From contig JADKGL010000029.1 of the NCBI GenBank assembly GCA_016722295.1, positions 147,040 through 211,039 on the forward strand: a stretch of DNA of 64,000 bases, written 5' to 3'. Source of the DNA: Saprospiraceae bacterium (GTDB taxonomy: Bacteria > Bacteroidota > Bacteroidia > Chitinophagales > Saprospiraceae). A model generated the notes under the pieces. The model was not told where the DNA came from. It did no database searches and saw only the letters and a program-made list of their open reading frames with translations. The translations under genes and the position numbers were made by a program. Shown here one piece after another: positions 1-64,000 of this stretch (position 1 is its first letter; each line of letters starts with the position of its first letter).

Positions 1-106
1 CTTGTCCTCTATCAAGAACAACAGGCAATGGATGATAATTGTGTGCGCCATATTTCTCTTCTAAAAGAATATAATTTTGAGAGATTTGATTTTTTATCGA
101 TTGCAT
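1..106 (-). CDS. ornithine aminotransferase-like class III aminotransferase, first 35 codons only (gene continues past the left window edge)
   Basis: Too short for the ORF track. Minus-strand ATG at 104-106. My translation MQSIKNQISQNYILLEEKYGAHNYHPLPVVLDRGQ carries the YGAHNYHPLPVV motif typical of the N-terminus of ornithine--oxo-acid aminotransferases. Confidence 0.5.
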   Translation of the reverse strand, partial: MQSIKNQISQNYILLEEKYGAHNYHPLPVVLDRGQ

Positions 107-123
107 ATTCTTGATTTTATAAA

Positions 124-711
124 CTAACTGCAAAGCTGCAAAATTTGTTTATGAATAGTAATTACTTGAGGGATTAATTTGAATGGTTCATAGTTGTTAA
201 TGATAAAATCCGAATGCATTTTGAGGTATTCATCAGAATGTTGATTTTTTATTCTGGCTTGAACATTTTCAATAGTAGTGTGATCTCTTTGAAGTACTCG
301 TTCGATTCTTATTTTTTTAGGAGCGACAACAGCAATAACCTTGTGTACAGTTTGTTGTTTAACTGTATCAAGTAGGAGAGCGGATTCTTTAATGATATAA
401 GCTGAAGTTTGATGTTGCCGCCAAAGATCAAAATCATCGAATACATATGGATGGATGATCTGATTTAAAGCTTTCAATTTTACTTCGTCTTGAAATACGA
501 TTTCAGCTATATATGCACGATTGTATGAACCATTGATATAAGTTTTTTCTCCAAAAGCGGCAATAAGTTTTTTTTGTAATTCTACATTAGAATGGATCAA
601 ATTTTTAGCTTCAATATCTGAATTATAAATAGGAATGCCTATTGTGTTAAAAATTTTAGCTACAGTTGATTTTCCACTACCTATTCCTCCAGTTAAACCT
701 ACTATTAGCAT
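124..711 (-). CDS. coaE: dephospho-CoA kinase
   Basis: 195 aa. N-terminal P-loop GLTGGIGSGKST; size and layout typical of CoaE. Confidence 0.9.
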   Translation of the reverse strand: MLIVGLTGGIGSGKSTVAKIFNTIGIPIYNSDIEAKNLIHSNVELQKKLIAAFGEKTYINGSYNRAYIAEIVFQDEVKLKALNQIIHPYVFDDFDLWRQHQTSAYIIKESALLLDTVKQQTVHKVIAVVAPKKIRIERVLQRDHTTIENVQARIKNQHSDEYLKMHSDFIINNYEPFKLIPQVITIHKQILQLCS

Positions 712-727
712 GTTAATCTTTTTTAAT

Positions 728-1366
728 CTAATCTAATCTAATAATTTCGCATCCAAAGATATTATAAACATCTATATCTGCTGAATTTTTATCTAGAATC
801 GACTTTATTTGTTTGAAATATTCGGCTTCTGTTTTTGATGAAATCTCAATAAGTAGTTCATTCCCTAAGCTATCGGTATTCATTTCCAAAAGTTTTCCAT
901 GGAAGAGTTTGAGTTGATTTAAAAAACTTTGCGCTTGAGCAAATCCACAAGTGATTTTAAAGTTTGATAGTCTATTTATTTCAATTATGGTACATGATTC
1001 AAGACAGATTTGAGAAGCAGTTTTATACGCTTTTATTAAACCTCCAGTGCCAAGTAAAATTCCTCCAAAATATCGAACAACGAATATTGCTATATTCGTA
1101 AGGTGTAATTTGTCTATTTGTCCTAAAATGGGTTTTCCCGCAGTTCCGCTTGGCTCGCCGTCATCAACTGTACGAAACACATTTTGATCAAATCCTAATC
1201 GATATGCATAACATACATGTCGAGACTTTGGATGATTTTTTTTTAAATTTTCGAAGATTTGTTTGATTTCTTCAAGTTGATTGACTGGGTAAGCATAAGC
1301 AATAAATTTGCTTGATTTTTCTGTGATTTCACATGTTTTTATATCCGCTATACTAAAATATTCCAT
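728..1366 (-). CDS. YigZ / IMPACT-family protein (UPF0029)
   Basis: 212 aa. HVCYAYRLG and DDGEPSGTAGKPIL signatures of the IMPACT N-terminal domain. Confidence 0.8.
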   Translation of the reverse strand: MEYFSIADIKTCEITEKSSKFIAYAYPVNQLEEIKQIFENLKKNHPKSRHVCYAYRLGFDQNVFRTVDDGEPSGTAGKPILGQIDKLHLTNIAIFVVRYFGGILLGTGGLIKAYKTASQICLESCTIIEINRLSNFKITCGFAQAQSFLNQLKLFHGKLLEMNTDSLGNELLIEISSKTEAEYFKQIKSILDKNSADIDVYNIFGCEIIRLD

Positions 1367-2208
1367 TAGAGATATTTAGAAATAATGAATACAGCTAACA
1401 AAGCGAGTAACAGTCCTGCAAATTTTTTAGTTGTAAATTTCTCACTGTAAAATAGAATGGAAACCAAAACTGAAATTAAAATTACTGAGCAATTTAAAAT
1501 TGGAAAAGCAATGGAGCCAGGAATTTGTTGACGTAAGGCATGGTTTAAAAAGTAAATCGAAGCAAAGTTCGGAATAGCTAAAGCAAGTCCAGAGATAATA
1601 ATTTCTTTTTTTAATAGAACTGTTTCTTTTTTAGTTAACATAAATATCAATCCAAAAAGAAAAGCAATAAAGAAAATCGAACTGGTGAATTGCATACCAG
1701 AGCTGTTGAGATTTTCTGCATATTTGTTTTTATAAATAAAAAGAATCTCAATGCACGAACTAGCACCTGCTGCAAGGAAAATTACGTTGCCCATTTTCCC
1801 AACTTTTGTATCTCCACTAGTTAGAAAGTAAATTGCAATAATTGCTAGTAGAACAGCAATTTTTTGATATAGGTTAAGCGAATCACCCATGATGAGTGCC
1901 ACAATAACTGTGACGACAACTGACATTTTTTGAATGACAGTGGTCATAGCTAGGCCATTGGATTTTATACTTTGTGCATACCAGTTAAATCCGAGAATAA
2001 AAAAAGCACCTAAAAGAATAGAGATGAGTAATTCATCCAAATGAAATTGCAATTGTTCAGAAAATGCGATAAGAATAAATCCAATTATACTACAAAAAAA
2101 ATAGTTCAAAAGGATAATAGAAAATATAGAATAATTTCTCTTTTGGAATTCTTTAAAACCAAATCCGAGGAGCACTGTACAGCATATACTAATGATTAAA
2201 CTTAGCAT
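1366..2208 (-). CDS. DMT/EamA-like integral membrane protein
   Basis: 280 aa with about ten hydrophobic helices in two halves. The family call rests on architecture only. Its TAA stop overlaps the yigZ-like ATG by 1 nt (TAATG). Confidence 0.5.
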   Translation of the reverse strand: MLSLIISICCTVLLGFGFKEFQKRNYSIFSIILLNYFFCSIIGFILIAFSEQLQFHLDELLISILLGAFFILGFNWYAQSIKSNGLAMTTVIQKMSVVVTVIVALIMGDSLNLYQKIAVLLAIIAIYFLTSGDTKVGKMGNVIFLAAGASSCIEILFIYKNKYAENLNSSGMQFTSSIFFIAFLFGLIFMLTKKETVLLKKEIIISGLALAIPNFASIYFLNHALRQQIPGSIAFPILNCSVILISVLVSILFYSEKFTTKKFAGLLLALLAVFIISKYL

Positions 2209-2295
2209 CTTGCCGCAAAGATACTGATTTGTCAGATATATTTATATTTGAATAATAGGGAGGAGTAATCGAATTGAATTAGATGAAATTTATTG

Positions 2296-2865
2296 CTATT
2301 CTTTTTTGCCAAGAAATTCTTCTGTGAAATGTATTTTTTCTTTTGGTTTAGAAAATTTATCAGAATTGTATGTAGTAGAATTTCCTTTGGGAATAGAAAG
2401 TGAATTCCATTTCTCATCACACATCATTTTGCCTATAAAGACTATTTGACCAATATGATAAGGGTAATGTGCCAGTTGCCGATTGATCGCTTCAATAACA
2501 CTATGGCCTTGATTTCGAATGTAAATTATTTTTGTCAAATCGTCTTCAGTCAACGCATGTAATGCACTAAAAAGGCAATTCCATCCTTGGTTCCATTTTT
2601 CTAAAAGTTCAATTTTTGTTTTGATATCATTTTCAAATTCTGCATCTCTTTGTCGCCATTCTTTTTCACCATCCGAAGTTAAAAAATCAGTCCAACGGGA
2701 GAGCATATTTCCACATAAATGTTTTACAATTATTGCTATGCTATTACTTTCCGCATTGTATTGCCAAAAGAGCTGATCTTCTGACACTTGGTCAAAAGTC
2801 TTTTCGCCTAGCATTTTATAGTATTCAAATTGTTTGATTGAACTATTGAGAAAATCATTATTCAT
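2296..2865 (-). CDS. DinB-superfamily protein (DUF1572-like)
   Basis: The track ORF 2296..2889 begins at a TTG. The first ATG (2863-2865) gives MNNDFLNSSIKQFEYYK. Helical-bundle pattern with conserved His positions (VKHLCGNM, QLAHYPYHIGQIV). Confidence 0.7.
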   Translation of the reverse strand: MNNDFLNSSIKQFEYYKMLGEKTFDQVSEDQLFWQYNAESNSIAIIVKHLCGNMLSRWTDFLTSDGEKEWRQRDAEFENDIKTKIELLEKWNQGWNCLFSALHALTEDDLTKIIYIRNQGHSVIEAINRQLAHYPYHIGQIVFIGKMMCDEKWNSLSIPKGNSTTYNSDKFSKPKEKIHFTEEFLGKKE

Positions 2866-3204
2866 TATTGTTAGTTTTAAAAAGTACAATCAATAGACAT
2901 ATTTGTTTAATTTATTTTATATTTGCTTGAACTTTTAGATGTTATAAGAGTAAATTTTAGTATTTTTGTTTGTGCTAAGGACAAAGATGAGCCTTGAAAA
3001 GTTATATAGAATTATAGTTGCTCTATGTGTATTTATTTCAATGTATGGATTAGAACTAGTTCATATGCATTCTAATTGGTTTGAAATTTCATTTTATATA
3101 TCAAAAATTTCAAAATATTTAACTTTGTTTTTGCCGATTACCATAGTATTTATATTTTTGGATAAAATGGTTAGGCTTATTTCTGTTTTTGTGTTAATTG
3201 ACAT

Positions 3205-4632
3205 TTATATATTTTTAGCCTCCGTAAAAAATCGCATCGCTTCTTCACCTCCTTCTCTACCTACGCCAGAATCTTTCATTCCACCGAAAGGAGTGCGTAG
3301 ATCTCTCAGTAGCCAACAATTGATCCATACGATTCCTGTATTTAATTTTGTCGTCAATTGCATCGCTCTATTATGATTATTTGTCCATACTGATGCTGCA
3401 AGTCCATAGTTGGAATCATTTGCGAGAGTTATTGCTTCTTCATCTGTATTGAAGCTTTGGATTGTTATGACCGGTCCAAAAATTTCTTCTTGATTTGTTC
3501 GACATTGAGGACCTAAGTTTTCAATTATAGTGGGTTCGATGAATGCATTGTTTTGGGTCTGCGAATTTGTAATTGGAATTTTACCACCGCACAAAATTAC
3601 TCCACCTTCTTCCTTGGCTAGTTGAATATAGTTCATCACTTTTTGTTGATGAGCTTTCGATATTAAGGATCCGATCTGCGTTGCTTCGAGTAATGGATCA
3701 CCAATATTTAATTGCTGAACTTTGTGGATCAAATCAGTTTTGAATTTTTCATAAATACTTTGCTCGATTAAGATTCTACTACCACATAGACAAATCTGTC
3801 CTTGATTAGAGAATGCAAGTCTACTTACTTCGGAGATTGTTTTTTCATACTCACAATCTGCAAAAATTAAACAAGGATTTTTACCACCTAACTCCAAGCT
3901 TATTTTTTTAAACATTGGTGCTGCAACTTCAGCAATTTTTTTGCCTGTATTAGTTCCACCTGTAAAAGAAATCGCTTTGATATCTGGATGTGCTACAATG
4001 GCTGAACCTGTATGCAGTCCATCACCATGCAAAATATTTAATACTCCTTTTGGCAAGCCTGCTTCATTGCAAATCTCACCTAACAAATAAGCAGTGGTTG
4101 GACTTAATTCAGAGGGCTTGGCAATAACACAATTTCCTGCTGCCAATGCTGGTGCAATCTTCCAAGTGAATAAATAGAGAGGTAAATTCCAAGGCGATAT
4201 GCAGCCTACGACACCGATGGGTTGGCGCAATGTGTAATTGATTGCATAGTCACCCATGGCATGACTTTCTGATGCAAATTGCATTGCAGCCGTCGCAAAA
4301 AAACGAAAATTGGAAGCGGCACGTGGGATGTCTACTGCTTTCGAAAACTTAATTGGTTTGCCTGTATCTGTTGTTTCTGCTAGGGCTAATTCATCAAGTT
4401 TTGATTCAATGAGATCGGCGATTTTATTTAGAATTTTAAAGCGATCTTCGCCAGATGTAGTTGCCCAAGATTTCTTTGCAATTGTTGCTGCCTCTACTGC
4501 TAATTGTACATCTTCATGCGTAGAATTGGGAAGTAATGAAATTACTTTGCCTGTAGCTGGATTCATATTTTCTATATAATTACCCAATGTTGGTTCTAGA
4601 AAATCTCCTCCAATAAAATTTTTTAATTTCAT
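3205..4632 (-). CDS. NAD(P)-dependent aldehyde dehydrogenase
   Basis: 475 aa. ALDH motifs FTGGTNTGKKI, LELGGKNP and the catalytic-Cys region FSNQGQICLCGSR. Confidence 0.9.
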   Translation of the reverse strand: MKLKNFIGGDFLEPTLGNYIENMNPATGKVISLLPNSTHEDVQLAVEAATIAKKSWATTSGEDRFKILNKIADLIESKLDELALAETTDTGKPIKFSKAVDIPRAASNFRFFATAAMQFASESHAMGDYAINYTLRQPIGVVGCISPWNLPLYLFTWKIAPALAAGNCVIAKPSELSPTTAYLLGEICNEAGLPKGVLNILHGDGLHTGSAIVAHPDIKAISFTGGTNTGKKIAEVAAPMFKKISLELGGKNPCLIFADCEYEKTISEVSRLAFSNQGQICLCGSRILIEQSIYEKFKTDLIHKVQQLNIGDPLLEATQIGSLISKAHQQKVMNYIQLAKEEGGVILCGGKIPITNSQTQNNAFIEPTIIENLGPQCRTNQEEIFGPVITIQSFNTDEEAITLANDSNYGLAASVWTNNHNRAMQLTTKLNTGIVWINCWLLRDLRTPFGGMKDSGVGREGGEEAMRFFTEAKNI

Positions 4633-4645
4633 CTTTTTTATTTCT

Positions 4646-5710
4646 CTAAATCAATTCTTTGCCAAAATGATTTTCAACATCACTCACTAATTTTTTTATC
4701 TCTTGTTCTTCTTGCATATCACAAATCATAAGAACATCTTTCGTATTGATGACAATGAAGTTTTTTAAACCATGTATTGCGATTAATTTTTTTTCTTCAT
4801 TTTTTATCATGCAATCAGAAACTTCATGGAGAACTGTCATATTAGCATGCACAACATTGCCATCATTATCGTGATCAGACAATGAATAGATTGAACCAAA
4901 TGTACCTAAGTCACTCCAGCCAAAATCTACTGTTTTCACATATACTGATTCAGCTTTTTCCAAAATCCCTACATCGATGGAAATACTTCTACAATTAGAA
5001 TATATACTTTGAATTGATGACTGATCTTTGTATTTAGAGAAAGATTCGGCAAGTTCAGGTAGATGTATTTTTATTTGATTTACTATTTCTGCTGCTTTCC
5101 ACAGAAACATTCCACTATTCCATAAGTAATTTCCTTGTCTAAGATATTCTACTGCAGTATTGTGATTTGGTTTTTCTACAAATTGTTTGACTGGATAGAT
5201 TTCATATAAATTCGATTCCTCTTGGTGGAATTGAATATAACCATATCCAGTATCAGGTCTTGAAGCTTGGATTCCTAATGTGATTAAACAATTATTTTGA
5301 TTTAAAAATTCTTCAGCTTCTTCAATGTCTCTTACAAATTGAGATTCATTTGTAATCAGATGATCTGCAGGTGCTACTAGCATGTTTGCATTTGGATTTT
5401 TAAGCAAGATTGCAGAGGCTGCAAAAGCAATACATGGTGCAGTATTTTTGCGAGATGGCTCTAACAATATATTTTCAGTTTTAATAAGTGGTAGCTGTTC
5501 TTGAATGAGATCTAGATAATCTTCATGACATACAACCCAAATATTTGCACTAGGAGCTAATTGCGAAAGCCTATCAAAAGTCATTTGAATAAGGGATCTT
5601 CCTGTGCCTAGAAAATCTAGAAATTGTTTTGGTTTATTGGTTCTACTCATTGGCCAAAAGCGGCTTCCCACACCTCCAGCTAGGATGACTGCATGTAAAT
5701 CGGATTTCAT
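4646..5710 (-). CDS. mannose-1-phosphate guanylyltransferase (NTP-transferase family)
   Basis: 354 aa. N-terminal nucleotide-binding loop ILAGGVGSRFWPMSR..KPKQF; length fits the transferase-only form. Confidence 0.8.
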   Translation of the reverse strand: MKSDLHAVILAGGVGSRFWPMSRTNKPKQFLDFLGTGRSLIQMTFDRLSQLAPSANIWVVCHEDYLDLIQEQLPLIKTENILLEPSRKNTAPCIAFAASAILLKNPNANMLVAPADHLITNESQFVRDIEEAEEFLNQNNCLITLGIQASRPDTGYGYIQFHQEESNLYEIYPVKQFVEKPNHNTAVEYLRQGNYLWNSGMFLWKAAEIVNQIKIHLPELAESFSKYKDQSSIQSIYSNCRSISIDVGILEKAESVYVKTVDFGWSDLGTFGSIYSLSDHDNDGNVVHANMTVLHEVSDCMIKNEEKKLIAIHGLKNFIVINTKDVLMICDMQEEQEIKKLVSDVENHFGKELI

Positions 5711-5734
5711 ATTTATTATAGTATTAGATTGAGA

Positions 5735-7024
5735 TTAATCAATAAATTTATCCATACCTTTTTTTAATGATTCGAGTATCTCTGGAATATTTTTTGAATC
5801 TAGTGTTCCAACTGAAATACGATACCATGCAGAATCGGCTGACGCACCAAAAGCTTTAAATGGCACTATAGCTATACCGCATTGATCAATGAGGTATTTT
5901 GTAACATCTGATTGTTGATGTAAGGTCAGTTCATTTGTTTTTTTACCTTTCCATGGAAATTGAGCTGTAAGATATATGGCTGCTTGTGGTGGTATAACAT
6001 CAATTGGGTAATTTTGATTTTTCAATGAATTCAATCCTTCATAAAGACCAGTTAATCTTTTTTCAATCTCAGGTATAAACCAATGCAAATAGTTAGATAC
6101 GGCAGCTTCATTTCCCATGAATTCTGCTGTTGCAATTTGCTCTGCCTTTGGTGCCCATGCCCCAACATGTGATAGAATTGACTTCATCTTATCAATTACA
6201 TGAAAAGGGCCAAATGTCCAACCAACTCTAACACCAGTTGCAGCAAAAACTTTCGAAAGCCCATCGACATAAATTACATAATCTTTCAATTCTTTTAAGA
6301 GACCTACCGGTTCATAATGTTTGACATTTCCAAAAGTCAACTGCCAATATATTTGATCGTATAGAATATATAACGGTTTTTGCTTGCCTTTTCTTCTTAC
6401 ATTTTCTGCTAGTACAAGTTCACAAATTTCTAGTAATGTGTCTTTCTCAAATACAGTTCCCGTGGGATTTTGAGGAGAGCAAAGCGCAATCATTGTTGCT
6501 TCTTTAATGTAAGGAGCTATGTCGGATGCTCTAGGCATGAAGTTTTGTTCTGGACCAACTTCCAATTCAATTTTTTGAGCGGCACTTAAATGACAGTAAT
6601 GATTGTTATTCCAAGAGGGTGTAGCAAAAATAACTTTATCTCCTGGATCAATAATCGTTTTGTAAATAGAATATATAATCGGTCTAGCTCCAGCAGAAAT
6701 TAAGATTTCATCTGTGCTATATGTGAGGTTCAATTTTGAAGAAATATATTTTGACAAAACTGATCTTAATTCAAGCATGCCATTTGCCATAGGATAGTTG
6801 GTGTGTCCTTTTCTATAGGCATCAATAATATATTCAGTCAACTCTGGCGGGATGCCAAAAATTTTAGGGTCAAAATCGCCTATAGTGAGATTATAAATTT
6901 TTTCACCTTGTTTAATTTTTGCGTTGATTTCATTCCCTAATTTTATGATTTCTGAAGGAATAAGATTTTCAGCCATATGAGAGCAAAGATCAATAGCAGC
7001 TGCATTCGTAAGTTCTGAGTTCAT
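5735..7024 (-). CDS. PLP-dependent aminotransferase, class I/II
   Basis: 429 aa. CSPQNPTG, YDQIYW and DGLSKVFAATGVRVGW (PLP-lysine) motifs. Confidence 0.85.
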   Translation of the reverse strand: MNSELTNAAAIDLCSHMAENLIPSEIIKLGNEINAKIKQGEKIYNLTIGDFDPKIFGIPPELTEYIIDAYRKGHTNYPMANGMLELRSVLSKYISSKLNLTYSTDEILISAGARPIIYSIYKTIIDPGDKVIFATPSWNNNHYCHLSAAQKIELEVGPEQNFMPRASDIAPYIKEATMIALCSPQNPTGTVFEKDTLLEICELVLAENVRRKGKQKPLYILYDQIYWQLTFGNVKHYEPVGLLKELKDYVIYVDGLSKVFAATGVRVGWTFGPFHVIDKMKSILSHVGAWAPKAEQIATAEFMGNEAAVSNYLHWFIPEIEKRLTGLYEGLNSLKNQNYPIDVIPPQAAIYLTAQFPWKGKKTNELTLHQQSDVTKYLIDQCGIAIVPFKAFGASADSAWYRISVGTLDSKNIPEILESLKKGMDKFID

Positions 7025-7108
7025 GAAAATGTATTTTTCTAGGACACAATATATTGAAAACTATTATAATGTTAAATTAATTCTTTAAAATTGCACATAT
7101 TTTGATTT

Positions 7109-7837
7109 ATGCCAAAGCATTTTGTACATAAAAGTAGAAAAGAAATAGATTTTTTAGAGGGTCCACAGAGCAGATGGAAAGAATTGATGTTTCTAAAAGA
7201 TGTATTTTTTGATTTATTGAATGGATTGCGAAAACTTCATTTCAGCGGACCTTGTGTAACAGTATTTGGTTCAGCAAGATTTCATCCTGAACATGAATAT
7301 TATAAAGTAGGGGAGAGAGTTGGTGCAGAAATTGCAAATTTAGGCTTTACAGTTATGACTGGAGGTGGACCAGGAATTATGGAAGCAGCAAATAAAGGTG
7401 CAAAATCAGTTGGTGGTAGAAGTGTAGGATGTAATATTATTCTACCTTTTGAACAAACTGCAAATCCATATCTAGATCGATGGGTAGATATGGAGTTTTT
7501 TTTTACTCGAAAAGCAATACTTCGCAAATATTCATATGGTTTTGTAGTCCTACCTGGTGGATTTGGAACAATGGATGAATTTTTTGAGGCGATGACACTA
7601 ATTCAAACTGGGAAAATGACTCATTTTCCAATTATTATTTATGGTCGCGAATACCACAAGAACTTACTAGAATTCATTGATGATCTCAAAAAATATAAAA
7701 CCATTTCTCCACTTGATGACAAATTGATAATTGTTACAGATGAGGTCGAAGAAGTTGTTAATTTTATAAAAGACAATATAAATATAAAAGATCATCTCAA
7801 ACATTACAATAAACCCAAAAAGTGGTTGTTTGAATGA
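7109..7837 (+). CDS. LOG-family (TIGR00730) Rossmann-fold nucleotide-binding protein
   Basis: 242 aa. GGGPGIMEAANKGA and PGGFGTMDEFFE motifs of the LOG / lysine-decarboxylase-like family. Confidence 0.85.
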   Translation: MPKHFVHKSRKEIDFLEGPQSRWKELMFLKDVFFDLLNGLRKLHFSGPCVTVFGSARFHPEHEYYKVGERVGAEIANLGFTVMTGGGPGIMEAANKGAKSVGGRSVGCNIILPFEQTANPYLDRWVDMEFFFTRKAILRKYSYGFVVLPGGFGTMDEFFEAMTLIQTGKMTHFPIIIYGREYHKNLLEFIDDLKKYKTISPLDDKLIIVTDEVEEVVNFIKDNINIKDHLKHYNKPKKWLFE

Positions 7838-8688
7838 TGGAATTATTACTTCCTAGTCCTGAGCAAAAATTATTTATTCCTCGTCTAAATCATGAGATTA
7901 TTTTCAAGCGTGATGATTTGATTCATCCTATTGTTAGTGGCAATAAATGGCGTAAACTAAAATATCATTTGACTGCTTTCGAAGAGTCAAAAAAGAAATG
8001 CATTGTATCAATAGGTGGTGCTCATTCAAATCATTTGCATGCACTTTCTTATCTCTGTTTTCAATTGCAGATTCCATGCAAATTATTGATATATGGTTCT
8101 CCTAATTCAACGATAGAGAATAATACATTGCAAGATTGCCTTTCCTGGGGAGCCTCTATCGATTATATTTCTAGGCGTGAAGCTAAATCGAATTTTTTAT
8201 CTTATGCTTCTGATGATTATTTTATAGAAGAAGGTGGGAAAGGTGAAATAGCACAGCAAGGGATGGGTGAGTTGGTCGATGAGTTAATTGATTTCGAAGA
8301 CAATTCCAAGACTTTAATTGCTGTTGCGTATGGGACAGGTACTAGTGTGCAAGCATTGCTTAAAAAAACTAACGAATGCCATGTAGTCACGTTGTCTCCA
8401 GTTAAAAATAATCAATTACTTCAGCATTCAAGATTACATTATTTGATAGATTATTTAAATTTATCGTTTGCCGGATTTTCTAATGAATATTATTCTAAAA
8501 TCATAGCATTTCAAAAGGAAACTAGCATCTTATTAGATCCTGTTTATACAGGAAAGTTATACTTGAATTTAATTCACTCTTCGATTAATTTTATGAATTA
8601 TAATAAAATATATTTTGTGCACAGCGGGGGCTTACAAGCTTGGAGAGATTATCGGCAGCGATATAAAGATAAAATCATAGCTGATTAG
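7834..8688 (+). CDS. PLP-dependent enzyme of the ACC deaminase / D-cysteine desulfhydrase family
   Basis: 284 aa. GNKWRKLKY (PLP lysine) and GGAHSNH motifs. The ATG overlaps the upstream stop (ATGA). Confidence 0.75.
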   Translation: MMELLLPSPEQKLFIPRLNHEIIFKRDDLIHPIVSGNKWRKLKYHLTAFEESKKKCIVSIGGAHSNHLHALSYLCFQLQIPCKLLIYGSPNSTIENNTLQDCLSWGASIDYISRREAKSNFLSYASDDYFIEEGGKGEIAQQGMGELVDELIDFEDNSKTLIAVAYGTGTSVQALLKKTNECHVVTLSPVKNNQLLQHSRLHYLIDYLNLSFAGFSNEYYSKIIAFQKETSILLDPVYTGKLYLNLIHSSINFMNYNKIYFVHSGGLQAWRDYRQRYKDKIIAD

Positions 8689-8720
8689 AGTGTTGATTCA
8701 GAATACAAAGTTGAAGAAAA

Positions 8721-9398
8721 TTAAATTTTTGCCACAATGATGTATTGATATTGTAAGGTAGTGTCGTCAGAAATAATTAATTGGTATCCAGCATCAATGA
8801 GTTCTTGTTCAACTTCAGATTGGGCTAATCTTTCTTCTTGACTTGGACCTATTGGTGTAAGTTTTTTCTTAAAATCGACAATCATGATTTTGCCATTGGC
8901 TTTAAATTTGCTCCTTAGTTTTTTGAGATATTGAATGCGATTTGAGATATAGGGATAGGTGTTTGCAATGAAGGCAATATCGATTTCATTATCTTCTAGA
9001 TTTGGATTATCAGCTTGAGCTAATCGAGCCTCGAATTTATTTTGAATTTCTTGTTTATAATAGGATTTTTCTGCAATCATCATATCGACCAGCTCTTTTT
9101 CAATATCTACAGCAATTACTTTTTTTGCTTTATGGACGAAACGGAATGAAAAATATCCACTACCAGCACCTATGTCTGCAATAACTTGATTTGAGAGGTC
9201 TCCCAGTAACTCAATTATTATATAAGGTTTTTGCCAAATCGTACGATCAGTTTTTCCATCTTGCTCAGTTTGTAAATTGATTTGCGGAGAGCTTGTATCT
9301 ATATTCTTGATGGAAGTTATGGAAGGGCTTTGTTTATTGTCGTTACACGACAGCCATAGAATAAAGCTTATAAGAAATAAAAATCTGCAATTTTTCAT
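8721..9398 (-). CDS. class I SAM-dependent methyltransferase with lipoprotein signal peptide
   Basis: 225 aa. MKNCRFLFLISFILWLSC signal/lipobox, then SAM motif I VIADIGAGSGYFSF. Confidence 0.8.
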   Translation of the reverse strand: MKNCRFLFLISFILWLSCNDNKQSPSITSIKNIDTSSPQINLQTEQDGKTDRTIWQKPYIIIELLGDLSNQVIADIGAGSGYFSFRFVHKAKKVIAVDIEKELVDMMIAEKSYYKQEIQNKFEARLAQADNPNLEDNEIDIAFIANTYPYISNRIQYLKKLRSKFKANGKIMIVDFKKKLTPIGPSQEERLAQSEVEQELIDAGYQLIISDDTTLQYQYIIVAKI

Positions 9399-9441
9399 TT
9401 TTTGATTTTCCGCCGAAAATTACAAGATTTTATCTTCTTAA

Positions 9442-10191
9442 TCAAAATAAATCCCAAGTTGTAGTTTGATTATTTTCAGCCGCTTTTCGTTCTTCTTCCA
9501 ATCTTCTGGCTTCGTCTAGTCTTTCTTTTTTTGTTTTGTCAAAGGAATCTCTCGATAAAAAGTAGTCTTTGGGTTCACGATCTTTGCCTTTCCATTCATA
9601 TTCGGGCTCCTTTTCTTCTACCTCTTTATAATTTCTAAATACAAAAGCTGTCCATGCTCCGGCTAACGCTCCAAAAATATGGCTTTCCCAAGATACCTTG
9701 GCATCCGTAGGCAAGAATCCAGCCGAATATCCGCTATACATAATAACTATGATCGTCATCAATATAATTGATCTCGCATTTCTTCTGAAAATGCCTGAAA
9801 AGAAAATAAATGAAATAAAACCATAAACCAATCCACTTGCTCCAACATGTGAATATTGTCTCGCAAACATGAATACGGCAAAACCAGTTAACACCCAGAT
9901 CATAGTATATACAGCCCATCCAATCGTTCGATAGAAGAAAAAAATCATACCCACTGTAACGAGTAGAGGTGGAATATTACTAAATAAATGTGCCCAAGAA
10001 CCATGAATATAATGTCCGGTCAGAATACCATGCCATTGAGAAATAGTGCGAGGGTAGATACTGAAGTAATAGTTAGGATAAGGGATGACAATAAATAAAA
10101 TATGTATAAAAATACAGAGAAAACAAACACCAAGAGCGACTTTTAGACTATAGACTAATCGTTCCCTTTGTTCTTTAATTTCTATATTCAT
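9442..10191 (-). CDS. rhomboid-family intramembrane serine protease
   Basis: 249 aa, multi-TM. HGSWAHLFSN, GASGLVYG (catalytic Ser) and SHIFGALAG (His) motifs; charged C-terminal tail. Confidence 0.8.
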   Translation of the reverse strand: MNIEIKEQRERLVYSLKVALGVCFLCIFIHILFIVIPYPNYYFSIYPRTISQWHGILTGHYIHGSWAHLFSNIPPLLVTVGMIFFFYRTIGWAVYTMIWVLTGFAVFMFARQYSHVGASGLVYGFISFIFFSGIFRRNARSIILMTIIVIMYSGYSAGFLPTDAKVSWESHIFGALAGAWTAFVFRNYKEVEEKEPEYEWKGKDREPKDYFLSRDSFDKTKKERLDEARRLEEERKAAENNQTTTWDLF

Positions 10192-10847
10192 AAAAATCTT
10201 CTGTAAACAATTTTAATCAATTTTTTAGCTATTTCAGATTTTGTGTCTTCGTTCCATTTATATTTTGGAATCAGATCATTTACAAGTATACTTTTAGCTT
10301 CTTCGAATGAGTTAAGACTATTTGTACTTCTTAGAAATTCTTCGAGATGAAGTTTGTTCCCATCAAAAAGCTCATTCTGTGCCAATACTCTTTCATTTAA
10401 TCCTAATGCTGAAGTGAGATCTTTTATTGGCGTGATCGTAAGTTTTTCTGCAAGATCGTTTACATTTAAATGGTCAAATAATGATTTAAACTTTGTATTG
10501 TCTACGGGTACTGGAGTTGTTTCATAAACGGGTGTTATGATTTTTTCTGCAATTGGCTCAATAGTTTGTGCGACAGGAATTACTACTTCTATTTTTTTTG
10601 GCACTTCTATTGGTTCAATAAATTGAATTTCTGGTTTAACTTCAGGAATTATTGGAGCGACTTCTTTTGCTTTTATAGGAGGATTTTGCTCATCTACAGT
10701 AAGCAATGCTTGGACACTGTCGTTTATTCTTTTTGAGTAATCAAGTAATAATTCTTTTTCCTTTAGAGTAAATCCTTGTTCGTCCTCATAAAGATCCATG
10801 ATTTGATTCATTTTGTGGATCCATTTTTTTACTTGAGAAAATTCCAT
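10188..10847 (-). CDS. hypothetical protein
   Basis: 219 aa with a Pro/Ile/Glu-rich central linker. No family recognised. Its stop overlaps the rhomboid start by 4 nt, which supports that it is expressed. Confidence 0.5.
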   Translation of the reverse strand: MEFSQVKKWIHKMNQIMDLYEDEQGFTLKEKELLLDYSKRINDSVQALLTVDEQNPPIKAKEVAPIIPEVKPEIQFIEPIEVPKKIEVVIPVAQTIEPIAEKIITPVYETTPVPVDNTKFKSLFDHLNVNDLAEKLTITPIKDLTSALGLNERVLAQNELFDGNKLHLEEFLRSTNSLNSFEEAKSILVNDLIPKYKWNEDTKSEIAKKLIKIVYRRFL

Positions 10848-11014
10848 GATTTATTGATTTGACGATTAGAACGCAAAATTGATCAAAATTAATCTTATTG
10901 TATAAAAAAAATTAGCTCATTTTGTTTAGATCTTGTTTTTGAAAACTAAAATTGAGAACAATGCTTGATTTCATGTAGAAACTGTAATTTTACTAGATCA
11001 AGTGTAACTATAAT

Positions 11015-13063
11015 ATGGGTAAAAGGTATTTATTATTGATTTATTATATTTTTTCTTCATTTTTTTTGATGGCCCAATCTGGTCATATGGATAGCAGTTA
11101 TCAACGATTATTGTTAAAATATTGGCAGTATCGCGAGTCATTTTACAAACATTTTATTCTTGTAGATAGAAATTCTTCTGGATGTATAGGTGACGGGATT
11201 GGAAATAGTGGTGCAGATCCTTGCAATTTTAAAAAGTCATCTTATAGCCTTCCTGCGACTAGTATTAGTCTAGGCTGGAGTGGAGATCTTGCATTTGGCA
11301 ATCGAAACAATCCCAATAGTGTTTTATATGATCCAAATTGTCTAGAGCGAGTCCATTGGGATCAAAAGAAAAGCGTTAGGTTTAATATTATAAATATGAG
11401 TTCGGAGACCCCTTCACAATTGGGTTGGTACATCCAAATTTTAGCAATAGAATATGAAAATCTGCGAAGGTATGGGCAGCATGAAAAAATGAAAACAACC
11501 CTTGAGGATTTATTTCTTGCCTTACAAGCGATCCGCAGATTGGACATGCAAGCACAATGCATATTTCAAGAGCTTTACAATGAAAGGAAGCAATGCCAGG
11601 ATTGTAAAATCTGTTCGAATCTGTTTAAAGTTAAAGGCGAACATGAGCTTTTGACAAAATCTAAGCTCAAAAAAACATGTGATTTTCAGGCAAAAATGGA
11701 TGGGTATTCAGGATTTTTAATTCGCGAAGATGCTACCCAAAATTTTGGTGAATTACTACACGATCCCAGTGAAGAAAAGTGGAATATAGATGCTACATCT
11801 TCGTATCATGCAATGATAAATCCGCCATGTAAAAAACATCTCAAAGAAAGAGCTTGTTTTCTTTACGCTCACCAAGGTTTTCAAAGTCAGGACCAAGTGA
11901 TAGGCTTATTGAATGGATTGGTTTTTGTGAAAAAATTTATTCCCGCAGATGCAAGTGTAACTACATGTGAGGGTAGAAAATATTATGTTCTGGAAATTGC
12001 AACAGAGATTGTTAAAGCACTTGTGGGTAGGATAGATAAGAATCCAAAGGATTATATTGAGTTCCCAGGTTCAGCGCAATGTATTGATTCGAAAAATTTT
12101 ATTGGATTCAGAAAGAAACATACCAACTTAAATAACTTTGAGGGAGGACAAGCATCAACAACCGTATATGGGATGAAGTTAGTATTGGATTATTTTACAA
12201 GTGTGCCTTCAAAGAAAACAGTAAGAGAGAAATTTTACTATAATCAATTGCTAAAAAAGACAGTAACTGCAAATAAGAATGTTGGTAATTTTTGGTTGTT
12301 ATTGGAAACTATTGGAGAAGCACAGCAAAGTGAATTTTATCAAAAAAAGTGTATTGAATTCAATAAGGAGATTTATCTATTGATGAATAAAGCTATTTAT
12401 GAAGAAAAAAGTACTGTGCAAATAGATAAAAAGTGGTTTGAAGATTTGTTGGATCGTGCTCCATGCTCTGGATTATGTATGAAGTATTCTAAGTATAATG
12501 AGAATACAAATCACAAATGGCCTACATTTGATTGCCCAAATACGCCTGGCTGGGTTAATGGACAACGTTGGGATGGAGGGAAGCACCAACATGAAGTGTA
12601 TGATGAAGAAAATATGTTTCCTCGATCAAAAATTAATAATGGCTTAGATTACATGAGCTTATTTAATTTATATTCTATAATTTATCATTCTGAAGGATTC
12701 CCTCTCGAAGATTTGAGATCCATAAAAATGCTTACAAAGGATAAGTTTATGGAATTAGGTGATGAAGCACTATTGAAGAAAACAAATAAAACAGATCAAT
12801 ATAAAAATGTTACTTGGTTGTCGTCAAGCGGCGCCAAGATCTATAAATTGGACGAAGCGTTACATCATAGTGATAAGTCAATAGTATCTGATTTTTTAAT
12901 TCAGAAATTCGAGATGGTCAATATGGTGGATAAATTCCAGACAGTCTATAAAAAATTAGATAGTAAAAATCCCCAATTGTTTAATGTTAAGGCTGGTAAA
13001 TTTTCAGATTTCTGTTTGAATTATGAATTGTTTTTAATTCAAAATACTTCTAGCAAAAAATAA
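11015..13063 (+). CDS. secreted Cys-rich hypothetical protein
   Basis: 682 aa. Signal peptide MGKRYLLLIYYIFSSFFLMAQ and many Cys residues (e.g. CQDCKIC). No family recognised. Confidence 0.6.
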   Translation: MGKRYLLLIYYIFSSFFLMAQSGHMDSSYQRLLLKYWQYRESFYKHFILVDRNSSGCIGDGIGNSGADPCNFKKSSYSLPATSISLGWSGDLAFGNRNNPNSVLYDPNCLERVHWDQKKSVRFNIINMSSETPSQLGWYIQILAIEYENLRRYGQHEKMKTTLEDLFLALQAIRRLDMQAQCIFQELYNERKQCQDCKICSNLFKVKGEHELLTKSKLKKTCDFQAKMDGYSGFLIREDATQNFGELLHDPSEEKWNIDATSSYHAMINPPCKKHLKERACFLYAHQGFQSQDQVIGLLNGLVFVKKFIPADASVTTCEGRKYYVLEIATEIVKALVGRIDKNPKDYIEFPGSAQCIDSKNFIGFRKKHTNLNNFEGGQASTTVYGMKLVLDYFTSVPSKKTVREKFYYNQLLKKTVTANKNVGNFWLLLETIGEAQQSEFYQKKCIEFNKEIYLLMNKAIYEEKSTVQIDKKWFEDLLDRAPCSGLCMKYSKYNENTNHKWPTFDCPNTPGWVNGQRWDGGKHQHEVYDEENMFPRSKINNGLDYMSLFNLYSIIYHSEGFPLEDLRSIKMLTKDKFMELGDEALLKKTNKTDQYKNVTWLSSSGAKIYKLDEALHHSDKSIVSDFLIQKFEMVNMVDKFQTVYKKLDSKNPQLFNVKAGKFSDFCLNYELFLIQNTSSKK

Positions 13064-13083
13064 GTATGTCGAAGTGAATTAAA

Positions 13084-13626
13084 TTAATTTAGAGGTTGAT
13101 TGAAATTGGATTTTCTTACCAATTTAATTTGCCAAGGATTGTTAGCATATTTCTCTTCACCAATTAAAATCATCGCATCTGGATCTACCTTTACTCTCCA
13201 TAAAGAAGCGCTATCTTTAAGCATTGACCGCATTTCTAATTCTGTACTTGTAGCATTATAAGTGAATTTACCTTTATCAATTAAAGTCTCTGCTTTCCCA
13301 TATTCATAGTCACCAGATTCTTTTAGGTCTAACCATGTTTTTTCGAAAAATATTGGTTTGTCATTTTTTTCACTAGGATTTATCGCGACAGCAAATAACC
13401 AGATAGAATCTGTAATCATTAAATACGGTTTTGCACTCGAACTAAGTTTAGAAAAAGATTCATCAACTTTCCCATATGCAGTACGAGGTCGATTGTCTTT
13501 AGGGATGGAAGTAGTTGGTTTCGCTGTAGAAGTTTGATTTGTAGAATTCGAATTGGTGTTTTTGTCTTGTTTGCAGCCAAAACCTAGAATAATTATTAAA
13601 ATACTATAATAAAAGATTGATTTCAT
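13084..13626 (-). CDS. hypothetical lipoprotein
   Basis: The track ORF extends to 13662. The internal start gives MKSIFYYSILIIILGFGC (lipobox), followed by a Thr/Ser/Asn-rich linker. Confidence 0.55.
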   Translation of the reverse strand: MKSIFYYSILIIILGFGCKQDKNTNSNSTNQTSTAKPTTSIPKDNRPRTAYGKVDESFSKLSSSAKPYLMITDSIWLFAVAINPSEKNDKPIFFEKTWLDLKESGDYEYGKAETLIDKGKFTYNATSTELEMRSMLKDSASLWRVKVDPDAMILIGEEKYANNPWQIKLVRKSNFNQPLN

Positions 13627-13642
13627 ATTAATTTCGCTTTTA

Positions 13643-14965
13643 ATGGACAATTTGATACACAAAAGTATAGAGAATCAATTAATTTTTACTAAAAAAAGCA
13701 GATTATTAATTGGAGTGAGTGGTGGAAAAGACTCTATGTCTCTTTGTCATGCATTGGTAAGCATGGGATATTCCTTGGGAATCGCTCATGTGAACTATCA
13801 TTTGAGGATTGATGAATCAGATAGAGAAGCAGCATTAGTTGAAAACTTTGCAAAAAATCACAGCATCCCTTTTTATAAAAAGGATGTAACACTTGATGTG
13901 AACCTAAAGAATAGGCAAGAAAGAGCGAGAGAAATTCGATATGCTTTTTTTTATGAGCTTTTGGATTCGAAAAAATATGATTTTATAGTAGTCGGTCATC
14001 ATGCGAATGATGTCATAGAGACTTTTTTTTTGCATCTAATGCGGGGTGCAAGTGTCAAAGGTTTGAAGTCCATGCAAATGCAAAATGATCGGATCGTACG
14101 ACCATTTATACATTTATTTCCTGAAGATATTGAGCGATATGTCAAAGAATTTAAAGTGCCATATTTGACAGATTCTTCTAATTTGAAAAGTGATTATCGA
14201 AGAAATTTTTTTCGGAATGATGTTTTGCCTTTATTGAATTCAAAATTTCCAAATCCAAGTAAATCCATAACAAGAAGTATTCAATTTTTGCAAAAAGCCC
14301 ATAACTTCATTCAATGTGAACTTTCTAAATGGATAGCAGTGAATGTAGAAAATGATAAAATAGGATGTAGAATTAAAAAGGCCTTTGAAATGGATTCATT
14401 TCTTTTGTCAGAGTATTTGGTGAAGTATGGATTTAATCAATCTCAAATTGACAAAATTGCTGACCCAACTTGTGGAGTTGGAAGGATATTTATTTCAAAA
14501 AAAGGCTTTCAAATTATTATTGAAAGAGATTATTTATATCTCTTAACAAAAGTAGAGAAAAAAGACTATTTTGAGCAAGTAATTGATTTGTCAATTGATG
14601 TGGATCTTAAACTAGATCAAGGCAATATTTTATTTACTCATTTGTATAATATGCCATCAGAAGTAGAGATAAAATCAAATCCTAATATTGTTTTTATTGA
14701 TCGAGATTTGGTTCGGGATAAAGTTGTTTTACGTAATTGGAGAAATGGAGATAGCATCCGCCCTTTAGGCATGAGGCTGAAGAAGAAAAAGCTTCAAGAT
14801 ATCTTTGTTGATAAAAAAATTTCGAATAATGATAAATCACAAATTTTAATAGTCGAGCATGAAGGTGAGATTGCTTGGATTGTTGGCTTAATGTTAAGTG
14901 ATAAGTTCAAATTGAGTGAACAATCAAAAAGGTTTTTGAAAATTGAATTTAAAAGAAATTGTTAA
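13643..14965 (+). CDS. tilS: tRNA(Ile)-lysidine synthetase
   Basis: 440 aa. PP-loop GVSGGKDSMS and conserved HHANDVIETF region. Confidence 0.9.
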   Translation: MDNLIHKSIENQLIFTKKSRLLIGVSGGKDSMSLCHALVSMGYSLGIAHVNYHLRIDESDREAALVENFAKNHSIPFYKKDVTLDVNLKNRQERAREIRYAFFYELLDSKKYDFIVVGHHANDVIETFFLHLMRGASVKGLKSMQMQNDRIVRPFIHLFPEDIERYVKEFKVPYLTDSSNLKSDYRRNFFRNDVLPLLNSKFPNPSKSITRSIQFLQKAHNFIQCELSKWIAVNVENDKIGCRIKKAFEMDSFLLSEYLVKYGFNQSQIDKIADPTCGVGRIFISKKGFQIIIERDYLYLLTKVEKKDYFEQVIDLSIDVDLKLDQGNILFTHLYNMPSEVEIKSNPNIVFIDRDLVRDKVVLRNWRNGDSIRPLGMRLKKKKLQDIFVDKKISNNDKSQILIVEHEGEIAWIVGLMLSDKFKLSEQSKRFLKIEFKRNC

Positions 14966-14977
14966 ATTACCAATCAA

Positions 14978-15466
14978 TTATTTTGATATAGCTTCAATGA
15001 TTTGTGAATGGTGATTGGCGCTGACTACTGGATAAATTATTTTATGTATTTTTTTTTGCTCATCCAATATAAACGTGGATCTATGTATTCCTGTATAGGC
15101 GATACCCATGAATTTCTTTCGACTATAAACGTTATAATCAGTGGCAATCTTATTTCCTGAATCTACAAGTAGTTCGTAAGGTAATGTATAGCGATCTATA
15201 AATTTTTTATGAGATTTTTCATCATCTTGACTTATTCCAAAAATCTTACATTTTAATTTTTTGAGAGCAGTATAATTGTCTCTAAGATTGCAAGCCTCTT
15301 TGATACATGTTGGTGTAAGATCTTGTGGATAAAAAAATAGGATAGTCCATTCAGAGGAAATACTATAAAGTTCTATGAGTTTGCCTGCTTGATTTGGAGC
15401 AAAGAAATTAGGTGCAGGATCGCCTGGATGTAATGTAAACTTGGGTTTGAAATCTTCTGCGCTCAT
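14978..15466 (-). CDS. bcp: thioredoxin-dependent peroxiredoxin (Bcp type)
   Basis: 162 aa. FFYPQDLTPTC peroxidatic-Cys motif. Confidence 0.85.
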   Translation of the reverse strand: MSAEDFKPKFTLHPGDPAPNFFAPNQAGKLIELYSISSEWTILFFYPQDLTPTCIKEACNLRDNYTALKKLKCKIFGISQDDEKSHKKFIDRYTLPYELLVDSGNKIATDYNVYSRKKFMGIAYTGIHRSTFILDEQKKIHKIIYPVVSANHHSQIIEAISK

Positions 15467-15474
15467 TTGATTTA

Positions 15475-17199
15475 TTAGCGAGTAAAGCTACTTTTGTATT
15501 CCTTCATATTGTTTCGATCATCTGTAACTTGTATTAACAAATCGTGTTTTCCACTCGATAGCCAATCTTCGAAATCATGTTGAATCGTGTGCGTTTTTTC
15601 GTCATGCTCCATCAATATCCACTGTCCATCAATATAGGCATTATACTTCAATTCTTTCGCTTTGCCCAATGCAGGAACATTGTCCTGAATCTTAAATTTT
15701 ATGAATTTTGATTTACTCATATTCGGTTTATATACAATCGGAATAATACTTGGAGGAGTATCATCTAGCATGATTGAAAAACTACCAAGCTGTTTGTATT
15801 CAGATTCGAAATATATACCATTGAATCTGCCTCCAGTTGAGATGTATGAATTTCCTCGTTTAAACGCGACAAAGCATTTCTCAATCAAATGAGCAGGTAT
15901 CTCTCGCTTTGGTTTTAATGAAACAGAATAATAATTATGTATAGGTTCATTTGTTGGCGTTATTCCGATCCAGTCTGAATAAGCATTTGAAGAACCGTTA
16001 AATTCTTTTTTTACTTCGCAGCTAAAATTCTTATAAAACGTTTCAGGTTGAAATGTAAAATTCGCATATTCGTCCTTCATCTCAAAAGAAGATGAATGTT
16101 GAATTTTAAACTGAGAGCTTGTATTGTCTTGTTTAGGTAAAAAACTAGATTTCTTTACTCCGAATGCAATTTCAGAAACGTTCTCATGTGCATCGCCAAC
16201 TAAAATCTGAACTCTATGTTCGACATTTTCATTTAGATAATATAAGCCATCGTTTTGCGCTATTTTATAAAGAGGTAGTTTGTTGCCACTCAAAACAAAA
16301 CAGCGATGAAATGAACCTTGAGCATTTAATTTTGAATTGTAATCTATATGTGCATTAATAAATTTTGTATCATTTAAATTCCATTTGTCAGAATCAAAAT
16401 GGTAGATTAAAGCGCCATCAATGAACAATTTTATAAAGCGTATCCCAATCCAATTCCAAGAATTATTACTTCTATCCAATGCATCTACTCCTATTCCTAA
16501 AATATCTCCAGGGACAGTGATTATATGATAGTTTTTTGCTAATTTGGAATTGTGCATTATGTTCTCAAATGTATTCTGACCTTGAAAGTCAAAGCCATAG
16601 ATTTTTATTTTACGTAATATTGGCGCAATATGGTCTTCTACTGGAATTCCATAATCGTTCGGATCGAGGACTTCATTTGTACTTGTATTTCTTAATTCGA
16701 AATGCAAGTGTGCTCCTTTACTTGATCCTGTGTTTCCCATATAGGCTACATGCTCACCAGCTAGAACCGGAAAATCTGATGGTGATAAGTTTAGTTCGAT
16801 TTTGAATGATTGTTGTTTATATTGTTCAGTTTTTATACGAGCTTCAATGTCTGGTCGAAAATGGTTTAAATGTGCATAAAGTGTAGTATATCCCGAAGGA
16901 TGCTCGATATACATACTTTTGCCATAGTCATCATCGTCTATTTCAATTCTGCTGATGAACCCATCAGCTGCTGAAAGTATATCATCTCCGCCAACACCTG
17001 TCATAGACCGTAGATCTATTCCAGCATGAAAATGATTATTTCGCAATTCACCAAATGAACCTGTAACGGAAATCTTAGATTTTACAGGCGAGACTAAGAC
17101 AATCGGACTTGGATAACTTACGAATTCTTCGCAATTTTTATTATTTCTAAAGCTAAATGCAATACAACTAAAGCATAAAAGCCATATATATTTCTTCAT
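15475..17199 (-). CDS. M23-family metallopeptidase with long C-terminal extension
   Basis: 574 aa. Signal peptide, HAGIDL and GNTGSSKGAHLHFELR zinc-ligand motifs. Confidence 0.85.
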   Translation of the reverse strand: MKKYIWLLCFSCIAFSFRNNKNCEEFVSYPSPIVLVSPVKSKISVTGSFGELRNNHFHAGIDLRSMTGVGGDDILSAADGFISRIEIDDDDYGKSMYIEHPSGYTTLYAHLNHFRPDIEARIKTEQYKQQSFKIELNLSPSDFPVLAGEHVAYMGNTGSSKGAHLHFELRNTSTNEVLDPNDYGIPVEDHIAPILRKIKIYGFDFQGQNTFENIMHNSKLAKNYHIITVPGDILGIGVDALDRSNNSWNWIGIRFIKLFIDGALIYHFDSDKWNLNDTKFINAHIDYNSKLNAQGSFHRCFVLSGNKLPLYKIAQNDGLYYLNENVEHRVQILVGDAHENVSEIAFGVKKSSFLPKQDNTSSQFKIQHSSSFEMKDEYANFTFQPETFYKNFSCEVKKEFNGSSNAYSDWIGITPTNEPIHNYYSVSLKPKREIPAHLIEKCFVAFKRGNSYISTGGRFNGIYFESEYKQLGSFSIMLDDTPPSIIPIVYKPNMSKSKFIKFKIQDNVPALGKAKELKYNAYIDGQWILMEHDEKTHTIQHDFEDWLSSGKHDLLIQVTDDRNNMKEYKSSFTR

Positions 17200-18206
17200 T
17201 TACTCTTTCTGTCTTTGAAATGTGCAAAAATAAACTCTTGTAACTGTATTGAAGCAGAATTTGCATCTATTTTTTTTGACTCAATCAAGTTTATAAGTTC
17301 ACTATGTTTGATGTGAATTTCTTTCTGAAGTAACAATTCTTGAAGAATTTCTTTTTGCCATTTTTGATTAAAAAATTGAATTTCTTGATCTAAACGTGTG
17401 CTAATGAGCTTATTATTATTCAGAATATCTTGAAAAAAGAAATCTATTTTTTTTATGATTTCTTCGATTCCTTGGTTTTCTAATGCAGAAGTTAACAGTA
17501 TTTCTGCTTTTTTATTGTTCTTTCGAAATGGCATAAAGCCAATTACCGATTGGAGTTCATTTTTAGTCTTAGTTGATTTCGCAATATTTGAACCATCAGA
17601 TTTATTGATTAGCATTAGATCCGCCCATTCCATAATTCCTCGTTTGATCCCTTGCAATTCATCACCTGCACCTCCGATTCCAATCCAAATCGTCATATCA
17701 CTTACCGAACTGACTTCATGCTCAGATTGACCAATCCCCACAGTTTCAATCAAAATATCTTGAAATCCAGCTATTTCACAAAGTTGAATGTTGGATCTCG
17801 TCCCTTCACTGATGCCTCCTAAATGATTTTTTGAAGGTGATGGCCGAATAAAAACAAGATCTTCTTTGGAAAGCTCCACCATGCGTGTTTTGTCGCCTAA
17901 AATACTTCCACGTGTCAACGAGCTGCTTGGGTCGATCGTTAAGACCGCTAATTTTCTTCCTTGTTTAATTAACTCAAAGCCAATTTTTTCAATTAAACTG
18001 CTTTTGCCAACTCCAGGAGAGCCAGTGATCCCAATCCTTCTAGTCATATTTGCACTATACTTGAATTTAGAAAGGATCTCTGAAATATAGATCTGATCAG
18101 ATTTTTTATTGCTTTCTGCGCATGTGATTAGTCTTGCTAATAGCTGTTTGTCCCCCTGTTGTAGGAGAGAAAGAACCTGATCTATTGGTAAATTTCGATA
18201 TGACAC
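17196..18206 (-). CDS. meaB: methylmalonyl-CoA mutase-associated GTPase MeaB/ArgK family
   Basis: 336 aa with a GTG start. Walker A GITGSPGVGKSS and NKSDG (NKxD). Stop overlaps the M23 start by 4 nt. Confidence 0.85.
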   Translation of the reverse strand: MSYRNLPIDQVLSLLQQGDKQLLARLITCAESNKKSDQIYISEILSKFKYSANMTRRIGITGSPGVGKSSLIEKIGFELIKQGRKLAVLTIDPSSSLTRGSILGDKTRMVELSKEDLVFIRPSPSKNHLGGISEGTRSNIQLCEIAGFQDILIETVGIGQSEHEVSSVSDMTIWIGIGGAGDELQGIKRGIMEWADLMLINKSDGSNIAKSTKTKNELQSVIGFMPFRKNNKKAEILLTSALENQGIEEIIKKIDFFFQDILNNNKLISTRLDQEIQFFNQKWQKEILQELLLQKEIHIKHSELINLIESKKIDANSASIQLQEFIFAHFKDRKSK

Positions 18207-18403
18207 AATTTAAATATGTAAACTATTACTATTCAAAGACAAATATATTATATTTTATTAAATTCATATGATTTTTTTTAACATATCTTTCAGTTTAATG
18301 TTGAATTTTTATGTAAAAACAAACAATTGAAAAACTTGATTCTATATCTTTATGAATGTGAACTAATTAGACCAATTTACGTTTTATCAACATCACAATT
18401 ATT

Positions 18404-19627
18404 ATGGCAGGAATTAAAAAAGTATATTTAGATAATAATGCAACTACACCTTGTGACCCGAGGGTAGTTGAGGCAATGTTGCCCTATTTTTATGAGCATC
18501 CTGGCAATGCTGCAAGTAGAAGCCATCCATTTGGTTGGGAAGCTGAAGGCGCTGTTGATTTAGCTCGCCAACAAATTGCAGATTTGATAGGGGCCGATGA
18601 AAAGGAAATCATCTTTACTTCAGGTGCGACAGAATCAGATAATCTAGCCTTAAAAGGTGTTTATGAAATGTATGTTCGTAAAGGCAATCATATCATTACC
18701 GCGACAACAGAACATAAGGCGATATTAGATACATGTAAAAGATTAGAAAAGCAAGGTGCAGAAATAACATATTTGGAAGTCAATCAAGAAGGCTTGATTG
18801 ACTTAAAATTACTAGAAGCCGCCATAAAGCCAACGACTATTTTGGTATCGATTATGTGGGCAAACAATGAGACTGGTGTCATTCAACCAATAAAAGAAAT
18901 AGGAGAAATCTGTGCAAGACATGGAGTGCTATTCATGAGTGATGCGACTCAAGCTGTTGGTAAGATTCCAGTGAATCCAAGAGAAAATGGAGTTCATCTC
19001 ATGGCGTTCACCTCTCATAAAATGTACGGACCAAAAGGGGTAGGGGCTCTCTATGTGAGTCGTAAAGATCCGCGAGTGAAAGTCACAGCTCAAATGGACG
19101 GTGGTGGCCATGAACGCGGAATGCGAAGTGGAACATTAAATGTTCCGGGGATTGTTGGGTTTGGTAAAGCTGCAGCAATAGCAAAAGCAGAAATGGCAGA
19201 TGAAGCGATTCGATTAAGTGCATTGCGCGATAAGCTTGAATCGGGATTTATGGCAAAACTAGAAGAGGTCTACTTGAATGGTGCAAAATCGCATAGAATG
19301 CCTCATGTGACAAATCTTTCTTTTAAGCATGTTGAAGGAGAAGGATTGATGATGACGTTTAATCAGAATATCGCATTATCTTCTGGATCAGCTTGTACTT
19401 CAGCTTCATTAGAACCTTCCTATGTATTAGTTGCACTTGGTTTAGGAGATGATTTGGCACATTCTTCATTGCGTTTTAGTTTAGGTCGGTTTACGACCGA
19501 AGAAGATATAGATTACGCTTTGGAAGCAGTGTCTGAAGGGGTGAATCATATGCGCAATTTATCGCCAATTTGGGAAATGTATAAAGAAGGTGTAGATTTG
19601 AACTCAATCGTATGGGAAACACATTAA
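18404..19627 (+). CDS. iscS: cysteine desulfurase IscS
   Basis: 407 aa. PLP-lysine region [11 protein letters not shown] and active-site loop SSGSACTS. Confidence 0.92.
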
Positions 19628-19648
19628 ACACAATAAAAATTAAAAAAA

Positions 19649-20038
19649 ATGGCATATTCAGAAAAAGTATTGGATCATTTTAAGCATCCAAAAAATGTAG
19701 GAACTTTAGATAAAAATGATAGTACTGTAGGTACAGGTCTCGTAGGGGCACCTGAATGCGGAGATGTCATGAGATTGCAGATCAAAGTAAATCCAGATAC
19801 GCAAAAAATTGAAGATGCAAAATTCAAGACATTTGGATGTGGTTCAGCTATAGCTTCTTCTTCATTAGCTACAGAATGGCTTAAGGGCAAGTCAATTGAG
19901 GAAGCATTGAAAATAGACAATATGGACATTGTTGAAGAATTGGCATTGCCTCCAGTAAAAATTCATTGTAGTGTTTTGGCAGAAGATGCCATCAAAAGTG
20001 CAATCAAGGATTATAAAACAAAAAATGCTTTATCCTAA
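19649..20038 (+). CDS. iscU: Fe-S cluster assembly scaffold IscU
   Basis: 129 aa. Three conserved Cys contexts: GAPECGDVM, FGCGSAIAS, IHCSVLA. Confidence 0.92.
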   Translation: MAYSEKVLDHFKHPKNVGTLDKNDSTVGTGLVGAPECGDVMRLQIKVNPDTQKIEDAKFKTFGCGSAIASSSLATEWLKGKSIEEALKIDNMDIVEELALPPVKIHCSVLAEDAIKSAIKDYKTKNALS

Positions 20039-20049
20039 ATAACTGAAAT

Positions 20050-20376
20050 ATGATTTACATCGCAGATTCAGCAAAAGAGAAAATATTGAAATTGCGAAAC
20101 GACGCTAAATTGGATGATAGCCATTTCATTCGAGCAGTGGTTACTAGTGGTGGATGTAGCGGGTTAAGCTATAAAATTGAGTTTGACAACAAGCAATTAC
20201 CAAATGACCAAGTTTTTGAAGACAATGATCTTAAAATCGTGACTGATCTTAAATCCTTTCTCTATTTGTTTGATTCTAAATTAGAATTTTCAAGTGGGTT
20301 GGAAGGAAAAGGATTTTATTTTCAGAATCCAAATGCATCACGCACTTGTGGATGTGGAGAAAGTTTTTCTGTTTAA
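20050..20376 (+). CDS. iscA: HesB/IscA-family Fe-S cluster insertion protein
   Basis: 108 aa. SGGCSG and C-terminal CGCGESF motifs. Confidence 0.9.
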   Translation: MIYIADSAKEKILKLRNDAKLDDSHFIRAVVTSGGCSGLSYKIEFDNKQLPNDQVFEDNDLKIVTDLKSFLYLFDSKLEFSSGLEGKGFYFQNPNASRTCGCGESFSV

Positions 20377-20385
20377 GTTGTATTT

Positions 20386-20425
20386 TCCTAGAGATGCAAA
20401 TCTGCTAGGACTTTTTCTGATTTGG
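20386..20425 (+). terminator. hairpin plus T-rich tail after the isc operon
   Basis: tcctag-aga (20386-20394) pairs with tct-g-ctagga (20401-20410), followed by ctttttctgattt. It overlaps the last codons of the convergent gene. Confidence 0.35.
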
Positions 20426-21566
20426 ACATTGATCCATATATATATTGAACAAATGGTCCATTCAAAAACTCTTTTGTATCTATCATAGATTGGAGTATCG
20501 GTCCTTTGTAAGTTCCAGATAACAGGAGTCTTGCACATTCCAGCAGAGGAGCAGCGGTAGCTGTTTGTATTGCTTTTAATTTATAACTGCCCACTTGCTT
20601 AGGATGGATTTTCATTGATTTTTCAAGTAGATGTAATTCATTTTTCTCATCCTTAGCCATGACTGAAGCATAAATGACAATGAGGTCATCTTCTACATGT
20701 GGTATGTTTTCTTTCATTTTGGCTAATAAGGGAATTGCCAAGTTTTCATCACTACCTAATTCTTGGATCTGAGTTCTCACCCAATCATAATGCCCAGGAT
20801 ATCGTATGGTTTTATAATGTAAAGAATTAACTTTATTAGCAAAAAACTCGGGCATATCTGCTGCACCACCTGATGTGAAATCATCTTCATAACGGATGCC
20901 ATCAATAATTATGGATTGTGTATCTGACAATGAAGGAATGATTTGTTTAATACCATTTTTTACCACTATAGCATCCTTGACATATTCTGTAGCGACACCA
21001 ATTGGACTCCAAGTAAACCCATAGTAATGTGGAGATTTAGTAATATTCGTTAACGCACCAACTTTCATTGAAATTTCTTCAAAGAAATCTGTTTTATACT
21101 TTTTTGTGAACTGCTCAGCAAGATATTTTGCTAAAATATTAATATAGCCTGGGGCAAGTCCAGCTTGGAGGATAAAGCCTGTTTCAGCACCAGTAGCAAT
21201 TTGTACTACTTCTTCAGATTCTTTCACATATTCGGTTAGATTGACATAATGCAGTCCAAATTCTCTTGCAAATCTTGCCATTCTAGGAGCTTCAGAACCA
21301 GGTAAACAGTCTAAAATAATATCAGATGAATCGAAAACAAACTTCATTTCCTCAGTTGTTTGCTTTGGATCGATAAAGAATGGTTCTACTTGGATAAGGC
21401 TAGACGTACCTGCTGTGATCCATTCGCAAACTTGCTTAGCGGCTTCAAAATTGATGTCACCGATATAAATGCTAGCATCAAATTCTTGCTTTTCAGCAAG
21501 GATTAAGCCTGCTGCTTTCCCGATTCCTCCAGCACCTGCGATGATGATTTTCTCTTTTTTATACAT
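20388..21566 (-). CDS. saccharopine dehydrogenase-family oxidoreductase
   Basis: 392 aa. N-terminal Rossmann loop IIIAGAGGIGKAAG; overall saccharopine-DH-like layout. Confidence 0.8.
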   Translation of the reverse strand: MYKKEKIIIAGAGGIGKAAGLILAEKQEFDASIYIGDINFEAAKQVCEWITAGTSSLIQVEPFFIDPKQTTEEMKFVFDSSDIILDCLPGSEAPRMARFAREFGLHYVNLTEYVKESEEVVQIATGAETGFILQAGLAPGYINILAKYLAEQFTKKYKTDFFEEISMKVGALTNITKSPHYYGFTWSPIGVATEYVKDAIVVKNGIKQIIPSLSDTQSIIIDGIRYEDDFTSGGAADMPEFFANKVNSLHYKTIRYPGHYDWVRTQIQELGSDENLAIPLLAKMKENIPHVEDDLIVIYASVMAKDEKNELHLLEKSMKIHPKQVGSYKLKAIQTATAAPLLECARLLLSGTYKGPILQSMIDTKEFLNGPFVQYIYGSMSKSEKVLADLHL

Positions 21567-21828
21567 AGGTAGAATTCTAAATCACATCAAAGAATGGATT
21601 TTCAAGCGAATTGTTCAAAAATAGATATTGATTTGGATGCAATGGGTTAGGTTTTTATCCATTTACTATATGGCTATTTGTTTAGGATTGGGTATTCAAT
21701 TTTGACACATCTTATAGTATCAAACTTACCAATTCCATGTAGTTTATGATTTTGTTGTGTTTGGTGTAGGGTTATTATTATGATTTAGGGAAAATTGGGA
21801 ACAAAATTTGACTCGAAGGACTTTTTTT

Positions 21829-21874
21829 GAAAAATATTTAAAAAAGTCAAGCGAGGCGTTTAGCTCCGCTTGAC
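21829..21874 (-). terminator. rho-independent terminator downstream of the DUF2892 gene
   Basis: gtcaagcg (21846-21853) pairs with cgcttgac (21867-21874), plus 3 inner pairs. On the minus strand it is followed directly by TTTTTTAAATATTTTTC. Confidence 0.6.
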
Positions 21875-21903
21875 GAAAACCATTGTTAATTGTTAAGAAT
21901 TTT

Positions 21904-22113
21904 CTATTGTTGTTTAGTAGAGCAAGTCGAAATTCCAAAAATTGAGTACAAAGGACAAAAACTTATTATACTTGTAATAGTAAATACAGTTGCTAGAATA
22001 AGCAAAATTAAACCCACCGTTCCACCTATGATATTGGTAAAGTATAGGGTAACTAAAATTGCTGAAATTACTAATCTAATAATTCTGTCAGCAGAAGACA
22101 TATTTTTTTTCAT
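21904..22113 (-). CDS. DUF2892 (YgaP-like) small membrane protein
   Basis: 69 aa. Two TM helices and the ADRIIRLVI ... FCPLYSIFGISTC pattern typical of DUF2892. Confidence 0.75.
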   Translation of the reverse strand: MKKNMSSADRIIRLVISAILVTLYFTNIIGGTVGLILLILATVFTITSIISFCPLYSIFGISTCSTKQQ

Positions 22114-22472
22114 TTATGATTGATTTATTTGTTTAAGAAATTCATAAGTAATACAATTGAAGAAATGATTGCAACGCACAAAATGCACATCAAAATAAAT
22201 TTGTAAATTATTTGCGTCTTCTTCATTTGCAAAACAAAGATCTGTAGATTGAGCCAATTGCATTGTGACTAAAGTCACTTAGATGGAAATTATTATTATT
22301 AAATTTCTATTTAAAAAGTTCATTCAAGCATTCTTTATATAATTAGTAAATTTTGCTAAATAAAACAAAGTATCAAGACCAATTATAAATTGTAATATAC
22401 CTGATATTTATAAAAAATGTCATTTCACTCTTTGTATTAACTTATCCGATGTTAGTTGCTTTTTTCTATTTG

Positions 22473-24527
22473 CTAGTTGGCAAAGTTCATTTTTTGTATT
22501 CTTATTGCGTTTAGTATTGCTAATAAAGCGACACCTACATCTGCAAAAACTGCTTCCCACATTGTAGCGAGACCACCCGCTCCAAGCAACAAAACAATTC
22601 CTTTTACAAAAAATGCCATTAAAATATTTTGCAAGACAATTTTCTTTGTTTGTTTACCAATTTTAATTGCCAATGGAATTTTACTAGGCTTGTCATCTTG
22701 TATTACTACATCTGCCGTTTCAATTGCGGCGTCGCTTCCAAGTCCACCCATTGCAATACCAACATTACTTAAGGCAATAACAGGTGCATCATTTACACCA
22801 TCGCCTACGAATGCCACGGTTTCATTTCTCGCAATGATTTCTTTAATTTTATTTACTTTGTCTTCAGGTAATAAATCACCAAATGCGTTAGCAATACCTA
22901 ATTTTTGAGCAACAAATTGTACTACTGTATTTTTATCTCCACTGAGCATGGTGGTTTGAACTCCCATTTCTTTTAGTTCAACTATGGTCATTTGTGCATC
23001 TTCTTTTATGCTATCTGCAATGGTTAAATAACCTGCAAATCGCTTGTCGTAAGCAATGGCAATTAATGTATAAACTATTGATGTTTGATCTACATCATAG
23101 GGAATCGAAAATTTATCTAGCAACTTGCAATTTCCTACTATTAATTCTTTACTATTAACAGTTGCTTTCAAGCCATATCCTGATATTTCTTCAACATCTT
23201 CACATAGTATAGTATTGTCAATTTTACCTACTAAATTTTGTATAGCTGTTGCTACCGGGTGAGTGCTTTTACTTTCCAAGGTATTTACATAATGTAGAAT
23301 TTGTTCCTTATTAAATTCAGGTTTTATATTGACTTCTTGTACTTTAAATATGCCCTCGGTCATCGTGCCAGTTTTATCCACCACTACATTTTGAATAGTA
23401 GCAATATTATCAAGAAAGTTGCTACCTTTAAATAAAATGCCATTTTTACTGGCTGCACCTATACCTCCAAAATAACCCAACGGTATACTGATGACCAAAG
23501 CGCAAGGACAAGAAATTACTAAGAAAATCAACGATCTGTATAACCATTGGCTAAATTCATAGTTTGCTACAAATAAATACGGCAAGATGCAAATTAGGAT
23601 TGCTAATAAGACAACGATTGGGGTATAGATTTTTGCAAATTTTCTTATAAAAAGTTCAGTTGGTGCTTTTTGGGTTGTGGCTTGTTGAACCATTTTCAAA
23701 ATTTTACTCAATTTGCTGTCTGAATATGCTGTCGTAACTTTTATTTGAGCTATTTTATTAAGATTTATCATGCCTGCCAAAACAGTTTCTCCTTTTAGCT
23801 TCGTGTCGGGTTTGCTTTCTCCAGTTAGTGCAGCAGTATTAAATGAAGCATTATCGGACAATAGTTCTCCATCAAGTCCTAGTTTTTCGCCGACTCTGAG
23901 TTGAATAATATCGCCTATGTTTACGCATTTAGAATTGATTATTTTTGCTTCATTGTTTTGTAGAATCGTTACTTCGTCTGGTCGTTGATCAAGCAAGGTT
24001 TGTATGTTGACTTTAGCTCTTTTTATAGCTAACATTTGAAATACCTCGCCTATAGTATAAAACAACATTACTGCTACAGCTTCGGGATATTCACCAATGG
24101 CAAATGCTCCAATTGTCGCAATAGACATTAATAAGAATTCTGAAAATAGTTCGCCTTTTCTTATGTTTTGAATTGCTTCTTTCAATACAGGAAAACCAAC
24201 TGGTATGTATGCTAAGATATACCAAGCAATTCTTAACCACCCTTTGAACCAAGTTTGAGGAAAAATATTGTCTAAAACAATGGCAATGATCAGTAAAATC
24301 AAAGAAATTATAGCCGGTAAAAACAAATTTAATATATTGTTATCGCTATTGGAATGAACATGATCAGCTTTTGCTAAATGTTCATCAGTTGTACAACATG
24401 CTGTTTCTTCATGTTTTTTAGTTAATAGTGTATTTTCCACAAAGTTAATCTGTTCTGCTTGGTTACAACAAAGTTGTTTACCATTTTTATCGTATGTATG
24501 TTTATGATTCATATTTAATTTATGCAA
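22473..24527 (-). CDS. heavy-metal-translocating P1B-type ATPase (Zn/Cd/Co-like)
   Basis: 684 aa. DKTGTMT phosphorylation site, SCPCALVIS (CPC) in TM6, GDGVNDAP hinge, FADVGVALLAILNAIR in the last TM. The N-terminus has CC pairs (QLCCNQ, ETACCTTDEH) and a His-rich stretch instead of GMxCxxC. Metal specificity is inference. Confidence 0.92.
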   Translation of the reverse strand: MHKLNMNHKHTYDKNGKQLCCNQAEQINFVENTLLTKKHEETACCTTDEHLAKADHVHSNSDNNILNLFLPAIISLILLIIAIVLDNIFPQTWFKGWLRIAWYILAYIPVGFPVLKEAIQNIRKGELFSEFLLMSIATIGAFAIGEYPEAVAVMLFYTIGEVFQMLAIKRAKVNIQTLLDQRPDEVTILQNNEAKIINSKCVNIGDIIQLRVGEKLGLDGELLSDNASFNTAALTGESKPDTKLKGETVLAGMINLNKIAQIKVTTAYSDSKLSKILKMVQQATTQKAPTELFIRKFAKIYTPIVVLLAILICILPYLFVANYEFSQWLYRSLIFLVISCPCALVISIPLGYFGGIGAASKNGILFKGSNFLDNIATIQNVVVDKTGTMTEGIFKVQEVNIKPEFNKEQILHYVNTLESKSTHPVATAIQNLVGKIDNTILCEDVEEISGYGLKATVNSKELIVGNCKLLDKFSIPYDVDQTSIVYTLIAIAYDKRFAGYLTIADSIKEDAQMTIVELKEMGVQTTMLSGDKNTVVQFVAQKLGIANAFGDLLPEDKVNKIKEIIARNETVAFVGDGVNDAPVIALSNVGIAMGGLGSDAAIETADVVIQDDKPSKIPLAIKIGKQTKKIVLQNILMAFFVKGIVLLLGAGGLATMWEAVFADVGVALLAILNAIRIQKMNFAN

Positions 24528-24732
24528 GATAATGGAATTTCCAAAAATGTAATTAAAGAGATTGCAAATTATGTTCTTTAAATATGTTTTAATAGTTTAC
24601 CTGAATACTATAGATTTATTCCAAAGGAAGCAGTATTAATTTTTTCTAGAATATAGATTTTTATTGAAACGAAAAACGTTGACCATCGTAAATAATTATT
24701 CATAAGTCAACTTATTTTTGCAATACTACTTA

Positions 24733-25461
24733 TCATTTCATTAGGTATTTTATGATTTGAAATAAAGCTGTTAAAATAATAATCCCTAGCACAATATATC
24801 TAAAGACAGTTTCAGAAGTTTTTTGAAGTATTTTTTTTCCAACGTAACTTCCCAGAATACTAATACCAATTAAAAATGGAATTAGAAATAGGTATTCTTT
24901 TTTGAAGTATCCATTGCTCGTATAAACAATTGCTCGGCTTGCATCTACTCCCAAATCTATAAGTGCAGAAGTTGCTATAAATATTTCTTTTGGCATTTGA
25001 AAAGCTGTCAAGGTAATTCCTCTTATTGCACCTCCAGTACCTGCGATGCCTGCAATAAAACCAGAAGCAATTCCACCAATGTACAAATTTGTATCTGTTT
25101 GTTGAACAGTTTTGTTGAAATTAACCATAAAATAGATGGCAAGGAATACTAAAATAAAATTCATTGCCAATTCAATTTGTTGAGTTGGTAAGAAAGTAGT
25201 TATATATGCTCCAATAGTTACAAAAATAACAGCGGGAATGCCAAGCTTTAATGCGATATATTTATTAATACCATTTCTGAAAAGTGCTATTTTTGATAAA
25301 TTGCTGAAAACATGAAATACAGCTGTAATTCCTAAAACTGATTTAAAGTCAAAAAACAACGAAGCAATAGGTACAAATAGAATTGAAGATCCAAAGCCTG
25401 AAATAGTGCCTAGTACTTCAGAAACAAATGCAAGTATTATGAAAACATAGTATTTTTCCAT
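24733..25461 (-). CDS. TauE/SafE-family anion exporter
   Basis: 242 aa. Eight hydrophobic helices; Gly-rich repeats (GTISGFGSS, GIAGTGGAIRG) typical of TauE/SafE. Confidence 0.8.
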   Translation of the reverse strand: MEKYYVFIILAFVSEVLGTISGFGSSILFVPIASLFFDFKSVLGITAVFHVFSNLSKIALFRNGINKYIALKLGIPAVIFVTIGAYITTFLPTQQIELAMNFILVFLAIYFMVNFNKTVQQTDTNLYIGGIASGFIAGIAGTGGAIRGITLTAFQMPKEIFIATSALIDLGVDASRAIVYTSNGYFKKEYLFLIPFLIGISILGSYVGKKILQKTSETVFRYIVLGIIILTALFQIIKYLMK

Positions 25462-25575
25462 TTATAAATTATTTTTTGAAATGTTTAAATGTTCTTGTGC
25501 TCAAGGCAATTAGTTGCAGGTGTTAGTGTCGTTGGAAATGATGGATCAAGATAAGAGATGATTTTAGATATACTT

Positions 25576-26115
25576 TCATTCGTTTTTTAATCGTGCGTAC
25601 ATATCTAAACTTATAAAACGTCCATTTTTTATTTCACAGTCTTTCATTGTTCCTTCGTGCTTGAAGTCAAGTTTTTTCATTGCGTTTTTACAGTTCAAGT
25701 TATCAGTTTCAACAATACCTTCAATTCTGTGAAGTCCTAGCTGTTCAAATCCGTAATTGCAAATTATTGGCATCGTTTCAGTCATTATTCCTTGTCCCCA
25801 ATAGTTTTTTAAAAGCCAGAAACCGATTTCAGCTTTTTTATGTTCTTTACTCAAACTATTTAGTCCTCCTGCTCCGTAGAATGTTGCATTGTCCAAAGAA
25901 CAAACTGCCCACCAAATTCCTGTTTCATTTTTTTCTAAGTCGGCAAAAAATTTCATTTGTTCTTTTGTATCTTCAATTGTTTTGTAACTCACCCCATAAA
26001 ATTTGATAATTTCTGGGTCAGAAAGTCCTTTAAAGACATTCTCTAAATCACTTTCAACAAATTGTCGAAGTAGAAGTCTGTTGGTTTGAATTGTCGGAAA
26101 TTGAACTTCCATCAT
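25576..26115 (-). CDS. GNAT-family N-acetyltransferase (RimJ/RimL-like)
   Basis: 179 aa. RLLLRQF..D N-terminus and the WGQGIMTE..GLHRIEG acetyl-CoA-binding region. Confidence 0.85.
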   Translation of the reverse strand: MMEVQFPTIQTNRLLLRQFVESDLENVFKGLSDPEIIKFYGVSYKTIEDTKEQMKFFADLEKNETGIWWAVCSLDNATFYGAGGLNSLSKEHKKAEIGFWLLKNYWGQGIMTETMPIICNYGFEQLGLHRIEGIVETDNLNCKNAMKKLDFKHEGTMKDCEIKNGRFISLDMYARLKNE

Positions 26116-26456
26116 TTTTTTATTTCTGTTTATTCCTTGAGTGGATTTTTATGCTGGAATCTATCAGCAAGACCAGATAATCAAAGAAGATAGATCAAGA
26201 TGTCCGTCTATGCAATTGTTGTGATCATACATTTTTTTTTCTGTCATCTTTAACTTTTGATTGTATAAATAAAACACTAAAGTTTAGTTTAGGTTTAATT
26301 GCTTTCACTTCTTCTAGAATAAAATCAATATTAGAGATTTTACTACTCAATTATCAGAATAGTTTTATAAAAATAACATTATGGAAATTCTTTTTATGCA
26401 GTTTGATTCAAGATCGGATTCATTCTGGTATTTTGTTTGGGAGAAAGCTTATATAG

Positions 26457-27551
26457 TTAGGTAATTTTTCTTTTCTTTCGCCGGATTCCTATTACGATTG
26501 CAGTAATACTAATTACTATTATTCCTATAACGATTAAATTTATCATTTTCCTAACTAGTAAATTGAAAAGTAAAGTGTCAGTTTTTCCTGTTTCTAAAAA
26601 TACCCAATCACTGGCTATTCTTGTCGCTAAATTTGGATTTCCAGTCTCTAAAATAATTATTCCGTCACCTGATATAGGATTTATTCTTAGTGCTGTATTA
26701 ATAGGAGGTGTACTTTTTCCATCATGCCCAAAAATGTCTTCGCCATTTTCAATATCCATATAGAGCATAGCTCCTAAACCATAGATTTTTTCACCCATAA
26801 TGTCCCAATGAGATTTTCTTATTAGTTTTAAAGATTCTGGTCTTATGTGTCCCCTTCCTATTGGTTCACCATTTTTACCAGTTAAAAACAATTGAAAAAA
26901 TGTTTCTAAATCTGAAAGTGAAGTATATAATGAAGTTGCAGCTAAAGCAGTATAATAATAATGTGATGCTGTGCTTTTATCTGAATTGTAAAATTCACAT
27001 AATCTACTTTGTAAAGTATCATTAAGAATGTAACTACTGCTTGTCATATTCAAAGGAGTAAATACACTGTCCCTCATAAACGCATTAAAAGTTTGTCCAC
27101 TGGTTTCTTCTACTACTAATTGTAATAGGGTAAACCCACCACCAGAATAGTTCCATTTTGATCCTGGTTCAATACCTACTTTGACTTCACCATTTGCTCC
27201 ATCATCAGCATCTTTTGCTTTAGTTAGTGATTCTTCTATAGTTTGAATGGAATCTTTGTTTTTAAATCCTTGATAACCTAGCCCATCAGTTAACCCTGCT
27301 GTATGACTCAATAATTTTCTAACGGTTACTTCTTCATTGCTAAATTCACTTTGTGGTAGTTGCCATCGTGTAAGATATTTCGTAACTGGTGTATCCAAAT
27401 TTATTTTGCCTAGTTCAACCAGCTTCATAATTCCTACGGATGAAACGATCTTAGAGAGAGAGGATACTTGAAAAATTGTGTTTTTGTCAACTGCTTTGTT
27501 TTTTGAAAAAAAGAGTTCGTTTTCGATTATGCCATTATTCATAATAGCCAT
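26457..27551 (-). CDS. serine hydrolase of the beta-lactamase/transpeptidase-like family, with C-terminal TM anchor
   Basis: 364 aa from the first ATG. SxxK motif SSLSK and a C-terminal helix IVIGIIVISITAIVIGIRRKKRK. The frame stays open 65 codons further upstream (to 27746) and encodes a signal peptide there (see findings). Confidence 0.8.
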   Translation of the reverse strand: MAIMNNGIIENELFFSKNKAVDKNTIFQVSSLSKIVSSVGIMKLVELGKINLDTPVTKYLTRWQLPQSEFSNEEVTVRKLLSHTAGLTDGLGYQGFKNKDSIQTIEESLTKAKDADDGANGEVKVGIEPGSKWNYSGGGFTLLQLVVEETSGQTFNAFMRDSVFTPLNMTSSSYILNDTLQSRLCEFYNSDKSTASHYYYTALAATSLYTSLSDLETFFQLFLTGKNGEPIGRGHIRPESLKLIRKSHWDIMGEKIYGLGAMLYMDIENGEDIFGHDGKSTPPINTALRINPISGDGIIILETGNPNLATRIASDWVFLETGKTDTLLFNLLVRKMINLIVIGIIVISITAIVIGIRRKKRKIT

Positions 27552-27774
27552 AGCAAAGTTTCCTACAAATTCTTTTTCAATTTGGTGATTGACTGCTTTG
27601 GTAAATAATTTCGGCTCATTACTGTCGGTAAAAGGCTTATGCCACCAACCATTAAGTGTGCCATAAAATGCTACACAGCACCATAATAGAGAGTAATATA
27701 ATTACAAATGTATATTTGAAAATTGTATTGATTTCTTGTTTTATTTACAAAACCAATAATCTCAACTTTATATT

Positions 27775-28341
27775 TTAGCAACAAGTTACTTTCATTCGAA
27801 GATTATTCCAGTAGGTTTTAGTTGCATTACACACAGTCATAATATGTATTATTGCTAATATAACTGCACCCGGTATTAAATTTACTGCAACAAACTTAAA
27901 TAGTTCAAAGTTTTTTAAATAGCTAAGGTCTTGAATTATTTCAATTCCACTTTCCGTTATTGTAAGTTTAAATGAAAGAAATACTGCGATTGAAGCAAAA
28001 TGAAACCCATTTACGAACAAATGTAAAATATATTCCCATCGGGGAAGCCCACCCATAAAACTCCTACTGTCCTTTTCCACATAAGCATCTATTCCAAGTA
28101 CAATAATATCCAATGCAACAAATAAGATGCCTAAATAAAAACTTATCAGACTATTTTGGATGATGAATAAAAAATAGACGATCAAGGGAAATAATATTGC
28201 TCTGATGGTATGAGTTAAATGTTCAAAATTGCTTTCCTTATGATTGAAAAGTTGATATTTGAAAATATGAAGATAAAAACCATCAATAATCGCTAATATT
28301 GCAAATACTGAAATTAAAATTGTGGAGATTAAAAAGCCCAT
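27775..28341 (-). CDS. hypothetical multi-pass membrane protein
   Basis: The track ORF starts at a TTG (28401). The first ATG gives MGFLISTILISVFAIL. Five or six hydrophobic helices; no family recognised. Confidence 0.5.
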   Translation of the reverse strand: MGFLISTILISVFAILAIIDGFYLHIFKYQLFNHKESNFEHLTHTIRAILFPLIVYFLFIIQNSLISFYLGILFVALDIIVLGIDAYVEKDSRSFMGGLPRWEYILHLFVNGFHFASIAVFLSFKLTITESGIEIIQDLSYLKNFELFKFVAVNLIPGAVILAIIHIMTVCNATKTYWNNLRMKVTCC

Positions 28342-28849
28342 TTTATAATTGTTGAAAATTTCAACAAAGATCTGTATTTGCTGCGACTTTCCAAAGGACA
28401 AATGTCCTCAATTTATTTATTCACAAACTTCTTGTCGGGTTGTTGAATTCAAAAGATTAGGCTTGTAGATCGGCTGTTCTCAACTCATCTTATGTGAACT
28501 ATTGGATTGTGAAGTCTTAGTTATTTCTGAGTTGTCATTAAAAATAGCGTTCCTATTACTATAACATCTTGTAAAAAATGTATTGTCCAAGCCCAAAAGA
28601 AGCCGTTTGTTTCGTCAAGTGATTTACTTCAAGGTTGGTTGTTTGAGATGGTGAATTAATTTTATGATCAAGATTAAAATTTGGATCTTAATGCTCTAAA
28701 TCTAAGACCAGAGGTGTGAAGCTTTTAATGATTGGAAGAATCCAAACAAATTTAATTGATAATAAGTCAGCAAATTCGTACTTACAATTTTGTCCAAAAA
28801 TCATTCTCATAGAAAATACATAGTTAGGAATAAAAAATCCTATAAAGTA

Positions 28850-28868
28850 AGATCGCAGTTGAAAACTG
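28850..28868. repeat. copy A of a 19-nt repeat AGATCGCAGTTGRAAACTG
   Basis: agatcgcagttgaaaactg; 18/19 identical to 29671-29689, same orientation. The flanks are also similar (aaatcct.../aaattcct...). Confidence 0.7.
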
Positions 28869-28891
28869 TATCCAATCCAAGAAAACTGCAA

Positions 28892-29425
28892 CTAAGGCAA
28901 TTTGATTATTTTAGAAAATCTTCTAGTTAAAATCACATCAAAATCATCTGCTGAGGGCCCATATGTGGCAGGGACAGGAATGTTTAGTAATCTTAAATAT
29001 ACGCCTAGTTGTGCGCGATGGTGGACCAAATGGTTCATGCAGAATAGTCGTAAAACTTGCTTTTTTGGCAAAGTAAAATATATTTCTTCGCCATGAGTCA
29101 TCGACCAATCCTTATTTAATTCTTCATCTGTTAGGATTTGGAGCGAGCTTGTAGATTGAGTTAATAAATGATCAAAATACTCTAGCAGTTCTTGTGTTGT
29201 TTTTATTTCAGCAGGTTCAAAGTTGCTAAAATCTAATTTGTCTTGTTCTGCTACATTTTTCCACCAAGCAATAATTTCTGCTAGATGTATGGCTAGTCGT
29301 CCTAATTTTTCAGATTTTTCAGCTGGCTGGAATTCTGATCTTTCAAATGGTATACATTCTAAATATCGTCTCGTTACTTCTGCTTCTAGACTTAATTCCT
29401 GAAGTAATTCTTGTGCTGTTGTCAT
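28892..29425 (-). CDS. DinB-family protein
   Basis: 177 aa. DinB-like four-helix pattern with His triad candidates (AIHLAEII, MNHLVHHRAQLGVYLR). Confidence 0.8.
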   Translation of the reverse strand: MTTAQELLQELSLEAEVTRRYLECIPFERSEFQPAEKSEKLGRLAIHLAEIIAWWKNVAEQDKLDFSNFEPAEIKTTQELLEYFDHLLTQSTSSLQILTDEELNKDWSMTHGEEIYFTLPKKQVLRLFCMNHLVHHRAQLGVYLRLLNIPVPATYGPSADDFDVILTRRFSKIIKLP

Positions 29426-29442
29426 TTTTTTTTTTTTTTTTT
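29426..29442. repeat. 17-nt homopolymer (A17 on the coding strand) abutting the DinB start codon
   Basis: The plus strand reads gtcat followed by T through 29442, an 18-T run counting the T of the start-codon complement. Confidence 0.95.
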
Positions 29443-29670
29443 AAATTATGCCTTTGCTATGACAATAAAATCAAGGGAAAGTTTACTAGGCTAAGTCTCG
29501 CTCTTTTGCTGAAGTGTGGTTGTGTGATGGATGTCTATTTATGTGGAGATCATTGAAAACATTATGTAGCATATCACTAGTGTCTAATAGAATGCCCATT
29601 CTGTGAATTGAAAATCCTAAAATAGTAAACAATTTAGTTGTTGATTGGAATTCTAAATTCCTAGTATATT

Positions 29671-29692
29671 AGATCGCAGTTGGAAACTGCGA
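29671..29692. repeat. copy B of the 19-nt repeat, forming a perfect hairpin
   Basis: agatcgcagttggaaactgcga. tcgcagtt (29674-29681), gga loop, aactgcga (29685-29692): 8-bp stem. Confidence 0.7.
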
Positions 29693-29864
29693 CTAATTAG
29701 TTGAATCTATATTAAGAAATGATAAACCACATTTTTTTTATTTTTGTTCAATTGCTTTACTTATTAGATCTTGTCTAAAATAATTAGTAAGTGCTAATAA
29801 AAAATTTAAATTTGCGCCAAGAAAATAGTCATTCTCCTTCAAACTATGTACATATAAATTCCTA

Positions 29865-31145
29865 TTAATCCACTTTTTTAAGGTATTCCTTTATAAAATC
29901 TTGATACTTTGAATTTTCAGAATATTCTGCATTATCATTAGTTATAAATTTTCTTGTTAGAATAGGGTGTCTAAAACTCTTTTTAAAAATTTTTAATTTT
30001 TTTTCCATGTCAGTTTTGAGATTTGTATAGTACATATGTCTATCTTCATCTTTTACAAAGATTGGTATTCCATTAAAAAGATTAAAATATTTATTATAAA
30101 TAAATAAATATAATGAACAAATAAATTCTTCCTTTACATGATCTGCTAATGTGAAACTTGATCTTTTAATTGCATCATCACTATTTTTATAATATGCCTC
30201 CAAGTAGAACCACAAATTAGTTAGCAATTCTGATCTTTTTTTTGTGTCCCTCCCTGTTATAAATAGAAAATCATTATCAATTAGGAATTTATCAATTGCC
30301 TCATCAATTATTATCTTATTTTTCTTGTATTGTATGTAAAGTGAATCAATTAAATTGTTTTTGTCAAAATCTATATTCTCTTTATTTTGTATGGAAGAAG
30401 CATTAGACAATTTATAAGCGAAATCAATTATGTATTGATTTTCGGTAAATCTTCCTAAAGTATTTATTGCTACTTGAACTTTATCTCGAGCTAAATTAAT
30501 AGTATTTGAATGGTTGTTATTCATTTCCACAATAGCGAATATAGTCTTATCTGATATTATAGGATTGCCATATTTGTATTTATCATAATCTTCATTAAAC
30601 CAATTTTTGTTAATATAATCTGGTAAAGTTGAAGTAAATTTTACGTCAAAAAAATCAATGTCTAAATTATTTTTTAACTTACTGTGTGGTTGAATGAAAA
30701 ATGTAGCTGTTTGCTTTGATTTAAAATAGCAATAAATTAGTTCAACTTCTTTAATTTGATCAACTAATTGTCTATTCTTGAAATACTGATCAAGGTCGTC
30801 ATATTTATCCTTTAAATGTCTTATTTGTTCCTTATGCTTTTTGGAACTATTACAAATATTTTTTACAATATTATTTATATCAATTGAACTGGCTCCAGTC
30901 AAATAAAATTCCACAGCTATAAGTTTTGTATGAAATAAAATACAATCTATAATACTGTGATTATTGGAAATACTGTCTAATTCTTCATGGCTTATGATGT
31001 GATTGATAATTTTTTGCAGACATTTGCTGAAATAGGTTTCTTCTAATTGGTTCAAAAGCTCTTCTAAGGGAAAAATATATTCTTCAAAGTTAGGAGTGTT
31101 TTTATTTTCGTCCAATAAATTTATATAACTTTTTAGTTTAGACAA
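29865..31145 (-). CDS. hypothetical protein (426 aa from a TTG; probably about 520 aa with an upstream frameshifted segment)
   Basis: Long ORF in very AT-rich DNA with no motif I can assign. The only start candidate is TTG at 31145. The frame is open upstream to 31355, and an ATG-initiated ORF (31426..31271) lies in the adjacent frame. Confidence 0.6.
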   Translation of the reverse strand: MSKLKSYINLLDENKNTPNFEEYIFPLEELLNQLEETYFSKCLQKIINHIISHEELDSISNNHSIIDCILFHTKLIAVEFYLTGASSIDINNIVKNICNSSKKHKEQIRHLKDKYDDLDQYFKNRQLVDQIKEVELIYCYFKSKQTATFFIQPHSKLKNNLDIDFFDVKFTSTLPDYINKNWFNEDYDKYKYGNPIISDKTIFAIVEMNNNHSNTINLARDKVQVAINTLGRFTENQYIIDFAYKLSNASSIQNKENIDFDKNNLIDSLYIQYKKNKIIIDEAIDKFLIDNDFLFITGRDTKKRSELLTNLWFYLEAYYKNSDDAIKRSSFTLADHVKEEFICSLYLFIYNKYFNLFNGIPIFVKDEDRHMYYTNLKTDMEKKLKIFKKSFRHPILTRKFITNDNAEYSENSKYQDFIKEYLKKVD

Positions 31146-31467
31146 ACATTCAGAATTATAATCAAATATTCTATAATGATTATTTTCTTTTCCTAGTATA
31201 TTTAAGTAAAAGCAAATGTTTCTTTTAGCATATTTTGGATTGTTAAATTTAACTTGATAATAAATACTTTTTATAACTGTCTTATGATTTTCACATGGAA
31301 AGTCGTAATGTTTGTTTGTAAAATTAAAAGCAATGGAAAGGCAATCAAAAAATATTTAACTTTTGCTTCAATTTTTTTGTCAGGATATGTTATCGCAGAA
31401 AAGAAATCATAATTTTGTTTATGCATTTTGTCAATTACTTATTTGTTATTAATTAGCAAACTCAGTT

Positions 31468-32322
31468 TCAATAAGATTCTTTCAATATTCTGGCTTCCCT
31501 TAAAAAACCATCTTTTTTCAGAAAATCAATAATTATATTTCTTATTTCATCGTCATAATTTTTGCTTAATATATATCTAAAAGTAGCGTTGCGGTAGAAC
31601 TTGATTCTACTTTGCTTATTAGCAGTTTCTAAAAATAACTTAACTTCATTTGGATTCTCTGAATAATTGAATTCTTGAATTGTACTATTTTCTTTACATA
31701 TTATTCCGATTCCATCCATAGTTTTGATTGTTATTGATGAATCTCTTTTTTTTCTTATTTGATTAACGCGTTCCACTAATTGTTCTAATTTAATAGATTT
31801 AAACTCATTTTGAAGAAGTTCAATAGTATTTTCTCGATCTTGTTTATATAAATCATCAGAATACCTCTCCTGTTTTCTGTTTTCAAAATCTTTGTCACTT
31901 TTGTAGATGTCTGCCAATAATACAGAGCTTTCAGCTGTTATTACCATTGATAGAAATTCATCTATATTTTCCGCCACTATATTTACTGGTGGATCATATG
32001 AGGTAGCAACACTAACAATATAAGCATTATCAAGATTTGTTACATTATTAAAATCTGTTAAAAACCCAAAGTGGATACCATTACTGCCTGTTCTTGCAAA
32101 TGGAATAACGTCCAATGGAGTAACGCTATAATGCACATCATAAGCAATTCCGAATTCTAAATCATACCAGTCAACAATTTTCTTATCTTGTAATTCTTTA
32201 AGCTTAATTAATGTCTTTGGTTTTTTGAAATGGCCAAAGTATTTGTCAGTCCGATTATTACAACTTATAAACGAAAATATCGAAGTAAAAATTATTGTTT
32301 TAATTTTTTCTAATGTACTCAT
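31468..32322 (-). CDS. hypothetical lipoprotein
   Basis: 284 aa. Signal plus lipobox IIFTSIFSFISC. The N-terminal half has VIPFARTGSNGIHFGFL ... ENIDEFLSMV, loosely reminiscent of SUKH/SMI1-KNR4 immunity-type domains (weak, by eye). Confidence 0.6.
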   Translation of the reverse strand: MSTLEKIKTIIFTSIFSFISCNNRTDKYFGHFKKPKTLIKLKELQDKKIVDWYDLEFGIAYDVHYSVTPLDVIPFARTGSNGIHFGFLTDFNNVTNLDNAYIVSVATSYDPPVNIVAENIDEFLSMVITAESSVLLADIYKSDKDFENRKQERYSDDLYKQDRENTIELLQNEFKSIKLEQLVERVNQIRKKRDSSITIKTMDGIGIICKENSTIQEFNYSENPNEVKLFLETANKQSRIKFYRNATFRYILSKNYDDEIRNIIIDFLKKDGFLREARILKESY

Positions 32323-32650
32323 AACTTATTACCTTGAAACATTCATTTTTTTGGCTAATAACTTTTATAAATAATGTTTTGAATGCATCATTGCGTATAT
32401 CAAAAAAATTTCTACAATGATAGATAAGAAAATTGAAGTTTACCTTTATTTTCTAAAAATATTATTATTCATAGTAAAATTTACAGGTTTAACCTGACAT
32501 AGTTGATATGAAACATCATTAATTTAGAATATGAACGCAAAAGTTTACACATCAGTTTGTTCTTATATCTTCTCTCAATTTTTGATTTTTTAGCTTCTCT
32601 ATTACCTAGAAATTAAGGATTCTGAAATTGGGCAAAAGCCTGTTGTCCAA

Positions 32651-32675
32651 TTGGTCCAACAATCCGTTGGACCAA
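32651..32675 (-). terminator. 10-bp hairpin just downstream of tspO
   Basis: ttggtccaac (32651-32660), aatcc loop, gttggaccaa (32666-32675); 10 nt after the tspO stop. No clean U-tract follows, hence the low confidence. Confidence 0.35.
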
Positions 32676-32684
32676 TAAAGACCC

Positions 32685-33143
32685 CTAATTCCTCAACCAA
32701 ATAAAAGCATTCAAAGAACTAGCTATGAGCATCCAAACGAAATATGGAAGAAGTAAAGTTGATTTAAAGCGTAACTGTCCAAAATACTTGAATAAGAAAT
32801 ATCCAATCAGTAAGGTCAATGAAATAATAATGATCAAGGCAAAGCTAGTCTGATGCAATGTGAAAAATACAGGATTCCAAACGACATTGAGTATCCATTG
32901 GAAGGCATACATGATGATCAATGTTTTTTTGTCCTCGATCTCATTCCATAAATATGCCATATAGAATGAAAAGCAAATCATAATGAATGTCCAAGCAAAA
33001 CCAAAAACCCATCCTGGTGGAGTCCAAGGCGCTTTATTCAATGCGTTATACCAATCTGATGTTACACCAGATGAAGTGGATAATCCACCTATTGCAAGAG
33101 CAGCGAAGTTTAAGATTAGGAATATTATGGTTTTTGATATCAT
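32685..33143 (-). CDS. tspO: TspO/MBR tryptophan-rich sensory protein
   Basis: 152 aa, five TM helices. WYNALNKAPWTPPGWVFGFAWTFIM signature. Confidence 0.85.
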   Translation of the reverse strand: MISKTIIFLILNFAALAIGGLSTSSGVTSDWYNALNKAPWTPPGWVFGFAWTFIMICFSFYMAYLWNEIEDKKTLIIMYAFQWILNVVWNPVFFTLHQTSFALIIIISLTLLIGYFLFKYFGQLRFKSTLLLPYFVWMLIASSLNAFIWLRN

Positions 33144-33288
33144 ATTGGATTTAATATTTGATTGTAAATGTAAGAAGAATAATTATCCTGAGAGTAGATC
33201 TAATTAAAACCTTTTAGTACATATTTAAACTATTCGTGCCATTTTTCCGATACAATAGAAATATTATTTTGTCAACAAATCCCATTAA

Positions 33289-35496
33289 CTACAACTTACT
33301 TTTAGTGAACGGAATAGTAAAATGTCCTGATTCACTTTTGATTTGAATCCAGTATTGTCCTGGTAGAAGTAATTCGATATTCCAATTCAGATTTATGTCA
33401 CTTCCTTCGATAAATTTTGTTGATAATATAGTTCCATTGGCATCTATGATTTGTAATGTTAGCTTTTGAGCTTGTTGAAATTTAAGCATTAAACTAATAT
33501 GATCTGAGCTAGGGTTTGGATGTATTTGAAATGAAGTGAGACCTTCTATTGTGCTTATTGTTGTGCTCACATTGATTGTAGTACAATGTACGCGTTGGCA
33601 ATCATTACAATCACTGATCGTCACACAATATTTTCCAACAGCAAGATTGTTTATTTGATTATTTGTAGATCCATTGTTCCATTGGTAAGTATAGGGAGTG
33701 CAACTGCCTGTTGGAGTTATAGAAATGGAACCATTTGACTTTCCGGGATCTGTGTTTTTTACGATGGTCTTCACGGCAAATGCAGCAGTATCGAACAGGA
33801 GTGATGTGGATACACCATTACTTAAATTATAATAACTTCCACTTCCACTCGTTTTCAATGCAGTACTGCGCACTAGATAATGAATTAAACCTTTTTGAAC
33901 ACAGACATCCATGAAACTTGTGTCTGAAATTGCTTGAGTATTGAGTAATTGATATGTGCTATCTGAAGCATATTTTGTGTAAATATAAAATCCTGAAGCA
34001 GATTTTGGTCCACGCCAAGTAAGTCGAACGCTAAGCCCTTCCTTAGTAGCAAGTAAATTCTGGACTGGATCAAGTACAGGCATACAGATGGTAGGGTCAC
34101 CCATCAATGCTGTGGATGCATATCCGCCATAGAATCGTGGGGCATAGAGACCTCTGTTGTTCATTGCGAGTTGTGCGGCATATCCTATCGGTTCACCAAG
34201 TGCCATATGATGAAACAACCAATTTGGTCTGTTGCCATAAGTGCTATTTAAGCAAGTCCTTGATGCAATAGCAGCGCGTAGAAAATTATTTGGATAATCC
34301 CAATCACCAAAATACGAACCAAACAACATAGTGAAAAGAGTCTGAAGAGAATCGGACGTAAAATTTGTAGTATTGGTAATATCTGAAGCACTTTCTGGGC
34401 CTCCACCACCACAGCCATAAGACCAAAGGTAAGACTGATTCGATAGGGTTTGACGATAGGGTAGTTCCTTTACATTATTTATTCCAAACATTACTGCAAA
34501 ATTCTTCCACCCCGATTGCCCCAAAGCTTCCAAGTCTAATGGAAAATTATTGTCAATGAGTCCTCTTTCTTCCATCTTTATTTTTCCAATTCGCCAAGCA
34601 TGATTTTTGTCAAGATATCGCTTGAGAAGTTGTTCCTCAGATTCTGGAAATTTATTCATATTGCTGAAATCAACTCTGCCGATTAAGAAATGAACTTTCG
34701 AGGGAATCACATTATTGTCAAATTTGCCATCACCTGGGATATTGTCATTTCTTGAACTTGCTGCAGTTTTATTATTGACAGTTTGATCCGTCCATAGGCC
34801 ATCAATCGTGCCATAGTAGCCATCACAAGGCCATGCACCGCGATGATCGCTATGATGTCCATCTGTGGCTATGTCGCCACTGTAGGGTACAGGAACTCTC
34901 CCTAAGATAAATAATGCTTTTTGCCGATCAGAAATATTTTGTAACCAATTCAATATTTTATTTTTTACTTGGGGCACGGCATCAGTTCTCTCAACTGAAA
35001 TCGTATCGACAGTCCAGCCATCCCCTTGCAAATCATCCATCAGACGAGTTATCTCAAATGAAAGTGTTTTAACTATGCTGCGTTCAATTAATACTAAACA
35101 AGTACCTCGATGATGTGTAGGAGGCACTTTTTTACCTGAGTAGATATATCCAGACCCAAAGTTGCGAGTGCCATCTCCATAAGGAAATGCAGGAAGACTT
35201 TTGAGGATTTGATATTCATATCCGATTCCAGACTGAACCGATGTATCTATCCAAGAGGTAGAGTAGGGTGGTAAATAAATGAGACTATCACCCCAAGTCT
35301 CTTCGTTAATTGATTTTCTCCAAATGGTATATCCACCATTTGCAGTGTCAAGCTTCCAGCTCAATTTTATTTGTGTTGGACTATCTTGCACTGTCGCATT
35401 CATTATTACAGACTGTCTAGCGTCATTTAAATCTTGCGCCACCAATATTGAATCAAGAAAACAAAAAACGAGGAAACAGAGACCAATTAATTTCAT
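33289..35496 (-). CDS. large secreted protein with FN3-like modules, SprB-type repeat and T9SS C-terminal sorting domain
   Basis: 735 aa. Signal peptide; Cys-rich SprB-like repeat (GSISITPTGSCTPYTYQWNNGST..CVTISDCNDC); C-terminal FQIHPNPSSDHISLMLKF...WIQIKSESGHFTIPFTKS T9SS-type tail. Central domain unassigned. Confidence 0.8.
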   Translation of the reverse strand: MKLIGLCFLVFCFLDSILVAQDLNDARQSVIMNATVQDSPTQIKLSWKLDTANGGYTIWRKSINEETWGDSLIYLPPYSTSWIDTSVQSGIGYEYQILKSLPAFPYGDGTRNFGSGYIYSGKKVPPTHHRGTCLVLIERSIVKTLSFEITRLMDDLQGDGWTVDTISVERTDAVPQVKNKILNWLQNISDRQKALFILGRVPVPYSGDIATDGHHSDHRGAWPCDGYYGTIDGLWTDQTVNNKTAASSRNDNIPGDGKFDNNVIPSKVHFLIGRVDFSNMNKFPESEEQLLKRYLDKNHAWRIGKIKMEERGLIDNNFPLDLEALGQSGWKNFAVMFGINNVKELPYRQTLSNQSYLWSYGCGGGGPESASDITNTTNFTSDSLQTLFTMLFGSYFGDWDYPNNFLRAAIASRTCLNSTYGNRPNWLFHHMALGEPIGYAAQLAMNNRGLYAPRFYGGYASTALMGDPTICMPVLDPVQNLLATKEGLSVRLTWRGPKSASGFYIYTKYASDSTYQLLNTQAISDTSFMDVCVQKGLIHYLVRSTALKTSGSGSYYNLSNGVSTSLLFDTAAFAVKTIVKNTDPGKSNGSISITPTGSCTPYTYQWNNGSTNNQINNLAVGKYCVTISDCNDCQRVHCTTINVSTTISTIEGLTSFQIHPNPSSDHISLMLKFQQAQKLTLQIIDANGTILSTKFIEGSDINLNWNIELLLPGQYWIQIKSESGHFTIPFTKSKL

Positions 35497-35619
35497 TCTA
35501 CAATGTTAAGGCTAATTTTTGAAAAGATTTGCTTTGACAGATATTTTTTTAAAAAAATTATGTTGGATTACCAATTTTTGAATGTTTAATAAGTCATCTG
35601 ACAAAATTATAACAATTAC

Positions 35620-37947
35620 CTATCGTCTTCCATCAAAATAGACTTTAAAATTATCACAATTGGAAACTAAATCATCTAAATACTTGGGATATTTAAGTTT
35701 CAATTCGTAATAAAATGGATTTTGAATCTTAAGCAAATCATAATCATAATCCACATCTTTTTCGATATATTTGTAACTCATTTTGTTTTGCTCACAACGA
35801 ATCAACATTCGCAAACACAATGCTTTAAACTTATCTGTTTTTGCATATTTTTTGGCTAATAAATAATACTTTTTTGCTAAATTCGATTGCCGAAATTCTG
35901 CCTCGTCTTCAAAGTCTGAAAGATAAAAATCTGACCAGCTGTTAAATCTTCTCATCATCGATATATTTCCTTCTGGTCCCATATTATAATAAGCATTTGC
36001 TGCTAAAAAATAGTAATAATCTCTGTCTTTTTCCCTATTGTCTTCTGCTTTGTGAAGGAAGTTGATAAGTTGTTTAGTAATCGTGTATTTGTTAAGAAGA
36101 AAAGTATCCTTTGGAAAAATAAATTTTGGCGTGTACTTAAAATTATAAAAAGGATTCTCATTAAAAATGTTGTTATTTTCACTCCATGCTGTGTAATTTT
36201 GATCCCAATACTGATATTCTATTTTGTTAAAAGCTGATGCAGCATTTTCTAATTTATTTTGTCGGATATATTTTGTACCAAGTAAATCATACAATCTGGG
36301 AACTTCTGATTGTATGTTTTGATATTTGAATATTTCAAATCTGCTTGTATTTGTTTTGCTCCTTTGAATATCATTTATTAATCGTTGTATTTGTTCGGGT
36401 GTATAAACTACATCAATATACTCAAAATAATTTTCAAAATATTCAGTATATGAATGCTTTCTGCTCTTTGTGGTCTTCCAAAACAATGGTGGCTTTTCTT
36501 CCCAAGAATTATCTAATTTTGAAAAAAAAATTGCAGCATCTGTATTGTTTTCTAAATATTCTAACTCTTTTCCTATCGCAAAAATAAATTGTCCATTTTT
36601 TTGATTTGCTAATATCGTTGATTGAACTTCTTTAGGTATTATAGCGCTTCCTTTTTTTTGACGAGCTATAAGCGATAATGTTTTGAATATTTGTAACTGG
36701 TTAATAATTGTTGTGTCTGGAGTTAATTTTTCTAATTGGTTGATGGTTATTAGACAAGCATTATAATTTTTTTTGATGAATAGTAAGTGGGATTTGCAGC
36801 ATTTCCATAAAAATGGATTTTCTACTTTATTGATATTGACAGAATTAATGAATTGTAAAACTTCATTAGCATACATTCTGTCTTTCTCTGAACGAATAAG
36901 CACTTGACGAGTGGAAGTATGGCCATTATTTTCCCAATAATCATAAGAAATTGAAGGTTGAAATAAAGTGTAATATGGGGTAAATACAAAATCTTCAATT
37001 TTATTGATTTCACGCAACAATAAAAAAGAAAGACCGTCAGATGAAGGATTAAGTACATACATTTTTTGGAGACAAGCTATTGCTTTGTCAGGTTTTTCTA
37101 TGCCATAGAACAGATAAACATTTGACTTTTCAATTTTTGTCTTTGCAAACTTTAGTGTTTGCTCCAATGGAACATTGGATCTATAGTTTTGATGACATAC
37201 AAAACGCTTGTCAATGGCATTTGCAAAAATTTGTGCTAAATCAAAATTAGCTCTTGCTTTGTTAGTTTCAGCAAATGTTTTGAAGTATAAGCTCCAATAA
37301 TAGAGAATGTCTTTGTTTGGTTTTTTCTCGAATACAGTAGCAAACAGCGATTGAATTTTATCATATTGTTTGTTGTACCAAGCTAATCGGATGGCTATAA
37401 ATGTGTAACGTTCTTTAAGGTTTTCATTTTTGACTTTATTCGCTAATGTAATTGCCCTATTAATTAATTCTTCTCGTTTAGGCATTTGCAGAAATGAGTT
37501 TCGTTCCCATGGGTCTTCTCGCCATGAATTAAAAAATTCACAATTTTTTGCAAAGCGTAGATAATTTAATGCATCACTATCATGGTGATGATATAAGTAT
37601 TTTATCATTTGGTTCTCAGAGTACGTATCAATTTCAGCTTCTCTCAATTTATAAATTGCTATATCAATTGAAGGAATATCTACTTTTTTATTACAATATT
37701 CAAACCAAAATTTGGTATTTTGCTCAACAAATTCTTTAGGGGAACTACCTTCATTAGGTGTAAACAAATCTGCAGAATAATAAAAATTTGAATATGTGCT
37801 ATACCCAAAAACCTCAGGATTAAAAAGAGAAATACGCGTAGCCTCACCATATGGATAATAACCACAGGCACATAAAAGTTTATTTAGTAAAATCAGTATA
37901 AAAAGTAGTAAGTTCTTCATTTGTAAATTTATTAAATTGATCTTCAT
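35620..37947 (-). CDS. large hypothetical lipoprotein
   Basis: 775 aa. The alternative ATG at 37920 gives MKNLLLFILILLNKLLCAC (lipobox). Helical, repeat-like composition; no family recognised. Confidence 0.65.
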   Translation of the reverse strand: MKINLINLQMKNLLLFILILLNKLLCACGYYPYGEATRISLFNPEVFGYSTYSNFYYSADLFTPNEGSSPKEFVEQNTKFWFEYCNKKVDIPSIDIAIYKLREAEIDTYSENQMIKYLYHHHDSDALNYLRFAKNCEFFNSWREDPWERNSFLQMPKREELINRAITLANKVKNENLKERYTFIAIRLAWYNKQYDKIQSLFATVFEKKPNKDILYYWSLYFKTFAETNKARANFDLAQIFANAIDKRFVCHQNYRSNVPLEQTLKFAKTKIEKSNVYLFYGIEKPDKAIACLQKMYVLNPSSDGLSFLLLREINKIEDFVFTPYYTLFQPSISYDYWENNGHTSTRQVLIRSEKDRMYANEVLQFINSVNINKVENPFLWKCCKSHLLFIKKNYNACLITINQLEKLTPDTTIINQLQIFKTLSLIARQKKGSAIIPKEVQSTILANQKNGQFIFAIGKELEYLENNTDAAIFFSKLDNSWEEKPPLFWKTTKSRKHSYTEYFENYFEYIDVVYTPEQIQRLINDIQRSKTNTSRFEIFKYQNIQSEVPRLYDLLGTKYIRQNKLENAASAFNKIEYQYWDQNYTAWSENNNIFNENPFYNFKYTPKFIFPKDTFLLNKYTITKQLINFLHKAEDNREKDRDYYYFLAANAYYNMGPEGNISMMRRFNSWSDFYLSDFEDEAEFRQSNLAKKYYLLAKKYAKTDKFKALCLRMLIRCEQNKMSYKYIEKDVDYDYDLLKIQNPFYYELKLKYPKYLDDLVSNCDNFKVYFDGRR

Positions 37948-38908
37948 CTAAATGGAATAAGGTTACTGTTGTGTTTTTGTTAAAGTGAATATATTTTTTT
38001 AGCAAAACAATAGCTTCTTTAATTTTAGCTGCATCAATATTTTCATATTTGATTTTGTCACCAATTCTCAAATAAGTATCATCAATTACCTTATCTTGTG
38101 TAACGCTGTACCACAATGGTTTTTCCTCTTTTATTATTGGCATAAGTTGTTTATTGTCAGTATATAAAATTGCAGAAAAAATCTCGTTATGATACACTTG
38201 AGCCCATGAATATATTGGTAGAGCTATATCAACATGTTTTGGATATGGCTGCACATTTATCAGATAGCTTTTCAATTCTTCTAAATCGAGAATTGAGTTT
38301 TTGCTAAGATTTTCTAATGGATTCAATAAATTGTAACACATTAGCATTACTTTATCCACTGGAGGAACGCCCATATTGTCTGTATATTTATAAGGATATA
38401 ACCTTAATGTAGCGCTGATTTCTTTGTCAGATATAGACTTTAGTTTTTGTAGAAAATAAAAATAATTTTCTTTCGATTTTAATGTCCAATCGCAATCCAT
38501 TTGAATTTCATTTATTGAAAAGTTTTTAAACTCTGCTTTTTGATATTTATTAATTAAAAAATTAATGTTGTCCGCTAATGCGTCCAAATCTTTTTTTGAC
38601 GATTTTAGGAAATTTACATTTCGCAATTAAACAGTAGGAATAATTGAAGTAATCTTCAAATCGTCTAGTCGCCATGAGCTTAACCTTGTTTTAGAAATTG
38701 GAAAGCTTCCAATTTCATCATTGTAATCTACTTCAAAAAATTTCACATAGAGCTTTTGAATCTTTAGACTATCACAAACTTGCATTTCTTTGTCTGACAA
38801 ATTCCAATCCTTGCTTCTCCAAAAATAAAATGCGCGTTCTACATTGTCAATTTTATTTTTACATGAAGAAAAAGAAACTAAAATGATTAATATCAAGAAT
38901 TTTTTCAT
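37880..38908 (-). pseudogene. hypothetical lipoprotein gene interrupted by one in-frame TAA (track ORFs 38627..38908 and 37880..38626)
   Basis: The two ORFs are contiguous and in the same frame: ..ATT CCT ACT GTT TAA TTG CGA AAT.. (IPTV*LRN). The first has a lipoprotein signal (LILIILVSFSSC). The second only starts at the TTG right after the stop. Confidence 0.6.
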
Positions 38909-39021
38909 AACAATAGCCTATTTTTGTTCCATAAGAATTAATATAAATCCTTAATAAGTAATATATATTTCAAAAGTATTCATAATTCCCTTTGGAATTG
39001 ACAAAATTTGAATTGAACTAT

Positions 39022-39306
39022 TTACAAAGAAATAGGATTCACCTTTACCTGTCCACCAATTGCTTTTAATACTTTCATTATTGTTGAAAATTGTGGTTTA
39101 GCTCCATCAGATAAGGCTTTATATAAACTAGGTCTACTCAATCCAGATTTTTCAGCAATTTGTGACATTCCCATAGCTTTAGCAACATTTCCTATTGCAA
39201 TGATTAAATCGTTTTCATTTCCTTGTTCTAATACTTCGTTTAAATATTCAGCAATCATTTCATTGCTATCTAAGTAATCTGTTATGTCAAACTTTGTAAT
39301 TTCCAT
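39022..39306 (-). CDS. addiction-module antidote protein (HTH antitoxin partner of the COG3657-type toxin)
   Basis: 94 aa. N-terminal DITDYLDSNEMIAEYLNEVLE and the HTH MSQIAEKSGLSRPSLYKALS, typical of this antitoxin family. 3-nt gap to the toxin gene. Confidence 0.85.
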   Translation of the reverse strand: MEITKFDITDYLDSNEMIAEYLNEVLEQGNENDLIIAIGNVAKAMGMSQIAEKSGLSRPSLYKALSDGAKPQFSTIMKVLKAIGGQVKVNPISL

Positions 39307-39309
39307 TTT

Positions 39310-39609
39310 TTATATTTTTAACGAATTCCAAATTTCTTTAGCTCTTGCTATGTTTCTTTTTTGCGTTGATTTATCTCCACCTATTAGTAAAACTATAATC
39401 TTACCGTCCATTTGTTTAAAATAAACACGATAACCTTTTGCATAGTCTATTTTTAGTTCTCTAATTCCACCGCCAACAGATTCGCAGTCACCAAAATGTT
39501 CTACTTGTTCTAATTTTTGAATCCGCATTAAAATCTTAGCTTTAGCTCGAAAATCTTTCAATTTTCTGAGCCATTTGTCAAATTCTGATGTCTTTTCAAT
39601 CAAATACAT
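39310..39609 (-). CDS. RelE/ParE-superfamily toxin (putative addiction-module killer protein)
   Basis: The track ORF starts at TTG 39636. ATG at 39609 gives the 99-aa MYLIEKTSEFDKWLRKLKD...GGGIRELKIDYAKGYRVYF..GGDKSTQ, the classic killer-protein pattern. Confidence 0.85.
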   Translation of the reverse strand: MYLIEKTSEFDKWLRKLKDFRAKAKILMRIQKLEQVEHFGDCESVGGGIRELKIDYAKGYRVYFKQMDGKIIVLLIGGDKSTQKRNIARAKEIWNSLKI

Positions 39610-39666
39610 TTTATGACTGTATTCATTCGGATACAAATTTATCGAAATTTTATTAATTTTGAATTA

Positions 39667-39701
39667 AAATTTCAATTTTCTTCAGTTTTTCATTGAAATT
39701 T
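39667..39701. promoter_or_regulatory. 10-bp inverted repeat upstream of the toxin-antitoxin operon (operator candidate)
   Basis: aaatttcaat (39667-39676), 15-nt spacer, attgaaattt (39692-39701); 58-92 nt upstream of the toxin ATG. Confidence 0.4.
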
Positions 39702-40104
39702 AGGAAAACACATCAAAATCTGTTGATATGTATCAAGTTAATAGAAATGAATTTTAGTAATTCAAAATTATGCATTTATCAATAGGAATCTATTTCTGGA
39801 AATCGCGATTAAATTTTTCATTTCTTTACTACTTTAATTGCCTTATCCACCCAATTTTTGCCACTTAAATAGATGTCTGGTTTTATGGCTTCTATGTCAA
39901 CTGAAAAACCTGTATCTAGCCAGAGTTGTCCGTTCATGGGTAGTTGTTTCTGATTTTTGGACAAGTTGTTTTATAATGTACAATGTTGCCATAATCCATC
40001 ATGCCTCTTGAATTTTGCCCTAGTACCACGACTTTATCGCTTTGTCTCGCTAACATGGTGAATAGTTATCCAATGCTTAAATATTTTGTACTTTCACGAT
40101 TTTA

Positions 40105-40392
40105 TTAATTCACAGTTTCTATTTGTTCTAATTCTCTCTTGATTGTTTTCATTTCTTCTTCAATGTCAAAGTCGTTTTGTAAGCCAAGCCAGAATTTAGA
40201 AGATGTTCCAAAGTATTTGGAAAGTCTTAAGGCTGTATCTGCTGTGATTCTTCTTCTTCCCTTTAGTATTTGACTAGTTCTTGTTTGAGGAACTCCAATA
40301 GATTGAGAAAGTTTATAGGCAGTTATACCCATTGGTTTTAGAAATTCTTCTTCTAATATTTCTCCAGGATGTATGTTTTTTAGTTTATTCAT
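40105..40392 (-). CDS. higA: HigA-family XRE-type antitoxin, no adjacent toxin gene
   Basis: 95 aa. IHPGEILEEEFLKPMGITAYKLSQSIGVPQTRTSQILKGRRRITADTALRLSKYFGTS is the canonical HigA HTH. Only 48 nt separate it from the upstream OsmC gene. Confidence 0.85.
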   Translation of the reverse strand: MNKLKNIHPGEILEEEFLKPMGITAYKLSQSIGVPQTRTSQILKGRRRITADTALRLSKYFGTSSKFWLGLQNDFDIEEEMKTIKRELEQIETVN

Positions 40393-40440
40393 GAATCCTT
40401 GCTGGGGTATATGCTTATTAAATTGAATTTATTTTTACAA

Positions 40441-40830
40441 CTAATTAATTCTCATAGGCACAGCTTCAGAGATCAACTTTGCCACAGGACACTTTTCAGC
40501 AATGGCAAATAATCTTTCTATTTGTTCGTCGGAAAGTTGATTTTCAAAACGAATTGTTTTTATGATTTTTTTATCTTGTGAATCATTAGTATCGAGTTCA
40601 GTGATTACTTCTATTTTTCCTGTATTCCAGGCTTTTCTTTTTGCATAAAGCTGTATAGTAATCGTAGTACAAGCTGCAAGAGATCCAAGAAAATATTCAA
40701 TTGGATTGGGCGCTAAGTCTGTACCTCCTATTTCAATCGGTTCATCAACAAAGAAGTTTTTATCTGCCGTCTTTACTTCTGTATAGAGTTTGTCTGAGTC
40801 AGAAGTGGCTGTTACAACTGTATTTTTCAT
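40441..40830 (-). CDS. OsmC-family protein
   Basis: 129 aa. GGTDLAPNPIEYFLGSLAACTT and a C-terminal EKCPV motif (the two OsmC Cys). Confidence 0.8.
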   Translation of the reverse strand: MKNTVVTATSDSDKLYTEVKTADKNFFVDEPIEIGGTDLAPNPIEYFLGSLAACTTITIQLYAKRKAWNTGKIEVITELDTNDSQDKKIIKTIRFENQLSDEQIERLFAIAEKCPVAKLISEAVPMRIN

Positions 40831-41252
40831 CCTTTAAAATCTATCTTAACGTGAGAGCCATCACAAAATGGTTTGTTGTTGGATTGTCCACATCTGCAAA
40901 AGGCTGCAACTTTATTTTTTTGCGTTTCACTTCCATCTGCGTTTTTGATCTTCAAGTTTCCATAGACCATAAGTGGACCATTGGCTATAACTTCCACTAT
41001 TTGTTCGCTATGTACTTCACTTTGTGTTACTTCTCCTTCATTTTTATAATAACTCAAGGCACCCGAAGGGCAATTATTGATACGCTTAATAATCTCTTCT
41101 GTAGGGGCTCCTTCTGCATTTATCCAAGGCCTCACTCCAGGATTAAAAACCGATAAAAGGCCATGTTCTCCTTTCCAACATTTGGTAGAATGAATACAAG
41201 CCTCTGGTTTCCAGACGATCGTAATGTCTTTGTTTGAATATTTTTTTTTCAT
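40827..41252 (-). CDS. fusion of a divergent 4Fe-4S mono-cluster domain and a CDGSH iron-sulfur domain
   Basis: 141 aa. N-terminal ..CIHSTKCW..NNCPSGAL and C-terminal CRCGQSNNKPFCDGSH (CDGSH). 4-nt overlap with the OsmC gene. Confidence 0.75.
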   Translation of the reverse strand: MKKKYSNKDITIVWKPEACIHSTKCWKGEHGLLSVFNPGVRPWINAEGAPTEEIIKRINNCPSGALSYYKNEGEVTQSEVHSEQIVEVIANGPLMVYGNLKIKNADGSETQKNKVAAFCRCGQSNNKPFCDGSHVKIDFKG

Positions 41253-41286
41253 TGATTGTTGATTTTAAATTGTAAAAGTATAAATG

Positions 41287-41333
41287 TTTATTCGTTGCAG
41301 AATGTGCAACGAAAATAGACTTTATTCGTCGCA
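41287..41333. promoter_or_regulatory. three TTCGTYGCA half-sites (hairpin plus a direct copy) between the Hpt and CDGSH genes
   Basis: ttcgttgca (41291-41299), gaatg, tgcaacgaa (41305-41313) form a 9-bp stem. tttattcgtcgca at 41321-41333 repeats tttattcgttgca at 41287-41299 (12/13). Confidence 0.35.
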
Positions 41334-41372
41334 TTTCACAATTATTTTAGCTATATATTATATTTTGCTACC

Positions 41373-41708
41373 CTAGAATTGCACCAGCATTTCTGTAAGT
41401 TTAACCTCTGAATCCGTTGCAATTTTATGTGCTGAATTATACAGACTTTCAAGTATGTCAACATTATTTGATCTCACAGCTTCTTCTATTTTGATAAGTG
41501 CTTCTTTTAGACTACTGACTCCCATAAAATCGGCTTGTGGTTTTAACGAATGTGCGTTAATACGAAGCTGCTCCCAATCTTTATTTTTGAGATTGCGATG
41601 CATTTCCTCAAAAGTCTTTGGCGCTACATCAAGGTATAATGTAATGTAACGTTTCATTTTTTTGGGATCATCTTTTGTGAACTGTTTTAAAAAAGATAGA
41701 TCGACCAT
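41373..41708 (-). CDS. Hpt-domain phosphotransfer protein
   Basis: 111 aa. Four-helix Hpt pattern with the phospho-His motif NAHSLKPQADFMG. Confidence 0.75.
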   Translation of the reverse strand: MVDLSFLKQFTKDDPKKMKRYITLYLDVAPKTFEEMHRNLKNKDWEQLRINAHSLKPQADFMGVSSLKEALIKIEEAVRSNNVDILESLYNSAHKIATDSEVKLTEMLVQF

Positions 41709-42095
41709 TTACACATTCGCATTAATAAGTTGAAAAATTTCTTCGAAAGCATCTTGTCCTTTTATCACATAATGTACTGCACCAAACATAATGGTTTTTG
41801 CGGCAGTTCCATAGCTTTCTTGGCTGGATAACATGATGACTGGTAAGTCATGGTTTTGCTTTTTTAATTCTCTAAGAATATCGATGCCATTTGCTGCATC
41901 TTTTTCTTTTGAATTCAAATGAAAGTCTAGAACGACAGCGTCTGGTTGTTTATCCAAACTTTGCAAACAGGCTTCCCCTGTTGGAAACGAAACTATATTA
42001 AAATTTTCATATTGACCTTTTAAATAGTCGGTCAGCATTTCAGACAATAGAGGCTCATCGTCCACGATGAAAATAGTTGGATTTTGATTAATCAT
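41709..42095 (-). CDS. single-domain response regulator (receiver only)
   Basis: 128 aa. IFIVDDEP acidic pocket, VVLDFHL phospho-Asp, MLSS, K in YVIKG. Abuts Hpt with no gap. Confidence 0.85.
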   Translation of the reverse strand: MINQNPTIFIVDDEPLLSEMLTDYLKGQYENFNIVSFPTGEACLQSLDKQPDAVVLDFHLNSKEKDAANGIDILRELKKQNHDLPVIMLSSQESYGTAAKTIMFGAVHYVIKGQDAFEEIFQLINANV

Positions 42096-43603
42096 GATAT
42101 TTTATTTAATAAGTTAAAAATTTTGTATAGCAACTCATCTGTATCAAAAGGCTTCCCTATAAAGTCATTCATGCCTGCTTCATAGCACAAATCGATTTCT
42201 TCTTGGTGAACATAGGCAGTCATAGCAATAATGGGCGTTTTTGATTTTTCACTTTTCATGTTTCTTATATTTTTTGTGGCTTCAAAACCACTCATCACTG
42301 GCATTTGGATATCCATTAATATAATATCATAAGTTGATGATTTTATTTTCTCTTTGGCAATCAATCCATTTTCGGCCACATCTATGTGAACATCTTCAAT
42401 TGCTTCTTCCAGTTCTTCCGTCGACACTACGATATTGAAAGCATTATCTTCTACCAAAAGAATGTTAATTCCCTTAATTTCGGCAGCTGCATTCTTTTCG
42501 ACATAATTTGACATCACATCTTCAGCTTTTTTCTCTTCTGAGAGATACGGAAGGATAAAATGAAACTGACTGCCTTTGTCTTCTTTACTTTCCACCTTGA
42601 GTTCACCTCCATGTGCCTTCACAATTTCATAACTTAAACTCAATCCTAATCCAACCCCTTGGCCCGCTGGTTTAGTGGTAAAGAATGGTTGGAAGATTTT
42701 ATCTTTGATTCTATCGGGGATACCTGATCCATTATCTTGAACAGAGATTAACATTTGGTTATTTGCAATATGTTTTGTAGTGATTGAAACGATGGGTTCA
42801 AATCCAATTTCTTCTTTTTTGCTTCTCTCAGAAGCAGCCCAAATACCGTTATTGATAAGATTTAAAATTACCCGACCCAAGTCTTGTGGAACGACATCAA
42901 TTTTTGGTAAATTAGGATCAAGAAATCTTTCTATTGTACAATTGAAAGATCTCTCCTTGGCTTTTATACCATAGTATGCCAAACGCAAAAATTCATCACA
43001 CAAAACATTTATGTCAGTAGGCGTTTTTTGTCCCGTTGGTCTCTTTGAATGTTCAAGCATACCTTTAACAATGTCGGAAGCTCGTTTGCCATGAAAATAT
43101 ATTTTTTCAAGGTTTTCTGCTATGACATTTAAAATTTCATTTTCTAAACCTCTATTTCGCTCACTTTCAACTTTTGAACTTTCAATTTTCAACTCTGAAA
43201 TTAATTCTTTACTAACTTCACTAAAATTATTGACGAAATTTAAAGGGTTCTGAATTTCATGTGCAATGCCTGCAGTAAGTTCTCCTAATGATGCCATCTT
43301 TTCGGTTTGGATGAGTTGGAGTTGTGTAGATTTGAGACTTGAAAGGGCTTTTTCGGCTTTTCCTTTTTGGGCTGCAATAGTTTCGTTTGTTTGCTGCAAT
43401 AATTCTTGCATTTTTCGGATATATCGAAGTCTTTTATATAAATTATAAGAAAGCAGCAAAACTATAATACTCAGAAATATTATCCAATTTTTGTTGGAAT
43501 ACAGTTCGGTTGCTTCTCTGGTTTGTGCAAAGGCGTAAGATGTTATAAACGTTCCTGCAAGAGTCAGAAAGCATTTAAAATTTACATATTTGATTGAATT
43601 CAT
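42092..43603 (-). CDS. hybrid sensor histidine kinase/response regulator with minimal extracytoplasmic loop
   Basis: 503 aa. Two TM helices flanking about 12 residues, H-box [12 protein letters not shown], HATPase N/G boxes ([23 protein letters not shown]), C-terminal REC ([14 protein letters not shown]..). Confidence 0.9.
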
Positions 43604-43637
43604 TTTTTACTTTCAGTTAATGATGTCTATAATAGAA

Positions 43638-43672
43638 ATCTATCTCTCAGGAAATTTTCCATTGAGATAGAT
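43638..43672. promoter_or_regulatory. 35-nt near-palindrome between susD-like stop and kinase start
   Basis: atctatctc (43638-43646) pairs with gagatagat (43664-43672); inner ggaaa/tttcc arms. Confidence 0.35.
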
Positions 43673-43731
43673 ATCTAAAAGTTTGATGTAGTTATGCAGA
43701 GCTAAATATTTTATTTTTTAAAATAAGTTTC

Positions 43732-45057
43732 CTAATATCCATCATTCTGCTCCATCAGCTTGTTTGTATTCATCTCTGATTGTGGGATAGGCATTACAAG
43801 TTTGGGACTGTCAAATGGTAGGCTTGCCACGCTTGATTTTGTTCGTTTGATATCATAGATAGCAAACCCTTCAAATGCCAATTCTCTTTGTCTTTCTTTG
43901 ATAATGTCACCAAGGGTTAATGTAGTCAAAACTGCTGCAGATGATCTTATTCTGATGGAGTTGATATCATCGATTGGACTTGCACCAAGAGCTGTATTTA
44001 ATCTCTGATTGCATTCAGCACGAATTAATATCATTTCAGCCAGTCTGATTAAAGGAATATCGCCAAACTGACTCACATATTTGTTAGTTAGGAAATCTCC
44101 TTTTGCATTTTGATAATAAAATTTGGATCGTACATCATTTGGATCATCAAATATATTTAGGTAATCTTGATTAATAGAAATATCTCCACCTCGACCACCA
44201 TTCTCCTCTGATGCATAAAAAGTTATTAACACATTTTGTCCACTTTGAGATGTGATCTGTACAGCAAAAATATCTTCAGATCCATTGACGTCATGGTTAA
44301 ATGCAGCAGCATAATTAGGCGCTAAAGCTCTGCCACTATTGGCAATTACATCATGCGCTGCTCCTCCTGCAGCTTTGTAGTTGCCCAGATATAATTGTAC
44401 TCTTGCAAGAAGTGCCAGTGCAGCATATTTGTCGGCATAAAATCCATTTTCTTTCGGAAGTATCCCTGCAGCTTTTTGAAGGTCATTAATTATCAAAGTA
44501 ATAACTTCATCAGTTGTACTTCTTTTGATAGATAAGTCACCACTAAAATCTTTTACGGACGTTGTTCTTAAAGGCACAGCTTTTACATCATTTCCAAACA
44601 ACCTAAGCAATTCAAAATAAGTCAAAGCTCTAAGAAATTTGGCTTCTCCTTCGACTCTTGTTTTTTCATTTTCGTCTTTTATTACTGATAGATGATCCAA
44701 GACTAGATTAGTTTGATTGACAGACTCGTATAGACTATTCCACATCAATCCAATAATGCCGTTATTTGGCAACATAGATTTGTTAAGTGCTTCTCTAGGC
44801 TCATAAAAAGTGCCATTCCAAGAAACTTGATTGTCAGAGCCTATTAAGTCAGAAAAAATCTGTAGGTATCCACCGTGATTGCCTTCTAGTGCTTGACTAT
44901 GGTAAGCACCAATCAATATTTTTTTGATATTTTCTTCTGAAGTAAGAGCAACATTATCTGATATAGAAAGGGTAGGCTCTACATTCAATTCTTTGGAACA
45001 AGAAATAATAGTTACAAAAGCAAAAAGTAATACTATATATTTTATTAAATGATTCAT
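43732..45057 (-). CDS. RagB/SusD-family nutrient-binding outer-membrane lipoprotein
   Basis: 441 aa. Lipoprotein signal FAFVTIISC; TPR-like helical SusD composition; 21 nt downstream of the SusC-like gene. Confidence 0.9.
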   Translation of the reverse strand: MNHLIKYIVLLFAFVTIISCSKELNVEPTLSISDNVALTSEENIKKILIGAYHSQALEGNHGGYLQIFSDLIGSDNQVSWNGTFYEPREALNKSMLPNNGIIGLMWNSLYESVNQTNLVLDHLSVIKDENEKTRVEGEAKFLRALTYFELLRLFGNDVKAVPLRTTSVKDFSGDLSIKRSTTDEVITLIINDLQKAAGILPKENGFYADKYAALALLARVQLYLGNYKAAGGAAHDVIANSGRALAPNYAAAFNHDVNGSEDIFAVQITSQSGQNVLITFYASEENGGRGGDISINQDYLNIFDDPNDVRSKFYYQNAKGDFLTNKYVSQFGDIPLIRLAEMILIRAECNQRLNTALGASPIDDINSIRIRSSAAVLTTLTLGDIIKERQRELAFEGFAIYDIKRTKSSVASLPFDSPKLVMPIPQSEMNTNKLMEQNDGY

Positions 45058-45078
45058 TTCTTATTGATTTTAGATGTA

Positions 45079-48078
45079 TTAAAAATTGATATTTAGTCCT
45101 ATTGAAGTGGTTTTGGCTTGTGGAGCGGATTCATAATCTATACCATAATTAGAACCTAAACTATTAGCATCAGCTCTCGACTCTGGATCGAAACCATCAT
45201 ATTCGGTAAATGTCAGCAAATTGACTCCAGAAAGATAAATACGGGCATTGCGAATTTTAACTTTACCTAAGATTGATGATGGAATGTCATAGCTCAACAT
45301 CACATTTCTCAATCGAATAAAATCTGCTTTTTGGAGATATCTTGTGGATATTGCATTACCATTTCCTCCATATAGTCTGGCTTGTGGTACCTCAGTAATA
45401 TCTCCTACTTTTTGCCAACGGTTTAGTTGATTTACCGTTTGGTTGCCAAAAAAATCTCCATTTGACGAAGTAAATTTACCGAATGCATTGTAAATACTTG
45501 CACCCCATTCTCCTACAAAAGTAAAGCTAAGTGCAAGACCTTTGTACGAAACTTCATTGGTAAGGCCTCCTATCCAAGTGGGTTGTGTATTACCAGCTAA
45601 AACAGGTTTTACTTCCGAATAATTTGCTGTGGTTTCACTGCCTTTTCCATCGGTATAATACAAAGCATCGCCATTATTAGGATCGACTCCTGCATATTCA
45701 GGTAAATAAAACGTAGGTGCAGCATGCCCAACTCTGTAGAGAGCTGTAAAAAATATGATATCAGCGTTATTGTTGGGTAGCGATATGATCTTATTTGTAT
45801 TATTGGATATATTTAGATTTGTAGTCCATTCGAAATTTTTACTTGTAATATTTTTAGAGTTCAACACAAGCTCTATTCCTTTATTTTCTACTTCACCTAT
45901 GTTTTTATTGATCCCTAGTTGACCTGAACTACCGGGCAAAGGCACATTAAACAGAAGTCCATCAGTTCTTTTTGAATAAAAATCCAATTCACTAGAAATC
46001 CTATCTTTAAATAATCCGAACTCTATACCTAAATCCAATTGCTTGCTTTTCTCCCAAGTCAAATCATTGTTGCCAGGTTGTGTCAATCTTATACCAGAAC
46101 CTCTATTGTAAGACACACCATTGTAGAGCGATTTAGACGCAAAATTTCCTATTTCAGAATTGCCCAACTGACCATAACTTGCTCTTACTTTCAGTAAAGA
46201 AATTGTATTAAAATCTTTGAGAAATGACTCCTCAGATACTAACCACCCAACAGACATTGCAGGAAAAACACCATACCTTTGGTTTGCACCAAATCGAGAT
46301 GAACCATCTCGTCTGATACTCGCCTTTACAAAATATTTGTCTTGAAGCATGAAGGAAGCCCTAGCGAAATAGGATAAAAAATTGTACCTCTCATTAGATC
46401 CTTTGCCTTGTGTAATCTCAGCTGCACTAGATATGGATTTGAAATCATCAGAAGGAAACTGTACCCCACTCACACTATTGAAAATACGATCAGAATTACT
46501 GAACTCCTGGCCTGCGACTACAGTAAGCAAAGAAGTCTTATTGATTTCTTTATTGTAGGTAAAATAATTAGACCATATATAATTTTCTGATTTGGCATTT
46601 GAATTATATGCAAATCCGTTTGTAGCCATAAATGGTGTCAACCTTCCTCGATATTGATTTTCTGTTTGGTTGCTCAGATCGTAACCTAAGTCAGAATTGA
46701 ATTTTAAATTTTGAATAATATTATATTCTGCAAAAACTTTACCTGTAATTCTATGTAGGTTTGTTGTAAAATCAGCATATCTATCTTCGAGTAAAAAGTT
46801 TGGATATAGCGTATTTGGATTGGGTGTGCCATCTTCATTTAAAGCTGGGGAAAGTGGAGATTGCTCTATCGAAGAAGATGGCGTGACGAATTCATTATCG
46901 TTAGCCACACGGTCTATAATGGTTTTGGAAATTCCCAGATTCATTCCAGCAGAGATTTTAAATGACAACTGGTGCTTGAGATTCATCCTGGCACTGAGTC
47001 GTTGTAAGTCATTACCGAGTATGATTCCTTTGGTTTTGTTTAGAGTGCCTCCAAAAAAATATTGAGTTTTTGCATCACCGCCAGATATAGACAGATCCAT
47101 ATCAGACTGACTACCATCTTTAAATGCTACCTTACCCCAATCGGTATCAACAGCACCATTTCGCCAATCAGTACCATTGGACACAAAATCAAAAAATCCT
47201 TCTGCCTCAGCTTTTCCTGCGTCTTCGCCCAAAGAATTGATGGCAGCTTCTGTAAAGAGTTCTTTGTATTGTGCTGCATTGAGCACTTTGATTACATTAG
47301 TAGGCGAACTAATCCCTGATGAAATATTCAGAGAAACATTCGTCTTACCTACTTTTCCTTTTTTGGTCGTAATCAGCACGACACCATTTGCACCTCTTGC
47401 ACCATATATTGCAGCAGAGCTTGCATCCTTTAGAATATCGATAGATTCTATTTCTGAAGAACTAAGCGATAATAGTGGATTCATTACAGCTCCATTGCTA
47501 GATTCGTTTTGGTTGATAAGAGGCATACCATCCAATACATAAAGTGGTTCAGTAGCTTGACTAAGACTAGATGTGCCACGTATCCTGACATTGATACCAC
47601 CCTCTACTTTACCATTTGTTTGATTGATGCGCACACCAGCTGCCTTTCCTGACATTGTGTTTTGAAAATTGGACACAGCAATGTTAGAAATGTTTTCAGA
47701 TGTTAGTTTTGCTACATTGTCTGTCAAATTTCTTTTGCTAGTACTACCGTATCCGATGACCATAACTTCATCTATTAATTTTGTAGATTCTTCAAGTATG
47801 ATTTTAATATCATCTACTCCGTCGGAAAGATTGATGGTTTTGGTCTCGTATCCTAAAAAATTGAAAGTTAAGGATTGGACTTTATTGGGTAATTGTAGAT
47901 TAAATTTCCCATCGATATCTGTAATAGCCCCAATCTTAGGAGCGCCATCGGCTATAATATTAACGCCTATGATGGCTTGCCCATTTGGATCTGTTACAAT
48001 TCCTTTGATCGATTTTTGAGCTAGCGAGTAACTTATACTTCCTAGCATTAATAAAAGAAATAAAAAAAGCTGTTTCAT
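45079..48078 (-). CDS. SusC/RagA-family TonB-dependent outer-membrane transporter
   Basis: 999 aa. Signal peptide, carboxypeptidase-regulatory-like domain (IKGIVTDPNGQAIIGVNI), plug region (DEVMVIGYGSTSKRNLT), long barrel ending in ..GLNINF. Confidence 0.92.
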   Translation of the reverse strand: MKQLFLFLLLMLGSISYSLAQKSIKGIVTDPNGQAIIGVNIIADGAPKIGAITDIDGKFNLQLPNKVQSLTFNFLGYETKTINLSDGVDDIKIILEESTKLIDEVMVIGYGSTSKRNLTDNVAKLTSENISNIAVSNFQNTMSGKAAGVRINQTNGKVEGGINVRIRGTSSLSQATEPLYVLDGMPLINQNESSNGAVMNPLLSLSSSEIESIDILKDASSAAIYGARGANGVVLITTKKGKVGKTNVSLNISSGISSPTNVIKVLNAAQYKELFTEAAINSLGEDAGKAEAEGFFDFVSNGTDWRNGAVDTDWGKVAFKDGSQSDMDLSISGGDAKTQYFFGGTLNKTKGIILGNDLQRLSARMNLKHQLSFKISAGMNLGISKTIIDRVANDNEFVTPSSSIEQSPLSPALNEDGTPNPNTLYPNFLLEDRYADFTTNLHRITGKVFAEYNIIQNLKFNSDLGYDLSNQTENQYRGRLTPFMATNGFAYNSNAKSENYIWSNYFTYNKEINKTSLLTVVAGQEFSNSDRIFNSVSGVQFPSDDFKSISSAAEITQGKGSNERYNFLSYFARASFMLQDKYFVKASIRRDGSSRFGANQRYGVFPAMSVGWLVSEESFLKDFNTISLLKVRASYGQLGNSEIGNFASKSLYNGVSYNRGSGIRLTQPGNNDLTWEKSKQLDLGIEFGLFKDRISSELDFYSKRTDGLLFNVPLPGSSGQLGINKNIGEVENKGIELVLNSKNITSKNFEWTTNLNISNNTNKIISLPNNNADIIFFTALYRVGHAAPTFYLPEYAGVDPNNGDALYYTDGKGSETTANYSEVKPVLAGNTQPTWIGGLTNEVSYKGLALSFTFVGEWGASIYNAFGKFTSSNGDFFGNQTVNQLNRWQKVGDITEVPQARLYGGNGNAISTRYLQKADFIRLRNVMLSYDIPSSILGKVKIRNARIYLSGVNLLTFTEYDGFDPESRADANSLGSNYGIDYESAPQAKTTSIGLNINF

Positions 48079-48137
48079 AAAATATTGATTTGTTGGTTTT
48101 TAAAAAATACATTATTTGTTTTGTTACTCATTGGTCA

Positions 48138-50753
48138 TTATGATTTAACAAGATTATTAATTTTAGAAAGCAATTCCTCCATATCAAAAGGCTTCCCGAT
48201 AAAGTCATTCATTCCAGACTTATAACACAGATCGACTTCTTCTTTGAGTACATTGGCCGTCATCGCAATGATTGGAGTATGTGCTTTTTCACTATGCATA
48301 TTTCTAATGATATGTGTAGCTTCAAATCCATTCATTATTGGCATTTGTATATCCATGAGTATGACATCAAATGTTGAAGATTTCATTTTTTCTACTGCTA
48401 TCAATCCATTCTCTGCAACTTCTACTATCACACCTTCTATGGCATCTTCCAATTCTTCAGTTGCTACTACAATGTTAAAAGCATTGTCTTCTACAAGCAA
48501 GATTCTAATGCCTTTTAGTATTTCTGCTGTGTTAGTATTTACATCTTCCGTTGGTTTTAGTTCTACTTTAATTGCTCCAATTTCATAAGGAATTGTAAAA
48601 TGAAACTGACTGCCTTTACCTTTCACACTTTCTACCCAAATTTTTCCTCCATGCAGTTCTACCAATTTTTTAGAAATACTTAAGCCTAAACCTGTGCCAC
48701 CAAATTTCCTTGTAGTATCGCTGTATGCTTGTTCAAATGATTCAAATATTTTTGCAATACTGCTTTGTTCTATTCCAATACCTGTATCTGAGATGATGAA
48801 ATGAAGATTAAGTTTTTCACCAATTTGCTCCGATTTTATGGTAGTCGTCACCATTCCTTTTTCGGTAAACTTAATTGCATTGCCGATCAAGTTTATGAGT
48901 ATCTGTCTTAACCTAGTGGAATCGCCTAATACAAATAATTCTTCCGTAGGAATTTCTTTCGCAAGTCTTAAACTTTTTTCTTCGGCTTTGAATTGCATGA
49001 TGGTGTGGACATTGTGCACCAATTCATGGATAGAAAATGATACGTGTTCCAACTCCACTTTTCCTGCTTCTATTTTTGAAATATCCAAAATGTCATTGAT
49101 GATGACTAATAAGGAATCGGATGATTGTTTGATGCCTGTCAAATATTCTTTCTGATCATCGTTGGGACTACGTCTGATCAGAATATCCGTCATACCCTTG
49201 ATGGCATTCATGGGAGTACGGATCTCATGGCTCATATTAGCAAGAAACTGATGTTTGGCTTTTTCACTGGCTTCAGCTTTTTGTTTTTCAGCTTCTATGA
49301 TTTCGTTTTTGTGTTGTAATAGTTTCTGAGTTCTTCTGGTATATCGAAGTCTGAAATATAATCCTAATGAAATTAAGCCTGCTACAATACCTAAAAATAG
49401 AATCCAGTTTCGGGTAGACTTTTGTTTATTGAGTTGGCTTTGAAAATCGAGTTTGGATTTTAGTTGTTCTTGAGTGAATTGGTTTTCCAACTCAAGTCTT
49501 GTTGTTTCACTACTGTTTCTCCATACTGCCAATGTGTCTTCAGTCTGTATATGTAACTTATAATTTTTCAGTGCATTATTATAATCTCCAATACCCTCAT
49601 AAGCTTTAGAAAGTATGTCAAAGTTGTCCGAGATTTGCTTATTATACGTATGTTCGGAAACTTTAAAAGAGTGGATTGTTTGTATTGCGTTATTATAATT
49701 TTTAAGACCCAAATAAGCTCTTGCTTTTTCAGAGATAAAAAAGAGATCTCGTACTGCCCACTGATCGTTCTTCTTAACAAAACCTTCAACTTCATTAAGT
49801 TCTTCTAATGCCCCTGAATAGTTACCAGTTAAATTTTTTATTGCAGCGTTATATGTTTTTGCAGTATAATAACAAGGCTCACAGTGTTTAACATTTATCA
49901 TTACATTCATAGAAGAGTCTACATATTTTTGGGCACGTATTTCATCTTTCAATCTCAGCAATAAAACGGATTTGGTAAGATATGAGCCACCTAGATGAAA
50001 AGTATCTTTTAACAAATGACTGGTCTGAAGGCTCTTATCAATGTATTTTTCGGCTTCATTATAATTTCCAATTTGGAGATGAATACTTGCAAGTATTTGG
50101 TTGATAATGCTATATCGAATGTCAATTAAGTTCAATTTTTCTGATAACCGTTGGGATTCTAAGAGAAAGGACAAAGCTTTGGGATACTTTTCATTATCAT
50201 GATACCAAACTCCTATTTCAAGTTTTCCTATTCTTAGCAATTCATTGTCTTTCTTTTCATCCTTTAGTTTAGCTTTATATTTATTGAATTCAATTATAAT
50301 ATCTTCATCTTTAATGTCTTCATTGCATTGGAATTTTAATATACTGTATGCCCAGAAAATGAAATTCAGTTTGGCAGAATTTGATATTTTTGCACTCTCA
50401 ATCGCTTTTTTAGCATTAGTACACATACAATCTGTTTTGCCTTCACAAGTTTCGGCAGACATCGTATAAAATAAAAGTAGATATTCATTTTTTTTATTTT
50501 TTAAGGCGAGTTCAATAGCTTCATTAATTTCAAATTTCCATTTCTCCCACCAAACAGGTATTCCCTCTATATTCTCAAAATTTAGTCTTTCAAAAATAGC
50601 ATCTAACCTATCAATTTCAGATTTAGATTTATCTTTCCAGATGGCATACAGCTCATCGTCTGTTTTGTTTTGACTATAAACGAGTGAAGTGAAAAATATT
50701 CCGAAAGCTATCAGAATGAATTTTAATTTTATATCTGTCAATTGAATCATCAT
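48138..50753 (-). CDS. hybrid sensor histidine kinase/response regulator with about 420-aa TPR-like periplasmic domain
   Basis: 871 aa. Signal/TM, TPR-like repeats (..IGNYNEAEKYIDKSL.., ..LKNYNNAIQTI.., ..IGDYNNALKNYKL..), TM at about aa 449-467, H-box MSHEIRTPMNAI, HATPase (NLIGNAIKFT, DTGIGI, GTGLGLS), C-terminal REC. Confidence 0.9.
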   Translation of the reverse strand: MMIQLTDIKLKFILIAFGIFFTSLVYSQNKTDDELYAIWKDKSKSEIDRLDAIFERLNFENIEGIPVWWEKWKFEINEAIELALKNKKNEYLLLFYTMSAETCEGKTDCMCTNAKKAIESAKISNSAKLNFIFWAYSILKFQCNEDIKDEDIIIEFNKYKAKLKDEKKDNELLRIGKLEIGVWYHDNEKYPKALSFLLESQRLSEKLNLIDIRYSIINQILASIHLQIGNYNEAEKYIDKSLQTSHLLKDTFHLGGSYLTKSVLLLRLKDEIRAQKYVDSSMNVMINVKHCEPCYYTAKTYNAAIKNLTGNYSGALEELNEVEGFVKKNDQWAVRDLFFISEKARAYLGLKNYNNAIQTIHSFKVSEHTYNKQISDNFDILSKAYEGIGDYNNALKNYKLHIQTEDTLAVWRNSSETTRLELENQFTQEQLKSKLDFQSQLNKQKSTRNWILFLGIVAGLISLGLYFRLRYTRRTQKLLQHKNEIIEAEKQKAEASEKAKHQFLANMSHEIRTPMNAIKGMTDILIRRSPNDDQKEYLTGIKQSSDSLLVIINDILDISKIEAGKVELEHVSFSIHELVHNVHTIMQFKAEEKSLRLAKEIPTEELFVLGDSTRLRQILINLIGNAIKFTEKGMVTTTIKSEQIGEKLNLHFIISDTGIGIEQSSIAKIFESFEQAYSDTTRKFGGTGLGLSISKKLVELHGGKIWVESVKGKGSQFHFTIPYEIGAIKVELKPTEDVNTNTAEILKGIRILLVEDNAFNIVVATEELEDAIEGVIVEVAENGLIAVEKMKSSTFDVILMDIQMPIMNGFEATHIIRNMHSEKAHTPIIAMTANVLKEEVDLCYKSGMNDFIGKPFDMEELLSKINNLVKS

Positions 50754-50805
50754 TTTTAATATTGTTCAAAAATAGCGGATAGTAATTGTAAGGTAGATGT
50801 TTAAA

Positions 50806-50837
50806 TTATCAAACGGTCAAATTATTTATCTAACGGT
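50806..50837 (+). promoter_or_regulatory. pair of 12-nt direct repeats TTATCAAACGGT / TTATCTAACGGT, 20 nt start-to-start
   Basis: 50806-50817 and 50826-50837; 53-84 nt upstream of the 871-aa kinase start. Same motif and spacing as at 51395-51426. Confidence 0.45.
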
Positions 50838-50920
50838 TGGTATAAAACCTTCAAGGTTTTCCGTTTTAGCCTAAGAAACTGCTTTTTATCACGGTATGGG
50901 GCAGCATTGACTCAACTTGG

Positions 50921-51316
50921 TTAATGATTTTCACTAAAAGTGAAAAAATCTAAACCTTTAATCTTCACAGCTCTATCACAAGCTATACAAGTACCGTAGT
51001 TATTGAATTCATTGACCAAAATGCGAACGCTTTCTTGTAGTGTAAGAGTGGCATTTGAATGAATATAAAGTTGATTGATCTCGATCATTCCTGTCTTGAT
51101 TATAGGATATTTCTGAGAACCTGTAGATACATTGGGGATAATTACATTATCAAATATATCAGGGATTCTACCTCGGCTCCAATTCTTGCTACAATCCCAT
51201 TTGGATTCTTGTCCTGGTGTTCCGCCTTTCCAGGTATTGATGATTTGTGCAGAAACAGTTTGTGGTAAGAATTGACTCAAAAAAAGGACAACTGAAAATA
51301 CAATTAAATTACGCAT
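50921..51316 (-). CDS. small secreted hypothetical protein
   Basis: 131 aa. Signal peptide MRNLIVFSVVLFLSQFLPQTVSA. No family recognised. Confidence 0.5.
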   Translation of the reverse strand: MRNLIVFSVVLFLSQFLPQTVSAQIINTWKGGTPGQESKWDCSKNWSRGRIPDIFDNVIIPNVSTGSQKYPIIKTGMIEINQLYIHSNATLTLQESVRILVNEFNNYGTCIACDRAVKIKGLDFFTFSENH

Positions 51317-51394
51317 GATTTTAATTTTAATATTGACTAAATATTTTTAACAGAACAAAACTAAGCGCTAATACTAGAGAATACTGCATTTCGT

Positions 51395-51426
51395 TTATCC
51401 AATGGTAGTTGCAATTATCAAACGGT
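51395..51426 (+). promoter_or_regulatory. pair of 12-nt direct repeats TTATCCAATGGT / TTATCAAACGGT, 20 nt start-to-start
   Basis: 51395-51406 and 51415-51426, in the divergent promoter region between the 131-aa gene and the LytTR regulator (113-144 nt upstream of its ATG). Confidence 0.45.
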
Positions 51427-51538
51427 TAAAACTCTTTGATTTTATCATCTAATTGTCTCCTCGAACCATAATCTACTTGAAATATTATGCCTCGATTATA
51501 ATTTGCAATAATGATTTTTTTATACCTTTACTGTACCA

Positions 51539-52288
51539 ATGAAAACCAAGAAACCATTAAAAGCCCTAATAGTGGAAGACAATGTCTTTATGGCAACAGT
51601 TTTACAAGATTTGCTTACCCAATATTCGAGTAAAATAGCTATAATAGACATTGCTAAAACTGGCAATGAAGCACTTAGTCTAATTGCGAAAATAAATCCT
51701 GATGTTATTTTTCTCGACATAGAATTACCTGACATGACTGGATTTGAGCTGCTTCAACAATTAGATAACATCAATTTTCAAACTGTATTTACTACATCAC
51801 ACAGCCACTATGCCATCAAAGCTTTTCGATTCAATGCATTAGATTATCTTATAAAACCAATTAATGAAAGTGAGTTGGATGAAGCCATCAAGAAAATATA
51901 CAAATTTACAAATAATAGTATTGATGTAAAAAATGCTTTATCGAATCTTGACATACAAGCTGTGGAAAACCAAAATTTGGTTTTGCCACAACAAGATGGC
52001 ACTTTAAGATTACCATTAAGGCAGATTACCTATATAGAAGGCGAACGCAATTATAGTTATATTCATCTCTCAAACGGCAGCAAAGAGTTATCTTCAAAAA
52101 ATTTAGCATACTTTGAAGACATACTTGTAGATAAAAATTTCTATAGAACCCATCGTTCATTTCTTGTCAACAAATACCATATTAAAGAATTAATAGAAAG
52201 TCATTTTGTGCTAAACAATAAATTAGAAATACCCATATCAAGAAGAAATGGCACTGAGGCTAAAGCTTGGTTTTTGGGTTTGGAGTAA
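51539..52288 (+). CDS. LytR/AlgR-family response regulator (REC + LytTR DNA-binding domain)
   Basis: 249 aa. ALIVEDN..IFLDIELPDM..LDYLIKP receiver, then the LytTR pattern ..ITYIEGERNYSYIHL....FYRTHRSFLVN. Confidence 0.9.
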   Translation: MKTKKPLKALIVEDNVFMATVLQDLLTQYSSKIAIIDIAKTGNEALSLIAKINPDVIFLDIELPDMTGFELLQQLDNINFQTVFTTSHSHYAIKAFRFNALDYLIKPINESELDEAIKKIYKFTNNSIDVKNALSNLDIQAVENQNLVLPQQDGTLRLPLRQITYIEGERNYSYIHLSNGSKELSSKNLAYFEDILVDKNFYRTHRSFLVNKYHIKELIESHFVLNNKLEIPISRRNGTEAKAWFLGLE

Positions 52289-52293
52289 GTCGC

Positions 52294-52446
52294 ATTTAGG
52301 AGGCTAAAGCCTCTTGACCGACTTATTGGTGCGAGGCTTTAGGTTCTAGCTTAATTTAGGAGGCTAAAGCCTCTTGACCGACTTATTGGTGCGAGGCTTT
52401 AGGTTTAGCCTAATTTAGGAGGCTAAAGCCTCTTGACCGACTTATT
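52294..52446. repeat. 2.6 tandem copies of a 59-60-nt structured unit filling the convergent intergenic region
   Basis: Units start at 52294, 52354 and 52413 (atttaggaggctaaagcctcttgaccgacttattggtgcgaggctttaggtt...). Each has ctaaagcctc pairing with gaggctttag 19 nt downstream (10-bp stem) and an alternative gaggc-taaa-gcctc hairpin. Confidence 0.9.
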
Positions 52447-52449
52447 AAG

Positions 52450-53019
52450 TCATTTATCCATGGAGATTATTTTTGTGTTTATTAAATTATTGAAATTGGT
52501 AATAAAATTATCCAACTGTTTTCTAGTATCAGGATCTGTCAGATTACCTTGATCGTCAATTTTTCCTTTCACACCTTCAATTAACAAAGTCGTTTCGTTT
52601 GTAAAATTCGCCATTGCAGTTTTCATAATTAGTTGCAATTCTTCGTGTCCCTTTTGTCCAATTGCAGAAGCTGTAATAAGTCCACAAGGTTTGTCAGAAA
52701 ATATCGTTGTCGCTATACACCATTCAATTGCATTTTTTAGTCCACTTGGAATACTAAAGACATATTCAGGTGTACATATAATAATTCCGTCTGCTTGGTC
52801 AATGCTGTTTCTAAATTCAATTATATCTATAGGTGGATTGTTCGTTGAAAGTTCTGGGTCAAAATGTGGTAACTTTTTTAGACTGTTGTAAATTGTCAAG
52901 TCGAAAATATCACTTGTTAGATCGGCGATTTTCTCAGCCAATTTTAAATTTGCAGAATGTGAACTCGCACTCCCAATTATTGCTATTATTTTCTTTTTTG
53001 CATTCATTACATTTTTCAT
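52450..53019 (-). CDS. NADPH-dependent FMN reductase-family flavoprotein
   Basis: 189 aa. KIIAIIGSASSHSAN and IICTPEYVFSIPSGLKNAIEW motifs. Confidence 0.8.
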   Translation of the reverse strand: MKNVMNAKKKIIAIIGSASSHSANLKLAEKIADLTSDIFDLTIYNSLKKLPHFDPELSTNNPPIDIIEFRNSIDQADGIIICTPEYVFSIPSGLKNAIEWCIATTIFSDKPCGLITASAIGQKGHEELQLIMKTAMANFTNETTLLIEGVKGKIDDQGNLTDPDTRKQLDNFITNFNNLINTKIISMDK

Positions 53020-53134
53020 TTTTGCTTTGCTTCAATAACTGCAAGATTGTTAATAAGCTTCCATGCATTGTCGATGTCTAATACTAACGAATTATATGAT
53101 ACGAAAAAATTCTCGGAACTTTCTAAACGAAGTT

Positions 53135-54580
53135 TTACCATATGTTATCATTTGACTGTGTTATTAGTTCGAGTTGTTTATTTGAAATCATGTCTTGTGA
53201 ACTAGTTGCCACCTTGTCTTGTGTTTTGACTTTAGAGAGGATTGATTCTAAAAGAGGCAGCATACCATTTAAGTTTTTTGTTTTAATCATAAAATTCCAA
53301 ACTGGCTCAAATTTTTTCCAACCACCACTATAAAAGAAATGTTTTAGTTTGTGTTTATGTGAGTCTTGATTTAGACTTGCTTTAAGAATATTTGGCCAGC
53401 TATAAAACTCCTTGTAGGCCCAATTATAACCATTTTTTAATTCGTCTGATGTGAGATTAATTGTTTTATAAACTACATTTCTTGTGTCGTATAAGTCCCA
53501 ATTTCTAGTTAAAATGCGTCCCTGTTGTTCCATGTCCTTAAATAATTTTGTTCCAGGGTATGGCGTCAATACATGATATGTCGAAGTTGTAAGTGAATTA
53601 TTTACTCCCCAATCAACTGTACGTTTAAATACATCCTTATCATCTTCATCAAGTCCAAATACAAAACTACCGTTTATCATAATTCCGAGTGAATGTAAAC
53701 GATTCACTGCTTTTACATAATCTTTTTCTAAGTTTTGTTTTTTGTTACTTTGTTTCAGATTGGCAGGTGAGAATGTCTCAAAGCCTACAAATAAACTTCG
53801 TAGTCCCGCCTCGGCTGCTTTTTCAATTAAGTTCCCCCGAAGTATTGAGTCAACTGTCGCTGCGCCTTGAAAGACCCTATTCATACCTCTCATCCCTTCA
53901 AAAAGCTCACTAGCAAATTTTGCATTTCCGAGTAAGTGGTCATCAAGAAAGTACAGATGTCTGCCCGGTAGTCTATCGATTTCAGCTAATGCATCATCAA
54001 CTGTTTGAGTATAGAATGTGCGTCCACCTTCAAAAAAGGCATCTTTATAGCAAAAGTCGCAATGGTGAGGACATCCTCTAGTTACTACAATAGAGTTAGG
54101 AACTAAATATCTATTTCTTTTGATTAAATCTCTTCTTATGGGTGGTATTTTTTCCAATGTCCGAATACTAGAACTATATACTTTCTTCGCTGATTTATTT
54201 TTAAAATCTTTGAGGAACTGTGGAAATGTCTCTTCTCCAGGTCCAAGAAAGATTGTGTCTGCGTGAAGTGCTGCTTCTTCAGGAAGTGAGGTTACATGAA
54301 GTCCACCAAGTAAAACATAGGCACCTTTCTTTTTATAATGGTCCGCAATTTGATATGCCCGATATGCATTTGTAATATAAACTTGAATAATAACTAAATC
54401 TGGACTGTCAGTAAGATTTAAATCTTCTACATGTTGGTCTTGCAGATCTATTTCATCGTCGGGGGATAAATAAGCTGCTAAAGTCGCTAGACCTAAAGGT
54501 GGGAATAAGGAATATTTAATCGGTCTCCAAAATGGACTTTCAGCTTCGGCAAGTGCGGGTAATATCATTTTTACTTTCAC
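53135..54580 (-). CDS. B12-binding-domain radical SAM protein
   Basis: 481 aa (GTG start; ATG 4 codons in). N-terminal cobalamin-binding-like domain, radical SAM CxxxCxxC as GCPHHCDFC, long C-terminal extension. Confidence 0.88.
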   Translation of the reverse strand: MKVKMILPALAEAESPFWRPIKYSLFPPLGLATLAAYLSPDDEIDLQDQHVEDLNLTDSPDLVIIQVYITNAYRAYQIADHYKKKGAYVLLGGLHVTSLPEEAALHADTIFLGPGEETFPQFLKDFKNKSAKKVYSSSIRTLEKIPPIRRDLIKRNRYLVPNSIVVTRGCPHHCDFCYKDAFFEGGRTFYTQTVDDALAEIDRLPGRHLYFLDDHLLGNAKFASELFEGMRGMNRVFQGAATVDSILRGNLIEKAAEAGLRSLFVGFETFSPANLKQSNKKQNLEKDYVKAVNRLHSLGIMINGSFVFGLDEDDKDVFKRTVDWGVNNSLTTSTYHVLTPYPGTKLFKDMEQQGRILTRNWDLYDTRNVVYKTINLTSDELKNGYNWAYKEFYSWPNILKASLNQDSHKHKLKHFFYSGGWKKFEPVWNFMIKTKNLNGMLPLLESILSKVKTQDKVATSSQDMISNKQLELITQSNDNIW

Positions 54581-54715
54581 ACATAATTAAACTATTTTTT
54601 GAAAAATTATTTGACTAGTTTTAATCTTTCTGAAAATATTCATCAAGAATGAAATGAAAACAATAGCTAAATCAACAAAAACATGATTATGTTTTATATT
54701 GTATTTGTTCCAAAA

Positions 54716-54853
54716 CTAAGAAGTTTTTATTTGTTGTCCACCATACAGTTGAGCATAGCCTGTAATGCCAGGTTTTTGTTCCCATCTTGCGGAATAGAAA
54801 TCAGTGTTCCAAGCTAGTCCTTCTATATCATAATTTGATATAGCTTTGATAGT
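54716..54853 (-). pseudogene. 45-codon fragment resembling the C-terminal motif of bacterial sugar (polyprenyl-phosphate glycosyl-1-phosphate) transferases
   Basis: My translation TIKAISNYDIEGLAWNTDFYSARWEQKPGITGYAQLYGGQQIKTS*. R-x4-PGITG-x-AQ-x2-G matches the conserved sugar-transferase motif. Bounded by stops, no start. Confidence 0.3.
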
Positions 54854-54890
54854 TTAAAATTTTAATGTTTTGATTTTCGTTTAAAGCTTG

Positions 54891-55934
54891 TTATTTTTTG
54901 TTTTTTTCTTCAAGCTCTAATAAGTATTTTTTTCGCCAAAGACCGCCACCATAACCAGTTAATTGTCCGTCTGAACCAATAACTCTATGACATGGAATTA
55001 AAATAGAAATTCGGTTCATTCCATTTGCATTGGCAACTGCTCTTACACTTTCAGGACTTCCTATTGTTACTGCTTGTTCTTTATATGATTTTGTCATTCC
55101 ATGAGGGATTGATTGCAATGCATTCCACACTTTATTTTGAAAGTCGGTACCCGGTGTATGTATTGGGACAGAAAATTCTTTTCTTAAGCCATTAAAATAT
55201 TCTTGTAATTGAATTTCTAGCATTTCAAAATGTTTATTATTCCCTTGAATAATAGTTGCATTTAAAAGTTTTGCAATTGACTTCAATTCAGTTTCTAACA
55301 TTTTTCTATCCGTAAACTCCAAAAGGCAAATTCCTTGATTGGTAGCACAAGCAAGCATAGTGCCTAATGGCGTTTCAATTCGTTTTAAGTCAATAATATT
55401 TAGTTGTTTTCCATTCTTAGGAGAAACACCGAAAATATTTTTAAAACTGTCGCCAAAACCGCTTAATGATTCAAAGCCCGTATCAAAGGCGGTGTGTGTC
55501 ACACTTCCGCCGTTTTGTATTTTTTTAAATGCCGAATTTATTCTACACATTCTTTGATATGCTTGAAAAGTAATGCCATGATTTTTTACAAACCATCTTC
55601 TTATTTGACTAGGTTCAATTCCTTTTTGTTTTAGGTCATAATCTTTAAATTTTAAGCTTAGATTTTCAGATAGTTCATCAATGATTTTTTGAAATTCGAC
55701 AGGGGTTTGGTTTACGTTTTTTAAAGGATTGCAAACTTTACATGCTCTGTATCCTTTTAGGATGCACTCTTTTGAGGTTTTTAAAAATTCAACATTTTCT
55801 AGTTTTGGTTTTCGTGCTGTGCAAGAAGGCCGACAGAAAATACCAGTAGTTTTAACTGCTGTAAAAAATACACCTTCAAACGAAGTGTCTTTTTCAACAA
55901 TTGCTTTGTACATTATTTCTGTTGTTAATTCCAT
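54891..55934 (-). CDS. ada: bifunctional Ada-type regulator: Zn-finger methylphosphotriester domain, AraC HTH and O6-methylguanine-DNA methyltransferase
   Basis: 347 aa. FCRPSCTARKPK...CKVCNP Cys4 region, AraC-type HTH in the middle, PCHRV active site in the C-terminal domain. Confidence 0.88.
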   Translation of the reverse strand: MELTTEIMYKAIVEKDTSFEGVFFTAVKTTGIFCRPSCTARKPKLENVEFLKTSKECILKGYRACKVCNPLKNVNQTPVEFQKIIDELSENLSLKFKDYDLKQKGIEPSQIRRWFVKNHGITFQAYQRMCRINSAFKKIQNGGSVTHTAFDTGFESLSGFGDSFKNIFGVSPKNGKQLNIIDLKRIETPLGTMLACATNQGICLLEFTDRKMLETELKSIAKLLNATIIQGNNKHFEMLEIQLQEYFNGLRKEFSVPIHTPGTDFQNKVWNALQSIPHGMTKSYKEQAVTIGSPESVRAVANANGMNRISILIPCHRVIGSDGQLTGYGGGLWRKKYLLELEEKNKK

Positions 55935-56336
55935 ATTTTAAGCAGAGCATTAAATGATTGATTAGTCAAAATTGTTTTAGCCATTTCACTTATTTGTTGC
56001 CACAAAGATACCTTTGCTTCTTTTGCCATACAACCGTAAAATTGACAAGTATTTTTATTTGTTGAGTATTGCTGAAAAACAGCAAGTTACAGTAATGGAG
56101 TGGGGGAGCAGGAGTGTAAATGTTGCTGCCATTTTAAATCTGCAATTGATTGCACAAGCTATATACGTCTACCTTGCTTTAGTCATGTAAGCTGCAAAGT
56201 GAATTTACAAGTAAAATGTATGCTACTGTACTCATAGCTAAAACTATTGCGTACATTGTGACTGTAATACTTGTAAAGTGATTCTGTCATTCAAATGTTT
56301 TTTATTGCCCAGCCGATTGTAATGGTTGAGACTTGT

Positions 56337-56834
56337 TTATAAAATTGTCATTGAATATATTGATAATTCTTCATTCTCAACTTTAACCTTGCTTTCAAAC
56401 TCTAAACCAAGTCGTCGAAGTAATTTAATTGAATTTTCATTTTCTGGAACAGTAATGCCAATAATTTTTTTGCATATTTTACTTTTTATTATCTCATTGA
56501 GATACTCCTTGCTGGCTTCAAATGTGTAGCCTTTTTTCTCATACTTAGGCAATAATGCAAAACCTATATCAGGAAATTCGTGATTATCTCTATGTAAGAA
56601 AGTAATTATGCCTATTGGTTCTTTTGTTTCTTTGATTTCAAAGACATTATAATAGTAGTTTTTATTTTCAAGAATTTTTTGGATATAATTTTCTGCGTCT
56701 TGATTATTCCTAATATTTCTATCGCCAATGTATTTTAGCCAGCCATTAGAATTAACTAATGAATATATAAAATTTGCATCTCCAACTGTTATGGGTCTTA
56801 TTAGAAGCCTATCTGTTAGAATCTCTTTGTACAT
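56337..56834 (-). CDS. GNAT-family N-acetyltransferase
   Basis: 165 aa. RLLIRPITVGD N-terminus and the ..KKGYTFEA..KIIGITVPEN.. RimJ/RimL-like pattern. Confidence 0.8.
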   Translation of the reverse strand: MYKEILTDRLLIRPITVGDANFIYSLVNSNGWLKYIGDRNIRNNQDAENYIQKILENKNYYYNVFEIKETKEPIGIITFLHRDNHEFPDIGFALLPKYEKKGYTFEASKEYLNEIIKSKICKKIIGITVPENENSIKLLRRLGLEFESKVKVENEELSIYSMTIL

Positions 56835-57043
56835 TATTTTTTTTAGTTTCTTGTTTGTTTGTGATGAATTTGAGCTAGTTTTTCGTCAAACTATTTTTCA
56901 TATTAACGATATTTGACTTTGTGAAGTTGTGGTTTTTTACACTATTGTTCAATAGAGAAGCGAAAATTAAATCTTTCACAAATGTTGAATAAATCTTTGT
57001 AACTGAGTTTTTGGCAATAGTTAGTGGTTCGTTGTGTTTTTCA

Positions 57044-57466
57044 TCATGCAGTTTCAGCAAGCTGTTTTAACGACCTCAATACTTGATTTTCTTCACCTTG
57101 AGGTTCTTCTTGAATCGCATTTGGTCTATTGTCTTCTTGGATGATTTCAAGTTTTGTTTGTCCATTATCGTCAGTTAAAACGTAACTCATAATAAAATAA
57201 TTTTCAGCTTTGTCTTCCAAGTCTGGTCTTGGTGCAAACAAACTATATTTTACTATTTCGTTAGGCCTAAATTCTAAAACTTTTCCCCACTGTTCGAAAA
57301 CTTTGTCTTCCCATTCAGTTCTGAATCTTATATCACTACCACTTTCCCAGGTAGTCAATAGATCGCTACCATATTGCCAAAGTTTTACAAACTCTGGTTT
57401 CGTAATTATGTCCCAAACTTTATGAATAGGAGCATTGATTTTAATAGCTGAAATATTTGTTGCCAT
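57044..57466 (-). CDS. SRPBCC-superfamily protein (AHSA1/START-like)
   Basis: 140 aa. INAPIHKVWDIITKPEFVKLWQYG....GKVLEFRPNE pattern. Confidence 0.8.
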   Translation of the reverse strand: MATNISAIKINAPIHKVWDIITKPEFVKLWQYGSDLLTTWESGSDIRFRTEWEDKVFEQWGKVLEFRPNEIVKYSLFAPRPDLEDKAENYFIMSYVLTDDNGQTKLEIIQEDNRPNAIQEEPQGEENQVLRSLKQLAETA

Positions 57467-57709
57467 ATTTTTATATTTTTTATTTTTATTTTATTTACTC
57501 AACATACAGTTCAGTGTTTATTGTCTTGATTTTGAGTCTAGCTTTGGTCTAGAATTTCGTTTTTAAATTTTGCTTCTTTCTTGGCTCACTAACAATTTTA
57601 GGTTTGCCGATACGATGCGATTCCAAGATTACTATTCAGTTTTGTATTAATGTTAAATGGAATTCTAAATATCCACTTGAAATTGTGCCCTGCTTTTGAC
57701 AAACCCGTA

Positions 57710-58111
57710 TTAGTTATTCGTAACATTTTGCTGGTTTACTATTTTCCACAACAAAAAAGCTGAAATTCCTGTCAAGATTGAACATGATTTTTCAAAATAA
57801 GTTTTTGAGAAAAGATTCCCAAAAGTATTCAGTAAAAAAATGGCAAAGAAAACCCATAGAATTGCATTAAGTATCCTGCTTGAAAACTTGTATTTTATCA
57901 AATCTCCTTTCATTAATAATATGGCAACCAAAAGTAGATTTAATAGAATTGAAACACTTTCAAAAACATACATTTCGTTTTCGTTTTGAAGCCTTCCTCC
58001 CCAAGTTATGTCATATGGTATAATTTTTACAATTATACAAATATGAAAAAGAATTACAGCTATTATGAGTACTAAAAGTTTCTTGATTGATTGGTTGAAT
58101 TTGTGGTTCAT
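57710..58111 (-). CDS. hypothetical membrane protein
   Basis: 133 aa, four hydrophobic helices. No family recognised. Confidence 0.45.
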   Translation of the reverse strand: MNHKFNQSIKKLLVLIIAVILFHICIIVKIIPYDITWGGRLQNENEMYVFESVSILLNLLLVAILLMKGDLIKYKFSSRILNAILWVFFAIFLLNTFGNLFSKTYFEKSCSILTGISAFLLWKIVNQQNVTNN

Positions 58112-58117
58112 AAAAAC

Positions 58118-58331
58118 TTAGTAAAAGTTGATTCCTAAAAGCATTGCAGTTGTAAGTCCAATGGTCTTACCGATTGGTAAATTTACATTACAATAATTAA
58201 TTCTAGCTTCTAAATCCAATATAAAATTTTTCTTTCTATTAAGTTCATAGCCAATACGGCATTATTTCCTCCCAAATAAAACAGACTAAACTTGCTCCGT
58301 GTATCAAGACTATTCCAGTCTTATTATTCAA
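58118..58331 (-). pseudogene. eroded alpha/beta-hydrolase-like gene start (two short frames)
   Basis: From TTG 58331, my translation (L)NNKTGIVLIHGASLVCFIWEEIMPYWL* matches the oxyanion-strand pattern xVLIHGA..W. It continues in another frame as GYELNRKKNFILDLEARINY...*. Confidence 0.3.
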
Positions 58332-58494
58332 TCTGTTGTTTGTTTAATGGCTGTGATGATGATTGTTTTTATGAATACTCAAATTTAGTAAAATGTTCAA
58401 TATAATTTTATTTGCTGAGACTTGGAATGAGGCCATACTTTTGCCTAGCCTATATTGACCGTATTTTAATTTTTTACGAAACTGAAAGCTTAGT

Positions 58495-59232
58495 TTACCA
58501 AGGAATTTCCTCTGTCTCTGGGTTATTTTCTTCGCTAAAAAATTTTCCTGTAGGTCCATCTTTGCCGATAAACGCATATTTTAAAATTCTCTTTGCTGCA
58601 TCTTCTATCTTACCCGTGCCGCGGTGTCCATTAAAATCTGTCTTTGTGTATCCAGGACAAACAGCATTTATTTTGAAGTGACTATTTTTTAATTCATATG
58701 CTAAGACAACCGTATACATATTCAATGCTGACTTTGAAGAAAGATAAACTACTCCTTTGTAGTCGTAGTATTTGTATGCTGGGTCGCTATGCAATGTTAT
58801 TGAACCTTGACTTGAACTAACATTTACTATACGAGGCTCAGGAGATTTTTTTAATAAATCAATAAAAGCCTGGGTGACTCTTACAACACCATAGACATTT
58901 GTATCAAAGGTAGCTTTGAATTGGTCTATTGATGCATCGAGAGCTGCTTGGGGATAGCCACCATATATGCCTGCATTATTGATAAGAATGTCCAATATTT
59001 TTGTTTTCTTACCAATCTCTGCTCGAGCATTTTTTACTGATTCATCATCAGTAATATCAAGTTGAATAGCTTCTACATTGTTAAATCCGTCTAATTTTAA
59101 TTGGTTCGTAGCATCTAAACCATTTTCTAAATTACGACTAGCTAGAAATACATAAATATCTTTTTGAGCAAGTTGTCTCGCAACTTCATAGCCAATACTT
59201 TTGTTAGCTCCTGTAACTAATGCTGTTTTCAT
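58495..59232 (-). CDS. short-chain dehydrogenase/reductase (SDR)
   Basis: 245 aa. TGANKSIGYE cofactor loop, NNAG, catalytic YxxxK as YLSSKSALN. Confidence 0.9.
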   Translation of the reverse strand: MKTALVTGANKSIGYEVARQLAQKDIYVFLASRNLENGLDATNQLKLDGFNNVEAIQLDITDDESVKNARAEIGKKTKILDILINNAGIYGGYPQAALDASIDQFKATFDTNVYGVVRVTQAFIDLLKKSPEPRIVNVSSSQGSITLHSDPAYKYYDYKGVVYLSSKSALNMYTVVLAYELKNSHFKINAVCPGYTKTDFNGHRGTGKIEDAAKRILKYAFIGKDGPTGKFFSEENNPETEEIPW

Positions 59233-59299
59233 TTTTTTTATTTAAGACGTAAAGGTAGAGAGACGATTACAAGAGCTGATGGACAATTCAATTTATTGT

Positions 59300-60169
59300 C
59301 TAGACAAATCGTGCCGGTTTTCTAAAAAACTCACTTACATTTTTTCCTGTGCATTTTTTGAAAAGACGTGAAAAGTAATCGGGGTCGTTAAAACCTAATT
59401 CATAAGCTAATTCTTTTACTGACAATGAAGAGTATTGTAATTTTCTTTGCGCTTCAATGATTAAACGATTAGTGAAAAAATCTTTTGGTGAAATACCCGA
59501 ATGTTCTTTAACAATGCGATATAAACTGTTAGTAGTTAAAGCTAATTTTTCGGCTATAGTATTGATAGATGGTTGCTCAGTGAGATGAGCTTCTACTACT
59601 AATTTGAACTCTATAAATTTTGAGAGATTATTGTTTACTATATTTATAGGCTCTTTGTTTTTGAAATAAGCACAATTCAATTCTACTAATATTGAGTTTA
59701 AGTATGCCAATATTATTTCAGTGTCTGTTTGATTTTTATCTATATGAAGAATTTGATTTAAAATTTCAAACCCCATTCTTACTCTATGCTTTGATGTGTC
59801 ATCAAAAATTAGTGTTTGTGAGTTTAAAGGGTTGACTAAAAAAGGAAATTGTTGAGGTAATAATGTCAACGTGTTTTCATCAAATAATATCTTAAAATAT
59901 TTTAAATTGTCTGTTTTAGAAGGTGGTGTAAAAACTTGATTCGGCATGGCAAAGAGCAGTTGCCCATCAATAAGTGTTATATCCTCTAAGTCTAATTTAT
60001 AAGTAATTGAACCACTTTCAATAAATACAATAAAATAAGAAGTTAATCTTCGTGGTTGAAGAAACTTTTGTGGAATATCGGCTGTGTGATAGGGATTTTT
60101 GTCTGAATTAATTTTTATCTCCAATTTGTCGTTTTTTATTTTGTCTTTTTTTTTGTTGGTTATTTGCAA
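59300..60169 (-). CDS. AraC-family transcriptional regulator
   Basis: 289 aa with a TTG start (no in-frame ATG upstream). C-terminal double HTH ..SINTIAEKLALTTNSLYRIVKE...VKELAYELGFNDPDYFSRLFKK. Confidence 0.85.
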   Translation of the reverse strand: MQITNKKKDKIKNDKLEIKINSDKNPYHTADIPQKFLQPRRLTSYFIVFIESGSITYKLDLEDITLIDGQLLFAMPNQVFTPPSKTDNLKYFKILFDENTLTLLPQQFPFLVNPLNSQTLIFDDTSKHRVRMGFEILNQILHIDKNQTDTEIILAYLNSILVELNCAYFKNKEPINIVNNNLSKFIEFKLVVEAHLTEQPSINTIAEKLALTTNSLYRIVKEHSGISPKDFFTNRLIIEAQRKLQYSSLSVKELAYELGFNDPDYFSRLFKKCTGKNVSEFFRKPARFV

Positions 60170-60390
60170 TTTGCATTTATTGGTTTTGTATGGTGTCGTT
60201 ATTTAATACCACTAATGATTGGCACTTAATGAATAACTAGATTAGTACTACCATAGTTCATCAAATGCATATTTTTTGTGTAGTCATAAATGTGTTATTG
60301 AAGCACTAAACATTCATTTCTACCAAAACCATTATTAACGGTTCTTTGTTTTCAATTTATACTTTTCGGGTTTAGTTTTAGCTCGTTCGA

Positions 60391-60555
60391 TTAGTTTGGA
60401 TTACCTTTTTGAAACCAAATAATATGGTAAAAATTTGTTCTATGAGTTGAAGTTAAAATGCCTTTTTGAGTTTCAAAAGTCGAAGCAATGTCAAGTATTT
60501 CAAATTCTTGCGAAAGTCCTGACTTGAAATCGTATTTTTTAATGTCTGTTGTCAT
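60391..60555 (-). pseudogene. 54-codon fragment resembling an AraC-family N-terminal (ligand-binding) region
   Basis: My translation MTTDIKKYDFKSGLSQEFEILDIASTFETQKGILTSTHRTNFYHIIWFQKGNPN*. HR.NFYHIIWF.KG is the typical Bacteroidota AraC N-terminal motif. Truncated by TAA. Confidence 0.4.
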
Positions 60556-60850
60556 TGCCATTGTGTTGGTACAATTACCTCTACTGTTTTACGGATTCCC
60601 GAAGAGCAGAATTATTATCACAAAGCTTCATTTGGTGCATTGAACTTTTGGCTCCCACAAAACTGTCTACAGCGCACGAGACTCCGCCTTTTGTAAATGT
60701 GCTTTCATATGCTGCACTTTCTATCATTTTGTGTTTGCCGATCCTGACAAATTTAAAGTTATGTCTTTTTTTGCTTATTCGCTTTAGCTGTACTTTGACC
60801 TATTTAGAAGTCTGGTGAGTAAATAGATACAAGAATTTAATTGCCATTGA

Positions 60851-62449
60851 TTAATCAACCAAAATTAATTTCTTAGTGATCGAATTTTGACCTGACTTTA
60901 TTTTTATGTAGTAATGCCCTGAAGGGAGCCAGTCAGCATTTATTTGCGAATTATGTTCACCAATATTAAGCTTATCATCCATTAGTCTCATAACTTCTCT
61001 TCCAAAAATGTCGCATAGTGAAACACTGACTCTTGCGGATTCGGTTAAAGTAATTGATATTGTAAACTGATTTTTTGCTGGGTTAGGAAATACATTGGCT
61101 GAGGTCATCGTAAGCTTGTTTTCTTTTACTCCTGATATTCTGTCAGGGCTTAGAACGAGAATAAATCTGTTACCTTCATCGGAACTAATATAAACTTTAC
61201 CCAACTTGTCAATGGCTATACCTACAGGTCTGCCCCAAAAAGTACGGTTAACTGTGTCAGTTATAAAACCTGAACAAAAATCTGCAATATAATCTACTGT
61301 TGTATCCTGAGCCGAAGACAAGTGACCATAAATTACTTTATATCCTCGAAAATCACGTGGATTGGTCGTATTCCAAGAACCTCTCATGGCTGATATAAAT
61401 CCGTACTGCATGGTCGTGCCAAACTGTGGGTTAAGAAATTGGAGTGCCATTGGAGCTGAGTGTGCACGTATTAATGCAGCAGGGTGAACAAGCGATGCAA
61501 CCTTGGCTGAATCTATAGCAGTAATAGGTAGTAACGACTGATAAGCGCCTAAGTTAAAATTAAACCATTCACCTCCACCATAGGCAAATGGATGTCCATA
61601 AAAGCCATTGTCCCTCACAATATCTATCCATTCAGGAGGTGTTTCATTGCCCTGTTGATCGCTGCCATTATTATTGGCCCACAAGCGGTTTGTAACTGGA
61701 TGCATTGCCATGCCAACTGCATTTCTTATACCAGATGCGAATATTCTGCCACCAGTACCGTCCTCATTATATTCTTTGATCACAGCACGGTCGGTCGTTT
61801 CCCTGCATACATTGCATGAGGAACCAATCGAAACGTATACCTTATGGTTTATAGAATCAAATACAATGGTGCGTGTAGTATGACCTCCTGTGTTGTTATT
61901 AATGCCACTAATAAATATTGTCTTTGTTTCATAAACTCCATCGGCATCCCCATCTGTACACTTCCATATTCTGGTGGGTTCTGTAACATACATTGCACCT
62001 TTGTAAAACGTTATATCATGATTTCCTGAAAAGCCAGTTGCAGATTCAATGATTGTATCAGCAACTCCATCCATATTAGTATCCGGCAAAGCAAATACTT
62101 TTCCAGCACTCATATCAGACACATGCAATATGTCAGTCGGACTAAATGCCATGAATCTGGGTTTTATTAATCCACCTGCATGATAAACCGAAACAGAATA
62201 GTTTGTAGGCACACTTAGTGTTCTCGTTCCAGGGAAAACTCCAATAAACTTTGCAGGAACATTTACTGTATCAATATATGTACCAAGGCTGACAACAGGC
62301 GTTAGCAGTGCAGATTGCGAATAAACAAATTGCGTGGAGAGGATTAACAGTAACACTAGTCGGGACCTAAGTAAGTCGTATCTGTTTAAACCTATTGTAG
62401 TATTGTATAAAATTGAATTGTTCATATATTTTCTTCTTATTAAAGACAC
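60851..62449 (-). CDS. PQQ-dependent sugar (sorbosone/glucose) dehydrogenase-like beta-propeller with T9SS C-terminal sorting domain
   Basis: 532 aa. GGHTTRTIVFD, GSSCNVC, GIRNAVGMAMHP..LWANNNGSD...PPEW..YGHPF motifs. Tail VFPNPAKNQFTISITL...YYIKIKSGQNSITKKLILVD. Confidence 0.8.
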   Translation of the reverse strand: MSLIRRKYMNNSILYNTTIGLNRYDLLRSRLVLLLILSTQFVYSQSALLTPVVSLGTYIDTVNVPAKFIGVFPGTRTLSVPTNYSVSVYHAGGLIKPRFMAFSPTDILHVSDMSAGKVFALPDTNMDGVADTIIESATGFSGNHDITFYKGAMYVTEPTRIWKCTDGDADGVYETKTIFISGINNNTGGHTTRTIVFDSINHKVYVSIGSSCNVCRETTDRAVIKEYNEDGTGGRIFASGIRNAVGMAMHPVTNRLWANNNGSDQQGNETPPEWIDIVRDNGFYGHPFAYGGGEWFNFNLGAYQSLLPITAIDSAKVASLVHPAALIRAHSAPMALQFLNPQFGTTMQYGFISAMRGSWNTTNPRDFRGYKVIYGHLSSAQDTTVDYIADFCSGFITDTVNRTFWGRPVGIAIDKLGKVYISSDEGNRFILVLSPDRISGVKENKLTMTSANVFPNPAKNQFTISITLTESARVSVSLCDIFGREVMRLMDDKLNIGEHNSQINADWLPSGHYYIKIKSGQNSITKKLILVD

Positions 62450-62607
62450 TTAAATTGCCAATAAGGTTGAACTTAACGTTTGACAGCTACCCGAAGGTGG
62501 TGATTTCAAAGCGATTCACTGTTAACAAAGCAGAAACTTTGATAGAAGCACAAAGCATGATTTAATCACTGTATCGCCACTTTTGGGTAGGTGCTGTTAA
62601 ACACAGT

Positions 62608-63645
62608 TTATTCGGTTTTTATAAATCTTGTGTTATATTGATTCCCTGAATTATTAGTAATACTCAAAAAATAAATACCATTTGGTAAACTTGAAACATT
62701 AATGCAATCTTGATTGTTTTTATTTATTTCAGATAATTTCAGCGTTCCAAAGATATCTCTAATTTCGATTTTGATGAACCCATTGTTATCATTAATTTCA
62801 ATAGTCATTTTATCTTTGACTGGATTAGGATACAATGAAATTCTATTTTCAACATTGGGTTTTAACCCTGTTAAAATCATGGAATCTATACGAGTAAATA
62901 TGTATTCTAAAGGTCCGTATGTGCCAAAGTGCCACTGTTCAAGTTTAAAAACATTGCCACTATTATAAAACTTTATCGTTCTGAGCTCATCATTTGTTGT
63001 TGAAAAATTATCATAGCGAATTAGCATATCACCATTTGCAATTCCCAAGTAATTTACATTTAAAACTGTTATTTTCTTATCTGGATAATCATTATCAGTT
63101 CCATAATAAAAAGCAGTAGGATAACAAACTTCAGAACCATTAAAATATTTATAACAAGATATTGCATGAGATGAATAATGTCCATCAATTTGAACCGTTA
63201 GATCAACATTGTATGGTGGAGTCCAGGGATTCACAATACTTCCTATCCAATGACCCGTTAAATAATTTTGATAATCGATAATCGATAAATTTGTCAAAAA
63301 GACTGTAGTATCATAAGAATAGTCAATTCTATAATAAGAACTGGTTATGGAGCTATATTGATTAGCACTATCAATTGTTACAGCTTTGATTCTAAAAATA
63401 GTTTCATCACCCGAAATTAATATCGGTAAAGTATATAAATTGCTTGTTGTATCCGGAGTAGAACTATCTGTCGTATAAAATATTCTGACATTATTAGATT
63501 CCGTATACAGTTGTAATAAAAGGTCATGATTATATGCTCCCGCCATGATACTATATTTAGGTGCATATACCTGATATGGTTGCGCAATTATTAAATCAAA
63601 TTGCAACATAAGTAAAATTGCTAATAAAGTTATCTTTGATTTCAT
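62608..63645 (-). CDS. secreted protein with chitobiase/hexosaminidase-C-like N-terminal module and T9SS C-terminal sorting domain
   Basis: 345 aa. Signal peptide; IFYTTDSSTPDTTSNLYTLPILISGD motif; tail ISLYPNPVKDKMTIEIN...GIYFLSITNNSGNQYNTRFIK. Confidence 0.7.
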   Translation of the reverse strand: MKSKITLLAILLMLQFDLIIAQPYQVYAPKYSIMAGAYNHDLLLQLYTESNNVRIFYTTDSSTPDTTSNLYTLPILISGDETIFRIKAVTIDSANQYSSITSSYYRIDYSYDTTVFLTNLSIIDYQNYLTGHWIGSIVNPWTPPYNVDLTVQIDGHYSSHAISCYKYFNGSEVCYPTAFYYGTDNDYPDKKITVLNVNYLGIANGDMLIRYDNFSTTNDELRTIKFYNSGNVFKLEQWHFGTYGPLEYIFTRIDSMILTGLKPNVENRISLYPNPVKDKMTIEINDNNGFIKIEIRDIFGTLKLSEINKNNQDCINVSSLPNGIYFLSITNNSGNQYNTRFIKTE

Positions 63646-63681
63646 AATTTTTTTTTAATTTGTGTTTAACATCTCGCTTTA

Positions 63682-63735
63682 CGCAAGTTTAAACTTGCGG
63701 CAATCTACTATTATCCGAGAAATATACGCAAGTTT
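63682..63735. promoter_or_regulatory. perfect 18-nt palindrome CGCAAGTTTAAACTTGCG plus a third ACGCAAGTTT half-site
   Basis: Palindrome at 63682-63699; the extra copy acgcaagttt at 63726-63735 is identical to 63681-63690. The sites lie 37-90 nt upstream of the 345-aa T9SS cargo gene. Confidence 0.4.
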
Positions 63736-64000
63736 CTTTTTGTGGGAGAGCTTTATGCTATGAAGTTGAAATTGGTTATGTTGTTTTTTCATATGTATTG
63801 ATTTAAAACTGTTGACAAATATAGGATATTTACAATAAATTTGTCTAATTTTAATTTTACTGATTATTTTGTATTGTTTACTTCTGTTATCGGGGTATAA
63901 ATTTCAGTAGTTTTGAGTGATTTAAGACTCAGAGTTAACTGCATATACAGGATATATAATCATCCCTCAATTTGATGCGTCAATCTGCTTCGAAGGAATA

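Follow-up and report, generated by a model that had tools for sequence, protein, structure and literature searches.

A frameshifted candidate HEPN-type gene beside a gene for a predicted HPF1-like lipoprotein in a Saprospiraceae bacterium

On balance, the AT-rich interval between dinB and tspO of this Saprospiraceae bacterium appears to hold two independent accessory genes which are neighbours in this species only: a large gene, gene A, which would be an orphaned defence-island gene of the HEPN type, and gene B, which encodes a predicted HPF1-like lipoprotein. The evidence comes from the composition and layout of the interval, from intact copies and distant relatives of the large gene and their neighbourhoods, and from the predicted structure of the lipoprotein.

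Composition and layout of the dinB-tspO interval

The window, i.e., the whole 64,000-nt stretch of DNA that was analysed, has a mean G+C content of 32.6%, compared to 26.0% for positions 29426-32684, which constitute the lowest 3.26-kb stretch of the window (0.4% of windows as low, about 3 SD). The AT-rich outlier described in the first-pass annotation was thereby confirmed. Across the interval, 400-nt windows ranged from 22.5 to 31% G+C, and values of 24.5 and 28.1% were obtained for the large ORF and the 284-aa ORF, respectively. The identities of DinB and TspO, the hairpins after tspO and the large gene, and the A17 tract before dinB were likewise borne out. The 284-aa ORF occupies 31468-32322 on the minus strand and the next ATG, belonging to a co-oriented gene, is located 41 nt downstream at 31426, exactly as previously described. 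The features of the interval are listed below, where X1-X3 are contigs from three metagenomes of the same species.

29426..29442, minus strand: A17 tract immediately upstream of the dinB start codon, of strain-variable length (+TT in X2)
29672..29692, minus strand: terminator-like hairpin GUCGCAGUU-UCC-AACUGCGAU, 46 nt past the true stop of the large gene (z -3.45)
29738..31426, minus strand: large gene, 563 aa when intact (P0041, 563 aa, is 98% identical), with two frameshifts in the window copy
29846..29863, minus strand: codons of the candidate catalytic motif R-N-L-Y-V-H (HEPN Rx4H), in the out-of-frame tail
29870..29873, minus strand: frameshift 2 (-2), GTATGG to GTGG; AT inserted after 29871 in X1-X3
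31347..31352, minus strand: frameshift 1 (-1), T6 run in place of the T7 found in intact copies (codons KYFFDC); A inserted after 31346 in X1-X3
31468..32322, minus strand: gene for the 284-aa predicted lipoprotein (AF2 model, Foldseek matches to HPF1)
32260..32322, minus strand: putative signal peptide and lipobox (MSTLEKIKTIIFTSIFSFIS-C21), read from the sequence by eye
32323..32639, minus strand: AT-rich non-coding leader upstream of the 284-aa gene, without an RNA-family match
32640..32672, minus strand: strong hairpin directly past the tspO stop (-27.3 kcal/mol, z -5.05)

As the true end of the large gene is at 29738, the non-coding stretch before dinB, which had been drawn as 29426-29864, spans 29426-29737. 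A diverged copy of the terminator-like hairpin also occurs after dinB, at 28851-28871. The hairpin past the tspO stop indicates that tspO and the 284-aa gene are separate transcription units. The 41-nt gap between the 284-aa gene and the large gene holds no hairpin, and this short spacing suggests that the two genes are co-transcribed here. A scan of 28000-34000 against Rfam identified no RNA family, and a sigma-70 promoter scan, based on a model that does not cover Bacteroidota promoters, gave nothing above shuffled sequences.

The interval had also been proposed to be a mobile island. Its deviating composition is consistent with that proposal, but neither an integrase, a transposase or a tRNA nor direct repeats flanking the gene pair were found in the window. 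The neighbours of the pair are ordinary stress and envelope genes, and a PADLOC scan of the window ORFs returned no match. A complete toxin-antitoxin module and a solo antitoxin had been placed 7 kb away, and a Gp49/HigB-like gene was indeed found at about this distance.

The large gene and its relatives in other genomes

As had been recognized earlier, the reading frame of the large gene is disrupted, with a 51-aa ORF (31271-31426) and a 426-aa ORF (29865-31145) lying in different frames. The earlier model of a 426- or 520-aa protein with a single disruption had to be revised, since the true product comprises 563 aa and the window copy carries two frameshifts of -1 and -2. The former splits the 51-aa ORF from the 426-aa ORF, while the latter leads to a premature stop at 29865-29867 and shifts the final 44 codons into another frame. 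By blastn, contig L008 was 99% identical and differed by exactly two indels within the large gene, which is intact in L008 as well as in X1-X3. Since the frameshifts deprive it of 94 aa at the N-terminus and of the presumed catalytic tail, the window copy is non-functional or mis-assembled, i.e., a pseudogene or an assembly error.

Frameshift 2 also hides from the window ORF the best-conserved feature of the family, RNLYVH. The large protein had been described as free of any HEPN Rx4-6H motif, which is incorrect. In an alignment of six close sequences (A1), R523, N524 and H528 were invariant, and in an alignment of 19 sequences with identities down to 17% (A3) these three were joined by L150 and E410 as the only invariant columns. 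HEPN domains are recognized by an Rx4-6H motif, a polar residue (N, D or H) directly following the Arg and, further upstream, another conserved residue that is acidic (PMC3710099). All three, with N directly after R and E410 as the acidic residue, are present and invariant in A3. The conserved core of gene A is a C-terminal region, predicted to be helical, in which the motif (E)QRNxxxH and a Glu upstream of it are invariant, and which we read as a predicted HEPN-type, metal-independent RNase domain.

This assignment rests on motif and context, as the AF2 model of the 563-aa protein, computed from a six-sequence alignment, was unusable (pLDDT 48.6; helices predicted across 356-561), and Foldseek with this low-confidence model gave nothing below E 0.9. 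Searches of Pfam, PADLOC and NCBIfam with the window ORFs, full-length relatives, the 19 diverged relatives and C-terminal fragments identified no family, and no HEPN profile matched the 19 members or the C-terminal fragments. Profile searches of PDB sequences with alignments A1, A2 and A3 likewise yielded no meaningful match. For the central beta-rich domain, an ART/PARP-like reading was considered, found no support and was dropped. The family is rare: six matches were obtained from a set of 5.8 billion proteins and 26 representatives from a set of 1.84 billion. A metagenome scan for further loci yielded just a duplicate of the L004 island.

The neighbourhoods of the relatives bore out the link to defence that had been proposed for the large gene. 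In L005 and in L006/L007, the gene overlaps the 3' end of an MmeI-like type IIG gene by 8 nt, and the MmeI-like genes of these two lineages are mutually only 33-36% identical. In L001, the relative directly follows a type I-like system composed of an HsdR-like gene, a Bro-N gene and an N6_Mtase/Eco57I/Methylase_S gene, so that adjacency to restriction-modification occurs in three independent loci, two of them with the 8-nt overlap. The relative in L013 adjoins HamA and a helicase, i.e., Hachiman, and that in L004/L072 is located about 7 kb from a tyrosine-integrase gene. Among the five independent loci outside the species, four are hence beside known defence systems and the fifth is near an integrase gene. 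At five of the six loci elsewhere, the large gene has 24% G+C compared to 31-38% in its flanks, making it 6-13 points more AT-rich. The window copy has no restriction neighbour.

At least 16 HEPN clades have been linked to restriction-modification (PMC3710099). Compared with such RNases (PrrC-PrrI, AbiJ, AbiU2, AbiA-CTD and MAE_28990-type; PMC3710099), the large-gene family shares the R-N-x3-H near the C-terminus of a predicted helical region and also has the invariant upstream Glu. It is likewise multi-domain with an unrelated N-terminal region, directly follows and translationally overlaps restriction-modification genes, and is AT-rich and patchily distributed. In contrast to the described HEPN families, it displays no profile similarity to them (Pfam, PADLOC, NCBIfam, PDB sequences) and possesses unassigned N-terminal helical and central beta-rich regions (motifs TFFIxPH, NHSxT and AR). 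In addition, two lineages have as partner an MmeI-like type IIG enzyme made of a single chain instead of a type I system, and the window copy is frameshifted and devoid of a restriction partner.

By analogy with PrrC-PrrI and the restriction-linked HEPN clades, the intact product may act as a second-line effector of the abortive-infection type, which the partner system would hold inactive until that system is defeated. In the window, where this partner is absent, the copy of gene A, a rare gene of defence islands, would be orphaned. We infer that the large gene belongs to a rare family associated with restriction-modification and further defence systems and that its product is a candidate effector of the HEPN type. 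Being absent from current defence catalogues (PADLOC 2.0), this candidate second-line effector defines a so far unannotated family with a HEPN-type motif that is coupled translationally to MmeI-like restriction enzymes.

The predicted 284-aa lipoprotein and its likeness to HPF1

In nine of the 33 members of the 284-aa family, a similar hydrophobic N-terminal stretch ends with a Cys, and a further three begin with what resembles an ordinary signal peptide. The AF2 model of the 284-aa protein was of high confidence (pLDDT 92.4), and the top four Foldseek matches in the PDB were all HPF1 (E 4.6e-5 to 2e-4, probability 1.0). The Foldseek alignments to HPF1 structures 6tvh, 6tx3 and 6tx1 covered the full length, with 305-311 columns and a TM score of 0.45-0.52 at an rmsd above 8 A. 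HPF1 was the only significant fold match, the next one having an E-value of 0.9, and no match was found among viral structures. The protein is thus predicted to adopt an HPF1-like two-domain fold that consists of a SUKH-like N-terminal and a helical C-terminal domain.

At the level of sequence, the Pfam HPF1 profile matched the N-terminal domain of the 284-aa protein with an E-value of 1e-3 (19.3 bits, below the gathering score of 27.1) and three of the 33 relatives at E <=1. In the reverse direction, the family HMM matched the C-terminal domain of human HPF1 (p 6e-5). Comparison of the family with human HPF1 or a vertebrate HPF1 profile by hhalign was not significant (probability 1-2%), with a collinear local alignment; the vertebrate profile is narrow, as the best 120 matches to human HPF1 were all vertebrate.

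The earlier suggestion of a SUKH likeness was retained in weak form. SUKH_6 matched eight of the 33 members (best E 1.1e-3) and SMI1_KNR4 one (E 5e-3), together nine, and all scores were below gathering. Human HPF1 itself weakly matches SMI1_KNR4 with its N-terminal domain. In common with SUKH/SMI1-KNR4 proteins (SUKH_6 PF14568, SMI1_KNR4 PF09346), the N-terminal domain of the 284-aa protein has a helix-then-beta-sheet arrangement and an 'IPFA-x-xG-xG' type motif, and the gene is a small accessory gene of patchy distribution. However, the 284-aa family has an additional helical C-terminal domain, no adjacent toxin gene was seen at nine loci, and solved SUKH structures were not among the significant fold matches (Syd ranked 16th, E 3.8).

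With HPF1 (PF10228; 6tx3, 6tvh, 6m3g), the 284-aa protein shares the full-length two-domain fold, a collinear N-terminal motif, G-x-N..H-x-G-[FY]-[LF]-x-D, and the collinear C-terminal motifs R-[DN]-x2-[IV]-x2-T-x2-G-x-G and ERL-K-x-[FY]. Unlike HPF1, the family is bacterial and about 60 aa shorter at the C-terminus, and the frequent presence of a putative lipoprotein or signal peptide indicates export in Bacteroidota. Tyr238 and Arg239 of HPF1 are involved in PARP binding, and Asp283 and the catalytic Glu284 belong to the joint active site. In an alignment to HPF1 of low confidence, the Tyr238 column is F/Y in 29 of the 33 members, that of Glu284 is E or D in 18 and Q in eight, and that of Arg239 is variable, with no conserved counterpart of this residue. 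Among the neighbours of the family at nine loci, neither an ART nor a PARP domain was identified. Gene B would most likely encode an envelope-located factor that binds protein in an immunity or adaptor role, and not a PARP cofactor.

It is conceivable, with chances that we place slightly short of even, that the 284-aa family is a genuine prokaryotic homologue of HPF1 by common ancestry, that the N-terminal domain of HPF1 is a SUKH domain, and that the ancestor of HPF1 was a bacterial immunity or adaptor protein of the SUKH type, which may have docked at the active site of an ART toxin. The two domains of HPF1 have been described as having no known structural homologs and its N-terminal domain as having no known function (2025 review, PMC12596734), and its distribution as metazoan plus a few protozoa (PMC4858568); a report of bacterial HPF1 relatives was not found in the literature searched. 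If common ancestry holds, the family would be the first HPF1 homologue reported outside eukaryotes, and its HPF1 fold with a SUKH-like N-terminal domain would provide HPF1 with an evolutionary origin and the PARP1-HPF1 composite active site with a concrete, testable one. The 284-aa protein would also be a simple model for asking what the N-terminal domain of HPF1 binds.

Relationship of the two genes and alternative explanations

The single two-gene cassette of the first-pass annotation was not supported by the distribution of the genes. Outside the species, a 284-family neighbour was found in none of five independent large-gene loci and a large-gene relative in none of eight 284-family loci, and the 284-family gene is solitary in L009, L010, L011, L058 and L068-L071, beside neither a polymorphic-toxin gene nor an array of immunity genes. 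The two families co-occur in this species alone, where the pair is kept in all sampled contigs, and therefore the genes are not shown to be a module and should not be annotated as one system; a lineage-specific functional link between them is conceivable. SUKH proteins confer immunity to toxins that target nucleic acids. A functional toxin-immunity pair, in which the SUKH-like protein neutralises a HEPN-type RNase encoded 41 nt downstream, would agree with the co-orientation without an intervening hairpin, the retention of the pair within the species, the SUKH-type matches and the candidate RNase motif. We nevertheless regard such a pair as quite improbable, given the lack of co-occurrence elsewhere and the fact that intact large genes of other genomes manage without this partner and are coupled to restriction genes instead. 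Moreover, an immunity gene upstream of its toxin would be an atypical order, and the predicted lipoprotein signal of the 284-aa protein and the lack of a signal peptide in the large protein would place the two in different compartments. It is also unlikely that neither gene has a role in conflict or defence, both being ordinary, poorly conserved chromosomal genes that are AT-rich by weak selection or low expression, with coincidental defence contexts in the relatives. Such a reading would fit the ordinary neighbours, the PADLOC result and the missing integrase, tRNA and flanking repeats in the window, and also the 284-family loci elsewhere, which lie among housekeeping genes and are merely 0-3 G+C points below their flanks. 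The known defence systems beside four of the five independent loci and the integrase gene near the fifth, the 8-nt overlap kept in two diverged lineages, the strong and repeated G+C deficit and the invariant RNxxxH motif all argue against it.

With respect to the frameshifts, there is a substantial, albeit lesser, chance that they are assembly or sequencing errors and that the organism, like its sister strains, has a functional 563-aa gene in intact form. One of the indels affects a homopolymer (T7 to T6), the intact form is present in L008 and all three metagenome assemblies, and further indels between the window and these contigs, at 29424 and 32402, are in or near homopolymers. The pN/pS of 0.31 between the window gene and an intact relative points in the same direction, with no clear decay beyond the indels. 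On the other hand, the second indel, a loss of 2 nt, is not in a homopolymer, and both coding indels strike the one gene for which dispensability would be expected after orphaning, leaving the 284-aa gene and dinB untouched. Also, no run matching the window genome exactly was found (best k-mer share 0.71). Two independent accessory genes, one of them an orphaned defence-island gene, remain our preferred reading.

The dinB-tspO arrangement itself is retained in strains of the same species. Among 54 DinB loci from a contig scan, tspO was near dinB in none, and gene order is not shared in any respect with the nearest other genomes (DinB 57-71% identical). In L058, a 284-family gene is located 3.3 kb from dinB, a proximity that we judge to be coincidental because six unrelated genes intervene.

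Composition and gene order between dinB and tspO

Positions 29426-32684 form the lowest-G+C stretch of their length in the window, with 26.0% G+C compared with 32.6% for the window as a whole (SD among equally long stretches, 2.2 points), and the first-pass annotation's description of the interval as an AT-rich outlier is thus confirmed by computation. Every gene of this region is encoded on the minus strand, in the following order of reading:

32685-33143, minus strand, tspO
31468-32322, minus strand, 284-aa ORF
31271-31426, minus strand, 51-aa ORF
29865-31145, minus strand, 426-aa ORF
28892-29425, minus strand, dinB

The 51-aa ORF begins with an ATG 41 nt past the stop of the 284-aa ORF, the spacing that had been proposed. 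Terminator-like hairpins were found 3' of tspO (-27 kcal/mol, z -5), of the large gene and of dinB, but the gap from the 284-aa gene to the large gene has none.

Several smaller features were observed in and beside the interval. A 35-nt direct repeat (80% identical; 28834-28868 and 29655-29689) has one copy 3' of dinB and the other 3' of the large gene, so that dinB is flanked by both; it contains the hairpin GATCGCAGTTG[G/A]AAACTGCGA, which occurs twice in the window against a chance expectation of 0.01. An A17 tract (29425-29442) abuts the dinB ATG and is two bases longer in one metagenome strain, and this strain-variable length could affect dinB expression. Near the 3' end of tspO, at 32744, 4 nt present in the window are missing from two of three same-species metagenome assemblies, which would alter the last ~20 TspO codons in one or other form.

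The large gene and its HEPN-type motif

The nearest relative of the large gene, P0041 on contig L008, is 563 aa long and 98% identical. Nucleotide alignment with L008 (99% identity) revealed exactly two indels within the gene. At 31347-31352 the window has T6 instead of T7, which cuts off the first 51 codons from the remainder, and at ~29871 it has GTGG instead of GTATGG, which creates a stop at 29865-29867 and shifts the final 44 codons into another frame; the true stop is at 29738-29740. As both sites are intact in all same-species contigs, which come from three wastewater or digester metagenomes (95-99% identity) and cover dinB through tspO in unchanged order, the window copy is either a pseudogene specific to this strain or the product of an assembly error. 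A search for a sequencing run containing exactly the window's genome found none. The pN/pS ratio against L008 was 0.31 (22 substitutions).

The family is rare, with six matches in an index of 5.8 billion proteins and 26 representatives among 1.84 billion clusters, and no member matched Pfam, PADLOC, NCBIfam or PDB-sequence profiles. In a 19-member alignment reaching down to 17% identity, the sole invariant columns were L150, E410, R523, N524 and H528, giving (E)QRNxxxH in the predicted helical C-terminal region and an upstream Glu. The HEPN signature combines Rx4-6H with a polar residue (N, D or H) following the Arg and a second acidic position (Anantharaman et al., 2013; PMC3710099), and the motif and upstream Glu agree with it. 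The motif had been reported as absent; its codons (29846-29863) lie just beyond the second frameshift and were overlooked for this reason. The large protein is therefore a candidate HEPN-type protein. Its sole structure model was unusable (pLDDT 48.6). The start of a 497-aa relative, P0046 (L004 10001-11494), is apparently miscalled, since a 571-aa ORF (6995-8710) on L072, which carries this island in another metagenome, spans the full N-terminus.

At least 16 HEPN clades are tied to restriction-modification systems and have been interpreted as PrrC-like second-line RNases (PMC3710099), and the genomic contexts of the relatives fit such a restriction-linked reading. In L005 (3075-3082) and L006/L007 (L006 1488-1495) there is an 8-nt overlap, [A/G]TGCATAA, between the stop of an MmeI-like type IIG gene and the start of the relative that follows it. 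As the restriction genes of these two lineages are only 33-36% identical to each other, the identical overlap suggests translational coupling. In L001 the relative directly follows an HsdR-like, a Bro-N and an N6_Mtase/Eco57I/Methylase_S gene; in L013 (9956-13916) a distant relative (20% identical) lies 180 nt from Hachiman (HamA and a DEAD/ResIII helicase); and in L004/L072 a tyrosine-integrase gene lies ~7 kb away. In five of six loci the gene has a G+C content 6-13 points lower than that of the flanking DNA. The large gene most resembles restriction-modification-linked HEPN effectors such as PrrC-PrrI and the AbiJ/AbiU2-type families; as it fell outside the described HEPN families by profile membership, a new candidate family of this kind is the most that can be claimed.

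The predicted HPF1-like fold of the 284-aa protein

The 284-aa protein has ~40 relatives and no Pfam assignment. Its AlphaFold2 model (33-sequence alignment; pLDDT 92.4, pTM 0.88) gave four significant Foldseek matches against the PDB, all of them HPF1 (6tvh, 6tx3 and both 6tx1 chains; E 4.6e-5 to 1.7e-4, probability 1.0, 305-311 aligned columns, TM 0.45-0.52), the next-best match having an E of 0.9; a viral library yielded none. The sequence signals are consistent and collinear with this match. Pfam HPF1 was the sole match of the window protein (E 1e-3 for the whole library, below the gathering score; residues 78-214 against model positions 45-156), and the bacterial-family HMM matched human HPF1, checked against PDB 6m3g, with p 6e-5 (R193..G206 against R213..G226). 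By eye, G79-x-N-G-I-H-F-G-F-L-T-D90 resembles human G121-D-N-K-T-Q-Y-H-M-G-Y-F-R-D134. An hhalign comparison with a narrow vertebrate HPF1 profile was not significant. Key HPF1 residues are not clearly conserved: in a low-confidence alignment of 33 members, 29 have an aromatic residue in the Tyr238 column, 18 have E or D in the Glu284 column, and the Arg239 column varies. The protein, with no PARP gene nearby in nine loci and a catalytic dyad that is not clearly conserved, is HPF1-like, not an HPF1 orthologue.

The faint SUKH resemblance noted earlier gained weak support. SUKH_6 was matched by 8 of 33 relatives and SMI1_KNR4 by one, and the N-terminal domain of human HPF1 alone (residues 36-181) weakly matched Pfam SMI1_KNR4 (SUKH-1; E 0.033, positions 8-105 of 125). 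Together these matches suggest that the HPF1 N-terminal domain is SUKH-like, a link not found stated in the literature searched. The 284-aa protein, which resembles HPF1 in fold and SUKH in its N-terminal domain, falls below the curated thresholds of both families. HPF1 is described as having no known structural homologs (PMC12596734, a 2025 review) and as occurring in metazoans and a few protozoa (discovery paper, PMC4858568); no report of bacterial relatives was found in the literature searched. This bacterial HPF1-fold family was an unplanned outcome and is, in our judgement, the most interesting result.

Nine members, including the window protein, begin with a putative lipoprotein-type signal, three more an apparent ordinary signal peptide, and Firmicutes-type members have none. 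Two members, P0007 (443 aa, L010 8001-9332) and P0009 (464 aa, with a signal peptide), have an extra ~170-aa N-terminal region that matched nothing in Pfam.

One module or two genes

The two genes had been proposed as a candidate, horizontally acquired cassette of the defence or immunity type. Outside the window's species, the families co-occurred in none of five large-gene loci and none of eight 284-family loci; in the latter the gene is solitary amid unrelated genes, with no toxin, ART, PARP or large-gene relative nearby. Only the 284-aa product is predicted to be exported. The window contains no integrase, transposase, tRNA or pair-flanking repeats, and the surrounding genes are ordinary (TauE, GNAT, a beta-lactamase-fold protein, DinB, TspO and T9SS-tailed proteins). 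A lineage-specific functional link is conceivable, as the pair is probably co-transcribed and is retained in sister strains. Based on the lack of co-occurrence, the differing export predictions, the missing mobility marks and the ordinary neighbours, our reading of the interval is that its two accessory genes were acquired independently and that the large one is an orphan without its former restriction partner. The proposed defence role is supported for the large gene; the cassette is not supported.

Farther out, a 208-aa multi-pass membrane ORF (27775-28401) and a 775-aa ORF (35620-37947), neither with a Pfam match at E<=1e-3, flank the region. A Gp49/HigB-like toxin-family ORF at 39310-39636 (Pfam PF05973, E 6e-8) agrees with the toxin-antitoxin module previously placed ~7 kb away.

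Follow-up and report, generated by a model that had tools for sequence, protein, structure and literature searches.

Comparison with described systems

In canonical HTCS-regulated PULs of Bacteroidota, for example those of Bacteroides thetaiotaomicron, susC and susD are adjacent and a hybrid kinase with a periplasmic sensor adjoins the transporter. Multi-kinase relays converge on one Hpt protein, as in the Vibrio LuxN/LuxQ/CqsS to LuxU to LuxO pathway and the Pseudomonas GacS/RetS/HptB networks. LytTR regulators of the AgrA/ComE/AlgR type recognize paired direct repeats of about 9 bp with a 12-bp spacer and ~21-bp phasing. Among intramembrane-sensing kinases of the BceS/BceAB type a transporter serves as the sensor, and RagAB is a peptide importer formed by an enzyme-less SusCD-type pair. 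ButCD of Bacteroides fragilis is another enzyme-less SusCD pair (PMC11467351).

Here we describe a locus of a Saprospiraceae bacterium (GCA_016722295.1, contig JADKGL010000029.1, positions 147,040-211,039 of the forward strand) in which a SusC/SusD pair lies between two hybrid kinases, HK1 and HK2. The window is this whole stretch of 64,000 nt; all positions follow its numbering and the locus spans 41373-52288. As in HTCS PULs, susC and susD are adjacent, SusD is a lipoprotein, SusC is TonB-dependent, a periplasmic-sensor hybrid kinase stands beside the transporter and the neighboring regulator likely induces it. Unlike HTCS PULs, the locus lacks CAZymes, the kinase sensor is of the TPR rather than the Reg_prop/Y_Y_Y type without a fused AraC output, and a separate Hpt would carry the signal on to a LytTR regulator. 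Within our sample a single species shows this linkage, which is therefore not a conserved design. Like the multi-kinase relays, the cassette has one to three hybrid kinases encoded ahead of a single shared Hpt and a single terminal regulator, but this regulator is LytTR-type rather than sigma-54/NtrC-type, the kinases are stacked in one operon and an extra stand-alone REC is invariably present. With AgrA, ComE and AlgR the regulator shares its REC and LytTR domains, a pair of direct repeats, phased at 20 nt, immediately ahead of the core promoter and a predicted autoregulation of the kinase operon. It differs in being fed by hybrid kinases and Hpt instead of an HPK10 or LytS-type kinase, in the absence of peptide-precursor, processing and export genes from the locus and in its Bacteroidota-type promoters. 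HK2 resembles BceS-type kinases in having two hydrophobic segments, a stub of ~13 residues and transporter genes next to it; however, its neighbor is an outer-membrane transporter instead of an ABC system of the inner membrane, HK2 itself is of the hybrid type and arose through deletion of a TPR sensor, and there is no conserved HK2-transporter pairing. As with ButCD and RagAB, no glycan-degrading genes lie near susC and susD and the family is conserved across species, but the likeness is one of gene content rather than of sequence-level orthology, and the best PDB relatives of SusD are generic SusD homologues only.

Organization of the locus

The genes of the locus are as follows.

41373-41708, reverse strand: stand-alone Hpt, 111 aa (Pfam Hpt, 4.9e-09)
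41709-42095, reverse strand: stand-alone REC, 128 aa (Pfam, orthologues)
42092-43603, reverse strand: HK2, sensor-less mosaic hybrid kinase (Pfam, domain-by-domain similarities)
43732-45057, reverse strand: SusD (Pfam)
45079-48078, reverse strand: SusC (Pfam, TIGR04056)
48138-50753, reverse strand: HK1, hybrid histidine kinase (Pfam, orthologues, AF2 model)
50921-51316, reverse strand: sec131, 131-aa secreted protein (signal peptide)
51539-52288, forward strand: LytTR regulator (Pfam REC, 2.2e-21; LytTR, 4.7e-17)

An ORF check returned exactly the gene order, coordinates and gaps of an earlier, sequence-only reading of this DNA: 59 nt between HK1 and susC, 21 nt between susC and susD, and 128 nt between susD and HK2. 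HK2 and REC overlap by 4 nt. The sequence-only reading had also noted the absence of enzymes and classical PUL regulators near SusC/D, and indeed no glycoside hydrolase, lyase, nutrient peptidase, HTCS, ECF/anti-sigma or SusR gene was found within the 64-kb window.

SusC is a SusC/RagA-family TonB-dependent transporter (Pfam CarboxypepD_reg, Plug and barrel; 788 bits against NCBIfam TIGR04056, cut-off 368), in which Pfam revealed no STN domain or other signaling extension. Its partner SusD is a SusD/RagB-family surface lipoprotein (Pfam SusD-like_3 and SusD_RagB; lipobox ...IISC/S) and belongs to a conserved family of ~441 aa.

HK1 carries HisKA, HATPase_c and REC domains by Pfam and consists of a periplasmic TPR-like sensor, one TM helix, a TorS/BarA-like HisKA-HATPase core and the REC domain. 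TPR matches fall slightly under Pfam thresholds; the AlphaFold model of residues ~30-330 is a confident all-alpha TPR-like solenoid with Foldseek matches to TPR solenoids. Four cysteines of the sensor are family-invariant (C111, C143, C291, C294). The core scores best against the TorS, BarA and LuxQ models, all far under cut-offs, and reaches no NCBIfam equivalog threshold. The stand-alone REC has invariant residues D12, D13, D57, S90 and K112, and H53 of Hpt lies inside the invariant block DWEQLRINAHSLKPQADFMG. An intact multistep phosphorelay is encoded, as first proposed, with the divergent LytTR regulator as its predicted cognate output.

A conserved signaling cassette without SusC/D

The cassette comprises a LytTR regulator divergent from one to three periplasmic-TPR hybrid kinases, followed by the 128-aa REC and the 111-aa Hpt. 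We found orthologous cassettes in 7 other lineages (Ferruginibacter, Ca. Brachybacter, other Saprospiraceae and Sphingobacteriales), 6 of which have the divergent LytTR gene, and none (0/7) contains SusC/D. SusC/D-free examples are contigs L006/7 (Ferruginibacter), L008 (Ca. Brachybacter) and L089-L092, together with L093 (two kinases), L094 (three kinases) and L004/5, where additional Y_Y_Y hybrid kinases lie between HK1 and REC. The LytTR orthologues are divergent from HK1 in L006, L008 and L089-L094. Identities to the window proteins are 71-79% for LytTR, 79-85% for the stand-alone REC, the most conserved component, 67-78% for Hpt and 61-72% for HK1, full-length HK1 orthologues as a group ranging from 60 to 78%; the last kinase gene and the REC gene share 4 nt in all orthologous cassettes. 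HK1 forms the primary input and is conserved as such. Its sensor domain is strongly conserved with or without adjacent SusC/D, which speaks against tuning of the sensor to this transporter.

Paired LytTR boxes and predicted promoters

The phased direct repeats pointed out earlier proved real: the 64 kb hold 4 exact copies of TATCNAAYGGT, all in two promoter regions, where they form two pairs, each with 20-nt spacing. Paired LytTR boxes TTATCNAAYGGT (20-nt spacing) combined with a Bacteroidota -7 element, for which the established consensus is TAnnTTTG, occur only upstream of HK1 and sec131.

50767-50774, reverse strand: perfect -7 element TATTTTTG; box pair 1 lies ~34 nt upstream of it, the HK1 ATG 13 nt downstream
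50804-50838, forward strand: LytTR-box pair 1 (boxes 50807-50817 and 50827-50837), 54-84 nt upstream of the HK1 ATG
51356-51363, reverse strand: perfect -7 element TAGTTTTG; box pair 2 lies ~31 nt upstream of it, the sec131 ATG 39 nt downstream
51393-51427, forward strand: LytTR-box pair 2 (boxes 51396-51406 and 51416-51426, 20-nt spacing; exact TATCNAAYGGT matches)

Box pair 2 precedes the sec131 ATG by 80-110 nt and the divergent LytTR ATG by 113-143 nt, and its PWM pair score is 37.4 against a shuffle maximum of 17.6. Upstream of HK1 the pair TTATCAAACGGT / TTATCAAAAGGT with 20-nt spacing recurs in L006, L008, L089, L092 and L093, and L092 has an identical box/-7 geometry with TACTTTTG. The TATTTTTG site is a predicted LytTR-dependent operon promoter, and TAGTTTTG a putative promoter element of sec131. 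The sec131 protein has no Pfam or NCBIfam match; a homologue (42% identical) was found at the equivalent position only in L090/L091, also with a box pair at the equivalent position upstream. It is a predicted accessory cassette member and LytTR target.

Together these elements suggest how the relay may operate. HK1 would sense a periplasmic ligand via its Cys-containing TPR solenoid, and phosphate would pass from its histidine to the aspartate of its own REC, then to Hpt H53 and to the aspartate of the LytTR regulator, which is predicted to be the last acceptor and to bind DNA as the relay's output, with the stand-alone REC as a possible competing sink or branch. The phosphorylated regulator would then bind the paired boxes and activate the sec131 and HK1 operon promoters.

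Insertion of the SusC/SusD unit

Within our sample, SusC-SusD lies between the kinases only in the species of the window (four assemblies). Three of these, L096-L098, are near-identical strains with 97-99% protein identity to the window and the same arrangement; the 404-kb JGI contig L096 contains the entire locus, the Logan contig L097 extends from the 3' end of HK1 through Hpt, and L098 covers susD-HK2-REC. Between the window and L096, dN/dS is 0.05-0.26 for all eight genes. Contig L095 may represent a second lineage with susC after HK1, yet it is a sharp mosaic at ~1x coverage, its identity to the window rising abruptly within the conserved kinase core, from 60-83% to about 100%. Our sample covered seven cassette lineages and five SusC/D lineages, and rarer lineages with the same insertion are possible.

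SusC/D orthologues of 50-76% identity are present in 5 other lineages in unrelated gene contexts (75-76% for SusC in L001/L002). Neither the cassette nor LytTR-box pairs were found near them in L001, L002, L003, L099-101 and L102/103. They usually form a two-gene unit closed by a terminator, strong terminators following susD in L099, L102 and L003. Two intergenic features delimit the corresponding unit in the window.

43638-43672, reverse strand: hairpin ATCTATCTC...GAGATAGAT followed by a T-rich tract (9-bp arms; RNA fold -21.8 kcal/mol, z = -2.5)
48079-48137, reverse strand: HK1-susC spacer, 59 nt, with neither hairpin nor LytTR box and with an imperfect -7-like TATTTTTT

The proximal ~35 nt of the spacer resemble leaders of orthologous susC genes, which places the left edge of the inserted segment there. 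The palindrome recorded earlier in the 128-nt susD-HK2 gap was recovered as this hairpin; it is conserved in strain L096 and is predicted to form a terminator- or attenuator-like end of the susCD unit. A self-contained susC-susD unit with its own leader and terminator-like hairpin was inserted at the junction of the first and second kinase. A mis-join of SusC/D to the kinase genes in assembly is very improbable, since both junctions and the gene order recur in independent assemblies from different sources (L096, L097, L098), even though L095 shows that mosaic or chimeric contigs of this region exist.

HK2 is a mosaic kinase

HK2 also carries HisKA, HATPase_c and REC domains (Pfam). It had been called a paralogue of HK1, which holds for its HK1-like N-terminus, TM-linker and REC but not for its catalytic core, which comes from another, NtrB-like subfamily. 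The two are 42% identical overall and 75% in the REC. In order, HK2 comprises an HK1-type signal/TM1, a periplasmic stub of ~13 residues, an HK1-type TM2-linker, an NtrB-like DHp-CA core and an HK1-type REC. As read from the sequence, its H-box AHEIQNPL, G-boxes and REC Asp are intact, and dN/dS against L096 is 0.26. No protein of this build was among the top matches from 1.84 billion cluster representatives; the protein P0140, an HK1-type sensor and linker fused to an NtrB-like core without REC, is a natural intermediate. By domain similarity, HK2 is a mosaic found only in the species of the window within this sampling, apparently a derivative that lost the whole periplasmic sensor, has an NtrB-like catalytic core and kept an HK1-type receiver. 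It may contribute sensor-independent kinase or phosphatase input.

Role of the transporter pair

The reading we favor, with moderate confidence, is that SusCD was inserted into an autoregulated relay cassette and is co-transcribed as relay output, with HK2 as a mosaic. Without boxes or a canonical -7 of its own and only 59 nt downstream of HK1, susC is probably read from the LytTR-box promoter. The pair would then be a passenger of the HK1 promoter, an output of the relay and not its sensor. A near-consensus TATTTTTT in the 59-nt spacer could serve as a weak susC promoter. No perfect -7 element was found in the orthologous susC leaders of L001, L002, L099 and L102 either, so that its absence here is weak evidence. 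The hairpin 3' of susD could separate HK2-REC-Hpt from the HK1 promoter, in which case these relay-essential genes would need another promoter.

We consider a purely accidental juxtaposition unlikely. In that case an autonomous susC-susD, with a terminator and a weak promoter of its own in the 59-nt spacer, would have landed in a kinase array prone to recombination; it would be expressed independently and be tied to the array neither functionally nor by regulation, and HK2-REC-Hpt would be served by a promoter in the 128-nt gap. In favor of this, susCD orthologues stand as autonomous, terminator-bearing units, the leader was carried along, and the cassettes visibly tend to rearrange (IS elements in L004/5, REC-fragment remnants in L090, L091 and L094, tandem kinase duplications). 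Imperfect -7-like elements occur in both the 59-nt and the 128-nt gap, but neither the susC nor the HK2 leader has a perfect one, whereas both LytTR-box promoters do; moreover, no terminator was found between HK1 and susC. The insertion is also kept intact in diverged strains (dS 0.07-0.1), with susC/D dN/dS of 0.12-0.16.

More doubtful still is the proposal of the sequence-only reading that SusC/D forms the ligand-capture arm of a signaling system. Spelled out, the locus would be a non-catabolic import-and-sense device in which a molecule imported into the periplasm is sensed by the HK1 TPR domain, with LytTR output, or transporter activity is read by the sensor-less HK2. Tight co-orientation with short gaps, the lack of enzymes nearby, purifying selection on all genes in two strains and an HK1 solenoid of the peptide- or protein-binding type would fit, as would the topology of HK2, by analogy with intramembrane-sensing kinases that borrow a transporter as sensor. 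However, seven lineages without SusC/D in cis also have a highly conserved HK1 sensor family, and the relay is absent from five lineages that have the SusC/D family, so an integral arm is not supported; the order with SusC/D inside the cassette is, in our sample, unique to this species, the very finding that reading had named as counting against it. The HK2 stub is only about 13 residues long and its architecture is equally restricted. Finally, as SusC lacks an STN or other signaling extension, we know of no route from such an outer-membrane barrel to an inner-membrane kinase.

Because the signaling cassette occurs elsewhere without the transporter, comparative sequence evidence indicates that SusC/SusD in this operon is a local insertion rather than a new kind of sensing system. 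A regulatory link to the relay is plausible, co-transcription with HK1 as an output of the autoregulated relay being most likely. As a whole, the locus is a multistep phosphorelay cassette, probably autoregulated, that is conserved among Saprospiraceae/Chitinophagaceae-type Bacteroidota. Two-component systems also adjoin 3 of the 5 SusC/D-orthologue contexts (7TMR-DISM or Y_Y_Y kinases with GerE regulators), so that an association with signaling genes may be a recurrent trait of this transporter family.

Gene organisation and flanks

The six co-oriented genes, with the order and gaps described in an earlier sequence-only reading, were reproduced to the base by an open reading frame (ORF) map, and its domain assignments were all confirmed by Pfam.

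Genes of the locus in the ORF map
48138-50753, minus strand: hybrid kinase with TPR sensor (HK1)
45079-48078, minus strand: SusC
43732-45057, minus strand: SusD
42092-43603, minus strand: second, sensor-less hybrid kinase (HK2)
41709-42095, minus strand: stand-alone REC protein
41373-41708, minus strand: stand-alone Hpt protein
50921-51316, minus strand, upstream: small secreted protein of 131 aa (sec131)
51539-52288, plus strand, upstream: divergent response regulator with REC and LytTR domains

Gaps of 59, 21 and 128 nt separate HK1 from susC, susC from susD and susD from HK2, respectively; HK2 runs 4 nt into REC, which abuts Hpt. All eight genes are intact and show dN/dS values of 0.05-0.26 between the window and a near-identical strain, indicating purifying selection. 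The palindrome noted in the 128-nt gap was located after susD at 43638-43672 (-21.8 kcal/mol, z = -2.5), with a T-rich tract behind it. SusC is a full-length SusC/RagA TonB-dependent transporter (TIGR04056, 788.5 bits, cut-off 368; signature TIGR04057, 66.7 bits, cut-off 46.2) with Pfam Plug, barrel and CarboxypepD_reg domains. SusD is a SusD/RagB lipoprotein (Pfam SusD-like_3 and SusD_RagB, 8.5e-26 and 2.9e-20) with a lipobox, IISC/S, read from the sequence.

Within the 64 kb, the genes flanking the locus code for redox and housekeeping functions, T9SS cargo proteins and a toxin-antitoxin pair. One side (40441-41252) holds a CDGSH/Fer4_19 iron-sulfur protein and OsmC, the other (52450-54580) an FMN reductase and a radical SAM enzyme that binds B12; these redox-type flanks are both kept in the near-identical strain L096. 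Beyond the OsmC gene this strain differs, so that the locus adjoins a strain-variable segment. Downstream of the locus we also observed a Gp49-like toxin with an HI1420-type antitoxin and an HTH_3 protein (39022-39636, 40105-40392). ORFs of 775, 248 and 426 aa lack a Pfam match (35620-38626, 29865-31145) and adjoin a T9SS protein with SprB repeats (33289-35496) and a low-GC stretch (30001-32000, 25% GC).

A conserved signalling cassette

A metagenome scan based on the sensor-domain alignment yielded at least four orthologous loci among the matches listed, and these were included. A genome-collection scan with the full HK1 alignment matched through the generic H-box (SHEIRTPM); its 80 paralogous hybrid kinases from all over Bacteria, aligned only over residues ~450-870 at 36-49% identity, were discarded for synteny. 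Loci L006, L008 and L089-L094 served to define a cassette in which the LytTR gene is divergent, a kinase with an HK1-type sensor is present, the last kinase gene overlaps by 4 nt the gene for a 128-aa REC, Hpt comes directly after it and the divergent promoter holds a pair of LytTR-type direct repeats (a box pair). The window has all of these features. In orthologous neighbourhoods a 111-aa Hpt directly follows the 128-aa REC. The HK1 family (~873 aa, full-length, 60-78% identity) extends over Saprospiraceae, Chitinophagaceae/Ferruginibacter and Sphingobacteriales. Identity to the window proteins was 71-79% for LytTR, 61-72% for HK1, 79-85% for REC and 67-78% for Hpt, and the acceptor residues were invariant among orthologues (REC D12/D13/D57/S90/K112 and Hpt H53).

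Kinases in orthologous cassettes
L006/L007, Ferruginibacter: one kinase
L008, Ca. Brachybacter: one kinase
L089-L092, metagenome contigs: one kinase
L093 (7380-12622), metagenome contig: two tandem HK1 copies, then REC-Hpt
L094 (10001-19204), Saprospiraceae: two HK1 copies and one Y_Y_Y hybrid kinase
L004/L005 (L004 10001-22520), Sphingobacteriales: two Y_Y_Y hybrid kinases and IS elements separating HK1 from REC

These arrangements describe a modular array in which a single set of REC, Hpt and LytTR regulator is fed by one to three kinases. Growth appears as kinase stacking upstream of a single REC-Hpt, the last kinase always overlapping REC by 4 nt. Leftovers of receiver-domain coding sequence lie just upstream of HK1 in L094 (9717-9983), L090 (~9900-10000) and L091 (~1910-2008), and are scars of past rearrangements. 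Single "boxes" at the same place in these three loci were rejected as false positives, since the GKPFDT codons of the leftovers mimic the box.

The sequence-only reading had placed the transporter pair in a multistep phosphorelay. Consistent with a His-Asp-His-Asp relay, the H-box, ATPase, receiver Asp, Hpt His and terminal acceptor Asp are all present, and phosphotransfer is predicted to run from the hybrid kinases through Hpt to the LytTR regulator. NCBIfam equivalog thresholds were reached by none of the signalling proteins of the locus. A literature search for this cassette, for SusC/D-LytTR linkage, for Bacteroidetes hybrid-kinase/Hpt/LytTR systems and for Saprospiraceae TPR/LytTR systems found nothing relevant.

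SusC/D linkage is confined to one species

Seven other lineages carry the cassette, and in none of them did we find SusC/D inside it or within 10 kb. The window arrangement recurs only in three same-species assemblies or contigs, L096 (a 404-kb contig), L097 and L098, with proteins 97-99% identical, and this recurrence rules out mis-assembly. Two further contigs (6117 and 7285 bp), each with two HK1 paralogues, are too short to hold the 4.4-kb insertion. The 3620-bp contig L095 (ENA ERZ15185635) shows 60-83% identity to the window for 2.5 kb and ~100% thereafter. The switch falls at window position 49087, inside the conserved HK1 kinase core, and ~100% identity continues from there through the susC start, at ~1x coverage. 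At first L095 looked like a further lineage in which susC follows HK1. This sharp mosaic is a chimeric assembly or a recombinant between related populations, and we did not count it as independent evidence.

The conserved entity is the LytTR/hybrid-kinase/REC/Hpt cassette, not its linkage to SusC/D. SusC/D is a species-specific insertion that was probably captured as a co-transcribed output. The sequence-only reading had instead suggested, as one interpretation, that the pair is the ligand-capture or sensing arm of a candidate non-canonical sensing system. Uniqueness of the arrangement had been fixed beforehand as one ground for giving up that claim, and within the lineages sampled, a limited set, the arrangement is confined to this species. 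We now consider a ligand-capture role unlikely.

The relatives of the pair bear on the same question. SusD has many relatives of ~441 aa (50-69% identity), and the SusC orthologues of L001 and L002 are 75-76% identical to that of the window. Neither the relay nor a LytTR-box pair was present at any SusC/D-orthologue locus, in five lineages. In L001, L002 and L102/L103, a kinase of the 7TMR-DISM or Y_Y_Y type and a GerE-type regulator lie 1.5-6 kb upstream of SusC/D, and T9SS-secreted SBBP/BNR beta-propeller proteins are often close by. This combination of kinase, GerE regulator and T9SS beta-propellers (3/5 lineages) may represent the regulatory setting native to this enzyme-less SusC/D family; no adjoining regulator was found at the orthologues in L099-L101 or Aquimarina (L003). 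A strong intrinsic terminator ends the susCD pair in L099, L102 and L003, and the ~35 nt preceding the susC ATG are alike among orthologues and the window. From these terminators and leaders, susCD behaves as a movable two-gene unit. Enzyme-less SusCD pairs have precedent, an example being ButCD (PMC11467351). A PDB sequence search with SusD gave no substrate hint.

Two apparent links between SusC/D and the relay were set aside. A 102-aa LytTR-domain protein downstream of the L001 SusD orthologue is unrelated, with 30% identity to the window regulator and no box pair in L001. A SusD homologue (P0029) and an HK1 homologue (P0292), both on contigs of 11771 bp, come from different sources; about one such coincidence is expected in 120 x 120 comparisons, and the match is probably due to chance.

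Predicted LytTR control of two promoters

The phased direct repeats described earlier in two promoters were borne out. The motif TATCNAAYGGT has four exact copies in the window, all in the two promoter regions, where they form pairs at 50807/50827 and 51396/51416 with 20-nt spacing in each. A PWM pair scan found no further pair in the 64 kb. The LytTR domain of the regulator scored 62.5 bits (Pfam). The hallmark combination of a LytTR regulon, a LytTR domain plus paired direct repeats phased by about two helical turns in target promoters, is therefore present, and the regulator is predicted to bind these sites. The predicted box sequence is TTATCNAAYGGT, in two copies 20 nt apart, followed by the Bacteroidota -7 promoter element. 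In L006, L008 and L089-L093 the same pair, identically spaced, is found in the interval from LytTR to the first gene downstream.

After each window box pair, a perfect -7 element follows at 31-34 nt. That of HK1 is TATTTTTG, located 13 nt ahead of the ATG; that of sec131 is TAGTTTTG, located 39 nt ahead of the ATG. The 59-nt spacer preceding susC has no box, no hairpin and just an imperfect TATTTTTT, and the 128-nt gap preceding HK2 has just TAGATTTC, within the hairpin. The missing perfect -7 element before susC is not strong evidence, since orthologous susC leaders also lack one. In the simplest reading, a LytTR-activated promoter would drive HK1-susC-susD, with attenuated read-through into HK2-REC-Hpt. 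A sigma-70 promoter scan was set aside (48 matches against 48.1 expected), sigma-70 being the wrong promoter type for Bacteroidota.

The secreted protein sec131, with a predicted LytTR-box promoter of its own, belongs to no known family and carries an N-terminal motif, W-KGG-PG...W-C..NWS.GR.P. It is present in 2 of ~8 cassette lineages, the sole other occurrence being L090/L091.

Sensor of HK1 and origin of HK2

HK1 residues 1-440 were modelled by AlphaFold (mean pLDDT 70.5; mostly 80-94 over residues ~30-330) as a TPR-like solenoid. Foldseek searches with the model brought up only generic TPR solenoids of the peptide- or protein-binding kind (LGN/Pins, Rap/NprR; TM 0.4-0.5, 11-13% identity). 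A peptide or protein ligand would fit the modelled fold, but matches this generic do not point to a particular one. Conservation of the HK1 family extends to the periplasmic sensor, in which four cysteines (residues 111, 143, 291 and 294) are invariant across 27 orthologues, among them those of an invariant C-x-x-C motif, HCEPCY. These cysteines hint at redox-, metal- or disulfide-dependent sensing.

HK2 is a mosaic, and the description of HK1 and HK2 as two paralogous hybrid kinases holds only in part: the N-terminus, TM2-linker and REC of HK2 are HK1-type, and its catalytic core is NtrB-like.

Segments of HK2
Residues 1-37 and TM2-linker: HK1-type
Residues 100-370: 68-75% identity to non-hybrid NtrB-like TPR/Y_Y_Y kinases
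Residues 370-503: 75-77% identity to HK1-family receivers, on a long branch within that clade

Its stub, QTREATELY/SNKNW, joins the HK1 N-terminus to residue 446 of HK1, so that the entire sensor is cleanly lost, and the catalytic motifs of HK2 read as intact. Full-length matches to HK2 came from a same-species protein only, others covering just the catalytic core. Likewise, in an exhaustive search of 1.84 billion cluster representatives essentially all top matches end with the catalytic domain, and the best, a double 7TMR-DISM kinase, lacks a receiver. In the 787-aa Saprospiraceae protein P0140, the sensor and linker are HK1-type and the core fused to them is the same NtrB-like one, again without a receiver. 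P0140 is a natural intermediate, and its sub-family indicates that the same sensor feeds two different kinase chemistries in nature.

Comparison with known systems

Several kinases converge on one Hpt in LuxU/HptB-type systems, and AgrA/ComE-like LytTR regulators act via direct repeats. By analogy, the locus resembles the former in its multi-kinase logic and the latter in its output. It differs from a canonical PUL in having neither enzymes nor an HTCS, ECF or SusR regulator. The earlier remarks on both absences hold for the full 64 kb, which has no glycoside hydrolase, lyase, CE or nutrient peptidase, and no HTCS, ECF/anti-sigma or SusR regulator. Pfam found no Y_Y_Y/Reg_prop or AraC domain in the kinases of the locus. 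Two AraC genes (54891-55934 and 59300-60169) are unlinked to it. The first is the sole AraC-type regulator near the locus; it is a complete Ada-type methylphosphotriester/O6-methylguanine methyltransferase that carries an AraC HTH, a DNA-repair regulator rather than a PUL regulator. Unlike peptide quorum-sensing modules (Agr/Com/Pln), the locus has no HPK10 kinase, the kinase cores being TorS/BarA-like (HK1) and NtrB/AtoS-like (HK2), and no precursor, processing or export genes; sec131 is its single small secreted product. Trans-envelope signalling of the FecA or STN-SusC type is likewise not matched, as Pfam found no STN domain on SusC and the 64 kb hold no sigma or anti-sigma gene, hence no cognate anti-sigma/ECF pair.

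Implications

The locus reveals no new class of nutrient- or signal-sensing system. Rather, it illustrates how SusC/D pairs can gain new regulators through insertion into an autoregulated operon, and how hybrid-kinase arrays expand via stacking and domain swapping. A bolder reading is that the insertion made a working import-sense-induce loop out of non-PUL components, in which LytTR-box-driven SusC/D would bring into the periplasm a molecule that the Cys-TPR sensor of HK1 detects, or sensor-less HK2 would read transport load, with uptake and relay activity reinforcing each other. We regard such a loop as quite improbable. If true, it would be a natural case of a transporter wired de novo into a LytTR-output phosphorelay, and would give a widespread Bacteroidota signalling cassette that is otherwise uncharacterised its first identified effector. 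If regulatory capture is real, this species would have a built-in read-out, with SusC/D and sec131 as the visible outputs of this conserved, unstudied cassette, whose hosts, Saprospiraceae- and Chitinophagaceae-type bacteria, are abundant in activated sludge, freshwater and soil, and whose regulon could be mapped genome-wide with the predicted LytTR box and -7 element.
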